From Patescibacteria group bacterium (GTDB taxonomy: Bacteria > Patescibacteriota > Minisyncoccia > GWC2-36-17 > WO2-46-25): a stretch of 36,257 bases of DNA. Both the position numbers and the translations under genes were made by a program. Each line of letters starts with the position of its first letter. Position 1 is the first letter of the stretch. Below the pieces are notes generated by a model. The model saw nothing but the letters and a program-made list of their open reading frames with translations. It had not been told where the DNA came from and did no database searches. Positions 1 through 36,257 of the stretch are shown one piece after another. The stretch covers positions 1-36,257 of the forward strand of contig JBBTXL010000045.1 of NCBI GenBank assembly GCA_038062295.1. Direction: 5' to 3'.

Positions 1-342
1 GTATATGCGCCACCCGCCGCGCGCAGCGTTTCGATGATCTGGGCGCTTTTTCAAGATAGCGAACCGTTGAGAATATTTTCGGACGCCATTGCCGTTTCGT
101 GCCGCGAAATGTGTTCCGAAGCTCGTGTCACCGTAAAAGAACTTATCCCGCATATCACGCTTGCGCGCATAAATATTTCCTCACAAAACTTTGGCCGGCA
201 TGCAGGGAACATATCACTGAACCAGCCACCTATTTCGGAACTTTTCCCTGCCGCGTCCTGTACCCTCATGCAATCAGTAAGGGATATATCAGGAGAGCAT
301 ACATACCATCCGTTGAAAAACTTCCAACTTGGCGGCAGATAG
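1..342 (+). CDS. 2H-phosphoesterase (ThpR/LigT, 2'-5' RNA ligase family) C-terminal part; 5' end lies outside the window
   Basis: Frame 1 is open from nt 1. Translation contains 'IPHITLARI', which fits the second H-x-T-x motif of the 2H fold. Stop TAG 340-342 is followed by hairpin 357-386. Confidence 0.5.
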   Translation, partial: VYAPPAARSVSMIWALFQDSEPLRIFSDAIAVSCREMCSEARVTVKELIPHITLARINISSQNFGRHAGNISLNQPPISELFPAASCTLMQSVRDISGEHTYHPLKNFQLGGR

Positions 343-356
343 AAAATAAGTAGTAG

Positions 357-386
357 AAAGCGTCCCGATGGATGTCGGGACGCTTT
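357..386. terminator. Hairpin between convergent ORFs (possible bidirectional terminator)
   Basis: Stem agcgtcccga (359-368) pairs perfectly with tcgggacgct (375-384), extendable by A:T pairs to 357-386; 6-nt loop. The U-tract is weak. Confidence 0.45.
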
Positions 387-398
387 GCGTCAAAAGGT

Positions 399-590
399 TC
401 AATGGTACAGGAGGGGCTTGTTGAGAGTGAGGCACAAGTGGAGTTCTCCCTGTTGGCCGCAGAAAGGGCACGTAAAGGTGAACAGGTCCGGATGCGGCTT
501 CGTATAGGTCGTAAAGTAGACCGGGCTCCCATTCCTGTGGTTGAAGTGGTATTCAGTTGTTGAGCCATCTTCCAGAACGAACACAGGCAT
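399..590 (-). CDS. Hypothetical small protein (63 aa), uncertain
   Basis: Internal ATG (588-590) of the listed 399..917 ORF. Convergent with the thpR-like gene and ends just before the shared hairpin. Contains 'CPFCG'. No clear SD or promoter. Confidence 0.2.
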   Translation of the reverse strand: MPVFVLEDGSTTEYHFNHRNGSPVYFTTYTKPHPDLFTFTCPFCGQQGELHLCLTLNKPLLYH

Positions 591-769
591 CTTCTTTTGC
601 TTCGAAATAGGACAAAGGTGATTGGCATTCCATATGCGTAACACGTCCACCACCCCCTCTCGGTTTTTAAAAGACCATGAAGAGCTTTTCCTATCTTTAT
701 TGAACCAAAAAAATAGGTGTTTGTCAATATCGCGGTGCGTGCGGGATGTGATATGCTGGGGCGTAGAGC

Positions 770-1255
770 ATGAAACTTTCCGTTGGACAAAAAGCGCCTG
801 ATTTTTCTCTTCCGGACCAAGCAGGAGAACAGCATACACTCTCTGATCACAAAGGCCAGTGGGTACTGTTGTATTTTTATCCAAAAGACGATACCCCCGG
901 ATGTACAAAGCAAGCATGCGCGATACGCGACGCTTTTCCTGACTTCAAAAAAATGAAGGCAATGGTATTTGGAGTGAGTGTTGATTCGCAAAAAAAACAT
1001 GCGAAATTCGCCGGAAAATACGCACTGCCGTTCACGCTGCTTGCCGATGAAGAAAAGAAAGTTGTCGGGCTGTACGGTGTGTGGGGAACAAAAAAGTTTA
1101 TGGGCAGGGAATACATGGGCACATACCGCACTTCTTTTCTTATTACCCCCGATGGAACAATCGAAAAAATATACGAAGCGGTGAAGCCGGAAACGCACGC
1201 GGAGGAAGTGCTTGCCGATCTGAAAGCGCTTGTATCTCTCGCGAAACAAGGATGA
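770..1255 (+). CDS. bcp: Thiol peroxidase / peroxiredoxin Bcp
   Basis: 'GQKAPDFSLPDQAG...VLLYFYPKDDTPGCTKQAC' is the classic Bcp/PrxQ active-site block. Confidence 0.93.
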   Translation: MKLSVGQKAPDFSLPDQAGEQHTLSDHKGQWVLLYFYPKDDTPGCTKQACAIRDAFPDFKKMKAMVFGVSVDSQKKHAKFAGKYALPFTLLADEEKKVVGLYGVWGTKKFMGREYMGTYRTSFLITPDGTIEKIYEAVKPETHAEEVLADLKALVSLAKQG

Positions 1256-2316
1256 ATCAAGAAGAAAATGTCCTACCGCAAGGACCGCCGCGCGCCACGC
1301 CATGGCGCATCGTTGTTTTTTTCGTGTGCGCGCTTGCAGGAGGTATGATCGTGGTGTGCGTTGGCGTCTACGGATATTTTGTGTGGCGCGCAAGCGCGCC
1401 AGCGCATGTGTCTGCTGCAAACAGCGCGTTGTTCACTGTTGTCCGTGGCGAGTCGCCGCATGCCATAGCGCGCAACCTGGAGCAGAAAGGATTTGTTGAT
1501 CGCGCGATATTCTTTTCATTTGCGGTGTGGCGCGACGGTCTTGCGCCGGGCATGCAGGCGGGTATCTACGCATTCCCGTCGCACGCTTCGCCCCGCGACA
1601 TTGCGCATGCGATCGCAAGCGGAGCTGTGTATCGTACCGATATTTCAGTGACCATTCCCGAGGGGTTCACGCTTGCGCAGACGGACAAACGTTTCAAACA
1701 GACCGGTTTGTTCTCTGGAGATACGCTCGCGCGTTTTACTGTCGCTGATCTTCAGACAGCATATCCGTTCCTGGAAGATGCGCCCGGCGGCGCGTCGCTG
1801 GAAGGGTATTTGTTTCCGGATACCTACTTTTTTGACCCTGCTGCAACGGCAAGCACGAGCGTCGGAAAAATGCTCGACAACTTCGGTGAAAAGTTTGCCC
1901 GTGAGATGCGCGAGGAAACACGCCGGCAGGGGAAAAGCATTTTTGAGATCGTAACGATGGCGTCCCTCATCCAGAAAGAGGTTATTACGGAGGAGGATAT
2001 GAAGTTGGTGTCCGGTATTTTATGGAAACGGCTCGCGATCGGTATGCCGCTTGAAGTGGATGCGACGGTGGCATACGCCGTGGGGCACACAGAACTTTCG
2101 CTGGCGGACCTGCAAGCGGATTCGCCGTACAATACCTATCGGCGCCGGGGCTTGCCGCCCGGACCCATTGCAAACCCGGGCGCACAGGCGCTTGCGGCGG
2201 CACTGACACCAACCGACTCTGATCATCTGTTTTATCTTTCTAAACCGGACGGCGCAACGGTGTTTTCAAAAACATTCCAGGAACACCTTGTTGCAAAGAA
2301 CACATATCTTCGCTGA
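1252..2316 (+). CDS. mltG: Endolytic murein transglycosylase MltG (YceG family)
   Basis: ATG 1252 overlaps the bcp stop (ATGA). N-terminal TM helix, 'ASLIQKE' and 'SPYNTYRRRGLPPGPIANPG' YceG motifs. Confidence 0.9.
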   Translation: MNQEENVLPQGPPRATPWRIVVFFVCALAGGMIVVCVGVYGYFVWRASAPAHVSAANSALFTVVRGESPHAIARNLEQKGFVDRAIFFSFAVWRDGLAPGMQAGIYAFPSHASPRDIAHAIASGAVYRTDISVTIPEGFTLAQTDKRFKQTGLFSGDTLARFTVADLQTAYPFLEDAPGGASLEGYLFPDTYFFDPAATASTSVGKMLDNFGEKFAREMREETRRQGKSIFEIVTMASLIQKEVITEEDMKLVSGILWKRLAIGMPLEVDATVAYAVGHTELSLADLQADSPYNTYRRRGLPPGPIANPGAQALAAALTPTDSDHLFYLSKPDGATVFSKTFQEHLVAKNTYLR

Positions 2317-2317
2317 T

Positions 2318-3118
2318 ATGAACCGAAAAATACTTTTTCTTGAAAAGAGCTTTTCCGAGGGGACCAACGCCCATGCGTACCTTTTTTTCGGCCCCCGGGG
2401 TTCGGGGAAAATAGATGAGGCGCGTGCGTTCGCGCGTTCGCTCACCGGCCACACGGACGAGCGGCGGCCAAATCCCGATGTCCTTATCGTTATGCCGGAA
2501 GAAAAGAGCGGTGACATTACCATAGATCAGATCCGCAGCATCACATCGTTTCTTGTGCTCGCGCCTGCCGGCGGAAAGAACAAGGTCGTCATTATCAATG
2601 AGGCACACCGGATGCAGCCGGAGGCCGCAAGCGCCCTGCTCAAAACTTTAGAGGAGCCGCCCGCGCAGAGCGTTCTTATCCTGGCATCCGAGCATCCCGG
2701 CATGGTGTTGCCAACCGTTCTGTCGCGCGTTCAGAAGATACGGTTTTCCGGGATGCAGGAGAAAGCCGTTGACAAAAAAGATGAAATATTTTACCATTTG
2801 GACATTGTTTTCGAGAGCGGCATTTCCGAGCGGCTTGCGCTTGCCGAGAAACTTTCGAAAGAACATGAAAACATAGAAGAAGTGTTCGACCGCTGGCTGG
2901 CGCTTATGCACGACCTTTTATACATTTCGCTGGGATTGGACGAATTGACCGAACGTCGTTCGCTTGCCGGAGACCTCAAACGGCTGGTGCGCGAGGAACA
3001 GCTGACCACAGACCGGCTCCGGAACGCGCTTACGGTTTTGGTTGCCGCGCGCTTTACGGCGCAAACAACCAACGCCAACCGGCGGCTGTTGCTGGAAAAC
3101 ACGCTTCTTACATTATAA
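2318..3118 (+). CDS. holB: DNA polymerase III delta' subunit
   Basis: 'HAYLFFGPRGSGK', 'ALLKTLEEPP' and 'TVLSRVQKIRF' clamp-loader motifs. ATG 2318 lies 2 nt after the mltG stop; the listed TTG 2288 overlaps mltG. Confidence 0.85.
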   Translation: MNRKILFLEKSFSEGTNAHAYLFFGPRGSGKIDEARAFARSLTGHTDERRPNPDVLIVMPEEKSGDITIDQIRSITSFLVLAPAGGKNKVVIINEAHRMQPEAASALLKTLEEPPAQSVLILASEHPGMVLPTVLSRVQKIRFSGMQEKAVDKKDEIFYHLDIVFESGISERLALAEKLSKEHENIEEVFDRWLALMHDLLYISLGLDELTERRSLAGDLKRLVREEQLTTDRLRNALTVLVAARFTAQTTNANRRLLLENTLLTL

Positions 3119-3122
3119 CCAT

Positions 3123-4265
3123 ATGCATCCACTTGCCATTATTATTGTCTTGTCCATTCTTATCGGCGCGGTGCTGGTGTTTTCCCCGCTGTCGGTACGG
3201 GACATGATCGCGTCATTCCCCCTGTTCCAGGCGGTTGTTCAAACGCAGGGTGAGGCGGGCGTGGAAGAGCCGCGCGCGAACATTTTTCGTTCCATTGAAA
3301 GCGGTCGGGTGTGGTTTCCTCAGGTTGCCGTGGATGCCGGGCAGAATATTCCCGAAGTGACCGTTCTTGATCTTGCGATGGACATACTTGACCCCAACAT
3401 CGTGTATGCTGGCACGGAGGGCGCGGGGCTGTATAAAAGCGTGAACAACGGACAGAACTGGGATAAGTTGTTTGACCGCAACAAGGTGCTGGCCGCTAAC
3501 GCGACGGTGTACCGCATGGCGCAAGACCCCAACAATGCGGAGAACATCTATATCGCGGCGTTCCAGAACAAATACGGCGTTTTTTTGAAATCGACCGACG
3601 GCGGATTGTCGTTCGCGCAGACCTATATTTCCCAACTGGAAAATTATCCGTTGCGCGCTCTTGCGATCCATCCGGTATTGGGTAATATACTCTATATTGG
3701 AACTGCGCAGGGCGGCGTATTTGTATCGCGGGATTACGGCGAAACGTGGGAAGTTTTGAAGTGGCTCACCGGGAAGATCTCGGATATTGTCATCAATCCG
3801 GAAAACCCGTCGGAAATGTATGTCGTAACGTCCGACCGCGGTTTGTTCCGGTCCGTTGACGGTGGGCAAACCTGGGACAGTCTGGCACGGCAGCTCTCGC
3901 GCGTGACCGCATCCAACAACATCATTGCATTCCGCATGGATCCCGCAGACAGCAGGGTGTTGTACCTTGCGGTCGCCAATGGTTTGGTCGTTTCCGAAAA
4001 CCGCGGGACTACATGGCGGTTCGTTGACCTACTCATCCCACCCCGCCAACTTCCCGTGGATGCGATCGCTCTCAGTCCCCAAAACCGTAATACAATATAT
4101 GTCGGGGTCGGTGCACTGCTCTATATTTCCGAAGATGCGGGCGTCAACTGGAGCGTGCAGAAGTTCAATACGCAAAAGCGTATCAATATTATCACGGTAG
4201 ATTATCGCGACGAGCAGAATATTTTTATGGGAATGAAAAATCCCCAGCGCCAGTCATCGCTGTAG
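3123..4265 (+). CDS. Membrane-anchored BNR/Asp-box beta-propeller protein
   Basis: N-terminal hydrophobic helix 'MHPLAIIIVLSILIGAVLVF', then six Asp-box-like motifs: SVNNGQNW, STDGGLSF, SRDYGETW, SVDGGQTW, SENRGTTW, SEDAGVNW. Confidence 0.75.
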   Translation: MHPLAIIIVLSILIGAVLVFSPLSVRDMIASFPLFQAVVQTQGEAGVEEPRANIFRSIESGRVWFPQVAVDAGQNIPEVTVLDLAMDILDPNIVYAGTEGAGLYKSVNNGQNWDKLFDRNKVLAANATVYRMAQDPNNAENIYIAAFQNKYGVFLKSTDGGLSFAQTYISQLENYPLRALAIHPVLGNILYIGTAQGGVFVSRDYGETWEVLKWLTGKISDIVINPENPSEMYVVTSDRGLFRSVDGGQTWDSLARQLSRVTASNNIIAFRMDPADSRVLYLAVANGLVVSENRGTTWRFVDLLIPPRQLPVDAIALSPQNRNTIYVGVGALLYISEDAGVNWSVQKFNTQKRINIITVDYRDEQNIFMGMKNPQRQSSL

Positions 4266-4274
4266 AATTTTTGT

Positions 4275-4835
4275 ATGCACGACGATATTGTCAAAAATAT
4301 GGCGGTAAAGATGGAGCGTACGCTTGAGCATTTCAAGCAGGAAATTTCCGCGCTTCGTACCGGACGCGCAACTATCAGTCTGCTGGACGGCATCACGGCG
4401 GAGTACTACGGCCAGCCCACGCCGCTCAACCAGCTCGCAACGCTTGCCGTTGTACCGCCCAACATGATCGTTATTCAGCCGTGGGATAAAAACGCGATGG
4501 AGCCGATCCAAAAAGCCATCACCCAGTCCGCGCTTGGCATAGCGCCTATCGCGGACAAAGACAGTATTCGCCTGACCATGCCGGCGCTTTCCGAAGAGCG
4601 GCGCGCGATGCTGGTGAAAACGCTGAACCAACATGCGGAAGAGGCGCGCATTGCCGTTCGCCGCGAGCGCGAAGATGCGCTGCGCCACGCGCAGAAGCTG
4701 AAAGAGGACGGTGAGATGAAGGAAGACGACTTCTTCCGTACCAAGAACGACATCCAGAAAACGGTGGACGAATTCACGAACGAAAAGATCAAGGGCTTGC
4801 GCGATGCGAAAGAACAAGAGATACTGCGTTCATGA
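4275..4835 (+). CDS. frr: Ribosome recycling factor
   Basis: 186 aa. 'ISALRTGRATISLLDGITAEYYGQPTPLNQLATL..VQPWDK' is typical RRF. Confidence 0.95.
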   Translation: MHDDIVKNMAVKMERTLEHFKQEISALRTGRATISLLDGITAEYYGQPTPLNQLATLAVVPPNMIVIQPWDKNAMEPIQKAITQSALGIAPIADKDSIRLTMPALSEERRAMLVKTLNQHAEEARIAVRREREDALRHAQKLKEDGEMKEDDFFRTKNDIQKTVDEFTNEKIKGLRDAKEQEILRS

Positions 4836-5920
4836 TCATTGGAGCGGTTATTCTTTTTATCGCGATTTTGTGCGCCATCATCTTGGTGCATGAGTGGGGG
4901 CATTTTGTGACGGCGCGGCGAGCCGGTATTAAGGTAGAAGAGTTCGGTATGGGGTTCCCCCCGAAGGCCTATTCGTGGGTGAGAAACGGCGTCGTGTATT
5001 CGCTCAACTGGCTTCCCATCGGCGGGTTCGTGAAGATCTATGGTGAGGACGGGGACGCAAAAGACGACCCCATGAGTTTTGGCGCCAAGTCCATCCCAAC
5101 GCGTATCGTGGTCATTCTTGCGGGCGTGACGATGAACTTTATCCTTGCCGCGGTACTTTTGGCGTTCGGATTTTGGTACGGTATTCCGAGTGCCGTTTCA
5201 GACGATACGGCTAAATATCCCATGCGTAATGTGAGCGTGAGTATTACGCAGATCGCCCCCGGTTCCCCCGCGGAAAGTGCGGGGTTGAAGATCGGGGATG
5301 CGATACGGGCGTTTACCGCCGACGGTGCGCGCGTTGAAACAACGGAGGTTGTCGCGGTTCAGGAATATATCCAAGCACACAAAGGCACGGCAATCACCAT
5401 GATAGTGGCACGCGGTGAAGAGATGCTGGAAATTCCCGTAACGCCGCGCATGGAAACGCCGGCAGGAGAGGGTGCAGTCGGCGTCGCGCTCCAAAAGACA
5501 GCGATCGTCTCGTACCCGTGGTATCTCGCGCCGTTCAAGGGCATTGAAGCAATGGTGTCGCTCGCGTGGCTGTTTCTTTCCACATTCGCATCTATCGTGT
5601 GGCATCTCATTACGAACGGAAAACTTATTGCCGATATTGCAGGGCCGGTGGGCATCGGCGCACTGACATACCAGGTAACGCAGCTTGGGTTTTCCTACAT
5701 CATCCAGCTTGCCGCCATTTTGTCCATCAACATCGGCATTATCAACGCGTTGCCGTTTCCGGCGCTTGACGGCGGCCGCGCCGCGTTCTTGCTTGTGGAA
5801 GCGGTGAAAGGTTCCCCGTTGAGTAAGGTGTTCGAGTATCGGGCGAATATGATCGGTTTTGCGCTGTTGATGATTCTCATGGTGCTGATCACCGTGCGGG
5901 ATATTTTCAAGCTGTTTTGA
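4832..5920 (+). CDS. rseP: RIP (site-2) zinc metalloprotease RseP, M50 family
   Basis: 'HEWGHF' HExxH in the first TM segment, central PDZ-like segment, C-terminal 'NALPFPALDGG'. ATGA overlap with frr. Confidence 0.9.
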   Translation: MIIGAVILFIAILCAIILVHEWGHFVTARRAGIKVEEFGMGFPPKAYSWVRNGVVYSLNWLPIGGFVKIYGEDGDAKDDPMSFGAKSIPTRIVVILAGVTMNFILAAVLLAFGFWYGIPSAVSDDTAKYPMRNVSVSITQIAPGSPAESAGLKIGDAIRAFTADGARVETTEVVAVQEYIQAHKGTAITMIVARGEEMLEIPVTPRMETPAGEGAVGVALQKTAIVSYPWYLAPFKGIEAMVSLAWLFLSTFASIVWHLITNGKLIADIAGPVGIGALTYQVTQLGFSYIIQLAAILSINIGIINALPFPALDGGRAAFLLVEAVKGSPLSKVFEYRANMIGFALLMILMVLITVRDIFKLF

Positions 5921-5981
5921 ATGCGGTAGAGTATAGCTGCCCTGGTTACCGGGCACAGGTCTTTAACAAAGGGGGTGGGGG

Positions 5982-6551
5982 ATGGATCAGTATAAACCAG
6001 ACATTTGGAGAGATGTTGTGCCAAAGATGCAAGAATGGACTGAACAAGAGAATAAAAACAGGCTGTTTTTGAGCAGATTTTTCAGAAAATGGAGCGTTGA
6101 GGAAATGGAGATTGTCAGCACATATTCGTACCTCGCATTCGTGATGAAGGAGCGTCTGAAAAAGATTGCGAATGACGCGCAATGCCATGAAAAAAGTATA
6201 CCGAGAGGAGTACACGAAGATGCCGTAGATTTTCTTTCGGCAGTCGTTCGGAATATCGATGGCAGTGACGCATCATGCCCATGTTGTCAGAAAGGTCCTC
6301 CTACCATGAAAAGGATATCGGTGATGATCCTTGCGGGACTGTTCCCGCAGATACGGAATGAGGAGGGCACCCTGCCTTTTTTTCAGATGTTTGTTACTTT
6401 GCTGGAGCGTCTGCGGCAACCCCATGCGCTTTCACCGGATGACCTGGTGACAGCACAGCAACTCGCGCGCTTTTTTGGCAGGTTGTCCTCGGTGGCCGAT
6501 GACTTCAATTATTCGGCACGCATGATAGAGTCTCACCGGTATCTCCCATGA
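5982..6551 (+). CDS. Hypothetical protein (189 aa)
   Basis: ATG preceded by the G-rich SD 'aaagggggtggggg'; followed by intrinsic terminator 6564-6595. No family recognised; contains 'CPCC'. Confidence 0.5.
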   Translation: MDQYKPDIWRDVVPKMQEWTEQENKNRLFLSRFFRKWSVEEMEIVSTYSYLAFVMKERLKKIANDAQCHEKSIPRGVHEDAVDFLSAVVRNIDGSDASCPCCQKGPPTMKRISVMILAGLFPQIRNEEGTLPFFQMFVTLLERLRQPHALSPDDLVTAQQLARFFGRLSSVADDFNYSARMIESHRYLP

Positions 6552-6563
6552 ACCGTCTTCCCA

Positions 6564-6595
6564 AAGCCGTTCCAGAATTTTGGAATGGCTTTTTG
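6564..6595 (+). terminator. Rho-independent terminator
   Basis: aagccgttcca (6564-6574) pairs with tggaatggctt (6581-6591) with one G:U, followed by a T-run. Confidence 0.75.
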
Positions 6596-6604
6596 TTATC
6601 TTGA

Positions 6605-6673
6605 CCCGGTAGTGAATCCTCGGCTGTCGCGAAGCGACGGAAAGGCGTAGCATGCCGAGGATCTACTACCGGG
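6605..6673 (+). promoter_or_regulatory. Long imperfect inverted repeat / structured leader upstream of proS
   Basis: cccggtagtgaatcctcgg (6605-6623) versus ccgaggatctactaccggg (6655-6673): 17 of 19 complementary. It encloses the hairpin ctgtcgc-gaa-gcgacgg (6624-6640). Confidence 0.5.
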
Positions 6674-6711
6674 TTGAAACTTACCTGTATGTTTGGTACT
6701 GTTCCTATATC

Positions 6712-7965
6712 ATGTTGCAATCTCACGCATTCATTCACACTCGTCGGGAGGCTCCCAAAGACGAACCGAGCGTCAACGCGCAGCTTTTGGCGCGTGGGGG
6801 ATATATTGACAAGCTCACGAGTGGCGTGTACACGCTCTTACCTTTGGGCCTTTCGGTGCTTTCAAACATTGCGCGCATCATCCGCGAAGAGATGAACGCG
6901 ATCGGTGGAGTTGAACTTTTGCTGCCCGCGCTGCACCCCAAAGAGCTGTGGGAGGAAACCAAACGGTGGGACAGCGTGGACGACCTCTACAAACTCACGG
7001 ATCGGCAACAGCGTGAGTTCGCGCTTGGCGCGACGCACGAGGAGGTAATCACCGATATCATCCGCAAGCGGTCGTTCTCGTACAAAGATATGCCGTTTGC
7101 GCTGTACCAGATTCAGACGAAATTCCGCGATGAGCTGCGCGCAAAATCCGGCTTGTTGCGCGGACGAGAATTTCTCATGAAAGACCTGTATAGTTTTCAC
7201 GCAGATGAAGAGGACCGGAAAAAATACTACGAAAAAGCAAAAAAGGCGTACGGAAAGATCTTCAAGCGCTGTGGGCTTTCGGTGGTGGTGGCAGAAGCCG
7301 GCGGTGGGTCGTTTTCAAAGGAAATCTCGCACGAATTCCAGACGCCGACCGAAGCGGGCGAGGATACCGTCATATGGTGCACAAAGTGCGGTTTCGCGCA
7401 AAATACCGAGCTCGCACAGGCGCGGGGTGGCGAGAAATGTCCCGTGTGCGGAAACGTTTTGGCAGAAATAAAGTCTATAGAAGTAGGGAACATTTTTACG
7501 CTTGGAACAAAGTTTTCTTCAGCCATGGGGGCGTATTTCACCGACCGTAGCGGGAGTGATACGCCTATGGTGATGGGATGTTACGGTATCGGTTTGGGAC
7601 GGGTCATGGGGGCGGTAGTGGAGACAAATCACGACGACCGCGGCATCATATGGCCGCGGGAACTGGCGCCATTTGCGGTGCATATCGTGCCGCTTGGGGG
7701 CAAGGAAAAAAAGTCGTCAGCGCGGGTTGCAAAGGCGGCGCAGGTCTTGTACGCGGAGTGCTTGAAGAACGGTATTGGTGTGTTATATGACGACCGGGAT
7801 GCGTCTCCCGGGCAGAAGTTCGCCGATGCGGATCTTATCGGCGCGACCTGGCGCATGGTGGTATCGGAAAAGACCTTGGCACAGAAAGGGTGCGTGGAGA
7901 TAAAACGAAGAGATAATACAAAAACAAAACTTGTATCTATAAAAAATGTCGGGAAATTACTTTAG
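6712..7965 (+). CDS. proS: Prolyl-tRNA synthetase (short form, no INS editing domain)
   Basis: Matches bacterial ProRS blocks 'GATHEEVITD', 'YQIQTKFRDE' and 'REFLMKDLYSFH'. ATG 6712 chosen because the listed 6652 start lies inside the upstream inverted repeat. C4 ribbon 'CTKCG...CPVCG' sits where INS would be. Confidence 0.9.
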   Translation: MLQSHAFIHTRREAPKDEPSVNAQLLARGGYIDKLTSGVYTLLPLGLSVLSNIARIIREEMNAIGGVELLLPALHPKELWEETKRWDSVDDLYKLTDRQQREFALGATHEEVITDIIRKRSFSYKDMPFALYQIQTKFRDELRAKSGLLRGREFLMKDLYSFHADEEDRKKYYEKAKKAYGKIFKRCGLSVVVAEAGGGSFSKEISHEFQTPTEAGEDTVIWCTKCGFAQNTELAQARGGEKCPVCGNVLAEIKSIEVGNIFTLGTKFSSAMGAYFTDRSGSDTPMVMGCYGIGLGRVMGAVVETNHDDRGIIWPRELAPFAVHIVPLGGKEKKSSARVAKAAQVLYAECLKNGIGVLYDDRDASPGQKFADADLIGATWRMVVSEKTLAQKGCVEIKRRDNTKTKLVSIKNVGKLL

Positions 7966-7977
7966 AAATTAGATAGT

Positions 7978-9021
7978 ATGATCGATAAGCTGTTCGGTTA
8001 TTTTTCCAAGGATATGGGGATAGACCTCGGCACCGCAAATACCCTCGTGTATGTGCGCGGGCGCGGCATTGTCATCAATGAGCCGTCGGTGGTCGCCATC
8101 AACCAAAAAACGGGGCAGGTGCTTTCCATCGGCAGCGAGGCAAAGCGCATGCTCGGGCGCACGCCGCAGCATATCGTGGCGATAAAGCCCCTTTCCAACG
8201 GCGTCATATCCGATTTTGAGGTGACCGAGCAGATGCTCAAATATTTTATTGACACGGTGCACAAGGACCAACTGACACCGGTGCCGCGCCCGCGTGTCGT
8301 GATCGGGATCCCCTCGCAGATCACCGAAGTTGAAAAGCGCGCGGTGGAAGACGCGGCGCGCAATGCGGGAGCGCGCCAGGTGTTCCTGGTGGAGGAGCCG
8401 ATTGCGGCGGCGATCGGCGCGCGCCTGCCCATCCATCACGCGGTCGGCAGCATGGTGGTGGACATCGGGGGTGGCACAACGGATATTGCGGTCATATCGC
8501 TTGGCGGCATTGTGGTTTCAAAAACCTTGAAGATCGCGGGCGACAAACTGAACCAGGACATTATCCGCTACATGCGCGATGAGCATAAGCTGCTGTTGGG
8601 CGAAATGGCCGCCGAACAGGCAAAGATAAGCGTTGGTTCGGCATACCCGACGCGCGAAAAGCTCCAGGATGTTATCCGGGGGCGCGATCTGGTGACCGGC
8701 CTGCCGAAAGAAGTGGATGTTGATGCGGACGAGATCAGAAAGGCAATGGCATCGTCCGTCGCGACGCTGGTGCACGCGGTGAAAGCGGCGGTGGAAGTCA
8801 CGCCGCCCGAACTGGTATCTGATATTGCGCGCAACGGCATTTTGCTGACCGGCGGCGGCTCACTCCTGCGGGGGCTGAACACGCTGATCGAGGAGGAAAC
8901 AAAGATCCCGGTACGGACCGTGGAAGATCCGCTGACATCCGTGGTGATCGGCACCGGCATTATTTTAGAGAACTTGTCGGAACTCTCCGATATTTTGGTC
9001 AAGTCCCAGTATGAAGAGTGA
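7978..9021 (+). CDS. mreB: Rod-shape protein MreB
   Basis: 'DLGTANTLVY', 'VVDIGGGTTDIAV' and 'GILLTGGGSLL' actin-fold motifs. Confidence 0.97.
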   Translation: MIDKLFGYFSKDMGIDLGTANTLVYVRGRGIVINEPSVVAINQKTGQVLSIGSEAKRMLGRTPQHIVAIKPLSNGVISDFEVTEQMLKYFIDTVHKDQLTPVPRPRVVIGIPSQITEVEKRAVEDAARNAGARQVFLVEEPIAAAIGARLPIHHAVGSMVVDIGGGTTDIAVISLGGIVVSKTLKIAGDKLNQDIIRYMRDEHKLLLGEMAAEQAKISVGSAYPTREKLQDVIRGRDLVTGLPKEVDVDADEIRKAMASSVATLVHAVKAAVEVTPPELVSDIARNGILLTGGGSLLRGLNTLIEEETKIPVRTVEDPLTSVVIGTGIILENLSELSDILVKSQYEE

Positions 9022-9027
9022 ACTGTA

Positions 9028-9831
9028 ATGCGTTCTCGGCCTTTCAGAATGTTCGTGTGGGCGTTCGTTCTGGTGGCGTGTTTTTCGCTCGCAGGATTTT
9101 TTCTCCCGCGCGGGTCATTTTCTGGCACGGTCGCTGATATCGTTTCTCCGTTGCTCCGGCCGTTCACCGCGGCCGGGAGTTCCGTTGCCGGAAGTGTTGA
9201 TTTTGTTGCGCGGTTGTGGAGCGCGGCGCGGGAAAATGCTGTGCTGCGCGACGAAACGGCACAGCTGCGCGCGGAGCTTGCCGATACCACAGAGCTTGCC
9301 CGGGAAAACGAGCTGTTGCGGAGGCAGCTTGGTATTGCGGAGCGCGGTGCGTTCACGCTTCTTGGCGCGCGCATTGTAAGCTACGACCCGTTGCATCTTG
9401 TTCACGCCGCGCTTATCGATAAAGGGACGCGGGACGGCGTTGCCGATGGCATGCCGGTGATTCTTCCCGGAAATATTGTTTTTGGTTCCGTCACGGAAAC
9501 GTTTGACCGAACCGCGCGCATCGCGCTGGTTTCGGAAAAAAACAGCAAAATAAGCGTTCTGTCGCGCGAGACCGGAACAACCGGTGTATTGTCCGGGCTT
9601 TCCGGCACCATGTTTCTCATGGACCTCGTGGAGAAGAACGCGCCGTTTGCCGTGGGCGACCTCATTGTCACGTCCGGCATTGACGGAAAATATCCCCGCG
9701 GCCTTATTGTCGGGACGGTCCATGAAATTATCACTCCCGAGGAAGGCATATTCCAGCAGGCGCGCGTGGAACCCGCGTTCTCCCGTCTCGTTCACCCGCT
9801 CGTATTTATTATTGCGGGACAGCAGCAATGA
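9028..9831 (+). CDS. mreC: Rod-shape protein MreC
   Basis: Immediately follows mreB. N-terminal TM helix, coiled 'ENAVLRDETAQLRAELA', C-terminal beta-rich 'VTSGIDGKYPRGLIVGTV'. Confidence 0.85.
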   Translation: MRSRPFRMFVWAFVLVACFSLAGFFLPRGSFSGTVADIVSPLLRPFTAAGSSVAGSVDFVARLWSAARENAVLRDETAQLRAELADTTELARENELLRRQLGIAERGAFTLLGARIVSYDPLHLVHAALIDKGTRDGVADGMPVILPGNIVFGSVTETFDRTARIALVSEKNSKISVLSRETGTTGVLSGLSGTMFLMDLVEKNAPFAVGDLIVTSGIDGKYPRGLIVGTVHEIITPEEGIFQQARVEPAFSRLVHPLVFIIAGQQQ

Positions 9832-10325
9832 TAAAACTGTTTTTTATTATCCTGGGTGCTGCGCTGGTGCAAATGACCATTGTGGCGGCATCTTCCTGGC
9901 ATGGCGCCGCGCCTAACATTCTCCCGGCAGTGCTTGCGGTCGCCGCATTTGAAACGGGCGCGTATCATCTGTTGTTACCCGGGGTTCTTGCGGCCGGCAT
10001 CGCGCTCGACTCCTTGTCCGTTCTTCCATTTGGGGCGTTGATGTTCGCGCTGGTAACAACCGTCGGCGCGCTTGCCATCGCCGCCACCTTTTTGCCGCAC
10101 CGCGCATTGTGGCATTGCATGATATTTTCCGCTGTTGCGGCCGCCGTATACGACGGCGCAACGGCCATATTTGCATACAGCTTTGCATTTGTTGCGGGCA
10201 ACGATGCGGCGCCCGGCATCGATATCGGGTTGTTCCGTGTCGCTCGGGATATCCTTGTTGTGTTTCTTTCCGTTGCGATCTTGTATCCGTTTCGCGCATT
10301 TCTCGCAAAGCCGGCGTTACCCTAG
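9828..10325 (+). CDS. mreD: Rod-shape protein MreD-like polytopic membrane protein
   Basis: ATGA overlap with mreC; 165 aa, almost entirely hydrophobic helices. The call rests mainly on position. Confidence 0.65.
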   Translation: MIKLFFIILGAALVQMTIVAASSWHGAAPNILPAVLAVAAFETGAYHLLLPGVLAAGIALDSLSVLPFGALMFALVTTVGALAIAATFLPHRALWHCMIFSAVAAAVYDGATAIFAYSFAFVAGNDAAPGIDIGLFRVARDILVVFLSVAILYPFRAFLAKPALP

Positions 10326-10328
10326 CGT

Positions 10329-12248
10329 ATGGATTATATCGTCAAAAAATCGGAGAAGTGGTCCATCGACCCGGAGGAGATCCTGCTTGACCGCGCGTCC
10401 GCCGAAAAACTGGATGATTCAAAGTTTGAAGTTCCCATCCCGGCACACAACATAGTTGCGCTGTGCGTGCTCGCATGCACGGTGCTTACGGTATTTGTTG
10501 CGCGCGCCGGATACCTGGAAATAGAGCGCGGCGCGGCATACAGCGCGCTTGCCCAGAACAACAAAACGCGGCATTACCCGGTGCTTGCCACGCGGGGGAT
10601 CATGTACGACCGGAACGGAACGCCTCTGGTGTCCAACATTCCGAGTTTTGATGTTATCGTGGTGCCCGCAGACCTCCCGCGCGCCCGGGAAACGCGCCGC
10701 AGCGAGTCGGACGCGCTTGCCCGCATGCTTTCGGTGCAGCCCGAACTGTTATGGGAACAATTCACCCGTTTGGACCTCTCCGACGTGCAGCCGTTCGTTC
10801 TCAAAGAGAATGTTGACCGGGACGCCGCGCTTCGTTTGGAGACGGCGCTGGATGAGTTTCCCGGTATTGAACTTGAAAAGAACGCCGTCCGCAGCTACGC
10901 CGACGGGCCGTATTTTTCGCAGGTGGTCGGGTATGTCGGGCGGGCGTCCGAAAGCGATCTTGCGCGCAATGCCGCACTGTTTGGCGTTGATTCCGTCGGA
11001 AAGATCGGCGTGGAGGGTTCGTACGACGGCATGCTCCGGGGCGTGAACGGTATCATTGAACGTGAGATCGATGCGGTTGCGCGGCTCCGCAAGGAAGAGC
11101 AGGTGAGTCTGGAGGAAACGGGCGCAAGCGTTGTGTTGACCATTGACGGCGAGCTTCAAAAAAAACTGACCGATACGCTTGCGGCTGCCGTTGCGGCAAC
11201 GCCATCGTCCAAGGGTGGGGCTGCCGTCGCGCTTGATCCGCGCGACGGCGCGGTGCTCGCGCTCGTGAGTGTTCCTTCATACGACAATAATATTTTTTCG
11301 CACACTGCGTCACTGGAAGAATACCAATCGCTGGAGCAGGACTCGGCACATCCGCTGTTTGACCGTGCCATCGCGGGCCAGTATCCTCCGGGTTCTTCCA
11401 TCAAGCCGTTTCTCGCGGCTTCAGCGCTTACGGAAGGGATCATTACCGAACGAACAACCGTGGTGAGTACCGGCGCCATTACCATTCAGAGTCCGTATAG
11501 TCCGGAGGTGGTCTATACCTACCGCGACTGGAAAGCGGGCGGCCATGGCGTGGTGAATATTATCCGTGCCATTGCCGATTCGGTCAACACATTCTTTTAT
11601 TCCATTGGAGGCGGGTATGGCGACGTACAAGGACTTGGTGTTCAAAAGATCAAGGAATATCTTTCACTCTTTGGATTCGGGAGCGCAACCGGTATTGATA
11701 TTCCGGGCGAAGGTGAAGGAACGGTACCCGACCCCGCATGGAAAGAACAGGAGCTTGGCGAGCGCTGGTTGCTGGGGGATACGTATAACATATCCATCGG
11801 GCAGGGGAACCTTTTGGTGACGCCGCTCCAGCTTGCTGCGGCGTATGGTGCGCTTGCCAACGGTGGCGCGCTGCTCCAGCCGTTTGTGGTTGAAAGTGTT
11901 CTGGATAAAAATAAAAATGTTATTGCCAAAAACGAGCGGACCGTCATGCGGGAACAGGTTGTCCCGCAGGAGTATTTGAATATTGCCCGGCGCGGTATGC
12001 GTGAGACGGTGCTGTCAGGCACCGCGCAGTCCTTGCAAAGTTTGCCGGTTACGACCGCAGGCAAGACCGGCACGGCACAGGCACCGGGCGGTTTCACGCA
12101 TGCGTGGTTCAGCTCCTTTGCCCCGTACCAGGACCCCGAGATCGTACTTATCGTTCTCGTGGAAAACGGCGGCGAAGGTTCACAAGTCGCCGTCCCCGTT
12201 GCCAAAGAAGTCTACGAATGGTATTTTTCCCGTGACCGGAACCAGTAA
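10329..12248 (+). CDS. mrdA: Penicillin-binding protein 2 (elongasome transpeptidase)
   Basis: SxxK 'SSIKPF', SxN 'DSVN', KTG 'GKTGTA'. N-terminal TM anchor. Located after mreBCD. Confidence 0.9.
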   Translation: MDYIVKKSEKWSIDPEEILLDRASAEKLDDSKFEVPIPAHNIVALCVLACTVLTVFVARAGYLEIERGAAYSALAQNNKTRHYPVLATRGIMYDRNGTPLVSNIPSFDVIVVPADLPRARETRRSESDALARMLSVQPELLWEQFTRLDLSDVQPFVLKENVDRDAALRLETALDEFPGIELEKNAVRSYADGPYFSQVVGYVGRASESDLARNAALFGVDSVGKIGVEGSYDGMLRGVNGIIEREIDAVARLRKEEQVSLEETGASVVLTIDGELQKKLTDTLAAAVAATPSSKGGAAVALDPRDGAVLALVSVPSYDNNIFSHTASLEEYQSLEQDSAHPLFDRAIAGQYPPGSSIKPFLAASALTEGIITERTTVVSTGAITIQSPYSPEVVYTYRDWKAGGHGVVNIIRAIADSVNTFFYSIGGGYGDVQGLGVQKIKEYLSLFGFGSATGIDIPGEGEGTVPDPAWKEQELGERWLLGDTYNISIGQGNLLVTPLQLAAAYGALANGGALLQPFVVESVLDKNKNVIAKNERTVMREQVVPQEYLNIARRGMRETVLSGTAQSLQSLPVTTAGKTGTAQAPGGFTHAWFSSFAPYQDPEIVLIVLVENGGEGSQVAVPVAKEVYEWYFSRDRNQ

Positions 12249-12251
12249 AAC

Positions 12252-12280
12252 TTGATTTTTCTGTAACATTATGGTATACT
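12252..12280 (+). promoter_or_regulatory. Sigma70-type promoter with extended -10, driving a leaderless mRNA
   Basis: TTGATT (12252-12257), 17-nt spacer, TGg-TATACT (12272-12280). ATG at 12288 is only 7 nt past the -10. Confidence 0.7.
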
Positions 12281-12287
12281 GTTCCTT

Positions 12288-13043
12288 ATGATTACGCACA
12301 AAGACCTGGAACGGTTCGGGTTGTCGGAAAAAGAAGCGCGGGTGTATCTCGCATCGCTGGAATTGGGGCCGGCAACGGCTGCGCAGATCGCGCAGAAAGC
12401 GGGCGTGAACCGCGCGACCACGTATGTGGAAATAGAATCGCTCATGAAGATGGGGCTTGTCAGCACCCATGAAAAGAACAAAAAGACATTGTTTACGGCC
12501 GAGGACCCGGAAGCGTTGAAGCGCATTCTCCAGCGGCGTCAGGAACGGTTCCAGCGTGCGCATCAGGCACTCAATGAACTGTTGCCAGAACTTTCCAATC
12601 TCTATCACTATGCCGGAGAAAAACCAAAAGTGCGATTTTTTGAAGGAAAAGAGGGATTGCTTACCATGCAGGAAGATTTTTTGAAAACGAAAGACAAAAT
12701 GATAGAGGGTCTCTACAATGTTGATAACTATCATAAAGTGTTTTCACGAACCGAACGCGAACAGTATTATGCAGTACGGTTAAAGAAAAAAATTCACGGG
12801 AGAACGCTCTACAACCGTGAAGCAGGTCCTTTTGACAGTCCGGACAAAATTACCGAAGACCGTTTTGTGTCCACAGATAAATTCAATTTTTCAAGCGATA
12901 TTACTATTTATGACAGTAAAGTTGCGATTGCCTCGCTCCGGGGAAAATTGATGGGGGTCATTATTGAGAATGAAGAAATTGCAAACACGGTGCGAGCTCT
13001 CTTTAGGTTGGCGTGGGATGCCGCAGAAAAATATCAGAAATAG
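12288..13043 (+). CDS. TrmB-family winged-helix transcriptional regulator (251 aa), paralog 1
   Basis: N-terminus 'LERFGLSEKEARVYLASLELGPATAAQIAQKAGVNRATTYVEIESLMKMGLV' is a TrmB-type HTH. Alignable over its length with the ORF at 22676-23431. Confidence 0.8.
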   Translation: MITHKDLERFGLSEKEARVYLASLELGPATAAQIAQKAGVNRATTYVEIESLMKMGLVSTHEKNKKTLFTAEDPEALKRILQRRQERFQRAHQALNELLPELSNLYHYAGEKPKVRFFEGKEGLLTMQEDFLKTKDKMIEGLYNVDNYHKVFSRTEREQYYAVRLKKKIHGRTLYNREAGPFDSPDKITEDRFVSTDKFNFSSDITIYDSKVAIASLRGKLMGVIIENEEIANTVRALFRLAWDAAEKYQK

Positions 13044-13057
13044 GTGCGGGAAAAGTG

Positions 13058-13090
13058 AAAACCGGGGATCGTTTTTCGATCCCCGGTTTT
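13058..13090. terminator. Bidirectional intrinsic terminator
   Basis: Perfect 14-bp stem aaaaccggggatcg / cgatccccggtttt with a ttttt loop. A/T runs on both sides. Confidence 0.85.
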
Positions 13091-13477
13091 GTTCATCCAT
13101 GCGAGTTGGTAGATATTAGCACGGACGAGTCTTATGGTCTTCCGGCGCCCATCTCGCCCTCCTTTTGGTTGGGGGAGGGAGTATAGATGGGCGAAAACGT
13201 TTTCTCACGTTGATTCGCTTCACTTTCGACGCCACAGAAACCAGTGGAATTTGGTAAAGTTTCCCGCTTTTTCCGCGTATTCACAAGTTGCTGGCCTCGC
13301 GCCAGCGTGAACATCTCGTTTTGCCGGCATTCTCCTAAAAATGCTTTGCCAGCAGTTTCGGTTTGGTTGAACTGCCTTTCAGTCGTAAAAACCAACGTTT
13401 TCACCCCCTTTCTTCCCCCCATATTCCCCTTAAACCCAATGTTTAAGGGGTTTTGGTAATGTACGAACAGCTTACCA
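13091..13477 (-). ncRNA. Candidate leftward transcript (structured RNA, or mRNA for a 96-aa ORF at 13132..13422)
   Basis: Lies between the minus-strand consensus promoter (13484-13511) and bidirectional terminator 13058-13090. Many hairpins, e.g. ccccttaaac/ggtttaagggg, gctggc/gccagc and cgcccatct...agatgggcg. The ORF product is low-complexity and basic. Confidence 0.25.
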
Positions 13478-13483
13478 TCGTCC

Positions 13484-13511
13484 ATTATACTCAAATACAG
13501 TTTTTTGTCAA
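13484..13511 (-). promoter_or_regulatory. Consensus sigma70 promoter firing leftward
   Basis: Minus strand reads TTGACA (rc of 13506-13511), 16-nt spacer, TATAAT (rc of 13484-13489). Confidence 0.7.
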
Positions 13512-13644
13512 TAGGCAATAACAATTTCTAAATATTTTTCTTTAAGTCAACTGTTGTCATAAATTATCAACACTATATATTATCAATAAAATAGCTTAAA
13601 TACTGTATTATTTAGCAATTATTGTTATTACTTGTTTAAAACTA

Positions 13645-13672
13645 TTGACAAAATAATAAAAATGAGTATAAT
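13645..13672 (+). promoter_or_regulatory. Consensus sigma70 promoter firing rightward into the 13.8-19.1 kb gene string
   Basis: TTGACA (13645-13650), 16-nt spacer, TATAAT (13667-13672), inside a visibly AT-rich tract. Confidence 0.75.
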
Positions 13673-13789
13673 GCCCGAGGTAAGTGACAAAAGCACCTTG
13701 AAACCAAAGGAAATTCAACGAAACCAAAACCCCTAACCATTTCCTCTGTCGCGTAAAGCTATGGAGGATACAAGAAAGGAGGTGATTGG

Positions 13790-14098
13790 ATGAGCGACAC
13801 CCGGCAGGAGCTTTACTCCTGCAGTGTCACCGGCTGCGGCACCACAGGCCCTGCGGACCGTATGTACTCTCTTGATAAGAGAGCTACAAGCGGAAAGCGG
13901 GTAGTGGTATGCCCCCCGTGCGGCAAGCTGGCCTGGAAAGAGGGAATTCGGACATACAAACTGTCTGACACCCTCCGGTACGAGGAACAGCAAGCCATGA
14001 AGCGCGGTTTCTTCCAGCCGTTCACGCGGTCTCTCGCGAAAGCGGAGGCCCGAAAGGACGGCAACGGCAAGAAACCCAAGCTTCACGCGGTTGGCTAG
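13790..14098 (+). CDS. Small zinc-ribbon protein (102 aa), uncharacterised
   Basis: Perfect SD AAAGGAGGTGA (13775-13785), 4 nt before the ATG. 'CSVTGC...(25)...CPPCG' four-Cys ribbon and a basic C-terminus. Confidence 0.7.
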   Translation: MSDTRQELYSCSVTGCGTTGPADRMYSLDKRATSGKRVVVCPPCGKLAWKEGIRTYKLSDTLRYEEQQAMKRGFFQPFTRSLAKAEARKDGNGKKPKLHAVG

Positions 14099-14201
14099 CG
14101 CAGACCGGACGCGTCAATCTCCGGCCAAGGCACCGGAGTTGCCCAAAAACCCTTGGGTGTCAAAGCATGGGTGCGATAGGGTTCTGCAAAATTTCGCAGG
14201 A

Positions 14202-14278
14202 CTCCCTTCCAGAGCTTGTCTTTACGACAGCGTCCCAGAGACGAAAAGCCACACACTTAGGCTGTCTCTGGAAGGGAG
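14202..14278 (+). repeat. SD-mimic stem-loop, copy A
   Basis: ctcccttccagag (14202-14214) is perfectly complementary over 13 bp to ctctggaagggag (14266-14278). Confidence 0.8.
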
Positions 14279-14326
14279 ATTGGCTCCCGCACAGTTCTTT
14301 CAAACCCGAGAGGAGGTGGTTACCGA

Positions 14327-14416
14327 ATGGTAAAACAGATCGTTGTCGCGGCTCCAAAGTGCCAGGCCGCCGGGTGGCATAAAAACTGCCCGTTCTGTCA
14401 GGCTCGCAAGAGCTGA
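14327..14416 (+). CDS. 29-aa Cys/His mini-protein MVKQIVVAAPKCQAAGWHKNCPFCQARKS (below the ORF-track cutoff)
   Basis: SD GAGGAGGTGG (14310-14319), 7 nt before ATG 14327. C12..H18..C21-x2-C24 knuckle. Stop TGA 14414-14416. Confidence 0.45.
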   Translation: MVKQIVVAAPKCQAAGWHKNCPFCQARKS

Positions 14417-14493
14417 CGCTGGCCATGAGGGGACGCACATGTGCGCCAAGGAGTTCCCCTCACTCAATAGAGCCAAGCAAAAAAATCGTTTGG

Positions 14494-14537
14494 CTCCCTT
14501 TCAGAGGCTTGAAACGATTCAAATTTCTGAAAGGGAG
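14494..14537 (+). repeat. SD-mimic stem-loop, copy B
   Basis: ctccctttcaga (14494-14505) is perfectly complementary over 12 bp to tctgaaagggag (14526-14537). Inner hairpin ttgaa-acga-ttcaa. Confidence 0.8.
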
Positions 14538-14633
14538 AAATCCCGAAGTTCTTTGAAACAACAGCAGCGCAGGGCTGCGAACGGGACGACGCCGTGTTTC
14601 GGTCGAGCCATCAACCTTCAAAGGAGGTGAATC

Positions 14634-15149
14634 ATGAGACAAGTCGGCTTCGTTACCTACAATTCCGTAGGGGACGGAGTGGCTGACGGCTGGCATAAAG
14701 CCGAAGATCGGCAAGCGTACGTGCTGCAAAACAGCAAAGGTGAACGCTTCGCAGTCGATGGAGTCAACGGAGGGGAGTTTGAAACCCTCTTTGAACTCTT
14801 CGAAGGCAAGTTTAACCGCGCTGATGGCAAGTACGCAGACGGCGTGAGTGACGAGATCAACGCCATCTGGAGGAAACTCCAGGCGGTTGTGAATGATCTT
14901 GATCACCTCGTGGTCTACGTCGGTTCGGCCGGGTCAGAGCGCGCCATTGAGCTCGCGAGGCAACTGCCTGCGTCCAAAGTCACCTTTGTCGGCTGTGATT
15001 GCGGGCTTCCCTTCAAGGAAGCTCTCATCCAGAAGGCTGGGTTGACCAAGGCGGGGCGGGTGCTGTGTGAGTGCGGTGGACGCCGGACCATGAAAGCGAT
15101 CTTTGATCGCTTCATGAAAACCGGTGCGCTTCTGCCTGCCAATGCCTAA
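14634..15149 (+). CDS. Hypothetical protein (171 aa) with paired C-x-C-G motifs
   Basis: Perfect SD AAAGGAGGTGA (14620-14630). The C-terminal half looks alpha/beta ('LVVYVGSAGSERAIELARQL') and carries 'GCDCG' and 'LCECGG'. Confidence 0.75.
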   Translation: MRQVGFVTYNSVGDGVADGWHKAEDRQAYVLQNSKGERFAVDGVNGGEFETLFELFEGKFNRADGKYADGVSDEINAIWRKLQAVVNDLDHLVVYVGSAGSERAIELARQLPASKVTFVGCDCGLPFKEALIQKAGLTKAGRVLCECGGRRTMKAIFDRFMKTGALLPANA

Positions 15150-15336
15150 GCTGCTCTTCCATCCTCATACTGCCATGTAAAATTGCTCCTGCGACATGGC
15201 GCAGGCGATGAGACTGTCGCGATGACAGGCTCCTCGTGAGCGGGGATCCGCGATAAAAAGAGAGAAAGATGGATTACTCTCCATAAATCCGGGCGAGACC
15301 GCAGGTGTTATTTGTGGGAAGGAAACAAAACCCTTC

Positions 15337-15370
15337 CCGCCTTTCTTGAGACGCGAAAGAGATTTGGCGG
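15337..15370 (+). repeat. SD-mimic stem-loop, copy C (degenerate)
   Basis: ccgcc/ggcgg outer stem with ctttc (15341-15345) / gaaag (15355-15359) inner stem. Followed by the agttcttttcaaac motif at 15385. Confidence 0.5.
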
Positions 15371-15704
15371 TTCAAGTTGAGGAAAGTTCTTTTCAAACAT
15401 TCAGATTCTGGAAGCGGCCCGCTCCAGAGACGGAACACCTTATCTGCTTAGGATGTTCTTAACCTTGGAAAGTATAGCCAAGGTTAGCCCGTGATGAGGG
15501 TGTCAAGCAGAAGGGTACAAGATGCCGGCATGCATCTTGTGGCGAGGAGCCAAGGGGAGCTGAACACAGGTGCACCTGTGTCCCTAACGAGATAGGGCAA
15601 CTTCTTCCTCTCGCGGCCGCACCGTAGGGAGGTTTATAGAGGTCGGATCCCCTCTAAGAAGGCCTGTCTCATTGCTAAATGGGACTACGAGAAAAAACTC
15701 GTAG

Positions 15705-15750
15705 TCCCGCTTTCAGAGATCTTGAGGAAACTCGAGATTTGCGAAGGGGA
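15705..15750 (+). repeat. SD-mimic stem-loop, copy D
   Basis: tcccgctttc...gcgaagggga imperfect outer stem. Inner hairpin atcttgag-gaaa-ctcgagat (15719-15738). Shares 'ctttcagag..cttg' with copies A, B and F. Confidence 0.6.
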
Positions 15751-15878
15751 ATTAGCGTAGGGCTGATTCCAAAGTTCTTTTAAATCAAACCGTAAAGGAG
15801 GTGGGGCACACTCCACCAAAAAAGGCGCACGCGGCTACGACCGCACTCGCCACAAAGAACATATGAGGAGGCACAACG

Positions 15879-15911
15879 ATGCATAAACTTACCTCCTCTC
15901 CCTTTCAGTAA
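15879..15911 (+). CDS. Micro-ORF MHKLTSSPFQ (10 aa), putative leader peptide
   Basis: SD GAGGAGG (15865-15871), 7 nt before the ATG. Its last codons form the left arm of stem-loop E. Confidence 0.3.
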   Translation: MHKLTSSPFQ

Positions 15912-15947
15912 CCATTTGAGACAAAGAGAGAGTGGTTACCGAAAGGG
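15900..15947 (+). repeat. SD-mimic stem-loop, copy E
   Basis: ccctttcagtaacca (15900-15914) versus tggttaccgaaaggg (15933-15947): 14 of 15 paired. Confidence 0.7.
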
Positions 15948-15992
15948 AAAAAAGACAGTACATTTAAAAACCAAATAACAGGAGGATGAACC

Positions 15993-16412
15993 GTGGTAAA
16001 AAAGATCGTGGTTGTGGAAGATAACCCCGTCGAGCTACAAAAGGCGTGCGATTTGGTTGCGGCGCGCGGCATGATGCCGCTTCCGTGCGCAACCCACAAG
16101 GATGCGATTGAAAGCATTCTCAGCTATCAACCGAAAGGATTGGTTGGTATTCTTACCGATTTGCACTTCCCGATCGCGGAAGGCAAAAACCCGGAAGGCG
16201 CGTGCGGTTTGCATGTGGTGCACCTTGCGCTCACGATGGGTATGCCGGTCGCTATTTGTTCCGATATCGACCATCACTACGCCACATGGGCAAACGATCT
16301 TGTGCGCGATGTTGAAAAGGCAACCGGCAGAAAAGTTGCCGGATTTATTCAAGACAGCAAAAATTGGGAGAAAGCGCTTGCGCTACTCCTCGACGAAAAG
16401 GAGGAACGGTGA
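15993..16412 (+). CDS. Stand-alone CheY-like receiver (REC) domain protein (139 aa)
   Basis: GTG start 6 nt after AGGAGGA. 'KIVVVEDNP' (acidic pair), 'ILTDLHFP' (phospho-acceptor Asp), 'VAICSD' (conserved Ser/Thr). Confidence 0.8.
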   Translation: MVKKIVVVEDNPVELQKACDLVAARGMMPLPCATHKDAIESILSYQPKGLVGILTDLHFPIAEGKNPEGACGLHVVHLALTMGMPVAICSDIDHHYATWANDLVRDVEKATGRKVAGFIQDSKNWEKALALLLDEKEER

Positions 16413-16768
16413 CGACGGAAAAGAAAAACTACAACGTTTTGTTTGTATCCGAAATGGCGCCGGTCAATGCCGCCATGGACAGGATACTCAACCAACTTTT
16501 CTCTATTGGTGAAGTATGTGGTTTGGAAGACGCCGAAGATAAGATCTTTGCCGGCAACTACACGCACATCATTGTGATGGGAGAGTTCAGGTCGAACACC
16601 CCCAGCAAGGGTAGAGATTTTTATCAGCTTTTGAAACTACGGCTTCCGATCTGGAGAAAGGACGCCAAGGTTCTCAAAAGTGGCATGGATAACATCCAAG
16701 ACGACCCGGACTATGTCTGCATCCTGAATTTTCTTCCCGGGTTCATTCAGTGGGTCGAGTCGCACTAA
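16409..16768 (+). CDS. Receiver-like (degenerate) domain protein (about 119 aa)
   Basis: GTGA overlap with the REC gene stop; AAGGAGGA upstream. A beta-alpha pattern ('NVLFVSE', 'HIIVMGEF') without the acidic pocket. The start could instead be the ATG at 'SEMAP'. Confidence 0.55.
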   Translation: MTTEKKNYNVLFVSEMAPVNAAMDRILNQLFSIGEVCGLEDAEDKIFAGNYTHIIVMGEFRSNTPSKGRDFYQLLKLRLPIWRKDAKVLKSGMDNIQDDPDYVCILNFLPGFIQWVESH

Positions 16769-16769
16769 T

Positions 16770-16813
16770 AACAGTTCGACAAGCTCACCGAAACAGTTCG
16801 ATACACTCACTGT
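16770..16813 (+). repeat. Tandem 22-bp direct repeat (2 units)
   Basis: aacagttcgacaagctcaccga / aacagttcgatacactcactgt: 17 of 22 identical. The first 10 nt and the 'ctcac' block are conserved. Confidence 0.75.
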
Positions 16814-16830
16814 AAAAAGGAGGTGATGGG

Positions 16831-16869
16831 GTGAAGTTCTTCTATCCCGTTGGATTTGTTCAGGAGTAG
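16831..16869 (+). CDS. Micro-ORF MKFFYPVGFVQE (12 aa)
   Basis: GTG start 7 nt after the GGAGG core of perfect SD AAAGGAGGTGA (16816-16826). Peptide-level paralog of the micro-ORF at 23647-23679. Confidence 0.4.
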   Translation: MKFFYPVGFVQE

Positions 16870-17288
16870 GGAGCCTCTGTCATGAAGGGGAACACGGGGT
16901 CCGGCGGTGCTCAACCGTCGGGAAATCGGGACCAGAGAGATTGACCAGGACGGAGTCCTGGTGTGATCACTGGAAAAACCCGTTGTTTCTTTCCAGATTC
17001 CGTCATGCTGCCTGGGGGGTGTCCCTATATGCGGGACGAAGCCCGTACCAGCTTTTGCGCTCTCCCTTGAGAAAGGAGAGGTCGGCAACGGTGGCCCGTG
17101 TGTTCCAAACTTCGGTTTGGACGACGGCGGCAGTATGGCGCGAGGTGCAGACGTATCGGAGGAACCTCGTGAGAAGAATCTGGCGCGGCCGGTGAAGTGC
17201 AACGCACTGCGGAGCTTGGGGGCGGAACAACCCGCGGTGAGCCGGTAAGGAAACTACCCTTCATGCATGCTCGGTTTTATCAACCACT
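16870..17288 (+). ncRNA. Candidate ~0.4-kb structured RNA / leader
   Basis: 9-bp long-range helix catgaaggg (16881-16889) / cccttcatg (17257-17265). Local stems at 16944-16962, 17060-17080 and 17105-17120 (the last with a UUCG loop). ORFs listed here look like composition artefacts. Confidence 0.35.
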
Positions 17289-17309
17289 ATGAACGAAAGG
17301 AGGCACACA

Positions 17310-17606
17310 ATGTCGTGCGAAGAAATGGAGCCGGAATGGCAGGAAATTGAGCAAGAAGTTGAAAAGGTGGTTGAAGCGCTTCCGGAGCTGCCACCCAAAG
17401 AAGTTATCATGGAGGAAATTCATATGGAGACCCACAAGCTCGTTGACCTCCAGAAAGTCATTTTCGGGAAACCGAATCTGAAGCGCGCAGAAACTGCGGC
17501 GCTTATGAAAAGTGCGGCGAGAAACATCCTTGCCAATATCAAGGCGGGCGCCGCCAAACATCTTCCTGTGCATGTGACAGGCAACTCCCGCCAACGGGCG
17601 GGATAA
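17310..17606 (+). CDS. Hypothetical acidic protein (98 aa)
   Basis: ATG 17310 lies 6 nt after AAAGGAGG. The listed 17289 start has no SD. Confidence 0.65.
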   Translation: MSCEEMEPEWQEIEQEVEKVVEALPELPPKEVIMEEIHMETHKLVDLQKVIFGKPNLKRAETAALMKSAARNILANIKAGAAKHLPVHVTGNSRQRAG

Positions 17607-17630
17607 AGGGGTAAGGAGTAACATATCTTT

Positions 17631-17699
17631 ATCCCTCTTTCAGAGCTTGCCAGAACTATATTTTTGTGGTATACTGTTCTGACAAGTTGCGAAAGGGAT
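17631..17699 (+). repeat. SD-mimic stem-loop, copy F (carries a promoter in its loop)
   Basis: atccctctttc...gcgaaagggat outer stem. Inner stem cttgccagaac (17646-17656) / gttctgacaag (17676-17686) with one mismatch. Confidence 0.6.
17647..17675 (+). promoter_or_regulatory. Sigma70-type promoter with extended -10
   Basis: TTGCCA, 17-nt spacer, TGg-TATACT. Shares the 13-mer tggtatactgttc with the promoter at 12272-12285. Confidence 0.6.
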
Positions 17700-17728
17700 C
17701 TTTGAAAAACAAATAAAGCGGAGGGGAG

Positions 17729-17962
17729 ATGAAAACACAGGAAGAGATACAAAGCGACCTCGTTGCGATACTGGAAAGCCATGGCGACGTGAAAGGTTAT
17801 ATTGCAAGTCTTATCGACCCGTTGCCATACACGACGCCCGAGGAGAAAGCAAGTAAAAATAGGAAAGCCGCGGCAGCGATTATGGCGTACGGTTCGTTTG
17901 AACGCGGTCTCTTTAATGTTGATATGCTTGCTGAAATATTACATAGAACTATCAACCCCTAA
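17729..17962 (+). CDS. Hypothetical protein (77 aa)
   Basis: ATG preceded by GCGGAGGGGAG. Stop TAA overlaps the SD of the next gene. Confidence 0.6.
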   Translation: MKTQEEIQSDLVAILESHGDVKGYIASLIDPLPYTTPEEKASKNRKAAAAIMAYGSFERGLFNVDMLAEILHRTINP

Positions 17963-17975
17963 AGGAGGTGAGAAC

Positions 17976-19055
17976 ATGGAGATGAGTTTGTCGTTGCGGC
18001 AAAGCCCGATGCTGGAATTGCGGCAGGCGCTGGAGAGTTCGCTTGAGCAGTCACTTATGGTACGGCATGAACTCCAGATGGCCATGGTGTTGTATCAGAA
18101 GCGGGAAGATGTATGCACCCGTCTTTACAAAAACGCTCTCAAAAAGGGTATGGTGAAACAGTACGCTCGGCACGACATGCAGTTTGAATTCGCGCTGGTG
18201 CGGAAGAAAGACGTCCCGGAGTGGATCTGGAAAGACTGCGGCCACGCGTTTTCCCATTGTCTCATGAAAGGATGGGACTGCTTCTTTTTCGGAAGCAAGT
18301 ATGCTATGGCGCGTGGGAGCTGGTTACTCTTTGTCATCCATGATTTTCACCGCGAACCGATGCCGGACAGCGCTGTCGGGTATGCAGCGGTACATGAGCG
18401 TGGAGAGATGGTTACGTTGGGAGATCACAACCTGGCATCCAAGCTCGAATTTTCGATCGCTGCGAAGGAGAGCAAGCTTAAGTGGTACATCGAATGGATC
18501 AAACAGACATGTCCGGAGAAATTTGCCGACATATTCAGCTACCAGACCCACTTCGTGCTGCCCGAGGGCGAGGAACTGCGTCAGACGCTCGAGGTATTCC
18601 AAGCATCTAAAGAAGCTCGGAAAGTAAAACAGCTGATCGAAGAATTTGAGTGGCCGTTGACGCTGTTGAAACTCCTCAAACAGTACGATGACGCAAACCG
18701 GCAGGCGCTTGGAATCATTCTGGATATGTTCTTGATGGCCGGCGATGTGGCGATAAAGGCCAATGTTTCCGTCATTCAGACGGTTGAACATATCAAGGCG
18801 GTTTTCCAGCGCGGGTTTTCCGAAATGACTTCCCAAGATCTCAAAAGGTACTTGAGCATTGTTCGGTTGGAAGGACGATGGAAAGATCAGCGCAATGAGC
18901 TGGGGAATAAGTTTTCCGAGATGTTGACCAGGAGAGAGAAACTCTTGGGCATTGACCGCTATCTTCGCGAACTTGATGCCGCGAGGGTAACAAATTCTCT
19001 TCCCACAGACGGCATTCTCTCTCCGGACTTTCGGGAAGTCCTCCGATATATATGA
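17976..19055 (+). CDS. Hypothetical protein (359 aa)
   Basis: ATG 17976 lies 5 nt after AAAGGAGGTGA (17961-17971); the listed 17802 start overlaps the previous gene. Contains 'CGHAFSHCLMKGWDC'. No family recognised. Confidence 0.75.
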   Translation: MEMSLSLRQSPMLELRQALESSLEQSLMVRHELQMAMVLYQKREDVCTRLYKNALKKGMVKQYARHDMQFEFALVRKKDVPEWIWKDCGHAFSHCLMKGWDCFFFGSKYAMARGSWLLFVIHDFHREPMPDSAVGYAAVHERGEMVTLGDHNLASKLEFSIAAKESKLKWYIEWIKQTCPEKFADIFSYQTHFVLPEGEELRQTLEVFQASKEARKVKQLIEEFEWPLTLLKLLKQYDDANRQALGIILDMFLMAGDVAIKANVSVIQTVEHIKAVFQRGFSEMTSQDLKRYLSIVRLEGRWKDQRNELGNKFSEMLTRREKLLGIDRYLRELDAARVTNSLPTDGILSPDFREVLRYI

Positions 19056-19060
19056 ACATG

Positions 19061-19108
19061 GCCCGCCAAGGTTTTCAAAACAACGAGAACCGCGGCGGGC
19101 TTTCTTTT
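19061..19108 (+). terminator. Intrinsic terminator after the gene string
   Basis: gcccgcc (19061-19067) / ggcgggc (19094-19100) plus ggtt/aacc, followed by tttctttt. Confidence 0.7.
19065..19108 (+). repeat. Direct repeat, left copy (flanks the ABC gene)
   Basis: gccaaggttttcaaaacaacgagaaccgcggcgggctttctttt. 41 of 45 aligned columns are identical to 20937-20981; the last 22 nt are identical. Confidence 0.85.
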
Positions 19109-19138
19109 CGTACCGCACCATACTAAACTTATGAAGTT

Positions 19139-20881
19139 ATGTATTCAACCCGAAACCTGATATCTGATACCTGGTTTTATTTGAGAGCTTATAAAAAGAG
19201 GTTTTTGCTGGCGACACTCCTGCGAGTGGTCGCCGATCTGTCGTGGCTCTATCCGCCCTATGCGTTTGCGGTGATCGTGAACTTTTTTGCCGATTACACC
19301 GCCGGAGAATCCTTGATGCCCATATACACTGCGTTTGTACTTACCATCGTTGCGGTTACGGTCCGGTACTGGGGATTACAGCTTGTAAAGATGATGGCGT
19401 ACCAGATCTCCGAACGGGTTGCCCTGGACGCAGAACTCCGGGCAATGAGGCACTTGGTACTCCTTGACATGTCTTGGCATGAAAAAGAGAACGCCGGGAA
19501 CAAATTCAAGCGCATCGAGCGAGGAGCCGAGAGCTTAGATGTGGTTCTCCGGATCTGGATAGACAATATCATTGAGATCGTCGTCAACCTCGTGGGGGTA
19601 GTATTCATTATTCTCCACTTTGACCTTGGGATGGGCATCGCAGTTTCTCTATTTCTGGTCACGTTCTATGTTTTAGCCCGCTTCTATCGCAAGAAGGCAG
19701 TAGCTGCGGCGGGTGTGGTGAATATAAAAACAGAGCATCGGAGCGGGATACTTTTTGAATCCATAAACAACATTCGGAGCGTTAAGGTAATGTCCATGGC
19801 GCCCAAGATTTTGGAAACGCTCTCGGCAAATGCGGCGGATCTGTTCAGCGCGATCAGAAAACGAATTTACTGGTTCCAAATCGGGGGTACCATCAGAAAC
19901 TTTTACGCAAATGCTTTTCAGATCGGCGCGATGATCTATATTGTCTACGGGGTGGTTCATGGAAAGTATGAGATCGGCTTTCTGGTGCTCTTTGTCGGAT
20001 ACTTCGGGCATGTTTGGCAGTCGATGCGGGAACTCGCGGATATAACCGCACGTTTTGCCGTTGCCAGAATCGCCGTTTCTCGCATGCAGGACATCCTCTA
20101 TACTCCTGTCACGATCGACCGCGAAGACGGGAAGGTTGCGTTTCCCGTCGACTGGAAAACAATATCGGTAAACAATGTGTCGTTCTCGTACCAAAGCAAA
20201 CCCGTCCTGCGTAACGTATCATTTACCGTGCATCGGGGAGAAAAGGTCGGCGTTGTTGGCCTGTCGGGAGCGGGAAAGTCAACTCTGTTTAAGCTTTTGC
20301 TCAAAGAGCACGAGTCTTATAGCGGCGAGATCTATTTTGACGATGTTCCCTTGCGGGACATCAGCAAACGGGATTATTTTAACCACATGGCGGTGGTACT
20401 CCAGGATACCGAGCTCTTCAACGCGTCGCTGCGCGACAACATTACTATCACGAACCAAAAAGAGGAAAATAATAAAAAACTGCTTCGGGATTCGATCGAG
20501 ATAGCTCATGTGAAGGACTTCATGGCGAAGTTGTCGGAAGGAGCGGAATCCGTTATTGGGGAAAAGGGGATAAAGCTGTCGGGGGGAGAGAAACAGCGTG
20601 TGGGGCTCGCGCGGGCGATATTCAAAAAGCCGCAAATCCTCCTTCTGGATGAAGCGACCTCACATCTGGATATAGAGTCCGAAGAAAAAATTCAGGATTC
20701 ACTGCACCGGTTTTTCAAGAATGTGACCGCCGTCGTCATCGCTCACCGGCTCACCACCATCAAAGAAATGGACACAATCATCGTTATTGAGGATGGGAGC
20801 ATCATGGAGTCCGGAAGTTTTTCCGATCTGCAAAAGAGAAAAGGGAGATTTGCCGAGCTGTGGGAGAAGCAGAAACTCTAG
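19139..20881 (+). CDS. ABC exporter, fused permease-ATPase (MsbA / type I exporter-like)
   Basis: Six-TM N-terminal half. Walker A 'GLSGAGKST', signature 'LSGGEKQRV', Walker B 'ILLLDEATSHLD'. No peptidase domain. Confidence 0.93.
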   Translation: MYSTRNLISDTWFYLRAYKKRFLLATLLRVVADLSWLYPPYAFAVIVNFFADYTAGESLMPIYTAFVLTIVAVTVRYWGLQLVKMMAYQISERVALDAELRAMRHLVLLDMSWHEKENAGNKFKRIERGAESLDVVLRIWIDNIIEIVVNLVGVVFIILHFDLGMGIAVSLFLVTFYVLARFYRKKAVAAAGVVNIKTEHRSGILFESINNIRSVKVMSMAPKILETLSANAADLFSAIRKRIYWFQIGGTIRNFYANAFQIGAMIYIVYGVVHGKYEIGFLVLFVGYFGHVWQSMRELADITARFAVARIAVSRMQDILYTPVTIDREDGKVAFPVDWKTISVNNVSFSYQSKPVLRNVSFTVHRGEKVGVVGLSGAGKSTLFKLLLKEHESYSGEIYFDDVPLRDISKRDYFNHMAVVLQDTELFNASLRDNITITNQKEENNKKLLRDSIEIAHVKDFMAKLSEGAESVIGEKGIKLSGGEKQRVGLARAIFKKPQILLLDEATSHLDIESEEKIQDSLHRFFKNVTAVVIAHRLTTIKEMDTIIVIEDGSIMESGSFSDLQKRKGRFAELWEKQKL

Positions 20882-20936
20882 AACAGCATCAGAACATTTT
20901 CTTCTTTGCTGACTGTAGTATAAGGAAAGAAACCTA

Positions 20937-20981
20937 GCCAAGACTTTTTAAAACAACGGGAACCGCGGCGGGCTTTCTTTT
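20937..20981 (+). repeat. Direct repeat, right copy
   Basis: gccaagactttttaaaacaacgggaaccgcggcgggctttctttt. It lacks the upstream gcccgcc arm, so it folds poorly as a terminator. Confidence 0.85.
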
Positions 20982-21002
20982 ACGTTTACTCCCCAGTGGG
21001 GT

Positions 21003-22010
21003 ATGATATATAATGAAAATATGGATAAACCAGAACAATCAAATAAATATTCTGAAAAGGAGGCTTTGGAAGAAGCTTCTCAAATGAGGGAATTAGTCGG
21101 AGAAAAAGGAAGAGCCGAGGATTATGATGTGGCGGAAGAGTTGTTAGAAAAAACAAAGAGTGATGATGAGGAGGTAACTACACCTGATCTCGGTAAAGAT
21201 GACAGTCCAAGAAAAGTAGAGATGTCTCCAATAGAGAAATATGCATTTCCTGATGAAGAAAGTGTTTTTGGTCAGAAGTCGTGGAAAGAATCGTTGGAAG
21301 AAAATACTCCCGCTCCTAAGAAATGGAAAGGACTTCAGAACTTTCCTGTGCCAGCTCGCAAAGAAAAGCCAGAACAGAACGAAAAAAAATCAACAGAGAA
21401 AGATAAGATAGAGGACTCTCTGTGGACATCGGCAGAATCAGCGCAGCAAATGAGAGTTTTTCTGGAAAAAAGAATCGGCAAACTCGTGGCGGAAGTTACG
21501 GAAATGAGAAAGAACCGTTTAAATTTACACGAACAGGAGATTATGGATGAAAAAGAACAGAAACTCTTACTTTTAACCCGCCAACTGGAGCAAAAAAAAC
21601 AAGAAGAGGAAGAGATACAAAAAAAGCTGGAAAGTCTTGAAAATGGCAGCATGAGCTTCGAGGTCAAACATGAACTTACCCAAGCTCTGCAAGAGAACGA
21701 TTCTCTGTCCAAGAGGAAACAGAGAATTCAAGAAGAACGAGATAGGATTTTAGAGGAGATGAAAAGAACCGGTGAGTATAGTGAACACGAACCAGGGAAA
21801 GCGTTAAAAATAGCAACGCAGCTTGCTCGTCAAGGTGGCAAACAGGGGCCGCTTACAACAGGACGACACGCATCCCACATTAAGAACGTTGACACTTCAA
21901 GCGCAGAAGGGGAGTTTTATTTTCACTCGGCAGATACCCATGGTGGGAAAGTGGGATATGGCAAACGCCCACGAAAAGACGCAGGCGGACGAACCGTCAG
22001 AAAAAGTTAA
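21003..22010 (+). CDS. Hypothetical highly charged coiled-coil protein (335 aa)
   Basis: Long open frame in a visibly lower-GC block. E/K-rich heptad-like segments ('EQKKQEEEEIQKKLESLE'). Confidence 0.65.
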   Translation: MIYNENMDKPEQSNKYSEKEALEEASQMRELVGEKGRAEDYDVAEELLEKTKSDDEEVTTPDLGKDDSPRKVEMSPIEKYAFPDEESVFGQKSWKESLEENTPAPKKWKGLQNFPVPARKEKPEQNEKKSTEKDKIEDSLWTSAESAQQMRVFLEKRIGKLVAEVTEMRKNRLNLHEQEIMDEKEQKLLLLTRQLEQKKQEEEEIQKKLESLENGSMSFEVKHELTQALQENDSLSKRKQRIQEERDRILEEMKRTGEYSEHEPGKALKIATQLARQGGKQGPLTTGRHASHIKNVDTSSAEGEFYFHSADTHGGKVGYGKRPRKDAGGRTVRKS

Positions 22011-22037
22011 GTTTTTAATACGAAATAAGCAGATCTG

Positions 22038-22703
22038 CTAACGTTCGGTCTCTGCAAATTCTTCATGGACGCCGTTTTCGAGTACCAGGAAAACTTTTGT
22101 TGCAGTGATTGGCTGGGGGAGCCTCATTGCAACCGTGCGGCCGAGTGGATTTTGTCCATGGTTTCTACTGCTTAAATCCCAATAGTTGTTGATCGTGTAT
22201 AAGGTGTCTTTGTCATTGGTTCCTTTTTGCGCGAGAAATGTTAACAGTGCTTGCACGCCGCTTTTATATTCTTCCGACCCAACTTCCATAATGCCGTGCT
22301 CATCTTTATACACGAGCTTGTTTTTGTCCACAACGGCAATAATTCCATCTTCAAGGCGTGTAAAAGTAAATGCCGTATAAGGACTATTGGAAAGAAATAC
22401 TCCTTCCTCCGCAAGCTGGCCCTTTTGGACAGGGTATCTTTGCGTTAGCTTTATTTCTTCGTACGCCTCGCGGTTTAACCCGCGAAACAATGTATCGGCG
22501 GACACAAAATCAATGGGGTTCTTCCCGCAATCTTTTTGTTCGTTTTCCGATAAATACTTTATGAGTAATTGAATATATTCTGCATATTCATACTCCCGTT
22601 CACGGCCGATCTGTTCGCGCGCAACGGCGTATCGTATGGCATCTCTGTTTACAGCAACGTTGAGAACGCCGTCCGTTACTTCGCTGGCTCGCTCACGTTC
22701 CAT
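22038..22703 (-). CDS. Hypothetical protein (221 aa)
   Basis: Overlaps the 3' end of the upstream TrmB paralog by 28 nt (same strand). No family recognised. Confidence 0.65.
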   Translation of the reverse strand: MERERASEVTDGVLNVAVNRDAIRYAVAREQIGREREYEYAEYIQLLIKYLSENEQKDCGKNPIDFVSADTLFRGLNREAYEEIKLTQRYPVQKGQLAEEGVFLSNSPYTAFTFTRLEDGIIAVVDKNKLVYKDEHGIMEVGSEEYKSGVQALLTFLAQKGTNDKDTLYTINNYWDLSSRNHGQNPLGRTVAMRLPQPITATKVFLVLENGVHEEFAETER

Positions 22704-23431
22704 AAGGTGTGAAACAGCGATTTCAAACTCTCCGCCAAGCTTTTGGATACCACGGTAAATCCGAAATCTTCCTCTTTAGGGGAAATGACGGCCACGGTGT
22801 TGTCCAAAATAAGAATGGTGCTGGTGATTTTCATGCCAGCAGGCAGGAAGCGAAGTTCACGCAGCCGTTCTTTTTGCTGTGTGATATATTTATGTTCGAT
22901 TTCCTCTTCTCGCACTCGCAATGACTTGGAGAGAATTTTTTGTGCTACCCGCCTTCGGCTGAAGGAAAAATCGGGTCCCAAGACTTCCTTTATTTTTTGC
23001 GACGAACCAATGGAGTATAAGACTTTTTCTTTACTCTCAAGCAGTTTGTTATAGATGGTTCGGATACCCTCCTCTCCTTCATACAGATTGAGCGGAGCTT
23101 TTGTTCGGGAGATGTTCGCGTGCTGATATTTGTCCAGCTCCGGTTTGAGTTTTTCAAATGTTACTATCCTATCTTCCAGCATGCTCTTGATGTGTATCGG
23201 GTTTTCAGCAGTATACCGCTTTATCTTATTGGATATGTAAGAAGAAGCAAGACCGGATTTTACCAAGTTTTCCAAAATGTTGTAGGCGGTGGGCCGCTTC
23301 ACGCCCGCCTTTTTTGCAATGAGCGATACCGGAGCATCGGCAAGTCCAAGGAGCGCAAAATAGACGTTTTGGCTTGCCTCATCAAGACCAAGGGACGAGA
23401 AAAACTTTTCTAATTCATGGCTTGTTGTCAT
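22676..23431 (-). CDS. TrmB-family winged-helix transcriptional regulator (251 aa), paralog 2
   Basis: 'LGLDEASQNVYFALLGLADAPVSLIAKKAGVKRPTAYNILENLVKSGL'. Same length and architecture as 12288-13043. Confidence 0.8.
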   Translation of the reverse strand: MTTSHELEKFFSSLGLDEASQNVYFALLGLADAPVSLIAKKAGVKRPTAYNILENLVKSGLASSYISNKIKRYTAENPIHIKSMLEDRIVTFEKLKPELDKYQHANISRTKAPLNLYEGEEGIRTIYNKLLESKEKVLYSIGSSQKIKEVLGPDFSFSRRRVAQKILSKSLRVREEEIEHKYITQQKERLRELRFLPAGMKITSTILILDNTVAVISPKEEDFGFTVVSKSLAESLKSLFHTLWNVSEPAK

Positions 23432-23448
23432 AATGCATCAACAGAACG

Positions 23449-23457
23449 ATTATACCA
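23449..23457 (-). promoter_or_regulatory. Extended -10 promoter element (TGgTATAAT) for TrmB paralog 2
   Basis: Minus strand reads atggtataatcgttc, about 17 nt upstream of the ATG at 23431. The -35 is poor. Confidence 0.55.
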
Positions 23458-23646
23458 TTTCGTTCGTTTTTTCGCTATATTCCTACACTTTTTGCCGTAC
23501 CAATTATCTTGTTTATCGAGAGCACCTACTTTTCCAGCATTGACGCATGGAAAACGTATAATAGCGTCAGCACATTGAAACCAACCCCCAACCGCCCGCA
23601 GGCGAACCTGCTGCTGGATGAAAAACATCCACAAAGAGGAGGTACT

Positions 23647-23679
23647 GTGAAAAACAGCTACCCCACCGGGTTCTTATAA
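23647..23679 (+). CDS. Micro-ORF MKNSYPTGFL (10 aa)
   Basis: GTG start after AGAGGAGGT (23635-23643). Shares M-K-x-x-Y-P-x-G-F with the micro-ORF at 16831, using different codons. Confidence 0.4.
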   Translation: MKNSYPTGFL

Positions 23680-23774
23680 CAGTAAGACCCGGAGGCGAGG
23701 CGAGGACCAACGTCCACACCGCGACCTCCTCACTTTCCTTGAGCTCCGCATGCATGCGGGCCTCAAGAGAAGTT

Positions 23775-24344
23775 ATGAATATGCCAACCTTGGGAGTAAA
23801 CATCGCGATAATCCAAAACGGCAAGGTGTTGCTCACGAAACGTGAAGATTTTGAAGTGTGGTGCTTGCCGGGCGGCGGAGTGGATGCGGGCGAGTCGGTT
23901 GCAGAAGCGGTGATTCGCGAAACAAAGGAGGAAACGGGGCTTGATGTCCGGCTGACAAGAATGGTAGGAGTATACTCGCGGCCGCACTGGCTGGAGAATG
24001 GCGACCATACGGTGTTGTTTACAGCAGAAGTAGTCGGCGGGAACCTAAAACCGGAGGCGCGCGAGGTGGTGGACATCGGTTTCTTTGAGCCGCACCAACT
24101 GCCCGAGCCACTTATCTGGTGGTACCGCGAGCAGATCCACGATGCGGTGGGCGGAATAGTCGGAGTGACGCGCACGCAACACATCCCGCAGCCGTTCGGC
24201 AAAGGGGTGAGCATGCGGGAACTGTACCGGATACGCGATAAAACAAAAATACCCCGCCAGCAGTTTTTCCTTCGCCATTTCCAAACACCGCTTATCGTTC
24301 ATCCAGAGCGTATCCTGAAACGGATGGCTCTGGATGGGAGATAA
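23775..24344 (+). CDS. Nudix hydrolase
   Basis: Nudix box 'GGGVDAGESVAEAVIRETKEETGL'. ATG 23775 chosen because it follows hairpin 23738-23767; ATG 23781 is also possible. Confidence 0.85.
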   Translation: MNMPTLGVNIAIIQNGKVLLTKREDFEVWCLPGGGVDAGESVAEAVIRETKEETGLDVRLTRMVGVYSRPHWLENGDHTVLFTAEVVGGNLKPEAREVVDIGFFEPHQLPEPLIWWYREQIHDAVGGIVGVTRTQHIPQPFGKGVSMRELYRIRDKTKIPRQQFFLRHFQTPLIVHPERILKRMALDGR

Positions 24345-24411
24345 GCTCCCGAAAGCTCTTTCACAATAACCCGCACGTCCGACGGCTACAATATCGGAGA
24401 AGGAGGGAATA

Positions 24412-25140
24412 GTGAGTTATGAATGGAGCCGAGAGATCATTGTAGGCATTCGGAATGAAACGCTGTCCATTCACCAAGCGGCACAGCGTACCGGTCTTCC
24501 GGAAGAATACTTCCGCGAGGTCGATACCATTTTCTGGGAGGGCGATATGTTCCAGGCGCTTCCCGATGATTTTGAGCGCGTGACGACTAATCTCGCGCGC
24601 AAGCTGAAAAAGGACACCGATGACCGCTTCCGCGATAAATCCTTGCAAACATTCATCGATGCGTCCATCACGGCACACGGGAAACACTCCCGCACACCGT
24701 CCAAAGCGGTGCGCAAGTGGGACGGGAAAACGCCATACAGCGTTCACCCCATCTGGTGCGCAATGATGCTGCTCCACGAAACCACACTGCACGAGCATGT
24801 GCGTATCACGGGGTTCCAGACGCTGCTTCTCCATGACGTGTTGGAAGACACGACGGTGATGTTGCCAACGCTCGTATCGGAGGAAGTGCGAAGGTGGGTG
24901 CATGATATGACATTTGCCAGTTCCGATGAGGAGATGGAAACAATCTGGGACAAACCTCCTGTCATCCAGCTCCTGAAGCTCTATGACAAGGTTTCCAACC
25001 TCATGGACGGCGCATGGATGAGTAAGGAAAAGCGAGCGCGGTATACGGAATACACCATGAAACTCTGCGCGGAAGTTGAGCAGACATATGGCGCGCTCAA
25101 CATCGTAAAACTTGCACACGCGATTGCGGGCTCTCGCTAA
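24412..25140 (+). CDS. HD-domain protein of the RelA/SpoT hydrolase type (small alarmone hydrolase-like)
   Basis: GTG start after AAGGAGGG. 'YSVHPIWCAMML', 'LLLHDVLEDT' and 'KLYDKVSNL' match the (p)ppGpp-hydrolase HD signature. There is an N-terminal extension of about 90 aa. Confidence 0.75.
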   Translation: MSYEWSREIIVGIRNETLSIHQAAQRTGLPEEYFREVDTIFWEGDMFQALPDDFERVTTNLARKLKKDTDDRFRDKSLQTFIDASITAHGKHSRTPSKAVRKWDGKTPYSVHPIWCAMMLLHETTLHEHVRITGFQTLLLHDVLEDTTVMLPTLVSEEVRRWVHDMTFASSDEEMETIWDKPPVIQLLKLYDKVSNLMDGAWMSKEKRARYTEYTMKLCAEVEQTYGALNIVKLAHAIAGSR

Positions 25141-25158
25141 CGAGCCCGCTTTTCTTTT
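25126..25158 (+). terminator. Intrinsic terminator
   Basis: gcgggctc (25126-25133) / gagcccgc (25142-25149), then ttttctttt. Confidence 0.8.
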
Positions 25159-25186
25159 CCCGAAATAGGTGGCAGAATGACGGCAT

Positions 25187-26758
25187 ATGGATGAAAAGAT
25201 GCAATGTGATACGGAAAAGAAGCAGTCGGAATTTTTTGAGAAATTCCCCGAAGAGCAGGAGGATATTGTTAATGCCGCGCGCGAGGAAGCGCTGAGTGCG
25301 GAAGAAAGAAAGTATGAAGTTATGACGTTTGAGGAGTACGCAGAAAAACACCATGACACACCCTATCTATTTGAAGTGAGAAACAAGAATAAGCTTGTGG
25401 AGTATTTTGGCGCCGAACATTCAAACGATCCACAAAATCCAATGTTTGAACATATTGAAGAAAAATTCAAAGAAGCAAACCCGCAAGTTGTTTTCGTTGA
25501 AGGTGTCAACACGCTCGCCAAGCGAAAAGAAGCATTTGCGGAAGAGATAAAGAAGGCAGATCGAGATACTGTTATCGAGAAAATGGGAGAATCCGGCTTT
25601 GCCCTGAAATTAGCAGTGGAGACGGGGGCAGATATTATATCTCCAGAACCGGATTTCAGAAGCGAAATAGAGCACTTGATCAGAAAAGGGTACGGCAAAG
25701 AGGAAATTTTTGCTTATTACATGTACCGTACCATTGAACAGTATCATCGGAACCAAGAGAAACTTCCCACTGATGAGTACCTTACCCCATACCTCAATGA
25801 GTTTCGGGAAGCCAGTGCGTGGCCGGACTTTGATTACTCACTGGAGCATCTCCAGCGTATAGGAACAAGAATATGGGGCGAGAAGGGGGACATGCTGCAG
25901 CGTGACGGCTCAAGAACGGACCCCACGCCGCGAGAAGTGGAACAGGCGTTGTGGACTCCAGTCAATGATGTCGCCCAGCAATCCGGTTATTTTCGAGATA
26001 AACACATCGTAGGCAGAATAGAGGAAACTATGAAAGAGAAAGACCGGCTATTCGTCGTTTTTGGTGCCAGTCATGCGGTGATGCAAGAACCTGCGTTGAG
26101 AAAAGTGCTTGAGAAGAAAGAAAATACGAAAGATGTAATATACAAACGAACCGTGAGGGATATGCGGCACGAGTTTTTGGCGCTCCCCAAAGAGTGGGGT
26201 GTGTCTCAGAAGAAAGAGCACATGATTGAAAATATCACATGGTCAATGCAATACTTTCCGCAGTGCCGGGATGATTTCGAAAATATGATTGCCAAACTTC
26301 AAGGAACGGACTTTGCCGATGATAAGGAGTTCGTGCGTACGCTCGCGGAGGATTGGAGCTCCATCATGGTACGTTACTTTACGCTCCCGGAATTGGAACA
26401 GCACCTGATTGAGGCGCAAATTGCGCAAGGCGATCGAACATCGATAAACCGTGTGCTGATGTACGAGCGGGCGGGGAACGAGCTGCGCCTGCACACGCCC
26501 ACCGCGTTTCTTGAAGACCGAGATGCGTTTGCAAAACTGTACAAAGAAGGGCTACAAAAACTTGCAACGCTTTTGCGGGACAATGCCGAATTCAGGGATG
26601 TAACGACTCTCACACGCGAGTCATGGCTCATTTTTGAGCGGCAGAAACAAGTAAGGGAGCTTGGGTTTACTATCACAAACCTTGATCCTGGAAAACACGT
26701 CGGCAGTGCCGAGATGTCCAAGGAGAAACTGTTTGAACTTTATTTGCCGAAAGAGTAA
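25187..26758 (+). CDS. Hypothetical protein (523 aa); N-terminal half resembles the Tiki/TraB/ChaN/erythromycin-esterase superfamily
   Basis: 'YFGAEHSNDP..VVFVEG' near the N-terminus and 'RLFVVFGASHAV' later fit the paired GxxH motifs of that superfamily. The C-terminal ~190 aa are unassigned. Confidence 0.7.
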   Translation: MDEKMQCDTEKKQSEFFEKFPEEQEDIVNAAREEALSAEERKYEVMTFEEYAEKHHDTPYLFEVRNKNKLVEYFGAEHSNDPQNPMFEHIEEKFKEANPQVVFVEGVNTLAKRKEAFAEEIKKADRDTVIEKMGESGFALKLAVETGADIISPEPDFRSEIEHLIRKGYGKEEIFAYYMYRTIEQYHRNQEKLPTDEYLTPYLNEFREASAWPDFDYSLEHLQRIGTRIWGEKGDMLQRDGSRTDPTPREVEQALWTPVNDVAQQSGYFRDKHIVGRIEETMKEKDRLFVVFGASHAVMQEPALRKVLEKKENTKDVIYKRTVRDMRHEFLALPKEWGVSQKKEHMIENITWSMQYFPQCRDDFENMIAKLQGTDFADDKEFVRTLAEDWSSIMVRYFTLPELEQHLIEAQIAQGDRTSINRVLMYERAGNELRLHTPTAFLEDRDAFAKLYKEGLQKLATLLRDNAEFRDVTTLTRESWLIFERQKQVRELGFTITNLDPGKHVGSAEMSKEKLFELYLPKE

Positions 26759-26767
26759 CATACGCGC

Positions 26768-27520
26768 ATGGGACCAGATGACTTTCCACAGAATATTCCG
26801 TCGGAGCCGCAGAAACGTTTTGAAGAAGATGTTTTACAGGAAGAGCAAGACTCCGAAATAATGCCTGAACCGGAGGCGACCGTGCGCGAACGGCAGGATA
26901 CGGAACAGAAGTCTGAAGCAGTTGCGCAGGAACCTGAAAATGTGGAAGCGGATGTTGTGCCGGAAACCGTGATGTCGCAGGGTCAGGGTGAACAGATACC
27001 AAAGCAAGAACTGGAGGAGGGTGCTGAAAGAAAGCAAGAGCAGGAGATTGTCGTAGAAAGACAAAAGGTACAGGACTTTATAGATGCTGGCAGAAAATTG
27101 GTGCGCGCATTACGGGCGCGGGAGGAAGAACGCCTCAATTCACTTATTGATGAAAGCAATGTTATGCTGTTGGTGCGGTCTCTTGATAACGTGCAGGAAC
27201 TGCTGATGGATAACCAGCCGACGGTTGATAAGGCGGAATTTGAACGCGCGCTTGAAAAAACTGTTGATGCGTTGCGTAGCATCGGTGATGTGCCGCGTGA
27301 ACACAGTATGAGAGACAACGAAGAAAGTTTGGGAAGAATTGCTTCATATTTGAGAAATGTGGGTGACACGGCTCACGACATCGCGCTGTCGCTTGCAAGA
27401 GAAAAAGATGGACGGCTTGAACGTGCATTACATATACTGGACGCGTTGAAAGGCGCCGCAGACGATGGACGACTGTTTGTCAACAAAAAAAGAAACCAAC
27501 TCGAACAATATAGGAGGTGA
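26768..27520 (+). CDS. Hypothetical protein (250 aa): acidic disordered N-terminus, helical C-terminus
   Basis: Open frame 9 nt after the previous stop. E/Q/P-rich first ~100 aa. Confidence 0.65.
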   Translation: MGPDDFPQNIPSEPQKRFEEDVLQEEQDSEIMPEPEATVRERQDTEQKSEAVAQEPENVEADVVPETVMSQGQGEQIPKQELEEGAERKQEQEIVVERQKVQDFIDAGRKLVRALRAREEERLNSLIDESNVMLLVRSLDNVQELLMDNQPTVDKAEFERALEKTVDALRSIGDVPREHSMRDNEESLGRIASYLRNVGDTAHDIALSLAREKDGRLERALHILDALKGAADDGRLFVNKKRNQLEQYRR

Positions 27521-27523
27521 CAT

Positions 27524-27742
27524 GTGGAAAACAAGTTCTTTCAGACAGGCGAGGATCCGAAAGCAGATCGGTATATCAATGCCATTAAGGAGATCATGCG
27601 GTCTATTGGGGTGACCATAACATCGGTCTCGTTCAACCCTAAAACAAAGCAAGCGGAAATCAACGGTATTGTATTCCAAGTTCCGTTCCCGCTTTCGGAA
27701 ATCAAAGAAAAACTTCTCAAAAAGGGAGGGGAAAAAGAATAA
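27524..27742 (+). CDS. Hypothetical small protein (72 aa)
   Basis: GTG 27524 follows TAGGAGGTGA (27511-27520), which includes the previous gene's stop. Ends at terminator 27742-27768. Confidence 0.55.
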   Translation: MENKFFQTGEDPKADRYINAIKEIMRSIGVTITSVSFNPKTKQAEINGIVFQVPFPLSEIKEKLLKKGGEKE

Positions 27743-27771
27743 CAGCGGACTCGCAAAGAGTCCGCTGTTTT
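27742..27771. terminator. Bidirectional intrinsic terminator between convergent genes
   Basis: Perfect 11-bp stem acagcggactc / gagtccgctgt with a gcaaa loop. T-runs on both strands. Confidence 0.85.
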
Positions 27772-28025
27772 CAGTGACGTTTGTTCACGGGGGCGTGTTC
27801 CCGTATAATGCCGATATAATCAGTGCAATTTTTGCACTCTGCGGTGTGTTCCGCAATTTTCTCGCTCACTTCGCTGATCTTTACTTTTGAATAGAGCGAG
27901 AACTCATCCCCGTTTAAGTACGCCATCATTATCTCGGAAGGCGGACACCCGCCTCGCCGTTTGGAATCTTCCGCAGACTTCGTGCTGAAAAAAAATCCTC
28001 CGTATATCGGATCTTTTATTTTCAA
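27771..28025 (-). CDS. Hypothetical protein (84 aa)
   Basis: TTG start preceded on the minus strand by caaGGGAGGtttgtc. Ends at the shared terminator. Confidence 0.6.
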   Translation of the reverse strand: MKIKDPIYGGFFFSTKSAEDSKRRGGCPPSEIMMAYLNGDEFSLYSKVKISEVSEKIAEHTAECKNCTDYIGIIREHAPVNKRH

Positions 28026-28056
28026 GACAAACCTCCCTTGTAGTATTGTTGATGTG

Positions 28057-28356
28057 CTACACGCGATTGGATTCCAAGATTCCTCTCAAATACCCCTCCG
28101 CCATTTCCATCCGCACAGTGATATCCTGTTTGTCGGCGTCCGATATGTCCGGATGCGCCAGGATATCGTCCCGCAACGCATACAACTCTTCCACCTGTGC
28201 TTTTAACGCTGCCGGCTCCTTTGGTGCGCCATACATATCAAAATGCACCTTTCCGCGCTCATCTACAATATCCCGCAATCCCTCCAAAAGCATTTCGGGG
28301 TCGCGAAGGTCTTTGTCATGTTCCGTCGGCATTGTTTGTTGCATACGATTTTGCAC
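28057..28356 (-). CDS. Hypothetical acidic protein (95-99 aa)
   Basis: Downstream of the minus-strand promoter TTGACA-16-TATTAT. The start is GTG 28356 or ATG 28344. Confidence 0.6.
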   Translation of the reverse strand: MQNRMQQTMPTEHDKDLRDPEMLLEGLRDIVDERGKVHFDMYGAPKEPAALKAQVEELYALRDDILAHPDISDADKQDITVRMEMAEGYLRGILESNRV

Positions 28357-28375
28357 TACTAATGATGATATGTAG

Positions 28376-28426
28376 ATAATACACTTTTCAATATTTTTGT
28401 CAAGTTTTTTTGGTCATGGGAATAAT
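28376..28426. promoter_or_regulatory. Face-to-face divergent promoters with overlapping -35 boxes
   Basis: Minus strand: TTGACA (rc of 28398-28403), 16-nt spacer, TATTAT (rc of 28376-28381). Plus strand: TTGTCA (28397-28402), 18-nt spacer, AATAAT (28421-28426). Confidence 0.6.
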
Positions 28427-28461
28427 TGTGTATTGAGACGCGATGTTTTATACTAAAAGCA

Positions 28462-28812
28462 ATGGCGGTACACAGAAAAAGAGAAGTTGCGGCTGGAGAC
28501 CCGGGCGAGGCGCTTGCGCACGCGGCGCTTGCGGGCCGGAAACTTGCCGTTTTGATAGCGGCACTGCCGGTGGACGACGAAACCAAACAGGCGTTTTTGG
28601 CATTGGTGGAGAATGCGACATATGACGAACTACTCGCGCTTGAAGATGCGCTTGAGGGGTTGTATGCGGATGCCGCGACGCAGGATGTGGACCGGCAGCT
28701 TAAAGCCGCGCTGGAGCAGTTCAAGGTTGAAATGGACGCCCGTACACGGCGGGTGGATGAAACATTTCTCGCAAAATTACAAGCAATAGAGCGCCGCATA
28801 GCTACGCAGTGA
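28462..28812 (+). CDS. Hypothetical helical protein (116 aa)
   Basis: ATG 28462 chosen because the listed TTG 28426 lies inside the -10 box. Its stop is 1 nt before the next ATG. Confidence 0.6.
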   Translation: MAVHRKREVAAGDPGEALAHAALAGRKLAVLIAALPVDDETKQAFLALVENATYDELLALEDALEGLYADAATQDVDRQLKAALEQFKVEMDARTRRVDETFLAKLQAIERRIATQ

Positions 28813-28813
28813 T

Positions 28814-31800
28814 ATGAAAGAAATTTCCGACAATCCATCCGAAACCCCGCAGGGAAATACACAGGAGTCTTCGGAGCAGAAATTTGTCGGTGCGGAACCA
28901 TTGCCGATGCCAAAAACGGCCGATGAGCAGCAAAATGAATTTGTCGCTTCACAGGTTGAGGACGCAGAGAAGCTGCTGGATATGCAGCAGGGTTTGACGG
29001 AAGAACAAAAAGAAAGCGCGAGGGGAAAAATAAAGGAAGCGGCAAGTGAGCTTGCTGATGCACACCTCACACAAGAAGAACCGCCGGAAAATCTTCCGGT
29101 TGCGGATGAAGCAAAAGAAACAGAACCAAAAGAGACTCGCGCGGAACGAGTTGCACATCGCCGCGCGGAAAAATACGGCATAGACGAGTCCTCGGTCGCA
29201 AAACAGTTGGGCAAAGGATTTTTGAAAGGCGCCATGAACACAATCGGCTCCGTATTTGGCGTGCGCGCGGCATGGGAAGTCCCAAAGGCGGTGTACGGTT
29301 ATTTCAAAAAGAAAGAACAGCGGGGGAAAATCAGTAATGCGACGTTGGAACTTTTGCGTACAACCCAACTTTCCAATGAGAGCCGGCGCGAGCGTTCTGA
29401 GGGGATGGAGGAGATAAACCAATTTGAAATCCAGGAAGAAGCTCGCAGGATATGGGAAATGCGTGGGGGTGGTGTGTCAACCGAGGAGGAAATGCAAAAA
29501 GACTTTCATCAGGCATTTCAACAGGCAAAGGAAAATTTAAACTTTGACGTGCGGGAGAGAAAGAGTGAACTATGGCGCGATGCCCTACCGGTTGCTCGAG
29601 AGATCAAAGAGTTGGAAGCACGTCTCAAAGAAACGAAAATGCCGTCGGCGGAAAAGAAAGCGCTCCGCACCGAAATGGCGCACATCTTGAAAGAATACCG
29701 GCGCGAAGGAAAGAATCTGGAGGAAGCAAAAACGGAGCGCGTGGGCACGCTGTTGGACATGTACGTCAACAACAAGGCGCAGACGACGCTTGCAGTGAAA
29801 GAGACGCTGAACACGGTGGCCACCGTATCGTTCGTACCCGCTATGCGTGTCGGCGTAGTCGCGGCGTTCTCCGCGGTGGAACGGGCGCAGAAAGCTGCGG
29901 AAGGGTATGACAAGGAGCATTTCCGGAACAAGAACGGTTCGTGGTCGGAAAAATTCAAGTCGGTCGCCAAAAATTTATTCGTTGATTCAGTGAAGGAAAC
30001 GGCCAAAGGGCTGACACTGCAAGCCGATGGCGGCGGGTTTGAAAAAGCCGCAAAATTTGGTTCATCCGTTGGGGCGGTTTTGCGTGTTGCCGGTCTTGCG
30101 GAATTTGAATATGCCATTCAGGCGGGCAAGATAACGCCGCAGGAGGGGATGCAGAAGTTTTTTGAAGCGGCTCGCGACGGCGACGCGAAAGGCGTGTTTG
30201 CACAGGCTGGCCAGAATTGGGTGGATAATGCGCGACGTATTCTTTCGTATGCCGGGATCAAATTTCCCGAACAACAGCCCAGCGGCGCCTCGGTTTCACT
30301 CGATACAGATTACCAAAGTTTCAAGGAGTCACTAGGCAAGTCGTCACCGACGGCTGAGGATGTTGCCAAAGGTGTGCCAGACAACATCAGTCAAAGTCCA
30401 CTGGAGCGGTGGCGGGGGCAGGAAACGGCGGCAGGGGCTGCAGAACCCCCTGTTGCCGAAGCGGGAATATTAGGTCCCACGGACGCTTCAGGTGCGGGAA
30501 TGTTGGGACCCGTAGATACCACAGGAGCGGATATTCCCCAGAAGCAGGAAAACGTCCCCCAATCCTCTACGAGTTATCAGAATTTCAAGGAGTCGCTCGA
30601 CGGTCCGCCCCCGCCCACCGCGGAGGAAGTTGCGCATGGTGCACAGCAGGAGCATATCGGACGAAGTGCCATGGATCAATGGAACGTGATGCAGGCACAG
30701 GAAGTTGTAGCCGCAACAGGAGCTGGAGGATCGGGCATACCCGGTGCCGCCACAGCTGTGGAGTTTCCCGGCATTGCCGACCAGAATGTTTCGGCTGCGC
30801 TCGCGAGCGGAAAATTTGGGGACGCGGATGATATTAAGGAAGCCGTTGTATCGGCAAAGGCGTACGGGGTTGTGGGAGAAGGGAAAAGCGTCAGCGAAAC
30901 ACTCGATCGGGGAATCCCGCGCGACGCCACAGTAACGGTTGTTAACCCCGATGGGACAAAACTGGAAAAATTCGACGTGAATCTGGTGCACAAAGGCGAT
31001 ACGGTTGTAATGGACGACAAGGGCGCTATCACGGTGTACAAAACATCGGATGTTTCGGTGCGTGAGGGCATGTCCCTCGAAAAAGAGTATCAAAAGATCT
31101 ACAAAGAGTTTAAGCTCGACGAGATACCGCACGACGTGCGCGAGCAGTTCAACAAAGGGCACGGGTTTTGGGGGAGCAAAATAACGCGCGGGGAAGCAGG
31201 AGAAATGCGCTCCTGGTGGGATGCACACAAAGGAGAATACATAAGAACGCACGAAGCGCTTGGAAAAGTGTATTCGCCCGAAGAAATTGAAAAGATAAAA
31301 ATTCCGGGAGACCTGAACTGGCCGCCGACGGACGGGCGAACGGATGCGGAGCGTATCGCGCCGCATCCGTGGAGCGAACAAGCGCGCACAGGCGGGGAGT
31401 TTCAGGTACACACCAAACCCGGCGCCGGGCTGGGAGATGAGTTTGGCGAGAGCCAGGTGGCGCCGAGCTCTGCGGCGGAGCATATTCTTCCTGCCGAAGC
31501 GATGCGCGCCATCGAAAAAGGAGCGGGTGAAAATATTCATAAGGAGCTGGCAAATATCTTTCACTATACCGCCGGCGATCCCTCGAAGGTAATGGAATTG
31601 GAAGCATGGCAGGATATGAAAGATATGCCGGCTAAGGATATTTTTGAGGGGAAGTTCGGCAAACATTTCAGTCTGTTGGACGACCAGACGGAGCGAGAGC
31701 GCTACCTCGGCGTGCAGAAGTATGTGGAGGAACTTTCGCGAAAAGGAAAGACATATGTTCCCGAGGGAGGAAAGATGTGGGTGGACGATTCTGTTTCAAA

Positions 31801-31882
31801 GCCGCAACTGAAGGAAACGGTTGCGCAGTATATTCAACGGCTGGAGTTGGTGCTGAACAAGCGGAAGCATATGGTTCAGTAA
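28814..31882 (+). CDS. Large orphan protein (1022 aa) with an internal diverged duplication
   Basis: Uninterrupted 3-kb frame. Repeated 'DYQSFKESLGKSSPTAEDVAKG' / 'SYQNFKESLDGPPPPTAEEVAHG' blocks. No family recognised. Confidence 0.85.
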   Translation: MKEISDNPSETPQGNTQESSEQKFVGAEPLPMPKTADEQQNEFVASQVEDAEKLLDMQQGLTEEQKESARGKIKEAASELADAHLTQEEPPENLPVADEAKETEPKETRAERVAHRRAEKYGIDESSVAKQLGKGFLKGAMNTIGSVFGVRAAWEVPKAVYGYFKKKEQRGKISNATLELLRTTQLSNESRRERSEGMEEINQFEIQEEARRIWEMRGGGVSTEEEMQKDFHQAFQQAKENLNFDVRERKSELWRDALPVAREIKELEARLKETKMPSAEKKALRTEMAHILKEYRREGKNLEEAKTERVGTLLDMYVNNKAQTTLAVKETLNTVATVSFVPAMRVGVVAAFSAVERAQKAAEGYDKEHFRNKNGSWSEKFKSVAKNLFVDSVKETAKGLTLQADGGGFEKAAKFGSSVGAVLRVAGLAEFEYAIQAGKITPQEGMQKFFEAARDGDAKGVFAQAGQNWVDNARRILSYAGIKFPEQQPSGASVSLDTDYQSFKESLGKSSPTAEDVAKGVPDNISQSPLERWRGQETAAGAAEPPVAEAGILGPTDASGAGMLGPVDTTGADIPQKQENVPQSSTSYQNFKESLDGPPPPTAEEVAHGAQQEHIGRSAMDQWNVMQAQEVVAATGAGGSGIPGAATAVEFPGIADQNVSAALASGKFGDADDIKEAVVSAKAYGVVGEGKSVSETLDRGIPRDATVTVVNPDGTKLEKFDVNLVHKGDTVVMDDKGAITVYKTSDVSVREGMSLEKEYQKIYKEFKLDEIPHDVREQFNKGHGFWGSKITRGEAGEMRSWWDAHKGEYIRTHEALGKVYSPEEIEKIKIPGDLNWPPTDGRTDAERIAPHPWSEQARTGGEFQVHTKPGAGLGDEFGESQVAPSSAAEHILPAEAMRAIEKGAGENIHKELANIFHYTAGDPSKVMELEAWQDMKDMPAKDIFEGKFGKHFSLLDDQTERERYLGVQKYVEELSRKGKTYVPEGGKMWVDDSVSKPQLKETVAQYIQRLELVLNKRKHMVQ

Positions 31883-31975
31883 ATTTCATTTGACACTATT
31901 GCAGCGCCCAGGTACGCTTGAGGCGCGGTCTTTTACAATTTCATATCTCATGTTTACGGAAAGGGGGGAAAGCAT

Positions 31976-33121
31976 ATGGAACGATACACAAAAGCATGCC
32001 CGATGGTAGTTGAAACGGGTGGGCCCGGCAGCGGTAAAACGGATGGTCTTGCGTATTTTTCGGAGGAGCTTTCGAATAAGGGGTTCGCGCATGTATTCAC
32101 GGTTCCCGAGGTGGCGACGATGGTGTTTGCAAGCGGCATCACGAACATCCCGGAGATCATGGCTACTGACCGTGCGCGGTATGTGGAGATCGAACGTCGT
32201 ATTTTACGGATGCAGCTTATGCTCGAAGAGCAGATGCATGGATTTGTATCGTTATGCCCCGGTGAAAAGTCTGTTTTGTTGCTCGACCGCGGCGCCATGG
32301 ATGTCGCCGCGTATCTCACCAAAGACGAGTTTGAGCGAATCCTTAAGGAAGAGAGGCTGGATTATTATGATGTGCGCGACCGCTACGATGTGGTGGTGCA
32401 TTTGGTGACAGCCGCTATTGGGGCGGAGCAGTTCTACACCAAGGCGAACAACAAAGCTCGCTCTGAAGACATTGCCACGGCGCGCTTGCTCGATAAGCGC
32501 ACACAGGATGCCTGGACGGGAGCCGCGCACTTTCGCGCCATAGACAATTCCACGGATTTTGAGGGGAAACTGCAGCGCGCATTTAAAGTGGTGGCGCGTG
32601 GGCTGAAAATCCCGGTGCCGTTGGAGATTGAACGGAAGTTCCTGGTGCGGAGTATGCCGGACTTTTCAGCGCTTGGGGTACACGCGCAACCAGTAGATAT
32701 TGAACAGCAGTACCTTATTCCCAATGCAGACGGGGATGAGGTGCGCATTCGCAGACGCAGTCAGGGCAATACGAATGTGTATTACCGGACGGTCAAGAAA
32801 AAAAGTCCGCTCCATCATTTCGCGCGTCTGGAAAACGAAGATATCATAACGGCGGACGAATATCGTGCGCTTACGATGTATCGCGCTCCGCACTCGCGTG
32901 TCGTCCGAAAGACCCGTTGGTGTTTCGTGCATGAGTTCCAGTATTTTGAACTCGATGCTATCGTGTTGCCTGGAGAACTGTTCCTTCTGGAGATCGAACT
33001 GACAGAAGAAAACGATGTACTTACGCTCCCGTCGTTTGTTGATTTCCTACGCGAGGTGACCGACGACGAACGGTACACCAATGCCGCCATCGCGCGCGGC
33101 GAATGTCCTTTGGTTCCGTGA
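31976..33121 (+). CDS. P-loop NTPase/kinase (AAA_28/NadR-like) fused to a CYTH triphosphate-tunnel domain
   Basis: Walker A 'ETGGPGSGKT' at the N-terminus. 'EIERKFLV' (the ExExK hallmark of CYTH) starts the C-terminal domain, with 'LLEIELTEE' later. SD-like aagggggg upstream. Confidence 0.8.
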   Translation: MERYTKACPMVVETGGPGSGKTDGLAYFSEELSNKGFAHVFTVPEVATMVFASGITNIPEIMATDRARYVEIERRILRMQLMLEEQMHGFVSLCPGEKSVLLLDRGAMDVAAYLTKDEFERILKEERLDYYDVRDRYDVVVHLVTAAIGAEQFYTKANNKARSEDIATARLLDKRTQDAWTGAAHFRAIDNSTDFEGKLQRAFKVVARGLKIPVPLEIERKFLVRSMPDFSALGVHAQPVDIEQQYLIPNADGDEVRIRRRSQGNTNVYYRTVKKKSPLHHFARLENEDIITADEYRALTMYRAPHSRVVRKTRWCFVHEFQYFELDAIVLPGELFLLEIELTEENDVLTLPSFVDFLREVTDDERYTNAAIARGECPLVP

Positions 33122-33126
33122 AAATC

Positions 33127-33167
33127 ATATGCCCTGCCGGCTGTTTTGCCGGCGGGGCATATTTATT
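33127..33167 (+). terminator. Intrinsic terminator
   Basis: 14-bp stem atatgccctgccgg / ccggcggggcatat with one G:U, followed by a T-rich tail. Confidence 0.75.
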
Positions 33168-33243
33168 CACAAGGGGGACTTGCTCCCATGTCCAGGTTTG
33201 TGTATACTTGGTATTCAGTGTGCTATTCCCATAATTTTTTTAC

Positions 33244-33705
33244 ATGAACCACGAAGCATACATTTCGGAAGAGGGGTACGAAAAGTTAAAAAAGGAGCTC
33301 GAAGAGCTCAAAACGACGACGCGCATGGAAATCTCGCAGCGCATAGAAGAAGCAAAAAAGCTCGGTGACCTGTCGGAAAACTCTGAATACATGGAAGCGA
33401 AAGAAGCGCAGGAGTTCAACGAACGCAAGATAGCGGAGATGGAAGAACTGTTCCGCAATGCAGTGCTTATTTCCAAACACCGCAAGAAGGGTATTGTGCA
33501 GATCGGCTCTGCGCTGAAGGTCAAAGCGAACAAAAACGAGCTTGACCTGACCATTGTCGGTTCGGAAGAAGCCGACCCTGCTTCAGGGAAGATCTCAAAC
33601 CTTTCTCCGTTGGGGCGTGCGCTTCTGGATAAAAAAGTGAAAGACGTTGTTGACGTAAAGACCCCCGGCGGTGCGGTTGCCTACGAAATTCTGGAGATAC
33701 AGTAA
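33244..33705 (+). CDS. greA: Transcription elongation factor GreA
   Basis: 'GYEKLKKELEELK...EEAKKLGDLSENSEYMEAKEAQ' is the GreA coiled-coil signature. Confidence 0.95.
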   Translation: MNHEAYISEEGYEKLKKELEELKTTTRMEISQRIEEAKKLGDLSENSEYMEAKEAQEFNERKIAEMEELFRNAVLISKHRKKGIVQIGSALKVKANKNELDLTIVGSEEADPASGKISNLSPLGRALLDKKVKDVVDVKTPGGAVAYEILEIQ

Positions 33706-33795
33706 GCGTTAAACAGCGGATAGACGACAAAGTAGCACTCCTGCCCTTCGGTAAACTCAGGATTAAGAGTGCCCTATATCGAGCGTATCGAAGGA

Positions 33796-33822
33796 TTAGC
33801 ACTCTTGACACAAGAGTGCTAA
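33796..33822 (+). promoter_or_regulatory. CIRCE operator (HrcA binding site)
   Basis: TTAGCACTC-N9-GAGTGCTAA, an exact match to the consensus. Confidence 0.9.
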
Positions 33823-33833
33823 TTTCTTAAAAT
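33805..33833 (+). promoter_or_regulatory. Sigma70 promoter embedded in CIRCE
   Basis: TTGACA (33805-33810), 17-nt spacer, TAAAAT (33828-33833). The ATG is 12 nt downstream, so the mRNA is nearly leaderless. Confidence 0.65.
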
Positions 33834-33845
33834 ACCCATATATCA

Positions 33846-34553
33846 ATGCTTACCGAGCGGCAAAAACTGATCCTTGAGCGGGTGGTGGAAGAGTATATCC
33901 GGCATGCCCAGCCGGTGAGTTCGCATGTGATCGCGGAGGAATATGATTTTGACGCAGGCCCTGCGACCGTGCGCAACGAACTGATGGCGCTGGAAGAAAA
34001 CGGATATCTTGCGCAACCGCATACGTCGTCCGGCCGTGTGCCAACCGACAAAGGGTACCGGTTCTATGTCAACAGTATTGTTGCGCGGCAGACGCGGGAA
34101 CGAGAACAGATATATACAATACTCGCGGATATTGTGCGCATCAAGACGGAAGAACAGGCCATGTTTGCCGAGCTGGCGCGCGCCGTCGCCATATTTTCAC
34201 AAAATGCCGTATTGTCCGGCCCCGCGCGTTCGCGCGCATTGTTCCGCGCCGGCATCAACGAAGCGCTCCGCCAGCCGGAGCTCGCGGACTCCGATACGCG
34301 GCAGCACTTTGGCCGCGTCATTGACTCGTTTGAGGACAATATGAACGAGTTGTACGATGAACTTGAAGAGGGGAGCCCTGCCGTGTTTATCGGCCGGGAA
34401 AACCCGATATTGGGGGCGCGCGGTTTCGGCATGGTTGCGGCTCGCTACCGGCTTCCCGCGCACGAAGGGGTTGTGGTGATCCTCGGGCCCAAGCGCATGG
34501 ATTACGAGCGGAGCTTTTCCGTTTTGCAGGCGCTCACGCGGTTGCTGGACTGA
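33846..34553 (+). CDS. hrcA: Heat-inducible repressor HrcA (short, 235 aa)
   Basis: 'LTERQKLILERVVEEYIRHAQPVSSHVI..GPATVRNELMALEENGYLAQPHTSSGRVPTDKGYRFYV'. Confidence 0.85.
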   Translation: MLTERQKLILERVVEEYIRHAQPVSSHVIAEEYDFDAGPATVRNELMALEENGYLAQPHTSSGRVPTDKGYRFYVNSIVARQTREREQIYTILADIVRIKTEEQAMFAELARAVAIFSQNAVLSGPARSRALFRAGINEALRQPELADSDTRQHFGRVIDSFEDNMNELYDELEEGSPAVFIGRENPILGARGFGMVAARYRLPAHEGVVVILGPKRMDYERSFSVLQALTRLLD

Positions 34554-34559
34554 TACACT

Positions 34560-35054
34560 ATGAATACCCATCATCACGAGCACGAAGAAAAAAAGGAAGA
34601 TGGCGGCGAGCTTACGCAATGCAAGAAAGAGCGCGACGAATTTTTGGAACTGTCGCAGCGGCTCAAAGCAGATTTTCTCAATTACAAAAAAGATCAGGAG
34701 CGGGCATCGGCACGAATGCTTGAAACGGCAGGAGAGCATGTGATACGGGAAGTGTTGCCGGTGCTGGACAGTTTTGACCAGGCGCTCAAAGCGATACCGC
34801 CAGACGCGCAACACAGCACATGGATCGTCGGCGTGCGCAATATCAAAAGTCAGTTGGACGCGGTCGTAAGGAAGATTGGCGTGACGGAAATAAAAACGAT
34901 CGGCGAGCCGTTCAACCCGGAGTTTCATGAAACGGTTGCGCACGAAGAGGGAGATGACCATGGCCGCATTGTGGAGGAACTGCAAAAAGGGTACGAGTTG
35001 CGCGGGAAAGTGCTCCGCCCGGCAAAAGTAAAAATAGTAACAAATAATACATAA
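34560..35054 (+). CDS. grpE: Nucleotide exchange factor GrpE
   Basis: '[14 protein letters not shown]', '[12 protein letters not shown]' and '[12 protein letters not shown]' GrpE blocks. Confidence 0.9.
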
Positions 35055-35059
35055 CGATC

Positions 35060-36257
35060 ATGGCAAAAATACTCGGCATAGACTTGGGAACGACAAACTC
35101 GGCGATGGCCGTGATGGAAGGCGGCGAGCCGAAGATCATTGAAAACAAAGAAGGGAACCGCACGACCCCGTCCGTGATCGCGCTCTCCAAAAGCGGCGAC
35201 CGATTGGCGGGATTGCTGGCGAAGCGCCAAGCGGTGACCAACCCCCGCAACACTATTTTTTCGGCGAAGCGCCTCATCGGACGGCGGTTTACCGATTCCG
35301 AAGTGCAGCGCGACAAAAAACTTCTGCCGTACGAGATCCGCGAGGCGACAAACGGCGGCGTGGAGGTGAAGATGGGCGATACATGGCACACGCCGCAGGA
35401 ACTTTCGGCCATGGTGCTTGCGAAATTGAAGCAAGATGCCGAGGAGCGGCTGGGCGGGACGATCACCGAGGCCATCATCACGGTGCCGGCATATTTTGAT
35501 GACAGCCAGCGCAAGGCAACCAAAGACGCGGGCGAGATCGCGGGGTTTACTGTCAAGCGCATCATCAACGAGCCGACCGCGGCCGCGCTTGCGTACGGCC
35601 TGAACAAGAAAAAGAACGAAAAGATCGTCGTGTACGATTTTGGCGGCGGCACCTTTGACGTGTCGGTGCTTGAAATAGGAGACGACACCATTGAAGTAAA
35701 GGCAACCGGGGGCGATACGCACCTGGGGGGCGACGATTTTGACCAGCGGGTTATCCACTGGCTTATTGACGAATTTAAAAAGGATCAGGGCATTGACTTG
35801 GGTAAGGACATTCTCGCACTCCAGCGCTTAAAGGAAGGAGCGGAGAAAGCAAAGCATGAACTTTCCAGTACGGTAGAAACGGAAGTGAACATTCCGTTCA
35901 TTACGTCCGGCGAGGACGGGCCGCGGCACTTGAACGTCAAAATGACGCGCGCGAAATTGGAGGAACTGGTTGACGACTATATTGAAAAGTCCGTGGCGGT
36001 AACCAAGCAGGTTGTTGCGGACGCGAAATTCCAACTTTCGGATGTGGACGAAGTGGTGCTTGTCGGCGGCCAGACGCGCATGCCCCGGATGCAGGAAGAA
36101 GTGAAAAAACTGTTCGGAAAAGAACCGCACAAAGGCATCAATCCCGACGAGGTGGTGGCAGTTGGTGCGGCGGTGCAAGGGGGCGTTTTGGCGGGCGACG
36201 TGCGCGATATTCTGCTCCTTGACGTAACGCCATTGTCGCTTGGTATTGAGACGCTCG
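35060..36257 (+). CDS. dnaK: Chaperone DnaK (Hsp70), 3' end outside the window
   Basis: '[18 protein letters not shown]', '[19 protein letters not shown]' and '[12 protein letters not shown]'. The frame is open to the window end. Confidence 0.97.

Follow-up and report, generated by a model that had tools for sequence, protein, structure and literature searches.

A candidate TrmB-linked accessory island with structured non-coding RNA in an uncultured groundwater Patescibacterium

Overview

A string of genes at positions 13645-19108 of a 36,257-nt stretch of DNA from a Patescibacteria group bacterium (the whole stretch is called the window here) may form a signalling and regulatory island, linked to a TrmB-family regulator, controlled in part by cis-acting RNA, and accessory to one lineage. 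We give this reading, the most likely one, a probability of about 0.45. The source organism is an uncultured groundwater Patescibacterium. Sequence features, homology, synteny and RNA covariation are directly established, and from these we infer the steps of a mechanism.

Layout and Translation Signals

The string holds eight co-directional ORFs (A, a', B, C, D, E, F and G), all present on the plus strand between a promoter and a terminator, as the first-pass annotation had described. Of 13645-19108, 39.6% is non-coding, whereas the housekeeping block at 1081-13043 has about 2%, a sharp contrast that agrees with the earlier remark on tightly packed housekeeping genes. None of the ORFs has a significant match in Pfam, NCBIfam, PHROGs, PADLOC or PDB, and the RNA of the string has no family match in Rfam, which is consistent with its description as a set of uncharacterised, accessory genes. 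The string also contains no kinase, replication gene or mobility gene, as previously stated, and its GC content is about that of the flanks. Outside the window, homologues were found for A, B, C, D, E, F and G, restricted to Patescibacteria (CPR), and judged by these homologues the seven ORFs are genuine lineage-specific genes, beyond chance. All eight ORFs of the earlier list are present and seven have homologues, but the 29-aa peptide a' lacks any. Between 21 and 33 kb, the window is likewise rich in ORFs with no significant Pfam match.

Translation signals set the string apart. Each of its ORFs carries, at the correct spacing, a 5-10 nt match to AAGGAGGTGA, so that the "perfect" Shine-Dalgarno (SD) sites of the first reading hold as strong sites on every ORF. 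Such sites precede 9 of 9 string ORFs, whereas none of the 24 ORFs elsewhere in the window has one, and relatives show the same split between string genes and other genes. The window's other genes appear to have short leaders or none, a reading that rests on longest-ORF start calls.

Gene Families of the String

The first three ORFs are A, a' and B. A (13790-14098, plus strand; 102 aa) is a small Cys-rich protein with a basic tail, and an exhaustive search yields 37 family representatives at E <= 1e-3. The residues C11, C16, M25 and C41 are invariant; of the cysteines in the zinc ribbon C-x4-C...C-x2-C originally proposed, these three are kept, but the fourth varies across the family. A possibly binds metal or nucleic acid. 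In L038, a member of this family lies directly 5' of B (hhalign 97.4%, E = 1.2e-11). The peptide a' (14327-14416, plus strand; 29 aa) has the pattern C-x5-H-x2-C-x2-C and a strong SD, and no homologue in any fetched locus. A repeat search shows that its start region repeats that of C, and a' is possibly a putative upstream ORF. B (14634-15149, plus strand; 171 aa) belongs to a widespread CPR family of 95 clusters and contains both the GCDCG and LCECGG motifs already seen in it. It is an alpha/beta protein with four invariant cysteines (CxC...CxC) and a VGSxGSE loop, and its AlphaFold2 model has a pLDDT of 89.2 and a pTM of 0.87. Foldseek finds no structural match for this model in the PDB (best E = 5.6e-3, TM <= 0.49), the sequence has no significant PDB match (best E 0.59), and PHROGs give a weak match (E = 0.0027).

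C and D form a candidate receiver pair. C (15993-16412, plus strand; 139 aa) represents a family of 37 clusters in which D10, D56, S90 and K123 are invariant, E9 is nearly so, and an HFP/DHH signature is present. Matches of its profile in the PDB are nearly all response-regulator receivers (best receiver E 0.0033). By these features C is a divergent, stand-alone, single-domain receiver, and the CheY-like receiver named at first is confirmed. D (16409-16768, plus strand; 119 aa) overlaps C by 4 nt and lies directly 3' of it in every case (L013, L034-37, L040-47). Its earlier description as a degenerate receiver is plausible; the best PDB match is a response regulator, but this match has E = 0.11 and hhalign of D against C is not significant. 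D is arguably a receiver-like fold without the Asp pocket.

The remaining ORFs are E, F and G. E (17310-17606, plus strand; 98 aa) is an orphan with homologues in L006, L012 and L013, where they sit upstream of G, and in the closest relatives E is tied to both its leader RNA and G. F (17729-17962, plus strand; 77 aa) is an orphan with one relative, in L013 (39% identity), located there downstream of G. G (17976-19055, plus strand; 359 aa) belongs to a CPR family of 53 clusters, with an alpha/beta core, a helical domain and an invariant HExxE...H motif (H140-E141-x-x-E144...H151). Within the 'CGHAFSHC' motif noted before, H94 and C95 are conserved, but the first Cys varies. The AlphaFold2 model of G has a pLDDT of 85.3, and Foldseek against the PDB and BFVD returns no match below E = 1. 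In most other lineages, G is preceded by its own TTGACA-type promoter. As predicted structures, B and G are confident models with no structural counterpart and with unrecognised folds.

Structured Non-Coding RNA

The non-coding parts are strongly structured, as had been proposed from the sequence alone. Relative to shuffled sequences, the intercistronic hairpin array between B and C (15150-15992, plus strand; 843 nt) has z = -14.65 in sense and -9.2 in antisense, favouring the sense strand by 29 kcal/mol. Values of -5.9 and -2.55 are obtained for 14099-14633 and 16800-17300, and a coding stretch of equal length, used as a control, gives +0.10. The array contains element 1 (15171-15302), which is 80% identical to its counterparts in L034 and L040 and has two conserved, mutually exclusive pairings, and a conserved hairpin (15899-15948) at 87-88% identity; adjacent coding DNA is at about 69%. 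Compared with L034 and L040, these conserved non-coding blocks hold four compensatory pairs. A hairpin of the same CUCCCUUUCAG...CUGAAAGGGAG type lies at 14494-14537 on the plus strand (-25.5 kcal/mol, z = -4.6). The hairpins of the array are mostly unique, with none repeated elsewhere in the window and some kept between genera. Most of the 843 nt is not kept in L034 or L040, and since small ORFs fill the equivalent interval there, some of the array may consist of cassettes that have decayed. The unconserved middle has two leader boxes and orphan SD sites followed only by ORFs of 10-21 aa.

A second structured region precedes E. It is headed by a 12-aa mini-ORF (MKFFYPVGFVQE; 16831-16869, plus strand) with a perfect SD; the L013 equivalent is MKKRFPVGFV, in which PVGFV is retained despite three synonymous changes. 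The leader RNA itself (16878-17266, plus strand; ~390 nt) is 72% identical to those of L013 and L012, while E is only 38% identical. It has 117 consensus pairs, with 93.9% of cells paired and 19 compensatory pairs versus 2-4 in slid controls; this covariation is essentially one divergent comparison, L012 and L013 being nearly identical, and the structure is derived from the same sequences. The leader has no match in Rfam. Additionally, a leader box, AGTTCTTTNNAA, occurs on the plus strand at 14293-14304, 14547-14558, 15385-15396 and 15773-15784. These four matches in the window are all in the string, against 0.11 expected. The box also stands ahead of SD sites in L013, L034 and L040-47, and among 21 independent G leaders, 10 carry it in sense, against 1 in antisense.

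Promoters, Palindrome and Terminators

The string begins with a consensus sigma-70 promoter on the plus strand (13645-13672; TTGACA-16-TATAAT), and the earlier call stands with a 12/12 match. Absent from the first reading is its mirror image, a second 12/12 TTGACA-16-TATAAT promoter on the minus strand (13484-13511), which forms an inverted repeat with it. The mirror promoter would drive a divergent small ORF or transcript (13132-13485, minus strand), given as a 117-aa gene call in public records and without a Pfam match. L034 and L040 retain the minus-strand promoter and the SD GAAAGGGGGTGAAAA of this ORF but not its peptide. Beyond it, a repeat search finds a perfect 14-bp hairpin with A-run and T-run flanks (13058-13090, strand unassigned; -25.7 kcal/mol, z = -5.8), which looks like a bidirectional terminator serving TrmB1 and the divergent transcript. 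Between the two promoters lies an operator-like palindrome, TGTTGTCATAAATTATCAACA (13552-13572, strand unassigned), of the pattern TGTTG-N11-CAACA. The same site (TGTTGTCATAATGCATCAACA) recurs at 23423-23443, spanning the -10 box and start codon of a second TrmB gene. These are 2 matches versus 0.02 expected, and the operator idea concerns two sites in all.

The string ends in an intrinsic terminator (19060-19110, plus strand), as had been annotated, with a hairpin at 19060-19101 (-27.3 kcal/mol, z = -5.1) and then UUUCUUUUC. A second copy of the terminator's 3' part lies at 20945-20981, after an ABC gene. An internal hairpin follows E (17607-17636, plus strand; -21.7 kcal/mol, z = -4.4, then CUCUUUC) and is possibly a terminator or processing site. 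A promoter-like site, TTGCCA-17-TGgTATACT (17647-17675, plus strand), precedes F-G with a 10/12 match and a TG ahead of the second hexamer, and F-G are likely served by this internal promoter. Because of these two elements, the string is probably more than one transcription unit, not the single one first assumed.

Synteny Among Relatives

The conserved left neighbour of the string is TrmB1, a TrmB-family regulator (12288-13043, plus strand; Pfam PF01978, E = 4.7e-16). Its orthologues (33-53% identity) lie directly 5' of A-B, C-D or orphan strings: C-D in L034-37 and L040, A-B in L038, and orphans beside G in L002. Conservation of gene order, which the first-pass annotation had asked to be sought in relatives, is found for sub-blocks (TrmB together with A-B or with C-D, and E and G together with the RNA leader), but not for the whole, so the description of a self-contained module is not retained. 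B occurs without C-G, C-D occur without A, B, E or G, and G is solitary among housekeeping genes in most lineages. B and G share one contig in L033, and receiver-type genes repeatedly adjoin these families. Close relatives differ in gene content from promoter to C (109/95/76 aa in L034, 134/103/95/76 aa in L037, 66/76/68 aa in L040), and in L034 near-identical leader modules lie on both sides of a small gene. On this comparison, the string is a mosaic of separately conserved blocks and not one fixed module.

Proposed Explanation and Alternatives

The island would occupy a recurrent site just 3' of the TrmB-family regulator and comprise the blocks A-B, C-D, leader RNA with E, and F-G. The twin divergent consensus promoters would fire outward from one control region, and a putative TrmB-type repressor probably sets transcription, since the second TrmB gene also carries the palindrome of the control region on its promoter; F-G probably have an additional promoter of their own. 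Transcripts would carry long leaders and spacers, with each cistron translated through its strong SD. The spacers may act in cis, the hairpin array as an element of stability, processing or attenuation, and the ~390-nt leader with its 12-aa mini-ORF as a translation-coupled switch for E. The products are predicted to be a small regulatory set, in which C would be a single-domain receiver that accepts a phosphate from an unlinked donor or from a small molecule, and D its partner, not phosphorylatable. A and B, both Cys-rich, probably bind zinc, and G probably acts as a metal-dependent enzyme. The recurrence of receiver-type genes beside these families makes a signalling role plausible. Counting against the island is that the receivers have neither a linked kinase nor a linked output domain. 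A function shared by all genes of the string is not required, given that G is solitary in most genomes.

A possible, though less probable, reading is that a permissive hot spot after TrmB has gathered unrelated orphans by chance, with no common function and with non-coding DNA that is mostly decayed cassette or leader remnants. The variable promoter-to-C content of L034, L037 and L040, the flanking leader modules of L034, the occurrence of G, B and C-D each without the others, the boxes and orphan SDs in the unconserved middle of 15150-15992, and the abundance of ORFs without a Pfam match at 21-33 kb all fit such a hot spot. However, independent lineages repeat the pairings TrmB/A-B, TrmB/C-D, leader RNA/E/G, B/G and G/receiver, the conserved non-coding blocks are more alike than coding DNA and carry compensatory changes, and z = -14.65 is far past the expectation for neutral decay. 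An integron-like array, in which recombination hairpins lie between co-directional orphan cassettes that have no promoters, would likewise account for the small orphans with hairpins between them, the varying cassette content and the repeated modules flanking genes in L034, but it is very unlikely: no IntI-type integrase was found in the window or related loci, the hairpins read by eye have short perfect stems and do not show the R''-L''/L'-R' layout, the leader box GTTCTTT misfits the GTTRRRY core site (also by eye), and the repeats lie 5' of genes with SDs, not 3'.

It is improbable that the string is what remains of a mobile element, such as a phage or plasmid, whose genes retain foreign translation signals, as the confinement of strong SDs to the string, the variable cassette content, the terminator direct repeat flanking the neighbouring ABC gene and the weak PHROG match of B could suggest. 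No integrase, transposase, replication gene, structural gene or tRNA was found, tblastn of B and G against 50,697 phage records returned nothing, the BFVD fold search gave no significant match, and IMG/VR 16-mer matches did not extend past the seed. The GC content does not stand out from that of the flanks, and across CPR the same families stand in chromosomal housekeeping contexts, each with its own promoter and SD. The phage-derived origin raised at first is accordingly set aside, there being no tblastn, BFVD or significant PHROG match and no hallmark gene. Scarcely probable, too, is a RiPP or bacteriocin-like cluster, with a' and A as Cys-rich precursors, G as metalloprotease-like processing enzyme and the downstream ABC gene as exporter. 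Small Cys-rich ORFs, the invariant HExxE...H of G and an ABC exporter with a transmembrane domain directly 3' of the string are what it would predict, yet the ABC gene is unlinked to these families in every relative examined, and neither a RiPP recognition element nor any family of modifying enzymes, such as a cyclase or radical-SAM enzyme, was found. Furthermore, a' has no homologue, A has its basic tail and no leader/core organisation, and G is mostly solitary.

Comparison with Known Systems

Read as a TrmB-linked island, the string resembles several known systems in part. Like the single-domain response regulators CheY, Spo0F and DivK, C is about 140 aa long, has no output domain, and shares the acidic pair and the phospho-acceptor Asp, together with Ser and Lys spaced as expected. 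Unlike them, it falls below the Pfam PF00072 thresholds, adds the invariant TDLHFP, CSDIDHH and DSKNW, is always paired with D, which has no Asp pocket, and has no linked histidine kinase, Hpt protein or chemotaxis gene found nearby. As with archaeal TrmB and TrmBL1, a PF01978 winged-helix regulator lies directly upstream, and a palindrome, as a predicted site, is found in the control region and on the paralogue's own promoter; in contrast to these systems, the island has no sugar-transport or sugar-metabolism genes. To our knowledge, the TGTTG-N11-CAACA palindrome is not among described TrmB sites.

G recalls the zincins (IrrE/ImmA, SprT, metzincin HExxHxxGxxH) in its beta-sheet followed by a helix with invariant H-E-x-x-E and in the His 11 residues past the first His, and several zincins are among its non-significant fold matches; it differs in that its second ligand is Glu rather than His, with no fold match at E < 1 and no Pfam peptidase match. 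CALIN (integrase-less integron arrays) share the co-directional small orphans, the intervening hairpins and the strain-variable content, but here no integrase was found, no attC architecture is seen by eye, and the repeated modules are 5' leaders with SDs. The E leader is similar to leader-peptide attenuators (trp/erm) and riboswitch-like 5' UTRs in being headed by a short, conserved ORF that has an SD of its own, and element 1 is similar to these systems in its two mutually exclusive conserved pairings; compared with classical attenuators, the ~390-nt E leader is far longer and matches no Rfam family. Finally, the many stable hairpins between co-directional cistrons are reminiscent of REP/BIME intercistronic hairpins, which stabilise the mRNA 5' of them, but those of the string are mostly unique rather than a dispersed repeat family, and some are kept between genera.

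Genomic Setting and Mosaic Organization

The co-directional gene string at 13645-19108 (+ strand) is a real finding that goes beyond a mere set of hypothetical genes, and is best described as a mosaic island. The eight ORFs listed in the first-pass annotation are present as described, namely A (13790-14098), a 29-aa ORF (14327-14416), B (14634-15149), C (15993-16412), D (16409-16768), E (17310-17606), F (17729-17962) and G (17976-19055). Their orphan status also stands, as Pfam, NCBIfam, PHROGs and PADLOC returned no significant match for any of A to G. A block of closely spaced housekeeping genes, 98% coding, lies 5' of the string and contains YceG, HolB, RRF, an M50 protease, a class II tRNA synthetase, MreB, MreC and PBP2. 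It is followed by TrmB1 (12288-13043), a TrmB-family regulator gene by Pfam. Downstream of the string come, in order, an ABC exporter, about 12 kb of ORFs without a significant Pfam match, and then HrcA and GrpE. The window forms part of contig CAYICE010000001.1 (149,770 bp, GCA_964361915.1), and its DNA is also found in Hainich groundwater assemblies (well H51, 0.1 µm fraction).

The downstream stretch deserves its own description. The approximately 12 kb at 21003-33121 hold ORFs of 335, 221, 215, 332, 523, 250 and 1022 aa without a significant Pfam match; Pfam hits here are limited to a second TrmB gene (TrmB2, 22676-23431, - strand), an AAA_28 protein and, for the 523-aa ORF, a weak TraB/PrgY match below threshold. 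The stretch lacking annotation is therefore far larger than the reported string. Additionally, a 95%-identical copy of the 3' part of the island terminator (19072-19108) lies past the ABC exporter gene, at 20945-20981, so the two copies bracket that gene as a direct repeat, which may be the footprint of an insertion or duplication.

The island had been proposed to be a self-contained module, a view that the related loci (numbered with the prefix L) do not bear out, as its blocks recur separately among them. G stands alone among housekeeping genes in L003, L005, L059 and L060, adjoins a weak receiver protein in L015, and shares a contig with B in L033. A structured leader followed by E and then G is found in L006, L012 and L013, with C-D also upstream in L013. 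In L034-37 and L040-47, a TrmB gene (52% identical) is followed by a non-coding gap, a consensus promoter, variable small ORFs, C, D and a third weak receiver. In L038, TrmB and a gap precede an A-family protein directly 5' of B, the A-family assignment being made by hhalign (97.4% probability, E = 1.2e-11). The same locus carries two B paralogues (8491-8937 and 10001-10483), 1 kb apart, which flank the A-family gene; a Ser/Thr protein kinase is encoded shortly downstream. The 102-aa and 170-aa genes that follow TrmB in L002 were considered as counterparts of A and B and are not their homologues. These recurring partial blocks tie the families together by repeated partial neighbourhood, without forming an obligatory set.

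The small genes between the promoter and C vary among close relatives, so this content behaves like cassettes. Nearly identical leader modules flank different small genes at 6540-6700 and 7020-7185 of L034 and at 5350-5460 of L040, each module consisting of a CUCCCUUUCAG hairpin, two more hairpins, a GTTCTTTACAAT box and a Shine-Dalgarno (SD) site.

Promoters, Terminator and a Putative TrmB-Linked Control Region

The promoter that had been read at the head of the string is a 12/12 match to consensus (TTGACA-16-TATAAT, 13645-13672), and the terminator is likewise borne out as a hairpin at 19060-19101 (-27.3 kcal/mol, z = -5.1) followed by a U-tract. A second perfect promoter, also 12/12, lies on the - strand at 13511-13484 and mirrors the first. 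It is predicted to drive a short divergent transcript or ORF (13132-13485, - strand), whose promoter and SD (GAAAGGGGGTGAAAA) are kept in L034 and L040, while the peptide is not. Between the two divergent promoters sits the palindrome TGTTGTCATAAATTATCAACA (13552-13572). This 21-bp palindrome, TGTTGTCATAA-N3-ATCAACA, occurs again at 23423-23443, over the -10 box and start codon of TrmB2, with two matches observed against 0.02 expected. Its presence in both the island control region and the TrmB2 promoter supports control of the island by a TrmB-type protein, whose binding we infer from these two sites, and makes it a candidate operator and autoregulation site. A TrmB-family gene adjoins the island, and this adjacency is conserved among relatives.

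That F-G is a separate transcription unit is suggested by a hairpin 3' of E together with a promoter-like site, preceded by TG, 5' of F. G of other lineages is almost always preceded by a TTGACA-type promoter of its own. Searches of the literature on Patescibacteria with TrmB or Shine-Dalgarno returned nothing on such a locus.

Structured Non-Coding RNAs

Roughly a third of the string had been described as non-coding and strongly structured; the measured non-coding share is 39.6% of the interval, and the structure is pronounced. Against shuffled sequences, the 843-nt array at 15150-15992 has a fold z-score of -14.65 in the sense direction and -9.2 in antisense, the sense strand being 29 kcal/mol more stable. 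The intervals 14099-14633 and 16800-17300 score -5.9 and -2.55, and a coding control of equal length scores +0.10. Within the array, identity to L034 is 80% over element 1 (15171-15302), and identity to L034 and L040 is 87-88% over the 15899-15948 hairpin, against about 69% for neighbouring coding DNA. Element 1 keeps two mutually exclusive pairings, with compensatory changes. The gaps themselves resemble one another only in short SD-region and hairpin repeats.

The spacer between D and E is 72% identical to L013, while E itself is only 38% identical. The consensus fold of the E leader (16878-17266) has 117 pairs, with 93.9% of cells paired. Changes on both sides are seen in 19 pairs versus 2-4 in slid controls. 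On four of the five measures, no shuffle out of 500 attained the value seen, whereas 22 did on the remaining one, further pair types. In effect, this covariation comes from a single divergent comparison, on whose sequences the structure itself was built.

Rfam 15 gave no match at gathering score over the whole window, and its E-value mode over 13000-19300 gave chance miRNA hits only (E >= 0.13). No tRNA or tmRNA was found. Scanning IMG/VR with three 16-mers of the conserved RNA blocks produced 40 hits, all bare seeds without extended similarity. The locus holds at least two conserved structured RNAs that are absent from Rfam.

Translation Signals, the Mini-ORF and the Leader Box

Each of the eight ORFs carries a 5-10 nt match to AAGGAGGTGA, in agreement with the SDs first ascribed to them. 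With the mini-ORF included, a strong SD precedes 9 of 9 string ORFs versus 0 of 24 other window ORFs at the longest-ORF start, and outside the string GGAGG with a start codon and an ORF above 200 aa occurs in three places only. The relatives are split alike, with island genes using AAGGAG(G) and RecA, FtsK, Maf, TrmB, NusA, Tig, L19, RbfA and RuvA having no SD. Upstream of several housekeeping genes, such as TrmB1 (12288) and RRF (4275), a -10-like hexamer sits about 7 nt from the ATG, an arrangement suggestive of leaderless mRNAs. In our reading, SD use here would track long leaders, not a foreign origin. The division between an SD-led island and SD-less housekeeping genes bears on translation initiation in such reduced genomes.

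The mini-ORF (16831-16869), located at the 5' end of the E leader, encodes 12 aa behind a perfect SD. Its peptide is conserved: the window has MKFFYPVGFVQE where L013 has MKKRFPVGFV, and PVGFV survives three synonymous changes, which points to translation-coupled control. Directly after D, at 16770-16813, there is a tandem 22-nt repeat (AACAGTTCGACAAGCTCACCGA / AACAGTTCGATACACTCACTGT), each copy of which contains a leader-box variant, just 5' of the mini-ORF's SD.

The leader box AGTTCTTTNNAA occurs four times in the window, always inside the string, versus 0.11 expected, and is found 5' of SD sites throughout L013, L034 and L040-47. Among 21 independent G leaders, 10 contain it on the sense strand and 1 on the antisense strand, a bias that speaks against a symmetric site and hence against a palindromic DNA operator. 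Processing, enhancement of translation and protein binding are all conceivable roles for the box. A separate 20-nt ribosome-binding module, ATCAA(A/C)C..AAAGGAGGTG, is present in four copies (14299-14318, 14610-14629, 15784-15803 and 17951-17970); the 15784 copy is not followed by an ORF, and a hairpin takes up its SD.

The Receiver C and Its Partner D

C had been recognised as a CheY-like receiver, and the closer comparison upholds this. Its family comprises 37 clusters, in which D10, D56, S90 and K123 are invariant and E9 nearly so (21 sequences). In alignments with PDB receivers, D10/E9 fall on the DD pocket and D56 on the phospho-Asp, and almost all profile hits in the PDB are response-regulator receivers (best receiver E = 0.0033); S90 and K123 occur at the expected receiver spacing, the displayed profile alignments covering the N-terminal half only. 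A comparison with Pfam PF00072 gave no hit at E <= 0.1. On these residues and alignments, C is identified from sequence as a divergent stand-alone receiver. A second, diverged C paralogue (36% identical) is found in L034 at 11602-12018, 3.6 kb 3' of the C-D pair and directly 5' of a 65-aa ORF and FtsK.

D is always directly 3' of C. It had been called a degenerate receiver lacking the acidic pocket; the lack of the pocket holds, and a receiver-like fold is possible. The best PDB hit of D is a response regulator at E = 0.11, which is the sole hint of such a fold, and its aligned positions, VLFVSE and HIIVMGE, contain no acceptor Asp. The hhalign probability between D and C is 0.3%.

The Proteins A, B, E, F and G

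G has 53 homologue clusters, and the few bearing taxon names are Patescibacteria (Andersenbacteria, Portnoybacteria). H140-E141-x-x-E144...H151 is invariant in the family, and FSHC is conserved. The confident AlphaFold2 model (pLDDT 85.3) combines a long helix at the N-terminus, an alpha/beta core of four strands and a C-terminal helical domain. Its Foldseek searches returned nothing below E = 1 (best E 1.4 in PDB, 1.1 in BFVD). A designed helical bundle (E 0.0029) was the sole result of the PDB profile search, and Pfam gave no hit. A few zincin proteins (BepA, IrrE, SprT-like) are among the non-significant fold hits. G departs from the zincin metallopeptidases in that Glu takes the place of the second His of HExxH, and Pfam, PDB and BFVD hold no significant sequence or fold similarity to a known peptidase; G is a probable metal-dependent enzyme. 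The L/Q-rich N-terminal helix bears what we take to be a resemblance to sigma-54 region I. No Pfam family was hit at E <= 0.1, whether the activator-interacting, core-binding or DNA-binding domain of sigma-54 or any other, hence a sigma-54 N-terminus has no profile support and was set aside. In two relatives, L032 (9998-10312) and L031 (1747-2058), a 104-aa fragment holds only the HERGE...H core of G at 54% identity, and looks like a truncated or pseudogenised copy.

B is represented by 95 clusters across Patescibacteria (CPR), with FVTYN, GWH, a VGSxGSE loop and four Cys (CxC...CxC) invariant. Its model (pLDDT 89.2) is similar to generic alpha/beta folds only (TM <= 0.49), and its PHROG hit is weak and sub-threshold (E 0.0027). 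Foldseek of the G and B models gave no match at E <= 0.001, and no relevant entry emerged when profiles of G, B and D were run against the PDB. B and G represent well-modelled families with invariant metal-type motifs and no structural or described relatives.

A belongs to a small family of 37 representatives with three invariant Cys and a basic tail. The zinc ribbon first drawn for it (C-x4-C...C-x2-C) holds for these three Cys, but the fourth varies in the family. Its large multi-repeat hits, to invasin and C2H2 zinc-finger proteins, are spurious low-complexity or Cys-pattern matches. The Cys-rich proteins A and B are probably zinc-binding. E and F have relatives confined to the closest contigs, and no relatives of the 29-aa ORF were found.

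Alternative Explanations

A phage-derived origin had been offered among the possible sources of the string. There are no hallmark genes, no viral fold match and no phage hit by tblastn, with B and G returning nothing against phage records. For integrase, transposase, structural and replication genes, Pfam, PHROGs and PADLOC gave no significant match, the hits there being weak and sub-threshold, such as the PHROG hit of B. The cassette-like behaviour of the small genes brings an integron array to mind; no integrase family is present in the window or in the gene tables of the relatives, and, by reading of the sequence, the hairpins and leader box misfit the attC consensus RYYYAAC...GTTRRRY.

The long gaps could also be read as coding DNA with recoded stop codons. 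In the largest gap, each + frame is interrupted by all three stop types, and no frame is protein-like; neither is the one frame broken only by TGA, and the non-coding blocks show RNA-type covariation. Recoding was rejected on these grounds.

Working Model and Significance

The best-supported working model, which we infer from these combined features, has four parts. A TrmB-linked control region would carry the twin promoters; expression would be leader-dependent and SD-driven; the structured RNAs would act in cis; and the products would centre on the kinase-less receiver pair, accompanied by the Cys-rich, probably zinc-binding proteins and the probable metal-dependent enzyme. A bolder joint reading is tentative, with about one chance in five of being right as a whole. 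It holds that undescribed RNA classes (a leader of about 390 nt gated by a 12-aa peptide, an 840-nt hairpin array, and a box GUU(C/G)UUU..ACAA in many CPR-specific genes) and strong SDs would form a separate leader-dependent regime for a TrmB-linked regulon of orphan receivers, zinc-type proteins and the HExxE protein G, in a genome where translation otherwise begins without SD. G or B would then be the receivers' missing partner, in the role of phosphatase, phosphodonor or output.

Much of bacterial diversity belongs to the Patescibacteria, yet, to our knowledge, almost nothing is known of their gene regulation; genetic tools now exist for the Saccharibacteria (PMC10633639). The locus gives testable handles in its conserved regulator-plus-island arrangement and its orphan receiver pair without a kinase. 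If the RNA elements and leader box prove to have a function, they would count with the earliest cis-regulatory RNAs to be defined in Patescibacteria; should they prove to have none, the locus keeps its value as an example of a variable hot spot of orphan genes. The RNA elements are without described relatives, and the known kinds of system represented here are a regulator-adjacent accessory operon, an orphan receiver and a leader RNA.

Follow-up and report, generated by a model that had tools for sequence, protein, structure and literature searches.

A strand-specific RNA hairpin family at cistron boundaries of Patescibacteria shares its slot with hammerhead ribozymes of related loci

We describe a strand-specific, covarying family of RNA hairpins in the operon spacers of a Patescibacteria genome, whose slot between two companion elements is taken in sister loci by a type III hammerhead ribozyme. 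The family is conserved, restricted to Patescibacteria and without an Rfam entry. Patescibacteria (candidate phyla radiation), ultra-small bacteria of groundwater, account for a large share of bacterial diversity, and to our knowledge almost nothing is known about their post-transcriptional control of gene expression. The window, by which we mean the whole 36,257-nt stretch of DNA analysed, comes from a groundwater Patescibacteria MAG. Its hairpins occupy the spacers between small unannotated genes, which form a + strand operon downstream of the gene for a TrmB regulator (12288–13043; NCBIfam match and precomputed Pfam, with a Pfam match for the paralogue). A promoter on the + strand at 13645–13672 (TTGACA-16-TATAAT), matching the sigma-70-type consensus at 12/12 positions, lies within the AT-rich spacer 3' of the TrmB gene, and it probably drives the operon with copies 1–6.

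The hairpin, H1, belongs to a cassette in the order H0, H1, often H2, box GUUCUUUNAAAC, SD and start codon. H0 is a small hairpin adjoining every window copy on its 5' side, H2 is a mini-hairpin, GGGAnnnnUCCC, that overlaps H1 and re-uses GGGA from its 3' arm (copies 1, 2 and 7; loci L030, L022 and L047), and the box is U-rich first and then A-rich. A preliminary description had listed six copies; their inverted repeats are present, all on the + strand, and a seventh copy, the conserved box and H0 had been missed. The box, as GTTCTTTNAAAC, is found 3' of the hairpins at 14294, 14548, 15386 and 15774, with a variant at 17697. Stems of the window copies have 15–20 pairs with 0–2 mismatches.

Module 1 (14180–14305) comprises H0 (14180–14203), H1 (14202–14278) with a perfect 13-bp inverted repeat (14202–14214/14266–14278), H2 (14274–14288, GGGAG..CUCCC) and box GTTCTTTCAAAC (14294–14305), followed by an SD (14310–14319) and the ATG (14327) of a 29-aa ORF (14327–14416). 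Module 2 (14471–14559) has H0 at 14471–14495, H1 at 14494–14537 with 12 perfect Watson–Crick pairs and then G–U pairs, H2 at 14533–14544 and box GTTCTTTGAAAC at 14548–14559; its SD (14620–14629) and ATG (14634) lead into a conserved 171-aa protein for which fold and family searches returned no informative match. Module 4 (15681–15790) consists of H0 (15681–15708), H1 (15705–15750), H2 (15748–15770) and box GTTCTTTTAAATCAAAC (15774–15790), then an SD (15794–15804) after which a convincing ORF is absent. In module 5 (15865–15985), H0 (15865–15898) precedes H1 (15899–15948), with 15/16 positions paired between 15899–15914 and 15933–15948; an A-rich leader (15960–15979), which is a degenerate box, leads to an SD (15980–15985) and the GTG (15993) of a 139-aa gene, and a 10-aa mini-ORF (15879–15911) has its SD within H0 and its stop codon within the 5' arm of H1. 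Module 6 (17600–17710) carries the stop codon of the upstream gene in the 5' arm of H0 (17600–17635), followed by H1 (17632–17698) with an expanded inner hairpin bearing a promoter-like TTGCCA-17-TATACT (17647–17675), box variant GATCTTTGAAAAAC (17697–17710), an SD (17720–17728) and the ATG (17729) of a 77-aa gene. Copies 4 and 6 share CUUUC/GAAAG, a 2x2 internal loop and an inner helix, and in copy 4 A–C and G–G mismatches lie beside CUUUC/GAAGG. The newly found module 7 (24294–24370) overlaps a NUDIX gene at the gene's 3' end and contains H1 (24298–24340), H2 (24336–24350, GGGAG..CUCCC) and a box-like GCTCTTTCACAATAAC (24355–24370), with an SD (24396–24407) and the GTG (24412) of a 242-aa gene downstream. 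All seven modules are on the + strand.

Folding z-scores relative to dinucleotide shuffles were −3.0, −4.0, −5.3 and −3.7 for copies 1, 2, 5 and 6, and −8.2 for copy 4 with its flanking hairpins included. Five of the six originally listed copies are strong, but copy 3 (15337–15370) is decayed, with a z-score of −1.0 and only 10.7 bits (E 0.6) under the covariance model R1. Its membership is credible only because its weak H1 (15340–15382) is flanked by the same H0 (15316–15338) and the same box (GTTCTTTTCAAAC, 15386–15398), the module spanning 15316–15398 with no SD or ORF downstream. Two further hairpins that had been proposed as relatives, at 17060–17080 and 13146–13193, do fold, but neither matches the family (E about 5), which removes two of the eight hairpins originally listed.

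Model R1, of 20 base pairs, was seeded with copies 2, 4 and 5 and four copies from relatives. It recovered the unseeded copies 1 (E 9e-6) and 6 (E 6e-4), scored seed copy 4 at 51.8 bits and copy 7 (24294–24342) at 22.1 bits (E 3e-4), and detected 36 distinct + strand copies from 13 sources (the window and 12 related loci), a sample that is not unbiased since all related loci were gathered via one protein family. Arrays of up to five copies are common, reaching five in L026, L078 and L024. Only one or two weak hits scored best on the minus strand, and window copies 2, 5, 1 and 6 scored 54.6, 52.3, 27.3 and 21.2 bits on the + strand compared with 31.1, 29.0, 20.5 and 9.0 bits on the opposite one. 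Matches to the motif numbered 19 versus 7.1 expected, a count reached in 0/100 shuffles. In the alignment fitted to the model, 89.1% of cells were paired versus 66.1% in shuffles and 36–55% with slid partners, and double changes occurred in 18/20 pairs. The + rows alone held 542 Watson–Crick, 81 G–U and 27 A–C combinations. Covariation, the 81:27 excess of G·U over A·C and the lower minus-strand scores together indicate an RNA element, and the G–U pair at CAGA[G]/[U]UCUG, conserved in 22/36 copies, indicates an RNA helix. Rfam scans matched no family to the hairpins, yielding only chance microRNA-precursor hits.

Across species the conserved H1 core is YUUCAGAG...UUCUGAAR, in a stem of about 20 bp with a variable tip and a base of CUCCC/GGGAG or CAC/GUG. 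The shared 'ttYcagag(0-2)cttg' reported earlier is found in copies 1, 2, 4 and 6. The arms had been read as mimics of an SD and an anti-SD; GGGAG is indeed there in the window, but it is not conserved, arms in other species being CACUUCAGAG/UUCUGAAGUG, CAUCUUCAG/CUGAAGAUG or CUAUCAGAG/UUCUGAUAG, with no GGGAG. On sequence grounds the better candidate for an anti-SD-like element is the overlooked downstream box UUCUUUC, whose predicted helices with the true SD are weak.

Every copy is intergenic or at a gene end; an SD with a start codon follows within 110 nt in 29/36 copies versus 45% of random positions, the box lies within 60 nt of H1 in 14/36 versus 4.9%, and H0 adjoins H1 in 31/36 versus 54%. 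The strict box GTTCTTTCAAAC has nine matches on the + strand and none on the minus strand, and recurs 3–6 nt ahead of the SD where the 171-aa gene has an ortholog, the proteins being ~50% identical. Beyond this protein and TrmB, the loci have no conserved gene content; related loci L006 and L008 carry rnc, and none was seen in the window. The preliminary proposal of a selected + strand RNA structure upstream of SD-led genes is supported, and neither of the observations named as counting against it, randomness of strand and gene context or a lack of covariation, was seen among the 36 copies from the window and the related loci.

In sister loci the H1 slot, between the same H0 and the same box, is taken by a hammerhead. 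We found 14 type III hammerheads whose core is intact, all on the + strand, in L016, L046, L049, L064 and L065, scoring 31–48 bits against RF00008 (E 4e-8 to 3e-3), below the Rfam gathering cut-off of 48.5 bits; L047 holds one additional, weaker example. The same box lies 3' of 11/14 of them, and an H0 hairpin lies 5' of nearly all, ending 1–5 nt before the ribozyme. In L046, L016 and L047, hammerhead plus box and hairpin plus box occur within one operon. In the window itself, RF00008 gave no hit, either at the gathering threshold or, across 13000–18000, at E up to 5, CTGATGA..CGAAA is absent, and no Rfam model for twister, twister-sister, pistol, hatchet, HDV-like or hairpin ribozymes matched.

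A shared slot would not by itself prove equal function. Because this slot is that of the hammerhead in related genomes, the window hairpins most likely mark the points at which a long mRNA is cut, or insulated, one gene at a time, and for the same reason a processing site gains the most support among the roles listed earlier, cleavage itself being what we infer. That the hairpins are the H1 of an intercistronic processing or insulation cassette is our leading explanation, held with slightly less than even confidence. The cassette would be a portable RNA cistron leader before many small, fast-evolving Patescibacteria genes, with H1 as its central stem, working in the transcript to mark cistron boundaries in polycistronic mRNA. 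We infer the site and enzyme of the cut, and the role of the box, as follows. Cut close to the junction of H0 and H1, the upstream message would end in H0, a 3'-terminal protective hairpin, and the downstream message would start with H1, a 5'-terminal hairpin, and continue into the unstructured box and the SD. In sister genomes the type III hammerhead would perform the cut; in the window the cutter may be an endoribonuclease of the cell or one specific to the operon, either RNase III-like or sequence-specific. Even uncut, H1 would still shield the next ribosome-binding site from the sequence that precedes the hairpin.

H1 is double-stranded over roughly two helical turns, as expected of an RNase III site. 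It is without a known nuclease determinant, and its conserved stem sequence is not something RNase III needs. The idea that the hairpin module is recognised by an undiscovered Cas6-like endoribonuclease, sequence-specific and devoted to cutting operon transcripts, strikes us as improbable, if still worth naming; no candidate for a dedicated nuclease co-occurring with H1 emerged among the compared loci.

A translational riboregulator acting without cleavage is the strongest rival, which we regard as possible but unlikely. Alternative pairings would set SD accessibility for each gene: the H1 3' arm (GAAAGGGAG in the window) has two possible partners, the 5' arm of H1 and the downstream UCCC (in H2) together with box CUUUCA, and the anti-SD-like box UUCUUUC could bind the true SD. 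Variants would have a protein bind the conserved base of H1, or include coupling to translation of the upstream ORF. The box hexamer CUUUCA is identical to the core of the H1 5' arm, the overlapping H2 recurs, the copy 5 mini-ORF and the stop codon upstream of copy 6 end within H1 and H0, and the greater similarity of copies within a locus (0.70) than between loci (0.51) fits co-evolution with a species-specific binding partner. The box does pair SD purines in about 13/21 minimum-free-energy leader folds; however, at −1 to −7 kcal/mol these helices are weak, and statistically they are indistinguishable from composition (mean z −0.57 versus shuffles). Moreover, most relatives lack the SD-like GGGAG end, H2 is missing from many modules (L078, L026), and the hammerhead variants retain the same box without a decoy SD.

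A selfish or recombinational DNA repeat (REP/MITE-like, or an attC-like boundary) that shuffles small cassettes and has no RNA role would account for the homogenisation of copies within a genome, the genes between copies, which are not conserved among loci and differ in order, and the decayed modules and pseudo-ORFs (copies 3 and 4). We consider it very unlikely given the strict orientation to transcription (36 versus 1–2), the fixed spacing to SD and start codon, the RNA enzyme in the equivalent slot of relatives, and the conserved G–U and its excess over A–C, which matter only in + strand RNA. Attachment core sites of attC type (RYYYAAC/GTTRRRY) are absent from the window, as are tyrosine recombinase, integrase and transposase genes in Pfam scans, and no relatives were found in viral contigs. 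An integron attC site was rejected, the H1 stem base not being AAC/GTT.

Equally improbable is a terminator or attenuator, in which H1 or H2 with box UUCUUU would cause partial termination and graded expression along the operon. The U-rich start of the box does fall 0–6 nt after the hairpin in L038, L043, L054, L030, L024 and copy 4, where a scan marks H2 plus box as terminator-like. Yet that scan marks no H1 stem, the box (T-run) is 10–20 nt from H1 in copies 1, 2 and 5 and many relatives or is absent, and the same box also comes after hammerheads, in which stem III is short with an open end. The window's canonical terminators look different from H1, being GC-rich stems abutting T-runs, and terminator-like sites are not enriched in the region (11 versus 8.9 in shuffles).

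Least probable of all is a new self-cleaving class in which H0-H1-(H2)-box forms a catalytic fold replacing the hammerhead in many Patescibacteria operons. Similar slot reasoning reportedly led Weinberg et al. in 2015 to twister-sister, pistol and hatchet, and the slot with its common flanking elements, the conserved nucleotides, the A–C and G–G mismatches recurring at one position (copies 4, 5 and 6; L022) and the empty Rfam scans are compatible with it. But near-perfect hairpins (copy 2, L026 3699, L022 1722) leave no loop or junction for an active site, the conserved nucleotides lie in base pairs, and many copies do without H2 and box.

Among known systems, bacterial or prophage operons can contain clusters of hammerheads on either side of single genes, which in vitro cut polycistronic RNAs of ~2 kb (Perreault et al. 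2011, PMC3088659). They share with the window elements their one-element-per-gene arrays in same-strand small-gene operon spacers. The window elements differ in having no CUGANGA/GAAA core, three-way junction or Rfam ribozyme hit at E up to 5; any cleavage would need a protein, and their host is a Patescibacteria chromosome without viral relatives rather than a prophage. RNase III processing hairpins separate the early genes of phage T7, and 5'/3' stabiliser hairpins occur in Gram-positive mRNAs; likenesses to these include ~16–20 bp stems, an intercistronic position downstream of one strong promoter, a strong SD close to the 5' hairpin, and hairpins that would end processed messages. Unlike in these, the H1 base sequence is conserved across distant lineages and a G–U is conserved, neither of which RNase III would require. 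RAGATH motifs, which Weinberg et al. in 2015 are said to have defined as RNAs associated with genes associated with twister and hammerhead ribozymes, are likewise conserved structured RNAs in hammerhead gene neighbourhoods and positions. One of them, RAGATH-18, was later identified as a TnpB guide RNA (PMC11061315). The H1 family matches no RAGATH or Rfam model, is Patescibacteria-specific and goes together with a box and SD located downstream.

Engineered 5'-UTR insulators such as RiboJ (a hammerhead plus hairpin) and Csy4/Cas6f hairpins are synthetic designs that place a ribozyme or nuclease hairpin ahead of each RBS, making cistrons independent of upstream sequence; the cassette would be a natural counterpart, its cognate nuclease here only putative. 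A Patescibacteria-specific conserved RNA family absent from Rfam is now defined together with its companion box, and about 15 hammerheads missed by the Rfam cut-off are flagged in these loci. By their shared slot, hairpin family and type III hammerheads may be interchangeable at cistron boundaries, making the hairpins a candidate for ribozyme and RNA-decay researchers, whether self-cleaving, nuclease-cut or mere insulators. The arrangement suggests that natural operons use the design synthetic biologists arrived at, in which each RBS is preceded by an insulator, either a ribozyme or a hairpin.

The housekeeping run of the window (RseP, an aminoacyl-tRNA synthetase identified by its Pfam domains, MreBCD and PBP2) stops at a gene for a TrmB-family regulator (12288-13043). 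On its 3′ side lies an AT-rich spacer with two perfect divergent sigma-70 promoters, followed by a plus-strand series of small genes with unusually long spacers, and the hairpins described here sit in those spacers. Hainich groundwater 0.1-µm-filter contigs carry the same genes. A search of viral contigs returned no relatives, and a phage origin was rejected. The small operon proteins have no match in Pfam, PHROGs, NCBIfam or PADLOC. The conserved 171-aa protein (14634-15149), with homologues annotated only in Patescibacteria/CPR lineages (Uhrbacteria, Lloydbacteria, Moraniibacteria, Falkowbacteria, Yanofskybacteria and others), has a confident AlphaFold model (pLDDT 90) and no significant PDB fold or sequence match. 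The operon therefore offers no nuclease candidate.

The promoters at 13484-13672 each match at 12 of 12 positions and diverge across a spacer in which long, imperfect inverted repeats abound (13505-13658), likely the operator region of the adjacent TrmB-family regulator. The order of TrmB gene, long spacer and small-gene operon is kept in three related loci (L006, L008 and L010). In some relatives a tmRNA gene directly adjoins the 171-aa gene (full length in L010, 6625-6967, and L027, 53-402), a fragment-like tmRNA match takes this position in L006 (6839-6911), and several related loci are flanked by tRNA genes; these neighbors hint that the TrmB/small-gene block occupies typical island-insertion sites. 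No tmRNA was detected anywhere in the window, including the 843-nt spacer 3′ of the 171-aa gene, the position it takes in L010.

A preliminary description had listed six stem-loops (c1–c6, in spacers within 14202-17699) and two related hairpins, and the inverted repeats are present where it placed them. Five copies (c1, c2, c4, c5 and c6) fold significantly better than dinucleotide shuffles and c3 does not; the core motif occurs in the window more often than expected, and only within 14.2-17.7 kb. We built a covariance model of the stem-loop (H1), termed R1, seeded with window copies c2, c4 and c5 plus four copies found in relatives, using an alignment of the hairpin alone (A4) in place of MAFFT alignments of full modules (A2, A3) that were mis-registered. 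With E-values that are rough owing to a shortened model calibration, R1 recognized the unseeded copies c1 (27.3 bits, E 9e-6) and c6 (21.2 bits, E 6e-4) as family members, but c3 scored just 10.7 bits (E 0.6) and is a weak candidate. The hairpins at 17060 and 13146 gave no match to R1 (E about 5) and are not of this family. A new copy (c7, 24294-24342; 22.1 bits) was found 5′ of a 242-aa gene, and a scan of ~13.5 kb of flanking contig outside the window found no more. Exact-motif searches with the window arms matched nothing in relatives beyond the same species; only the covariance-model approach worked for finding copies there.

The hairpin is one part of a larger unit. A small hairpin (H0) abuts each H1 on the 5′ side, the 3′ arm of H0 overlapping the first bases of H1, and the end of the H1 3′ arm doubles as part of a mini-hairpin (H2, GGGAG..CUCCC) in c1, c2 and c7. 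A conserved U-rich then A-rich box (GTTCTTTCAAAC, GTTCTTTGAAAC, GTTCTTTTCAAAC, GTTCTTTTAAATCAAAC or GATCTTTGAAAAAC) lies 0–20 nt 3′ of each hairpin. The unit is thus H0-H1-(H2)-box-Shine–Dalgarno (SD)-start. The strict box GTTCTTTCAAAC has nine matches on the plus strand and none on the minus strand. In five loci (L038, L043, L045, L054 and L056; protein identity ~50%) it stands 3–6 nt 5′ of the SD of the orthologous 171-aa gene, with other hairpins before it, e.g., CUCCCACGAGC...GCUCAUGGGAG.

Conservation of the hairpin was assessed in ~85 loci gathered through the 171-aa protein, a sampling of one protein family, all set with that gene on the plus strand. R1 identified 36 distinct plus-strand copies, spread over 13 sources (the window plus 12 related loci) and often arranged in arrays (five copies each in L026, L078 and L024), against only one or two weak matches scoring best on the minus strand. 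In the model-fitted alignment 89.1% of cells are paired, compared with 66.1% when shuffled and 36–55% with slid partners, a pairing figure somewhat inflated by the fit of the alignment to the model, of which the strand asymmetry of scores is independent. Compensatory double changes occur in 18 of 20 pairs. The plus-strand rows alone hold 542 Watson–Crick, 81 G-U and 27 A-C pairs, 22 of 36 copies keep a G-U pair at CAGA[G]/[U]UCUG, and the 5′ arm is rich in pyrimidine and the 3′ arm in purine; given these features, H1 makes sense only as RNA transcribed from the plus strand.

All 36 copies are intergenic or sit at the ends of genes. An SD with a start codon follows within 110 nt in 29 of them (45% at random positions), a G[TA][TA]C[TA]TT box within 60 nt in 14 (4.9% at random), and H0 abuts 31 (54% at random). 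Covariation, strand bias and placement before SD-led starts bear out the earlier proposal that an RNA structure found repeatedly 5′ of such genes is under selection. The accompanying notion of SD-mimic and anti-SD arms fits the window copies but does not extend to the family, in which YUUCAGAG/UUCUGAAR is conserved and GGGAG is often absent across species. Copy identity is 0.70 within loci versus 0.51 between loci. The conserved stem sequence, together with this within-genome homogenization, hints that H1 may have a sequence-specific protein partner; none was identified from the fold and matches of the 171-aa protein or from locus gene content.

The same spacers of five related loci contain 14 type III hammerhead ribozymes with intact cores, all on the plus strand: L016 (1766-1820, 2135-2189), L046 (2248-2302, 2640-2694), L049 (2732-2786, 3093-3146, 3475-3553, about 4052-4130), L064 (3038-3092, 3860-3914, 4886-4940) and L065 (about 1995-2045, 2191-2245, 2529-2591). 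These score 31–48 bits (E 4e-8 to 3e-3); with one weaker hammerhead in L047 (639-689) the range is 29–48 bits, entirely under the Rfam gathering cut-off of 48.5 (RF00008), so standard annotation would miss these arrays. The same box lies 3′ of 11 of the 14, and H0 precedes nearly all hammerheads, ending 1–5 nt before the ribozyme. Because hammerhead-box and hairpin-box modules are mixed in single operons of L046, L016 and L047, the slot between H0 and the box can be filled interchangeably by H1 or a hammerhead. A gene-content comparison made to find a protein linked to the hairpins showed that hairpin-type and hammerhead-type loci have only the 171-aa protein and TrmB in common. The gene cut off at the window start (1-342; L088:4909-5511) encodes a LigT / 2′,5′-RNA-ligase-type 2H phosphoesterase (PF02834, PF13563), a family acting on 2′,3′-cyclic phosphate RNA ends, the end chemistry left by ribozymes; with 13 kb separating this gene from the hairpins, a tie between them is only a thought.

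Several other structured elements were noted. Another subgroup of loci carries a second conserved leader, distinct from the H1 module, immediately 5′ of the 171-aa gene, with the form CGUAGCCAAGC-GGAAA-[variable hairpin]-GAGUACAUAAG-CUUGGUGAAUAACCGAAAGGAG (L006:5895-6003, L008:4825-4933, L013:977-1085, L015:5895-6003, L037:5032-5140, L039:2311-2419, L061:5895-6003 and L050:14-121). It has 18 predicted pairs, nine with compensatory changes, no match in Rfam, and may represent a new cis-regulatory RNA or riboswitch; window positions 15470-15560 are possibly a remnant of it. A 10-codon mini-ORF (MHKLTSSPFQ, 15879-15911) has its SD (GAGGAGG, 15865-15871) sequestered in the H0 of c5 and its stop inside the H1 5′ arm, and could encode a leader peptide whose translation opens the hairpin. 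The expanded loop of c6 contains a good promoter-like site (17647-17675; TTGCCA-17-TATACT with upstream TG), from which a transcript would be predicted to start inside the H1 3′ arm, without the 5′ arm. No gene lies in the highly structured 541-nt spacer at 16769-17309; within it, a tandem 22-nt direct repeat (16770-16813; AACAGTTCGACAAGCTCACCGA / AACAGTTCGATACACTCACTGT) resembles two degenerate boxes (ACAGTTC...) and is followed by a strong SD, then only a 12-codon ORF. Box-like GTTCTTTCAGAC (27535-27546) occurs just past the stop codon of a 250-aa gene (26768-27520), with no family hairpin before it and a highly structured 0.5-kb spacer on its 3′ side. The repeated element AACG(A/G)GAACCGCGGCGGGCTTTCTTTT forms the 3′ half of a canonical terminator hairpin at 19060-19112 (GGCCCGCC..GGCGGGC + T-run) and recurs at 20950-20985 without the 5′ arm.

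Our best, tentative explanation is that the module serves as an intercistronic leader cassette by which polycistronic mRNA is segmented or insulated. It is an RNA element in intercistronic position and equivalent there to a hammerhead. An established precedent exists in hammerhead clusters that lie on either side of single genes and cleave polycistronic RNA in vitro (PMC3088659). A type III hammerhead would cut a few nucleotides after H0, so that the upstream RNA has H0 at its 3′ end and the downstream RNA starts with the folded ribozyme, box and SD. Among the roles suggested in the preliminary description, a processing site is the best supported, although cleavage itself, its site and its nuclease are what we infer. 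The main rival, a translational switch that operates without cleavage, seems rather unlikely. The box, which resembles an anti-SD, is paired with the SD in ~13 of 21 minimum-free-energy folds, and it repeats the CUUUCA of the H1 5′ arm, giving the H1 3′ arm alternative partners; however, the box-SD helices are weak, no better than shuffles and indistinguishable from composition. Readings of the hairpins as terminators, as selfish repeats (REP/MITE) or integron attC sites, or as a new self-cleaving ribozyme are less likely, and of these the terminator, REP/MITE and attC readings were rejected.

No family in Rfam 15 matches the H1 module at gathering or relaxed thresholds, and we found no paper on such hairpins or on hammerheads in Patescibacteria/CPR. 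A leader cassette of this sort is of a known kind, the intercistronic processing or stabilizer hairpin in the company of ribozymes; the H1 family, its box and its exchange with hammerheads appear to be new. In such a cassette H0 would serve as a 3′ stabilizer, H1 as a 5′ stabilizer and insulator, and the box as an unstructured U/A-rich element for ribosome entry or tuning.

Follow-up and report, generated by a model that had tools for sequence, protein, structure and literature searches.

Structured elements beside bacterial coding sequences include small RNAs that are derived from 3′ untranslated regions or end in a terminator, such as CpxQ and SroC in enterobacteria, and intercistronic stem-loops for mRNA stability or RNase III, such as REP/BIME elements in E. 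coli operons and the early-gene sites of phage T7. Patescibacterial genomes are tiny and contain little non-coding DNA; to our knowledge, RNA-level regulation is almost unstudied in this group. Here we analyze an intergenic spacer (positions 15150–15992) within a 36,257-nt window, the whole stretch of DNA under study, from a groundwater Patescibacteria (CPR) metagenome-assembled genome. The spacer recalls both classes of element, with a candidate structured RNA immediately past a stop codon and a family of hairpins that recurs between cistrons. Unless stated otherwise, all features lie on the + strand.

Results

The spacer and its operon

Both genes flanking the spacer encode conserved hypothetical proteins of Patescibacteria. 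The upstream gene, p171 (14634–15149), belongs to a protein family with 95 homologs and four invariant cysteines (alignment A1). Its AlphaFold model is confident (pLDDT 88), with no significant neighbor in the PDB, and the structure gave no function. The downstream gene, p139 (15993–16412), has 37 homologs and a Shine-Dalgarno site, AGGAGG, at 15981–15986; in relatives, genes of 68–83 aa lie upstream of its homologs. The operon of small genes is specific to Patescibacteria and follows a TrmB-family regulator, with a consensus promoter ahead of it at 13645–13672. Pfam and PADLOC searches of the operon proteins returned nothing informative (the Pfam scans covered part of the window ORFs), and phage and plasmid collections contained no match to the locus.

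The interval 15150–15904 contains no ORF of at least 60 aa, as first described, the longest inside it being a 54-aa frame on the − strand. The stems listed in the preliminary description are all present, as judged by stem search, sequence inspection, and local folds. The stem search recovered 15316–15338 (7 bp), 15460–15486 (9 bp), 15517–15540 (9 bp), 15564–15581 (an 18-nt palindrome), 15681–15708 (11 bp), and 15899–15948 (16 bp); stems 15582–15597 and 15637–15656, as well as the overlapping alternatives 15172–15200 and 15188–15205, are seen in the sequence and in local folds. The spacer holds four perfect stems of at least 9 bp, versus 0.04 ± 0.19 expected from 300 dinucleotide shuffles, and the other 843-nt tiles of the window have at most two stems of at least 8 bp each. 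It folds at −340.9 kcal/mol, with z-scores of −14.65 for the + strand and −9.2 for the − strand, and the predicted fold has a long-range closure of 15160 with 15988. A 200-nt sliding scan places the structured zone at ~13800 to 16200, wider than the spacer and taking in 14099–14633, a gap where the operon is likewise poor in ORFs. Structured spacers take up more than 2 kb of the locus. The original reading of the spacer as non-coding sequence that resembles a structured, sense-strand RNA holds.

That reading had named known RNA families as the first comparison to make, and none matched. Rfam 15 at gathering thresholds gave 0 matches in the whole window, in a search that covered OLE, GOLLD, ROOL, HEARO, and raiA along with group I/II introns, riboswitch classes, and ribozymes. 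At E ≤ 10, the region 14900–16200 gave generic hairpin matches to miRNA-precursor models and one weak match to a snoRNA model (sR53, 12 bits, E 7.5), all outside motif A (described below) and far under gathering scores. Five related loci searched against Rfam likewise yielded nothing relevant.

Motif A

Homolog and covariation analysis, also proposed at the outset, revealed a covarying conserved RNA at 15171–15304. This element, which we call motif A, is, on comparative evidence from blastn, a covariance model, and covariation, a previously undescribed conserved multi-helix RNA of ~135 nt. It is 79–88% identical to other loci by blastn; motif A and the B hairpin (see below) together show this same 79–88% nucleotide identity, versus ~69% for adjoining coding sequence. 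The covariance model matches the window with 127 bits (E 4e-34), on the + strand only and in one copy. The variants comprise 11 aligned sequences and one shortened form. A pattern scan of metagenomes gave seven loci, one of which (L050) was discarded as a chance match within a coding region, and a profile search of genome contigs with p171 gave 18 loci, with alignment limited to the coding part; the shortened form is carried by one of these 18, L011 (Lloydbacteria). A scan of viral sequences for motif A was empty.

Motif A opens with the 5′ strand GCCAUGU (15172–15178), followed by hairpin P1′ (15189–15204, loop ACAUGG), helix P2a (15205–15210 with 15232–15237), hairpin P2 (15214–15228), and the junction GAGCGGGGA. 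Helices P3 (15247–15250 with 15290–15293) and P4 (15260–15264 with 15277–15281, conserved loop AAGAUGGAUUA) lead to an invariant 3′ tail, GCGAGACCGC. Pairing was scored in a MAFFT alignment of 10 variants built from sequence without structure, where 90.1% of cells are paired, versus 35–46% with the partners slid. Pairs changed on both sides number 12 of 37, versus 5.0 ± 1.6 in shuffles (0 of 500 shuffles equal the observed value), with at least two in each of helices P1′, P2, P2a, P3, and P4, although the ~12 variants come mostly from a few aquifer sites and covariation cells are not independent events. Two mutually exclusive pairings, GCCAUGU/ACAUGGC and CUGCG/CGCAG, are both conserved, the latter with compensatory changes across the variants; GCCAUGU paired with the ACAUGG loop of P1′ would be a pseudoknot.

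Motif A is not coding, because 1–2-nt indels between variants break any conserved frame. A 103-aa ORF called over motif A in L037 was rejected, its frame being broken in the window and by such 1–2-nt indels. The motif starts 7–21 nt past the stop codon of unrelated upstream genes, or overlaps it, and thus abuts the stop codon so closely that a promoter has no room. The invariant TGCCATGTAAAA was considered as a promoter and dismissed, since the would-be −10 ends in T or C (TAAAAT versus TAAAAC among variants) and a conserved −35 is missing. The genes downstream differ in nearly all loci and include Maf, small membrane proteins, and a lipoprotein-like ORF; here there is none.

Hairpins, boxes, and leader cassettes

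A linker of ~10 nt separates motif A from T1 (15316–15338), a GC-rich hairpin of 7–9 bp and −15.1 kcal/mol that runs into GCCUUUCUU. Every motif A variant has an equivalent hairpin on its 3′ side, with a different stem each time (GGGAAGG, GGCUACA, GGCAAG, GGCUUGCG, GGCAAGAAA, CGCAGAAC); these stems covary and always lead into a pyrimidine- or U-rich stretch. The motif A tail cannot pair with the T stems, because the tail is invariant and the stems vary between variants. Two further T hairpins lie in the spacer: T2 (15681–15708), a perfect 11-bp hairpin with an A6 loop (−20.9 kcal/mol) that resembles L043 1197–1241, and T3 (15865–15898), with the arms GAGGAGG...CCUCCUC. A micro-ORF of 10 codons within T3 (MHKLTSSPFQ, 15880–15912) has an ideal Shine-Dalgarno site, yet was set aside as unconserved in relatives. 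T stems have energies of −15 to −21 kcal/mol and pyrimidine-rich tails with 3–8 U in 9 nt. We predict that T1 is terminator-like or a 3′-end stabilizer; the U tracts are poor (3–5 U in most variants), and termination may therefore be weak or absent. A terminator scanner omitted T1, whose 9-nt loop exceeds the scanner limit.

The second hairpin family, B, has stems of 15–19 bp with arms of the form "CCCUUUCAGA...UCUGAAAGGG". The spacer contains three members. B1 (15340–15382) is a weak, degenerate copy recognized by local folding; in L044 and L045 a B hairpin stands at the collinear place, and L051 2826–2892 resembles it. B2 (15705–15750), likewise degenerate (CCCGCUUUCAGAG...GCGAAGGGG), was aligned with other B hairpins. 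B3 (15899–15948, −24.8 kcal/mol) is the best conserved of the spacer, being 86–88% identical to L034 5485–5535, L025 5362–5408, L047 559–609, and L046 115–165. Others lie in the preceding gap (14202–14278 and 14494–14537) and 5′ of p77 (17631–17699), where the loop contains a promoter-like TTGCCA-17-TATACT. In total, 26 instances were collected, up to six per 11-kb locus, with compensatory changes at positions 6, 7, 9, and 14. Their cells include 32 G.U versus 6 A.C, which favors a sense-strand RNA, although the instances were gathered with a pairing filter, which biases the 97% pairing and some of the G.U excess. The arms keep their sequence across distant Patescibacteria and, with several perfect Watson-Crick palindromes, would also fit recognition at the DNA level. 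A promoter formed by the B hairpin and the following box was rejected because the −35/−10 spacing is inconsistent.

These hairpins are parts of a recurrent arrangement. As read from the sequence, each leader cassette comprises a T hairpin, which is GC-rich and variable, a conserved B hairpin, a AGUUCUUU box, and a Shine-Dalgarno site. The cassette precedes most operon genes, among them a 29-aa ORF at 14327, p171, p139, and p77, as well as genes in related loci. L045, L047, L034, L025, and L011 all show T, B, box, Shine-Dalgarno site, and start codon in this sequence, and the box also lies 3′ of hairpins in L011, L034, L047, and L044. Two of the three cassette copies in the spacer have no gene behind them. 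Pattern search located the first box at 15385–15396, with no gene after it. The second (AGUUCUUUUAAA, 15773–15784; repeat families D1, D9, and D12) is preceded by an extra 9-bp hairpin (15748–15770) and belongs to the other cassette lacking a gene. Its Shine-Dalgarno sequence (AAAGGAGGTG / AAAGGAGGUG, 15794–15803), partly inside hairpin 15800–15817, is indeed an orphan, as originally noted, with no ATG, GTG, or TTG 4–12 nt downstream. Boxes occur in the preceding gap as well (14293–14304 and 14547–14558). The box pattern occurs six times in the window, against an expectation of 0.84, with four occurrences inside 14293–15784, and words from the box and the B arms are enriched and clustered at 14.2–17.7 kb.

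Comparison with relatives

The pieces of the spacer that are conserved elsewhere are only the ~135 nt of motif A, the T and B hairpins, and the boxes. Between them, 15400–15680 is lineage-specific, unconserved filler with unrelated perfect hairpins (15459–15487, 15516–15541, 15564–15581, 15582–15597, 15607–15632, and 15637–15656), and no fetched locus contains a nucleotide or protein homolog of these middle 280 nt. The distance from motif A to the B hairpin is 600 nt here versus 34 nt in L047. Alignment with L044, the closest relative (upstream gene 88% identical at the protein level), breaks down just past the first cassette. In relatives, the corresponding stretch leading up to the p139 homolog is filled by intact protein genes of 76–95 aa. 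Such genes in homologs had been named at the outset as evidence against the large-RNA reading. No residue of a decayed gene was found: tblastn of the neighbor proteins and tblastx of 15305–15900 gave a best E of ~0.07, falling on the hairpin modules.

Discussion

We favor, with some reserve, a reading of the spacer as a composite region between cistrons that is transcribed in the sense direction and combines motif A, three leader cassettes, and ~280 nt of unconserved filler. The anatomy of these parts, their conservation and covariation, their strand, and their modularity are direct observations. How the locus is transcribed, terminated, and processed, and what might bind it, can be pictured as follows. 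Transcription of the operon would start at the consensus promoter (13645–13672), the T hairpins would act as weak terminators and/or 3′-end protectors, and the long B stems would be determinants of processing or stability between cistrons. The conserved pieces may be 3′-end or intercistronic RNA elements, possibly protein-bound or processed. Motif A would be kept on the 3′ end of the upstream message, or freed from it, as a stable folded RNA of ~165–190 nt. Because its junction nucleotides are invariant, a bound protein is likelier than riboswitch-style coupling to the terminator.

The preliminary description had suggested a large ncRNA or a composite regulatory leader, and only the latter came close. 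One large (~0.8 kb) structured ncRNA like OLE, GOLLD, or ROOL would account for the z-score of −14.65, the lack of ORFs, and the predicted closure of 15160 with 15988, but we regard it as very improbable, given that the z-score arises from independent local hairpins, that conservation is modular, covering 135 nt and short hairpins only, and that no large-RNA family of Rfam was matched even at E ≤ 10. In L047 the conserved pieces lie 34 nt apart and are followed by protein genes, and L044, a relative at 88% identity, diverges past the first cassette. It is also unlikely that motif A is a riboswitch or another ligand- or protein-controlled attenuator, deciding between a stop at T1 and read-through into p139 and beyond. 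Variable T stems and an invariant aptamer tail exclude a conserved anti-terminator; motif A shares no nucleotides with the T hairpin across the ~10-nt linker, it sits at gene 3′ ends and not behind a promoter, and the genes downstream differ in nearly all loci, with no coherent set in 5′-leader position. These points weigh against an attenuator despite the complex conserved fold, the invariant junction, a terminator-like hairpin always within ~10 nt, and the conservation of both mutually exclusive pairings, CUGCG/CGCAG with compensatory changes.

The intervals 15400–15680 and 15804–15864 might instead be remnants of lost small-gene cassettes in which the hairpins are functionless. The 76–95 aa genes in the equivalent interval of relatives, the two full leader cassettes and one perfect Shine-Dalgarno site with no ORF behind them, and a gene content that varies by locus between the conserved modules make this possible, if rather doubtful, since no similarity to the relatives' neighbor proteins is left over (tblastn and tblastx, E > 0.05) and four perfect stems of at least 9 bp in 280 nt are unexpected under neutral decay. 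Mosaic gene content between the same hairpins across lineages, empty cassettes, arm sequences kept across distant Patescibacteria, and repeats shared between spacers (such as 14309–14339 with 15925–15955) would suit B, and possibly T, hairpins that are DNA-level cassette boundaries, recombination sites that shuffle small genes and are loosely attC-like. We find this decidedly unlikely: the B arms (CCCTTTCAGA/TCTGAAAGGG) lack attC core sites (RYYYAAC ... GTTRRRY), the sense-strand excess of G.U over A.C points to selection on RNA, and no recombinase or integrase was found among the scanned window proteins (part of the ORFs) or the called genes of the fetched loci. Quite unlikely, too, is a reading in which the T/B cassettes are such boundaries of small-gene cassettes and motif A is a new Patescibacteria-specific functional RNA (a k-turn-type RNP component, ribozyme, or riboswitch); in the TrmB-linked operons of these episymbionts, conserved RNA/DNA hairpins would then flank genes that are exchanged. 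TIGR systems, which are associated with Tas, occur in Patescibacteria, and some consist of stem-loop units with conserved stems and variable loops (PMC12045711). A TIGR-type or other guide-RNA array is nevertheless almost certainly not what we see, as there are no tandem repeats, genes separate the hairpins, no Nop-domain match was obtained in the scanned operon proteins, and no box C/D-like pattern was seen.

In place of a new giant RNA, the modular anatomy of the spacer delimits two reusable elements absent from Rfam, a ~135-nt covarying motif and a widespread hairpin/leader cassette. Both mark a recurrent operon type whose proteins are all uncharacterized and which adjoins a TrmB-family regulator. 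With the covariance model and the sequence signatures, such operons can be located, and signals for mRNA processing or termination can be put to the test in an uncultivated lineage.

Set against described systems, the spacer resembles OLE, GOLLD, ROOL, HEARO, and raiA in being long, ORF-free, strongly folded, and within a gene cluster, but it matches none of their covariance models, and its conserved modules are short within a spacer of unconserved length. Motif A differs from riboswitch candidates with intrinsic terminators in having no expression platform that overlaps the terminator. Like CpxQ- and SroC-type RNAs, it begins right past a stop codon, lacks a dedicated promoter, and has a stem-loop at its end, though its structure and conservation far exceed those of typical seed-pairing sRNAs. 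Its internal loop, GGA (15244–15246) opposite CGAGA (15294–15298) between P3 and a GC helix, recalls a kink-turn: by eye, a bulge of 3 nt can be drawn with tandem G.A and A.G pairs behind it, and the compatible nucleotides are invariant in all variants. Unlike a kink-turn, the non-canonical helix needs one bulged G, and the operon yielded no L7Ae-like protein. Like REP/BIME elements and T7 RNase III sites, the T and B hairpins occur repeatedly between cistrons of one operon, on the sense strand, but the B arm sequence is conserved across distant Patescibacteria in one operon type, and B hairpins are coupled to a variable hairpin and the AGUUCUUU box. Orphan RNA motifs of the Breaker/Weinberg type, found by comparative genomics, are also close to motif A. 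It differs from them in lying 3′ of variable genes and not in the 5′ UTR of a coherent regulon, and it has no Rfam 15 family; it resembles them in its length of ~135 nt, its covarying helices, its invariant junction, the terminator-like hairpin that follows, and its distribution within a single lineage.

A hairpin-rich spacer with two conserved pieces

The 843-nt spacer at 15150-15992, which separates the genes for p171 and p139, had been put forward in a preliminary description as a candidate large structured RNA lacking a sizeable ORF. All features listed there were found in the interval, and the longest ORF in 15150-15904 encodes 54 aa. Four perfect hairpins with stems of at least 9 bp are present versus 0.04 expected from dinucleotide shuffles, and every other 843-nt tile of the window holds at most two stems of at least 8 bp. 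The folding energy of the + strand is -340.9 kcal/mol (z = -14.65), and z for the - strand is -9.2; a sliding scan places the structured zone at about 13800-16200, wider than the spacer itself. Two other gaps of the same operon are also long and ORF-poor: 14099-14633, made of the same hairpin cassettes, with z down to -7, and 16769-17309, which folds near the shuffled expectation (z -1.2 to -1.6). Another strong intergenic folding zone, at 27600-28000 (z -6.3 and -4.2), has a clean terminator at about 27743-27775 and the word AGTTCTTTCAGA at 27534.

We compared the spacer with 55 loci fetched via the flanking proteins and one DNA pattern. In blastn, just two pieces of the spacer have counterparts in other loci: 15171-15302, at 79-88% identity, and a hairpin at 15898-15948, at 86-88%. 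The coding sequence beside them reaches only about 69%; a weaker match to locus L043 spans 15679-15725. The two pieces are 34 nt apart in L047, followed 3' by an 83-aa gene and then a p139 homolog, and are separated by 95-aa and 76-aa genes in L034. In the nearest relative, L044 (p171 88% identical in protein sequence), the alignment covers motif A, a T hairpin, a B hairpin, and the AGTTCTTT box, then collapses where the contig has ~60 nt left. For the segment 15400-15680, neither nucleotide nor translated comparison revealed similarity to any fetched locus. Because only two pieces recur, the spacing and genes of relatives differ, and the middle is unmatched, the interval is not a single conserved RNA. 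The features described at the outset are confirmed, and their reading as a large RNA holds in part: the interval is a composite, more than a third of it unconserved.

Motif A is a covarying RNA motif

Motif A, a structured RNA of ~135 nt at 15171-15304, was recovered in 11 distinct full-length variants, 10 of them in alignment A5, and in a shortened form immediately 3' of a p171 homolog in a Lloydbacteria contig (L011). A search of the window with covariance model R1 yields a single copy, confined to the + strand and scoring 127 bits. A5 was built with MAFFT without structure, and seven proposed helices were scored on it: 90.1% of cells pair, versus 35-46% with partners slid by 1-3 columns, and 12 of 37 pairs change on both sides versus 5.0 +/- 1.6 in shuffles, a value reached in 0 of 500. 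At least two such pairs fall in each of the helices P1' (15189-15193 with 15200-15204), P2a, P2, P3, and P4. Pairing of the P1' loop ACAUGG with the invariant 5' GCCAUGU, as a pseudoknot or alternative, and the GC helix closing the 3' domain lack informative variation in A5, and both are therefore candidate pairings only. The P4 loop AAGAUGGAUUA is conserved. An invariant internal loop between P3 and the GC helix, GGA opposite CGAGA, can be written as what we take to be a putative kink-turn. A protein reading is excluded by the 1-2 nt indels and the hairpin insertion in one loop that distinguish the variants. Some public contigs have an ORF annotated across this region, and that ORF is not conserved.

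Motif A starts 7-21 nt past the upstream stop codon, or overlaps it, behind mutually unrelated genes (p171, a CheY-like protein, 103- to 204-aa hypotheticals), and the downstream genes vary as well. In every variant, a GC-rich hairpin follows ~10 nt 3', with a different stem sequence each time (for example GGGAAGG, GGCUACA, GGCAAG, GGCUUGCG, GGCAAGAAA, and CGCAGAAC) and then a pyrimidine/U-rich run ranging from UCCCUUUC to UUUUUCUUU; in the window this hairpin is T1 (15316-15338, +, -15.1 kcal/mol). The invariant tail of motif A is unable to pair with T stems that vary in sequence, so there is no evident riboswitch expression platform of the classical kind; the arrangement more closely resembles a folded RNA placed at a message's 3' end.

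A recurrent leader cassette

The rest of the interval can be read with a template in which a T hairpin is usually succeeded by a B hairpin with arms CCCUUUCAGA(G/A)AUUU and AAAUUUCUGAAAGGG around a variable loop, a AGUUCUUU(N)AAA box, in some cases one further small hairpin, AUCAACC...AAAGGAGGUG, and a start codon. Cassette 1, after motif A, comprises T1, a degenerate B1 (15340-15382), and a box (15385-15396). It is separated by 280 nt of unrelated perfect hairpins (15400-15680) from cassette 2, which contains T2 (15681-15708), B2 (15705-15750), a hairpin (15748-15770), a box (15773-15784), and a Shine-Dalgarno site at 15794-15803. The template thus explains this site, previously described as an orphan, as the end of a gene-less cassette. 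Cassette 3 has T3 (15865-15898), B3 (15899-15948), and a Shine-Dalgarno site at 15981, and leads into p139. Across the window, 8 copies of the B-arm word were counted versus 0.54 expected, and 6 of the box versus 0.84; nearly all copies of both lie in 14.2-17.7 kb. Relatives carry up to six B hairpins in 11 kb (L055) or four in 5 kb (L043), and Moraniibacteria and Yanofskybacteria contigs also have them.

Among 26 B instances, 97% of cells pair over the first 15 positions, a figure biased upwards by the pairing filter used in collection. In the same filtered set, positions 6, 7, 9, and 14 show compensatory types, and G.U cells outnumber A.C cells 32 to 6, again with upward bias; this excess would be consistent with selection acting on RNA of the sense strand. 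If the hairpins served in cassette exchange at the DNA level, the mosaic gene content would be accounted for, but the G.U bias speaks against such a role and no recombinase was found among the proteins examined, making it improbable.

Several small elements also occur in the window. An unannotated 29-codon ORF at 14327-14416 (+), MVKQIVVAAPKCQAAGWHKNCPFCQARKS, is preceded by a T/B/box cassette of its own and a strong Shine-Dalgarno site; it begins with residues similar to the p139 N-terminus, MVKKIVVV, and DNA 14309-14339 is repeated at 15925-15955 (81%). A promoter-like TTGCCA-17-TATACT with an upstream TG (17647-17675, +) sits in a B-family hairpin loop just 5' of p77. Two tiny ORFs with strong Shine-Dalgarno sites, 16831-16869 (+; MKFFYPVGFVQE) and 23647-23679 (+; MKNSYPTGFL), have K-x-x-Y-P-x-G-F in common and each stand at the head of a long structured leader: the first opens the 541-nt gap 5' of p98, the second the leader of a NUDIX gene. 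They may be leader peptides.

Operon setting and proposed mechanism

The operon runs on the + strand from a TrmB-family regulator gene (12288-13043) through an AT-rich region to p102, a zinc-ribbon protein, a 535-nt gap, p171 (14634-15149), the 843-nt spacer, p139 and p119, a 541-nt gap, p98, p77, and p379, with an ABC exporter next. The AT-rich stretch of 150 nt between the TrmB gene and p102 carries two divergent 12/12 consensus sigma-70-type promoters (13484-13672), TTGACA-16-TATAAT at 13645-13672 (+) and at 13511-13484 (-). Pfam and PADLOC gave no assignment for any small operon protein. The AlphaFold model of p171 is confident (pLDDT 88) and has no significant PDB neighbours; its family (loci L007-L024) has invariant C121, C123, C145, and C147 plus a GSxGSE motif. 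In distant Patescibacteria, p171-family genes are often close to a TrmB-family gene. Homologs in MAGs labelled Obscuribacterales and Nanoarchaeota suggest mis-binning or transfer. CheY-fold paralogs resembling p139 recur within the same clusters (L034 10051-10467; L055 9936-10391), and one lies immediately 5' of motif A in L055. Flanking-gene homologs all come from Patescibacteria/CPR, including Uhrbacteria, Lloydbacteria, Moraniibacteria, and Peregrinibacteria. The window sequence lies within a 150-kb contig of groundwater MAG GCA_964361915.1, and Hainich aquifer 0.1-µm-filter samples contain pieces identical to it.

In the mechanism we propose, transcription of the operon probably begins at the 13645 promoter. 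The T hairpins would terminate leakily, protect 3' ends, or both, and the B stems, 15-19 bp long, may govern processing or stability between cistrons. At the 3' end of p171, motif A would form a stable RNA that is probably bound by protein.

Comparison with known RNA families

The interval matches no RNA family in Rfam 15: the whole window gave 0 matches at gathering thresholds. At E <= 10, for 14900-16200, generic hairpin matches to miRNA-precursor models and one weak snoRNA-model match appeared, far below gathering and none on motif A; the related loci behaved likewise. Phage and plasmid collections left the interval unmatched. TIGR-type guide arrays are known from Patescibacteria (PMC12045711); such an array is excluded here by the lack of tandem units and of a Nop-domain match in the operon proteins scanned. 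What is most valuable in the interval is a previously undescribed RNA motif of ~135 nt with covariation, together with a family of hairpin/leader cassettes that is likewise new, both in Patescibacteria.

Follow-up and report, generated by a model that had tools for sequence, protein, structure and literature searches.

A conserved structured RNA of about 390 nucleotides with an apparently translated micro-ORF at its head in a patescibacterial intergenic gap

The window, a 36,257-nt stretch of contig JBBTXL010000045.1 from a Patescibacteria group bacterium, includes an intergenic gap whose plus strand carries: (i) two copies of a 10-nt direct repeat, (ii) a micro-ORF (uORF) led by an extended Shine-Dalgarno (SD) sequence, (iii) a folded domain of ~390 nt with ~15 helices, and (iv) an A+U-rich spacer that leads into an orphan gene for a 98-aa protein (Table 1). 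The uORF and the folded domain lie in a leader that spans positions 16816-17309. Comparison of homologous sequences identifies this ~390-base element as a previously undescribed, evolutionarily conserved structured RNA with what appears to be a translated micro-ORF at its head, and its job is probably the control of the next gene. An earlier note on this DNA had read the stems, the micro-ORF and its SD, all of which are present as it had placed them, and had put the start of the next gene at 17310, where the ATG is confirmed.

Table 1. Features of the leader and adjoining sequence in the window (group 2, second lineage; L028, a group 2 locus).
Feature	Position	Strand	Sequence or pairing	Remark
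Direct repeat, two copies	16770-16779, 16792-16801	+	AACAGTTCGA	10 nt; just upstream of the SD
Extended SD of micro-ORF	16816-16827	+	AAAGGAGGTGAT	AAGGAGGTGA identical across all homologues
Micro-ORF (uORF)	16831 (GTG) to 16869 (TAG)	+	VKFFYPVGFVQE, then stop	12 codons; start context GGGTGAAG conserved
P1 5' strand (closing helix)	16876-16889	+	core CAUGAAGGG (16881-16889)	pairs with 17257-17269
Domain A	16894-16983	+		A0, A1, joining block, variable arm, GGAAAA
Helix A0	16894-16898 with 16979-16983	+	ACGGG with CCCGU	GCGGA/UCCGC in group 2; two compensatory pairs
Hairpin A1	16901-16907 with 16915-16921	+	CCGGCGG with CCGUCGG	seen in homologues
Joining block	16923-16931	+	AAAUCGGGA	conserved
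Hairpin in variable arm	16944-16962	+	ACCAGGAC/GUCCUGGU	insertion of the window lineage; 14-nt indel is the hairpin arm
GGAAAA (Domain A)	16972-16977	+	GGAAAA	conserved
P2 5' strand	16985-16992	+	GUUUCUUU	pairs with AAGGAAAC (17247-17254)
P3 5' strand	16993-17000	+	CCAGAUUC	pairs with GAAUCUGG (17176-17183)
P4 5' strand	17004-17012	+	CAUGCUGCC	pairs with GGCAGUAUG (17129-17137)
Domain B, inside P4	17013-17128	+		three-arm layout common to independent window and L028 folds
P4a with inserted hairpin	insert 17021-17037	+	GGG/CCC; insert GUCCC/GGGAC	window-specific; 21-nt indel is exactly this hairpin
Invariant block (Domain B)	17040-17055	+	AGCCCGUACCAGCUUU	
P5	17048-17052 with 17090-17094; tip 17060-17080	+	CCAGC with GGUGG; tip CUCUCC/GGAGAG	two compensatory pairs
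P6, long hairpin	17096-17127; tip 17105-17120	+	tip CCAAAC-UUCG-GUUUGG	three compensatory pairs
P4 3' strand	17129-17137	+	GGCAGUAUG	partner of CAUGCUGCC
P7 hairpin	17139-17171	+	CGCGAGGU with ACCUCGUG	GGGAAGC/GCUUCCU in group 2; three compensatory pairs
Invariant block of P3 3' strand	17175-17190	+	AGAAUCUGGCGCGGCC	16/16 nt identical in every homologue
Domain C	17188-17246	+	GCCGGU (17188-17193) with GCCGGU (17241-17246)	GAAG.GCAA; inner hairpin
P2 3' strand, then P1 3' strand	17247-17269	+	AAGGAAAC (17247-17254); CCCUUCAUG (17257-17265)	P1 strand extended to 17269
Spacer and downstream SD	17270-17309	+	GGUUUUA..AACC (17273-17285); SD AAAGGAGG (17296-17303)	A+U-rich; GGUUUUA..AACC conserved
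Downstream orphan gene	17310-17606	+	ATG 17310; MSCEEM...	98 aa; sole gene always accompanying the element

The SD of the micro-ORF is unusually long, as 12 of its nucleotides can pair with the canonical 3' end of 16S rRNA, and its shared core AAGGAGGTGA lies 7 nt ahead of the GTG start. In the second lineage (group 2) the peptide reads VKKRFPVGFV followed by a stop codon, giving a uORF of 10-12 codons across the lineages. The five PVGFV codons differ between the window and group 2 at three third positions, all synonymous, with no nonsynonymous difference in this one lineage pair; the comparison shows a conserved peptide, and the uORF is apparently translated. The conserved SD, the conserved GTG context and the synonymous PVGFV changes bear out the SD-led 12-codon micro-ORF of the earlier note, which had correctly set it ahead of the element but as a mere neighbour; it belongs instead to the conserved unit. 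A short SD-led ORF with a conserved peptide is one hallmark of leader-peptide attenuators, here on the small sample of one lineage pair, and (F/Y)PVGFV is not known to match an arrest motif. The uORF stop lies 1-10 nt from the foot of P1.

Upstream of the SD, the direct repeat AACAGTTCGA has only two matches in the 36-kb window (0.06 expected). It is possibly an operator or promoter-region site and may belong to the leader unit. At the equivalent position, group 2 has a promoter-like TCTGCA-17-CATAAT, read by eye, that is homologous to TTGACT-17-TAGTAT of sister loci; a consensus promoter scan does not flag the group 2 site. Judged from this promoter-like sequence, the transcript would begin at or very near the micro-ORF SD.

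A+U makes up 58% of the spacer after the domain in the window and 75% of it in L028; folding predicts a downstream SD that is free of pairing in the window and only weakly paired in L028. No terminator-like site is found after P1 or between the element and the downstream gene, nor does a consistent U-tract follow P1; a terminator consensus scan does not flag a post-gene hairpin read by eye in group 2. In both lineages a promoter-like site precedes the element and the same gene follows it, represented after the element in L028, L040 and L043 by a 103-aa homologue of the 98-aa protein (37-40% identity). These proteins share the conserved MSC.EM..EW and DLQK...GKPNLK, and the 98-aa protein has no homologues beyond the 103-aa ones and no family. 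Its AlphaFold model consists of three helices and a disordered basic (Arg/Lys/His-rich) tail, for which Foldseek returns no fold match. Sister loci with the same upstream gene pair are without the element and without the 98-aa gene. A 379-aa protein of the operon is found elsewhere without the element and has 113 representative clusters, yet no domain, even among multidomain relatives. Searches of the neighbour proteins against Pfam, NCBIfam, PHROGs, PADLOC and PDB sequences gave nothing usable; thus, the neighbouring genes are all orphans and offer no ligand clue.

Homologous elements occur in L028, L043, L044, L040 and L007, which form group 2 and derive from Rifle-type aquifer metagenomes. 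They are 62% identical to the window element and keep its architecture. The family is narrow, being known from two lineages and three distinct sequences. A metagenome scan for the element gave three real loci and two chance loci. All matches were due to chance in a 16-mer scan of viral contigs (12 matches), a second viral scan (one match) and a scan of GTDB species representatives with CAGATTCC..AGCCCGTACCAGC (eight matches, one in a 'Peribacteria' lgt gene). BLAST against phage and plasmid sequences gave nothing, and no additional copy was detected by the covariance model R1 elsewhere in the window, in the sister loci or beside a 361-aa homologue.

The sequence of the window is insufficient by itself to establish the element, because a 9-nt perfect long-range complement is present in 13% of dinucleotide shuffles of 16816-17288; the reality of the element thus rests on comparison with the homologues. 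Local folds of 200 nt are also ordinary in this region (z of -1.7 to -2.0 versus a window mean of -0.75, sd 1.7), while the whole 421 nt has a plus-strand fold z of -3.1 and the L028 homologue folded alone a z of -5.5. The shuffles and the local z-scores are what would be seen if the gap were a functionless G+C-rich spacer with a fortuitous 9-bp complement and a few hairpins. The homologues refute such a chance fold, which keeps next to no probability: the spacer is 62% identical and has two 16-nt invariant blocks, whereas the flanking proteins are 37-56% identical, and its helices covary.

The covariation is drawn from alignment A4, in which pairing is retained at 93.9% over 117 consensus pairs and both partners have changed in 21 pairs, counts that stem from two lineages and three distinct sequences, too few for R-scape-type statistics, and from a consensus structure derived from the same sequences. 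Sliding the 3' partners by 1-3 columns brings the double-change pairs down to 2-3; column shuffles yield 6.8 +/- 2.3, with none of 500 reaching 21. Helix A0, which MAFFT offsets by one column, adds two compensatory pairs beyond the 21 when read directly. Fourteen consensus helices are kept in the second lineage, separate folds of the window and L028 give a matching domain layout, and the two large indels between the lineages (14 nt and 21 nt) are entire hairpins. Between two near-identical subtypes, substitutions at paired sites mostly retain pairing through G.U. The many G.U pairs assign the element to the plus strand. Taken across the two lineages, the comparison shows that the fold of the ~390-nt domain is under selection, on the plus strand, and non-protein-coding.

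At the core of the domain, four nested long-range helices (P1 to P4) make up a spine, and each of them opens onto one of the side domains A, C, P7 and B. The earlier note recognized P1, the perfect complement of CAUGAAGGG (16881-16889) and CCCUUCAUG (17257-17265), as the closing helix of a structured domain, and missed P2, P3 and P4 of the nested spine. Its closing helix is retained in the second lineage, with 14 consensus pairs, 95% of cells paired and three compensatory pairs (CG/UA, GC/CG and AU/GC). P2 is GUUUGCUU/AAGCAAAC in group 2, with a C-G to G-C swap; P3 is 8 bp and invariant save one C-G to U.G change; and P4 has compensatory double changes in five of its nine pairs when compared with UGCAUCAGC/GCGAUGCA of group 2. 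The 3' strands of P2 and P1 form a conserved block, AAACUACC.UUCAU.

The five local stems of the earlier note are likewise all present; two of them, at 16944-16962 and 17021-17037, are lineage-specific insertions rather than core. The UUCG tetraloop at the tip of P6 is present as well but is not conserved; in the homologue the stem is longer and is capped by a loop of 8 nt. The loop of P7 displays an SD-like GGAGGA (17158-17163) that is kept in both lineages. In Domain C, the outer helix is GCCAAC/GUUGGC in group 2 (two compensatory pairs), the GAAG.GCAA is conserved, and the inner hairpin has a conserved loop, CGGAAC.A, and two further compensatory pairs. The invariant blocks at junctions and loops are AAAUCGGGA, AGCCCGUACCAGCUUU, GGUGGC, the loop GGAGGA and AGAAUCUGGCGCGGCC.

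The element corresponds to no known RNA family, as the earlier note had suspected. In a search of the whole window with Rfam 15 (4227 families, including RNase P, tmRNA, 6S, SRP, riboswitches, T-box, group I/II introns, OLE, ROOL, GOLLD, HEARO and raiA), no model reached its gathering score. When the threshold was relaxed to E<=10, positions 16600-17500 of the window and L028 4351-4930 gave only noise of 10-16 bits, from models of miRNAs, lncRNAs and viral pseudoknots. ARAGORN detects neither a tRNA nor a tmRNA in the window. A tmRNA would have a tRNA-like domain made by its paired ends and an internal tag ORF; the short ORF here sits outside the closing helix, and its SD and start codon are ordinary. 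Likenesses seen by eye to the P4 of RNase P (GGAAAUCGGGA, ACAACCCG), to a T-box (GGUGGC.CG) and to an 11-nt receptor (UAUGG) are not conserved in the homologue and have no Rfam support.

Two reading frames overlap the domain in the window, a 121-codon stop-free frame on the plus strand and a 131-aa ORF on the minus strand, and some indel groups sum to multiples of three, as if the gap held a decayed or unusual protein-coding gene of either strand whose structure is a by-product of G+C-rich sequence. Neither ORF, however, is kept in the homologue: in L028 the 121-codon frame ends ahead of the invariant block, stop codons interrupt the minus-strand ORF, and the block AGAAUCUGGCGCGGCC falls beyond the stop codon of the sole long same-strand ORF. 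Mismatches per codon position (39/32/33) show neither codon periodicity nor a third-position excess, the ORFs have no Pfam or PHROG matches, and gene callers left the gap empty. The dismissal of these Arg/Pro/Ser/Trp-rich ORFs in the earlier note thus stands. With at least 21 compensatory pair changes, unexpected from coding constraint, a protein-coding origin is very improbable.

The note had also likened the domain to a riboswitch or ribozyme. A conserved, structured, aptamer-like fold in a 5' leader is found in both lineages; an expression platform is not, there being no terminator after P1 and the downstream SD being predicted open in both, and nothing points to catalysis. The 3' strand of P1 could alternatively pair with the uORF start (GGGUGAAG) by 8 bp in L028 and 6 bp in the window, and no helix that masks the downstream SD, as for uORF attenuation, is found. 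MFE folding in both lineages predicts a helix P0 that would pair the end of the uORF with the spacer after P1, but 40-63% of shuffles match its duplex energy.

The explanation we favour, at about an even chance of being right, is that the element is a new class of large structured 5' leader RNA that is coupled to a translated uORF, heads a small orphan operon and acts in cis. It would act on the 98-aa gene and the genes after it, with the folded domain serving as a sensor or structural module that binds some ligand or protein. Ribosomes would load at the very strong 5'-terminal SD and terminate 1-10 nt short of the base of P1; because the stop is so near the foot of P1, a ribosome there would reach only the outer P1 pairs. 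Terminating ribosomes may open these pairs, or may protect or stabilise the 5' end, and the coupling would set the expression level of the downstream message. That no expression platform was found speaks against a leader, and a domain of ~390 nt and 15 helices is no less in keeping with a free-standing functional RNA.

Chief among the alternatives is a stand-alone RNA or RNP of the OLE type: a large structured noncoding RNA (RNP scaffold or catalyst) that is made within the operon, as OLE RNA is, and takes the downstream 98/103-aa protein as its partner, the 5' SD and uORF mainly loading a ribosome that protects the 5' end. We consider this possible but distinctly less probable than a cis-acting leader. 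The size, the helix number and the long invariant junction blocks resemble large noncoding RNAs more than leaders, P1 joins the 5' and 3' ends as in stable RNAs, and no expression platform was found. The strict co-occurrence with a single small gene, which encodes a protein with a disordered tail rich in Arg, Lys and His, would suit a partner protein, for which OLE is a precedent (PMC9723947, PMC7936274), although the downstream protein has no detectable RNA-binding fold. A conserved, apparently translated uORF at the 5' edge is foreign to known large noncoding RNAs, neither a terminator nor a processing signal bounds the RNA, and the distribution is very narrow compared to the usually widespread classes of large noncoding RNA.

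The geometry of the leader also fits a coupling or bypass akin to ribosome shunting (PMC5902531): the uORF is 10-12 codons long, its stop lies 1-10 nt before a covarying P1 of 14 bp, and an A+U-rich spacer follows. Ribosomes that end the uORF at the foot of P1 would cross the base of the domain to the spacer and reinitiate at the 98-aa gene, and whether the transfer occurs would depend on the elaborate fold, to which a ligand or protein may be bound. The 98-aa gene, however, is served by a strong SD of its own (GGAGG) that folding predicts to be accessible; thus, a hand-over is not needed and dependence on the uORF is not expected. Shunting is a eukaryotic scanning phenomenon with no known bacterial precedent, any stable stem suffices for it, so that 15 helices with invariant junctions are unnecessary, and an extra helix that would join the stop and start codons does no better than shuffles. 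A bypass of this kind is accordingly improbable, and the cis-acting leader coupled to its uORF is the preferred reading.

Large complex RNAs of bacteria are few; rRNA apart, they include RNase P, tmRNA, the introns, OLE, ROOL, GOLLD and HEARO. Nearly all have proved to be catalysts, RNP cores or large assemblies, and a new one would therefore be a worthwhile target for structural and functional study. The source here is uncultivated groundwater bacteria, the operon partners are all orphans, and the fusion of a conserved translated micro-ORF to so large a fold is unusual. Acting in cis, the element would surpass every known bacterial uORF-coupled leader in complexity; acting in trans, it would be a new class of large noncoding RNA whose candidate partner protein is the product of the adjacent gene. 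Its conserved blocks, together with the covariance model, provide a handle for searches of larger collections. The element also serves as a case in which a 'closing helix' read from a single sequence became significant only once a homologue was found.

Compared to known systems, the element shares with cobalamin, lysine and T-box aptamers the 5' leader position and a P1 that joins the ends of a multi-helix junction, and with riboswitch aptamers in general the concentration of conserved nucleotides at junctions and loops. Even the largest of the common riboswitch aptamers reach only about half its size, and typical ones are much smaller than ~390 nt and 15 helices. Unlike riboswitches, it has no Rfam riboswitch match, no expression platform was found, and its neighbours are orphans.

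Among the large RNAs, the ole gene is adjoined by oapA. OLE RNA itself is ~600 nt long and assembles with Oap proteins into an RNP (PMC9723947, PMC7936274). Like OLE, ROOL, GOLLD and the raiA motif, the element is large, has many covarying helices and long invariant stretches, and lies among protein genes (PMC9723947, PMC11706538), and its function is not readable from genomic context. Unlike these RNAs, it has no Rfam model match, carries a conserved uORF and is found in two groundwater lineages rather than hundreds of species. With no match to the OLE model in Rfam and neighbour proteins that have no family, the likeness to OLE is one of size and embedding only.

The ermC and ermB leaders and toiL of E. 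coli topAI are uORF-controlled: the mRNA is remodelled or stabilised by a ribosome that occupies the leader (PMC5118997, PMC12121999). As in these, an SD-led ORF of ~10 codons with a conserved peptide stands at the transcript start and is followed by structure and then by genes. By contrast, known leaders of this kind have ~50-150 nt of simple alternative hairpins that mask the next SD or form a terminator or Rho site, whereas here the fold is a multi-domain one of 390 nt, its junctions are invariant, and the downstream SD was not found to be masked.

In pararetrovirus shunting, a 5'-proximal short uORF ends just before a stable basal helix, after which comes a UA-rich unstructured landing site (PMC5902531), and both lineages share this layout with the CaMV and RTBV leaders (PMC5902531, PMC2241666). 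Those leaders, however, are eukaryotic and cap- and scanning-dependent, whereas here each ORF has its own SD and the fold goes beyond the stem that shunting requires; the element would thus not be filed with the shunt leaders. STAB-SD of cryIIIA is a 5' mRNA stabiliser, an SD-like sequence that needs no ORF. A ribosome stalled on an erm leader is likewise a 5' mRNA stabiliser (PMC5118997). The element resembles both in its long SD at or near the presumptive 5' end, ahead of a long untranslated stretch, and differs from STAB-SD in the start codon and conserved peptide that follow the SD.

The element, a structured RNA of about 390 nt bounded by its closing helix (16876-17269), is a real, conserved, non-coding + strand RNA outside the described families, and with the conserved micro-ORF (uORF) before it and the orphan gene after it forms one unit, as judged from sequence rather than transcripts, in a narrow family that comprises three distinct sequences from two lineages. 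It occupies a 541-nt gap (16769-17309) flanked by two + strand genes. The window is chromosomal and encodes MltG, RseP, an aminoacyl-tRNA synthetase, MreB, MreC, PBP2 and TrmB upstream of the gap. A Hainich groundwater MAG (GCA_964361915.1) carries the locus, and a 100% identical copy is present in four further Hainich assemblies. Every feature listed in the earlier note, including five local hairpins, is found where it had been placed, and the proposal of a real structured RNA with an SD-led micro-ORF is borne out by homologues with compensatory pairs and synonymous codon changes.

Coordinates of the element, its helices and domains, and the neighboring genes
Feature	Position	Strand	Remark
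119-aa orphan gene	16409-16768	+	upstream of gap
Extended SD of micro-ORF	16816-16827	+	AAAGGAGGTGAT
Micro-ORF	GTG16831..TAG16869	+	12 codons, VKFFYPVGFVQE
P1	16876-16889 / 17257-17269	+	3 compensatory pairs
9-bp closing complement	16881-16889 / 17257-17265	+	
Domain A	16894-16983	+	helix A0 at its base
P2	16985-16992 / 17247-17254	+	1 compensatory pair
P3	16993-17000 / 17176-17183	+	invariant except one C-G to U.G
P4	17004-17012 / 17129-17137	+	compensatory in 5 of 9 pairs
Domain B	inside P4	+	P4a, P5, long hairpin P6
Invariant 16-nt block	17040-17055	+	AGCCCGTACCAGCTTT
P7 hairpin		+	conserved SD-like GGAGGA in loop (17158-17163)
Invariant 16-nt block	17175-17190	+	AGAATCTGGCGCGGCC
Domain C	17188-17246	+	
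98-aa orphan gene	17310-17606	+	downstream of gap

As a query, the downstream 98-aa protein matches only itself; the upstream 119-aa protein belongs to a small family, the contigs of which give two kinds of locus: (i) L007 and L028, where a gene pair (138-aa receiver-like and 111-aa) precedes an element of clear homology and, after it, a 103-aa gene homologous to the 98-aa one, and (ii) sister loci (L006, L029-L035, L037), where this pair precedes a promoter with a response-regulator gene, with neither element nor 98-aa gene. A pattern made from the two invariant blocks adds three copies from JGI metagenomes (L040, L043, L044) plus two chance matches, and GTDB species representatives, viral contigs, phages and plasmids, when scanned, yielded chance matches or none. 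A covariance model built on the core (R1) recovers the six known copies and no further one, whether in the window, in related loci totalling 98 kb, or beside a 361-aa homologue of the large operon protein. These copies form two lineages, namely the window and group 2 (L007, L028, L040, L043, L044), the latter with two subtypes that are 96-97% identical to one another. Between the lineages the element is 62% identical over ~470 nt and the flanking proteins just 37-56%; thus, the spacer is conserved at least as well as the genes.

The upstream pair (138-aa receiver-like and 111-119-aa genes) is conserved in the sister loci, and a 130-aa response regulator with its promoter there occupies the place of the uORF-RNA-98-aa cassette. 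The promoter core AAAAAGCGTT is common to both cassettes, which suggests replacement of one by the other at a fixed site downstream of the pair.

The RNAalifold consensus of the window, L028 and L044 has 117 pairs in 14 helices, with 93.9% of cells paired on the three-sequence alignment. Twenty-one pairs still pair after changes on both sides, compared to 2-3 with the 3' partners displaced by 1-3 columns and 6.8 +/- 2.3 in column shuffles (0 of 500 reach 21), a result that is strong descriptive support and not an R-scape-type test, since the structure was derived from the same three sequences, of two lineages only, used for the counting. The spine consists of four nested long-range helices (P1 to P4), and the domains, when folded separately, have the same layouts in the window and L028; the L028 element folded singly has z = -5.5. 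Helix A0, which MAFFT shifts by one column, provides two further compensatory pairs (ACGGG/CCCGU in the window vs GCGGA/UCCGC in group 2). The two large indels are entire hairpins: 14 nt are part of the arm that holds 16944-16962, and 21 nt are the hairpin 17021-17037, inserted in the P4a loop. Thus, while all five stems of the earlier note are present, these two are lineage-specific decorations. The UUCG tetraloop is not conserved; in group 2 an 8-nt loop caps a longer stem. Many consensus G.U pairs would be A.C on the opposite strand, so + is the functional strand.

Taken singly, the window sequence barely sets the element above chance. Dinucleotide shuffles of the region contain a perfect 9-nt long-range complement in 13% of cases, local 200-nt folds at the element have z = -1.7 to -2.0 (whole-window mean -0.75, sd 1.7), and the 421-nt stretch has z = -3.1 (+ strand) and -2.6 (- strand). 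The element is also overlapped by a 121-codon stop-free frame (+ strand) and a 131-aa ORF (- strand). The L028 counterpart of the + frame terminates short of the invariant block AGAATCTGGCGCGGCC, and that of the - frame has stops. Inter-lineage mismatches are evenly spread over codon positions in the ORF span (39/32/33), Pfam and PHROG searches of the overlapping ORFs found no matches, and the gene callers of five assemblies leave the gap empty. The stops, the even spread and the empty family searches uphold the earlier view of these ORFs as non-genes; coding sequence and chance, even taken together, are very improbable explanations. No known family is matched in Rfam 15, the comparison proposed in the earlier note: at the gathering score the window had no match, and at E<=10 the window and L028 representatives gave noise only. 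ARAGORN found no tmRNA and no tRNA.

Conserved in the homologues are the SD (AAGGAGGTGA), the start context (GGGTGAAG) and the reading frame of the micro-ORF. The peptides are VKFFYPVGFVQE in the window and VKKRFPVGFV in group 2, and the five PVGFV codons differ solely at three third positions, all synonymous, a small sample that points to translation of the micro-ORF. The stop codon is 1-10 nt upstream of the P1 foot. A promoter-like TCTGCA-17-CATAAT of group 2 (read by eye; the consensus scan is silent) ends ~7 nt before the SD and is homologous to a good promoter in the sister loci, TTGACT-17-TAGTAT; thus, the uORF would stand right at the transcript's 5' end. At the position of this promoter-like site the window has a direct repeat of 10 nt, AACAGTTCGA (16770-16779, 16792-16801), found nowhere else in the 36 kb.

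Directly 3' of the stop of the 111-117-aa gene is a conserved hairpin of GGGAAGUU, about 12 nt and AACUUCC (L028 4369-4400; also L006, L007, L036-L039), followed by a U-tract solely in the element-carrying loci. It may be a terminator or serve as a protein site, and its overlong loop explains why the terminator scan leaves it unflagged. Unusually long SDs (16816-16827, 13775-13786 and 14620-14629; AAAGGAGGTGAT and similar) precede genes of the region, with as many as 12 nt that complement the canonical 16S rRNA 3' end.

Other features of the window include a near-perfect sigma-70 promoter (TTGACA-16-TATAAT, 13645-13672, as read from the sequence) in the A+T-rich spacer 13480-13700, heading the + strand orphan operon, and a clear terminator hairpin after trmB (13044-13090). 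The 535-nt gap 14099-14633 holds an SD-led 30-codon ORF (14328-14420; MVKQIVVAAPKCQAAGWHKNCPFCQARKS, with Cys pairs), flanked by 200-nt windows of fold z -3 to -6. Just 3' of a 171-aa gene, a conserved non-coding stretch (15171-15305) is 82% identical to L034 242-370, with apparent stem covariation (CUCCUGCG..CGCAGG vs GCUCCG..CGGAG) and no Rfam match. Upstream of a 139-aa gene, the hairpin 15896-15948 (CCCUUUCAGUAACCA, 18-nt loop, UGGUUACCGAAAGGG; local fold z ~ -7) recurs at L034 900-950 and L028 3070-3116 (87-88% identical; one stem pair swapped from U-A to A-U); an SD-led micro-ORF (15880-15912, MHKLTSSPFQ), of which the frame is not conserved, ends within it. Fold z-scores of -4.7 to -8 for 200 nt at 23601-23800, 6601-6800 and 13001-13200 are rough (20 shuffles only). 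The 379-aa operon protein (17916-19055) has 113 representative clusters in a 1.8-billion-protein library and no match in Pfam or NCBIfam; in some clusters it is a domain of giant 2106-4610-aa proteins, beside HEAT repeats, and one 361-aa homologue is encoded after sbcCD, without the RNA element.

The same small gene always follows the element, and no terminator was found between the two. Thus, with a probably translated uORF at the start, a cis-acting leader is the most economical reading, and the uORF-coupled form of it has an even chance of being correct. The large fold would be the sensing or structural module, and a ribosome on the uORF would bring about the coupling, by opening the P1 foot or protecting the 5' end. 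The expected expression platform was not found: in either lineage the predicted fold leaves the downstream SD open, and a helix between the uORF end and the post-P1 spacer, while in both MFE folds, is no better than in shuffled controls. The size, invariant junctions and end-joining P1 suit a stand-alone RNA or RNP equally well, a possible but doubtful assignment, for which the 98/103-aa protein (predicted three helices and a disordered basic tail, no fold match) would be the obvious partner.

For the stand-alone reading, OLE is the precedent of a large operon-embedded RNA (PMC9723947). The layout of the element also reproduces the shunt configuration of plant pararetrovirus leaders, in which a 5'-proximal short ORF ends immediately ahead of a large fold with a stable base, and an A+U-rich spacer then leads on to the main ORF (PMC5902531). 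Shunt-like coupling is improbable; the downstream gene of the element possesses its own SD and, thus, the likeness to the pararetrovirus shunt is a formal one.

Follow-up and report, generated by a model that had tools for sequence, protein, structure and literature searches.

The closest described counterparts of the elements reported here are the Erm and Cat leaders (ErmCL, ErmAL1, ErmDL, Cat86L and CmlAL), which are SD-led ORFs of ~8–19 codons with critical residues at about positions 5–9 (e.g., IFVI at 6–9 in ErmCL and IAVV at 5–8 in ErmAL) and a variable sequence afterwards, whose 3′ part is embedded in a leader hairpin and which behave as modules placed before different genes. Further points of reference are the ROSE and fourU thermometers, anti-SD leader hairpins and the Bacillus STAB-SD, in which a perfect or extended SD pairs with an anti-SD, either internal or distal, and which are located in long untranslated, structured RNA; the trpL, hisL and pheL attenuator leaders, which are short ORFs upstream of operons; and minimal precursor genes such as those of microcin C7 (mccA, 7 codons) and the biarylitides (bytA, 5 codons), which are SD-led ORFs with a hairpin directly 3′. 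The micro-ORFs that we describe from a 36,257-nucleotide stretch of Patescibacteria DNA (hereafter the window) share the features just named with each of these systems, and we predict that they belong to a known kind of element, namely short leader ORFs that are translated and linked to SD-sequestering RNA structure. Unlike the Erm/Cat leaders, to which they have no sequence similarity, their own SD is predicted to be sequestered and two of their three copies precede long non-coding RNA. Unlike the SD-sequestering switches, the SD here serves a conserved ORF of 10–12 codons whose codons would themselves supply the anti-SD, and the element corresponds to no Rfam family. In contrast to the trpL-type attenuators, they lack tandem regulatory codons, an intrinsic terminator and a biosynthetic operon; no codon is repeated in the conserved part, with the Phe-Phe of copy 1 falling at the variable positions 3–4. 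The likeness to mccA and bytA extends to an exporter in the operon of one copy, but the peptides end in Leu or Glu instead of being heptapeptides ending in Asn, there is no MccB/ThiF-like enzyme or P450 among the neighbors, and no partner enzyme is common to the copies.

The window lies in contig CAYICE010000001.1, which belongs to a groundwater metagenome-assembled genome (assembly GCA_964361915.1); samples from Hainich well H51 contain identical contigs, and its nearest protein relatives are from Patescibacteria/CPR (Candidate Phyla Radiation) bacteria. All contigs in eight DNA runs are identical and thereby offer no strain variation, synonymous or non-synonymous. Micro-ORF 1 (copy 1; 16831–16869, plus strand) has a GTG start and encodes MKFFYPVGFVQE followed by a stop codon (GTG AAG TTC TTC TAT CCC GTT GGA TTT GTT CAG GAG TAG); it starts 6 nt 3′ of a GGAGGT (16819–16824) contained in the extended SD AAAGGAGGTGA (16816–16826, plus strand), an 11-mer that is also present before three real genes of the operon around it. 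Micro-ORF 2 (copy 2; 23647–23679, plus strand) likewise has a GTG start and encodes MKNSYPTGFL followed by a stop codon (GTG AAA AAC AGC TAC CCC ACC GGG TTC TTA TAA), 3 nt 3′ of the GGAGGT (23638–23643) of the SD GAGGAGGT (23636–23643, plus strand). The two have M1, K2, Y5, P6, G8 and F9 in common, and their third bases differ in the K, Y, G and F codons, with the Pro codon being CCC in both. A reading of the sequence thus finds exactly what the initial annotation had described, namely two GTG micro-ORFs after GGAGGT with a common M-K-x-x-Y-P-x-G-F.

One explanation of this pair is a chance resemblance between unrelated short ORFs. A degenerate pattern written after the fact matches only these two sites in the window (0.00 expected), but such a test is circular, and we therefore made a fairer in-register comparison of the 35 distinct SD-led ORFs of 6–30 codons in the window. 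Copies 1 and 2 emerge as the best pair, with five identities in positions 2–10 against three for the next best; because 13 of 300 first-order Markov simulations of the window (4.3%) reach a pair at least as good (p ~0.04), the window on its own is only suggestive. Scans of larger collections give totals that are also compatible with chance: a species-genome scan with the pattern GGAGG-N3-10-[AGT]TG-AAR-N6-TAY-CCN-N3-GGN-TTY (one genome per species, 185,579 species) yielded 26 loci, which is close to chance level and most of which lie within long frames, and there was nothing convincing in a metagenome scan with a GGAGGT-led pattern (nine loci, all chance-like or in or beside other frames) or in a viral scan (four matches, all chance). 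We rejected one metagenomic candidate, LKSSYPFGF-stop (L028), which lies at a contig end and antisense to a gene.

Against chance stands a third copy among the 26 loci, in the groundwater Patescibacteria genome DP16D_bin.9 (locus L012; contig SCQK01000008.1, 5408–5440), which reads ATG AAG CGC ACC TAT CCG AGT GGG TTT CTT TAG (MKRTYPSGFL-stop) after the SD AAAGGAGGTG. It agrees with the window copies in several features that the pattern does not force, i.e., a Patescibacteria lineage, the extended SD, a length of ten codons, Leu10 (CTT vs. TTA in copy 2, with TAG vs. TAA as the stop), S/T swaps at positions 4 and 7, and a location in a gene-free, intergenic stretch; it also displays a terminal hairpin, which the pattern does not require either. 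As a rough estimate, with background frequencies taken from the other 25 matches, a match of this quality among the 26 has a probability of ~1e-3, and we regard chance as a very improbable source of the resemblance. Because a third member with such unforced matching features exists in another genome, the family is, as judged from these sequences, real but rare, small and sporadic. The paralogy proposed by the initial annotation for the two ORFs is thereby borne out, and the pattern search that it had suggested for further copies recovers MKRTYPSGFL. The family is best explained as a set of lineage-restricted, SD-led ORFs of 10–12 codons, with the sequence M-K-x-x-Y-P-x-G-F-[L/V], in groundwater Patescibacteria.

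The distribution of these ORFs is patchy. The 20.8-kb L012 contig has one copy, and the other Patescibacteria loci, ~100 kb in all, have none. The flanks of the ORF in L012 and in the window share no nucleotide similarity, which makes the 33-nt ORF together with its SD an island of conservation; the GC-rich elements that follow the ORF in the two genomes (16870–17288 in the window vs. 5441–6240 in L012) show no homology by blastn or tblastx. The micro-ORF is missing from three sets of loci, which encode homologues, respectively, of the TrmB-like regulator beside copy 2 (L036–L039, L046 and L047; 39–61% identity), of the 359-aa protein downstream of copy 1 (L052–L055; 48–54%) and of the TrmB regulator of L012 (L056 and L057; 60–66%). 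Its absence from these three homologue sets indicates that the element is modular and sporadic, and not the dedicated leader of a gene family. Hence, the conservation in orthologous leaders that the initial annotation had expected of a leader peptide largely fails, with homologues of 39–66% identity occurring in loci devoid of the micro-ORF. We found no paper on leader peptides or uORFs in Patescibacteria/Parcubacteria, and CruR (PMC9426467) proved to be unrelated to these micro-ORFs.

A possible relative, which we offer as a lead only, comes from uncultured rabbit-gut Clostridia (L003), where MKWRYPEGFT-stop is encoded on the minus strand at 505–473, with a tandem paralogue, MKIRPTSGFT-stop, at 674–642 of the same strand. 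The surrounding minus-strand segment (~880–400) has the form of a stand-alone unit with a promoter-like site, a terminator and three SD-led micro-ORFs (MIRGPTIFCFTKN, MKIRPTSGFT and MKWRYPEGFT, each followed by a stop codon), of which the latter two have GGATTCACTTAG in common, forming hairpin arms. This unit belongs to no Rfam family and has no match in the plasmid collection, and the element of copy 1 likewise has no match in that collection. More generally, no part of the window reaches the gathering score of an Rfam family, and with E up to 10 the regions around both sites, L012 and L003 gave nothing beyond noise.

SD usage in the window is split. Every gene of the operon at 13790–19055 has a strong SD, often AAAGGAGGTGA, whereas most other genes, including the PBP2-type gene at 10329–12248, have no SD within 30 nt upstream. 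The SDs of the micro-ORFs, extended and near-perfect in each copy, are of the same kind and spacing as those of the real genes of the surrounding operon. Given that each real gene of that operon begins with such an SD and most other genes in the window have none, translation of the micro-ORFs is plausible. Part of the Parcubacteria lacks the 16S anti-SD motif (PMC9297842); at least eight genes here have a consistent SD-to-start spacing, which is an argument for SD use by this organism.

Copy 1 is situated within this fully SD-led operon, where 62 nt separate it from the stop codon of the gene before it. Between it and the next SD-led gene (ATG 17310, ~440 nt from the micro-ORF) lies a GC-rich (59%), non-coding stretch of 419 nt (16870–17288, plus strand), for which we found no Rfam match. 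We considered and rejected a protein-coding role for this 0.4-kb element: the frames at 16807–17202 (minus strand) and 16941–17195 (plus strand) give R/S/P-rich, non-protein-like translations without Pfam matches. Further 3′ are SD-led genes for proteins of 98, 77 and 359 aa, followed by an MsbA/HlyB-like ABC exporter (19139–20881), which is 2.3 kb from copy 1. The 359-aa protein (17976–19055) has no sequence match in Pfam, NCBIfam or PDB; it has more than 50 homologues (35–55% identity) across CPR lineages (e.g., Andersenbacteria and Portnoybacteria) in varied gene contexts and, by this homology, is a widespread, uncharacterized CPR protein family. Copy 2 is divergent from a TrmB-like regulator and lies ~95 nt before a Nudix gene (likely start ATG 23775); the gene after the latter (24412–25140) encodes an HD protein with a weak likeness to SpoT. 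The match of this protein to the HD part of RelA/SpoT is weak (NCBIfam E = 8.5e-6; PHROG metal-dependent phosphohydrolase E = 7e-4), and there is no synthetase near it. These surroundings agree with the downstream contexts given by the initial annotation (the 0.4-kb element and the gene at 17310 for copy 1, the Nudix/HD operon for copy 2), and both copies do stand at the start of a long structured leader, which spans ~95 nt with z = -5 in copy 2 and 419 nt of 59% GC without a credible ORF in copy 1.

In L012, no same-strand protein gene occurs within ~1.1 kb downstream of the micro-ORF, which is instead followed by ~0.8 kb of non-coding sequence of 62% GC with a repeated motif and then by a convergent tRNA. 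Long GC-rich non-coding RNA follows two of the three copies (59% and 62% GC vs. 52% and 47% locally). The repeated motif of L012 is GC-rich and structured (CGCCaACCAAACCyCGGCrrTTCACCAAGTAGCCGGGGAAGTCCTCGCG...; 5514–5562 and 6037–6085, continuing to ~5640 and ~6160), shows a U.G to C-G change in a stem and matches no Rfam family. Elsewhere on this contig, two perfect 12/12 TTGACA-17-TATAAT promoters stand back to back (4321–4349, minus strand; 4445–4473, plus strand), and the plus-strand promoter appears to drive a ~210-nt unit that, on our reading of the sequence, ends in a GGGCCTCT...AGAGGCCC-TTTT hairpin (~4650–4690). This unit, beside the TrmB-like regulator, is a candidate small RNA or riboswitch. 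The adjacency of both copy 2 and the L012 copy to TrmB regulators is probably incidental, since these genomes encode many TrmB paralogues and a terminator-like hairpin lies between the L012 regulator and the micro-ORF. A phage or defense-island interpretation of the surroundings was also tried and dropped, with PHROGs and PADLOC being uninformative.

These contexts bear on the possibility that the micro-ORFs are minimal genes for a free, trans-acting small peptide, i.e., a signal, an inhibitor or the precursor of a modified peptide. Copy 1 looks like a further gene in an operon that encodes many small SD-led proteins, including a 29-aa Cys/His peptide, and the MsbA/HlyB-type exporter follows; moreover, neither the L012 ORF nor the possible Clostridia ORFs are closely followed by a same-strand gene, and the Clostridia unit has its own promoter-like site and terminator. 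However, no modifying enzyme, receptor or exporter is common to the three contexts, the neighbors have no relevant matches in Pfam, NCBIfam, PADLOC or PHROGs, and the family of the 359-aa neighbor is widespread in CPR without the micro-ORF. A sequestered SD would also be odd for a product gene, and unprocessed active peptides of ten residues are rare. Hence, we consider a free peptide product improbable.

The predicted RNA structure ties the start region of the micro-ORFs to their own codons. In copy 2, the SD GAGGAGGT is predicted to pair either locally with the Tyr-Pro codons (23659–23664; GG-A-GGUA with UACCCC) or, in the full leader (predicted z = -5.06), with a distal perfect anti-SD, ACCTCCTC (also written ACCUCCUC; 23724–23731, plus strand), 80 nt downstream, which would close a multibranch fold over the whole of micro-ORF 2. 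In L012, AGGUGCGC is predicted to pair with GCGCACCU (codons 3–5), leaving the AUG in the loop, and a similar SD/start-to-codon pairing is predicted for copy 1 and L003b. We accordingly predict that the Tyr-Pro codons UAYCC function as an internal anti-SD for the micro-ORF's own SD/start region, which would pair with codons 3–7. The third positions of the Tyr and Gly codons, which face each other in a mini-helix AYCC/GGRU, are U-A, C-G, U.G and U-A in four sequences, and pairing in all four has a chance probability of ~0.03; with only three secure copies, this covariation is anecdotal.

A second predicted element sits at the end of the ORF. Hairpin Hb of copy 2 (CCGGGTTCTTA / TAAGACCCGG; 23666–23692, plus strand; -17.7 kcal/mol, z = -3.3) has codons 7–10 as its 5′ arm and the stop codon TAA in its loop; its arms can also be written CCGGGUUCUUA / UAAGACCCGG, and its 3′ arm bears an SD-like GGAGG. 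The equivalent hairpin of L012 (GGGTTTCTT / AAGAAACCC, with the 5′ arm also written GGGUUUCUU; z = -4.2) similarly has the stop codon in its loop. In both, the Gly-Phe-Leu codons make up the 5′ arm and 9–10 bp are predicted, and the arm sequences differ between the two with both arms changing together. Copy 1 has no such terminal hairpin (z = -1.1). Further downstream in the leader of copy 2, the long hairpin H4 (23732–23773, plus strand) ends 2 nt before the likely Nudix start and forms whether or not 23632–23692 is held single-stranded. We found no terminator-like site on the plus strand at 16400–17800 or 23300–24000, and neither a terminator nor an antiterminator.

In all three copies, the start codon is overlapped by the end of another frame as (A/G)TGA. 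In copy 1, the overlap is within ATGGGGTGA (also written AUGGGGUGA); in copy 2, an upstream frame (23618–23650, plus strand, ATG to TGA; MKNIHKEEVL-stop) crosses the SD of the micro-ORF and stops on its start (GTGA); and in L012, it is an SD-led frame of 19 codons (5352–5411). The start of the MKNIHKEEVL frame, ATGAAAAACA, is nearly identical to that of micro-ORF 2, GTGAAAAACA, and each of these starts lies in a small GAAAA(A)-looped hairpin. An unrelated SD-led ORF of ten codons in the operon of copy 1 (15879–15911, plus strand; MHKLTSSPFQ-stop) also has an SD that is predicted to pair with codons 5–7 and last codons that form the 5′ arm of a strong predicted hairpin (z = -5.8). Thus, in the predicted folds, the layout of an SD, ten codons and a hairpin recurs in this operon with a different peptide.

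The initial annotation had taken the synonymous codon differences between copies 1 and 2 as the signature of selection on the peptide rather than on the RNA. This is not established: the variable third positions lie in predicted loops (K and P) or covary in predicted helices, with the Phe/Leu codons pairing with compensating downstream arms. Furthermore, third-position differences were allowed by construction, because the pair was picked by amino-acid identity and the scan required it. The opposite reading is of an untranslated RNA motif, in which the SD-like segment, UAYCC and GGRUU would be pairing or protein-binding elements (e.g., a 5′ stabilizer of the STAB-SD type) and the ORF would be incidental. 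It would account for the predicted placement of nearly every codon of micro-ORF 2 in a helix and for the covariation of the Tyr and Gly third positions; it also fits with the SD-like/anti-SD-like hairpins that are common in these spacers in the L012 sequence, with the lack of an SD on most genes here and with the lack of an anti-SD in some Parcubacteria (PMC9297842). However, identical SDs precede real operon genes, and an RNA-only motif has no need of an in-frame start, a start-to-UAY distance fixed at 12 nt despite SD-to-start spacings of 3 to 6 nt, or an in-frame stop after exactly ten codons, as is the case in copy 2 and L012 (TAA vs. TAG). Across 159 kb of Patescibacteria DNA, a frame-agnostic RNA pattern, GGAGG-N8-30-AYCC-N4-GGRU, matches the three copies that have the ORF and nothing else (0.34 expected); in that DNA, it never occurs without an ORF or out of frame. 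We therefore think it quite improbable that the ORF is incidental. The in-frame start, the fixed 12 nt, the stop at ten codons, the retention of Leu10 and the lack of ORF-less instances together suggest that translation of the micro-ORF frame matters, from which it does not follow that the peptide is the functional product.

If the frame is translated, the peptide could act as a nascent-chain arrest sensor, in which Y-P-x-G-F at positions 5–9 would stall the ribosome at about codon 9–10 upon exposure to a small molecule or translation stress, and the stalled ribosome would remodel or stabilize the downstream RNA, as with the ErmCL, ErmAL and Cat leaders. The constant block at 5–9, set between the variable positions 3–4 and a variable tail (L-stop vs. 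VQE-stop), has the layout of drug-dependent arrest leaders of 8–10 residues; Leu10 is kept via TTA in copy 2 and CTT in L012, S/T swaps separate these two at positions 4 and 7, and the 3′ end of the ORF falls in a predicted hairpin arm. Such a sensor would thus fit the conservation at positions 5–9, but it accounts for none of the other features of the family, and the codon-level signature that had been attributed to the peptide is equally well explained by RNA pairing. The motif matches no known arrest motif, and the micro-ORF is not conserved before homologous genes. There is no resistance or biosynthetic gene downstream: none of the Erm/Cat-type determinants (rRNA methylase, acetyltransferase, ABC-F or efflux) appears as the regulated gene, with the downstream genes being the Nudix and weakly SpoT-like HD genes in copy 2 and those for the 98-, 77- and 359-aa unknown proteins in copy 1. 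On the RNA side, we found no terminator, no alternative pairing that unmasks a downstream start and, in contrast to the Erm/Cat leaders, no hairpin swap in the fold of copy 2 that would free a downstream ribosome-binding site. Accordingly, a sensor of this kind appears unlikely, if still worth entertaining. The proposal of the initial annotation that these are leader peptides acting as sensors thus stands in part: there is a real family, with SDs like those of operon genes and a conserved 5–9 block before a variable tail, as in ErmCL. The regulatory part of the proposal is weakened, there being no terminator or antiterminator, no effect of a held ribosome on the hairpin at the Nudix start in the predicted fold and no same-strand protein gene within ~1.1 kb downstream in L012.

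We tentatively favor, at a level short of probable, the reading that the micro-ORFs are translated, cis-acting leader ORFs inside a self-sequestering RNA switch. On this proposal, initiation would normally be blocked by pairing of the SD, and would be opened either co-transcriptionally or by a ribosome arriving via the overlapping upstream frame. A ribosome translating the ten codons would then melt the terminal hairpin and free its 3′ arm, which in copy 2 includes the SD-like GGAGG, and this may alter how the structured RNA downstream folds, loads ribosomes or is protected from nucleases. The RNA in question would be the leader of the Nudix/HD-hydrolase genes, the GC-rich element of 0.4 kb or, in L012, the GC-rich region of 0.8 kb. 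The constant Y-P-x-G-F at positions 5–9 may tune the dwell time of the ribosome, and its placement would be, at least in part, a by-product of pairing segments being read in a fixed frame. Several observations count against the switch: the terminal hairpin is missing from copy 1, the loci with homologues of the neighboring genes do not have the element, and some Parcubacteria lack the 16S anti-SD (PMC9297842). In addition, in a constrained fold of 23575–23800 with 23632–23692 kept open, as with a ribosome on micro-ORF 2, the hairpin at 23732–23773 remains intact, and this unchanged hairpin at the Nudix start means that the fold points to no concrete output switch.

A more far-reaching form of the sensor proposal would have MK-x-x-YP-x-GF be a previously unknown ribosome-arrest or ribosome-sensing decapeptide of CPR/Patescibacteria, with a possibly related form (MKWRYPEGFT / MKIRPTSGFT) in gut Clostridia, that ties the state of their reduced ribosomes, or some small-molecule cue, to what becomes of long structured RNAs and a Nudix/(p)ppGpp-hydrolase-like operon; we see this as a speculative and rather improbable extension. 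At present, what stands is a small, real family that is not yet a discovery. Gene regulation in the CPR/Patescibacteria is almost unexplored, and ORFs of ten codons are invisible to gene callers. If our reading is correct, a conserved SD-led ORF of ten codons in an SD-sequestering fold would rank among the earliest candidates for a translational control device in these bacteria, and it would offer a handle on why one operon is fully SD-led when most genes have no SD. If the peptide were the sensor, it would be a new arrest motif, and one that comes from organisms whose ribosomes are reduced.
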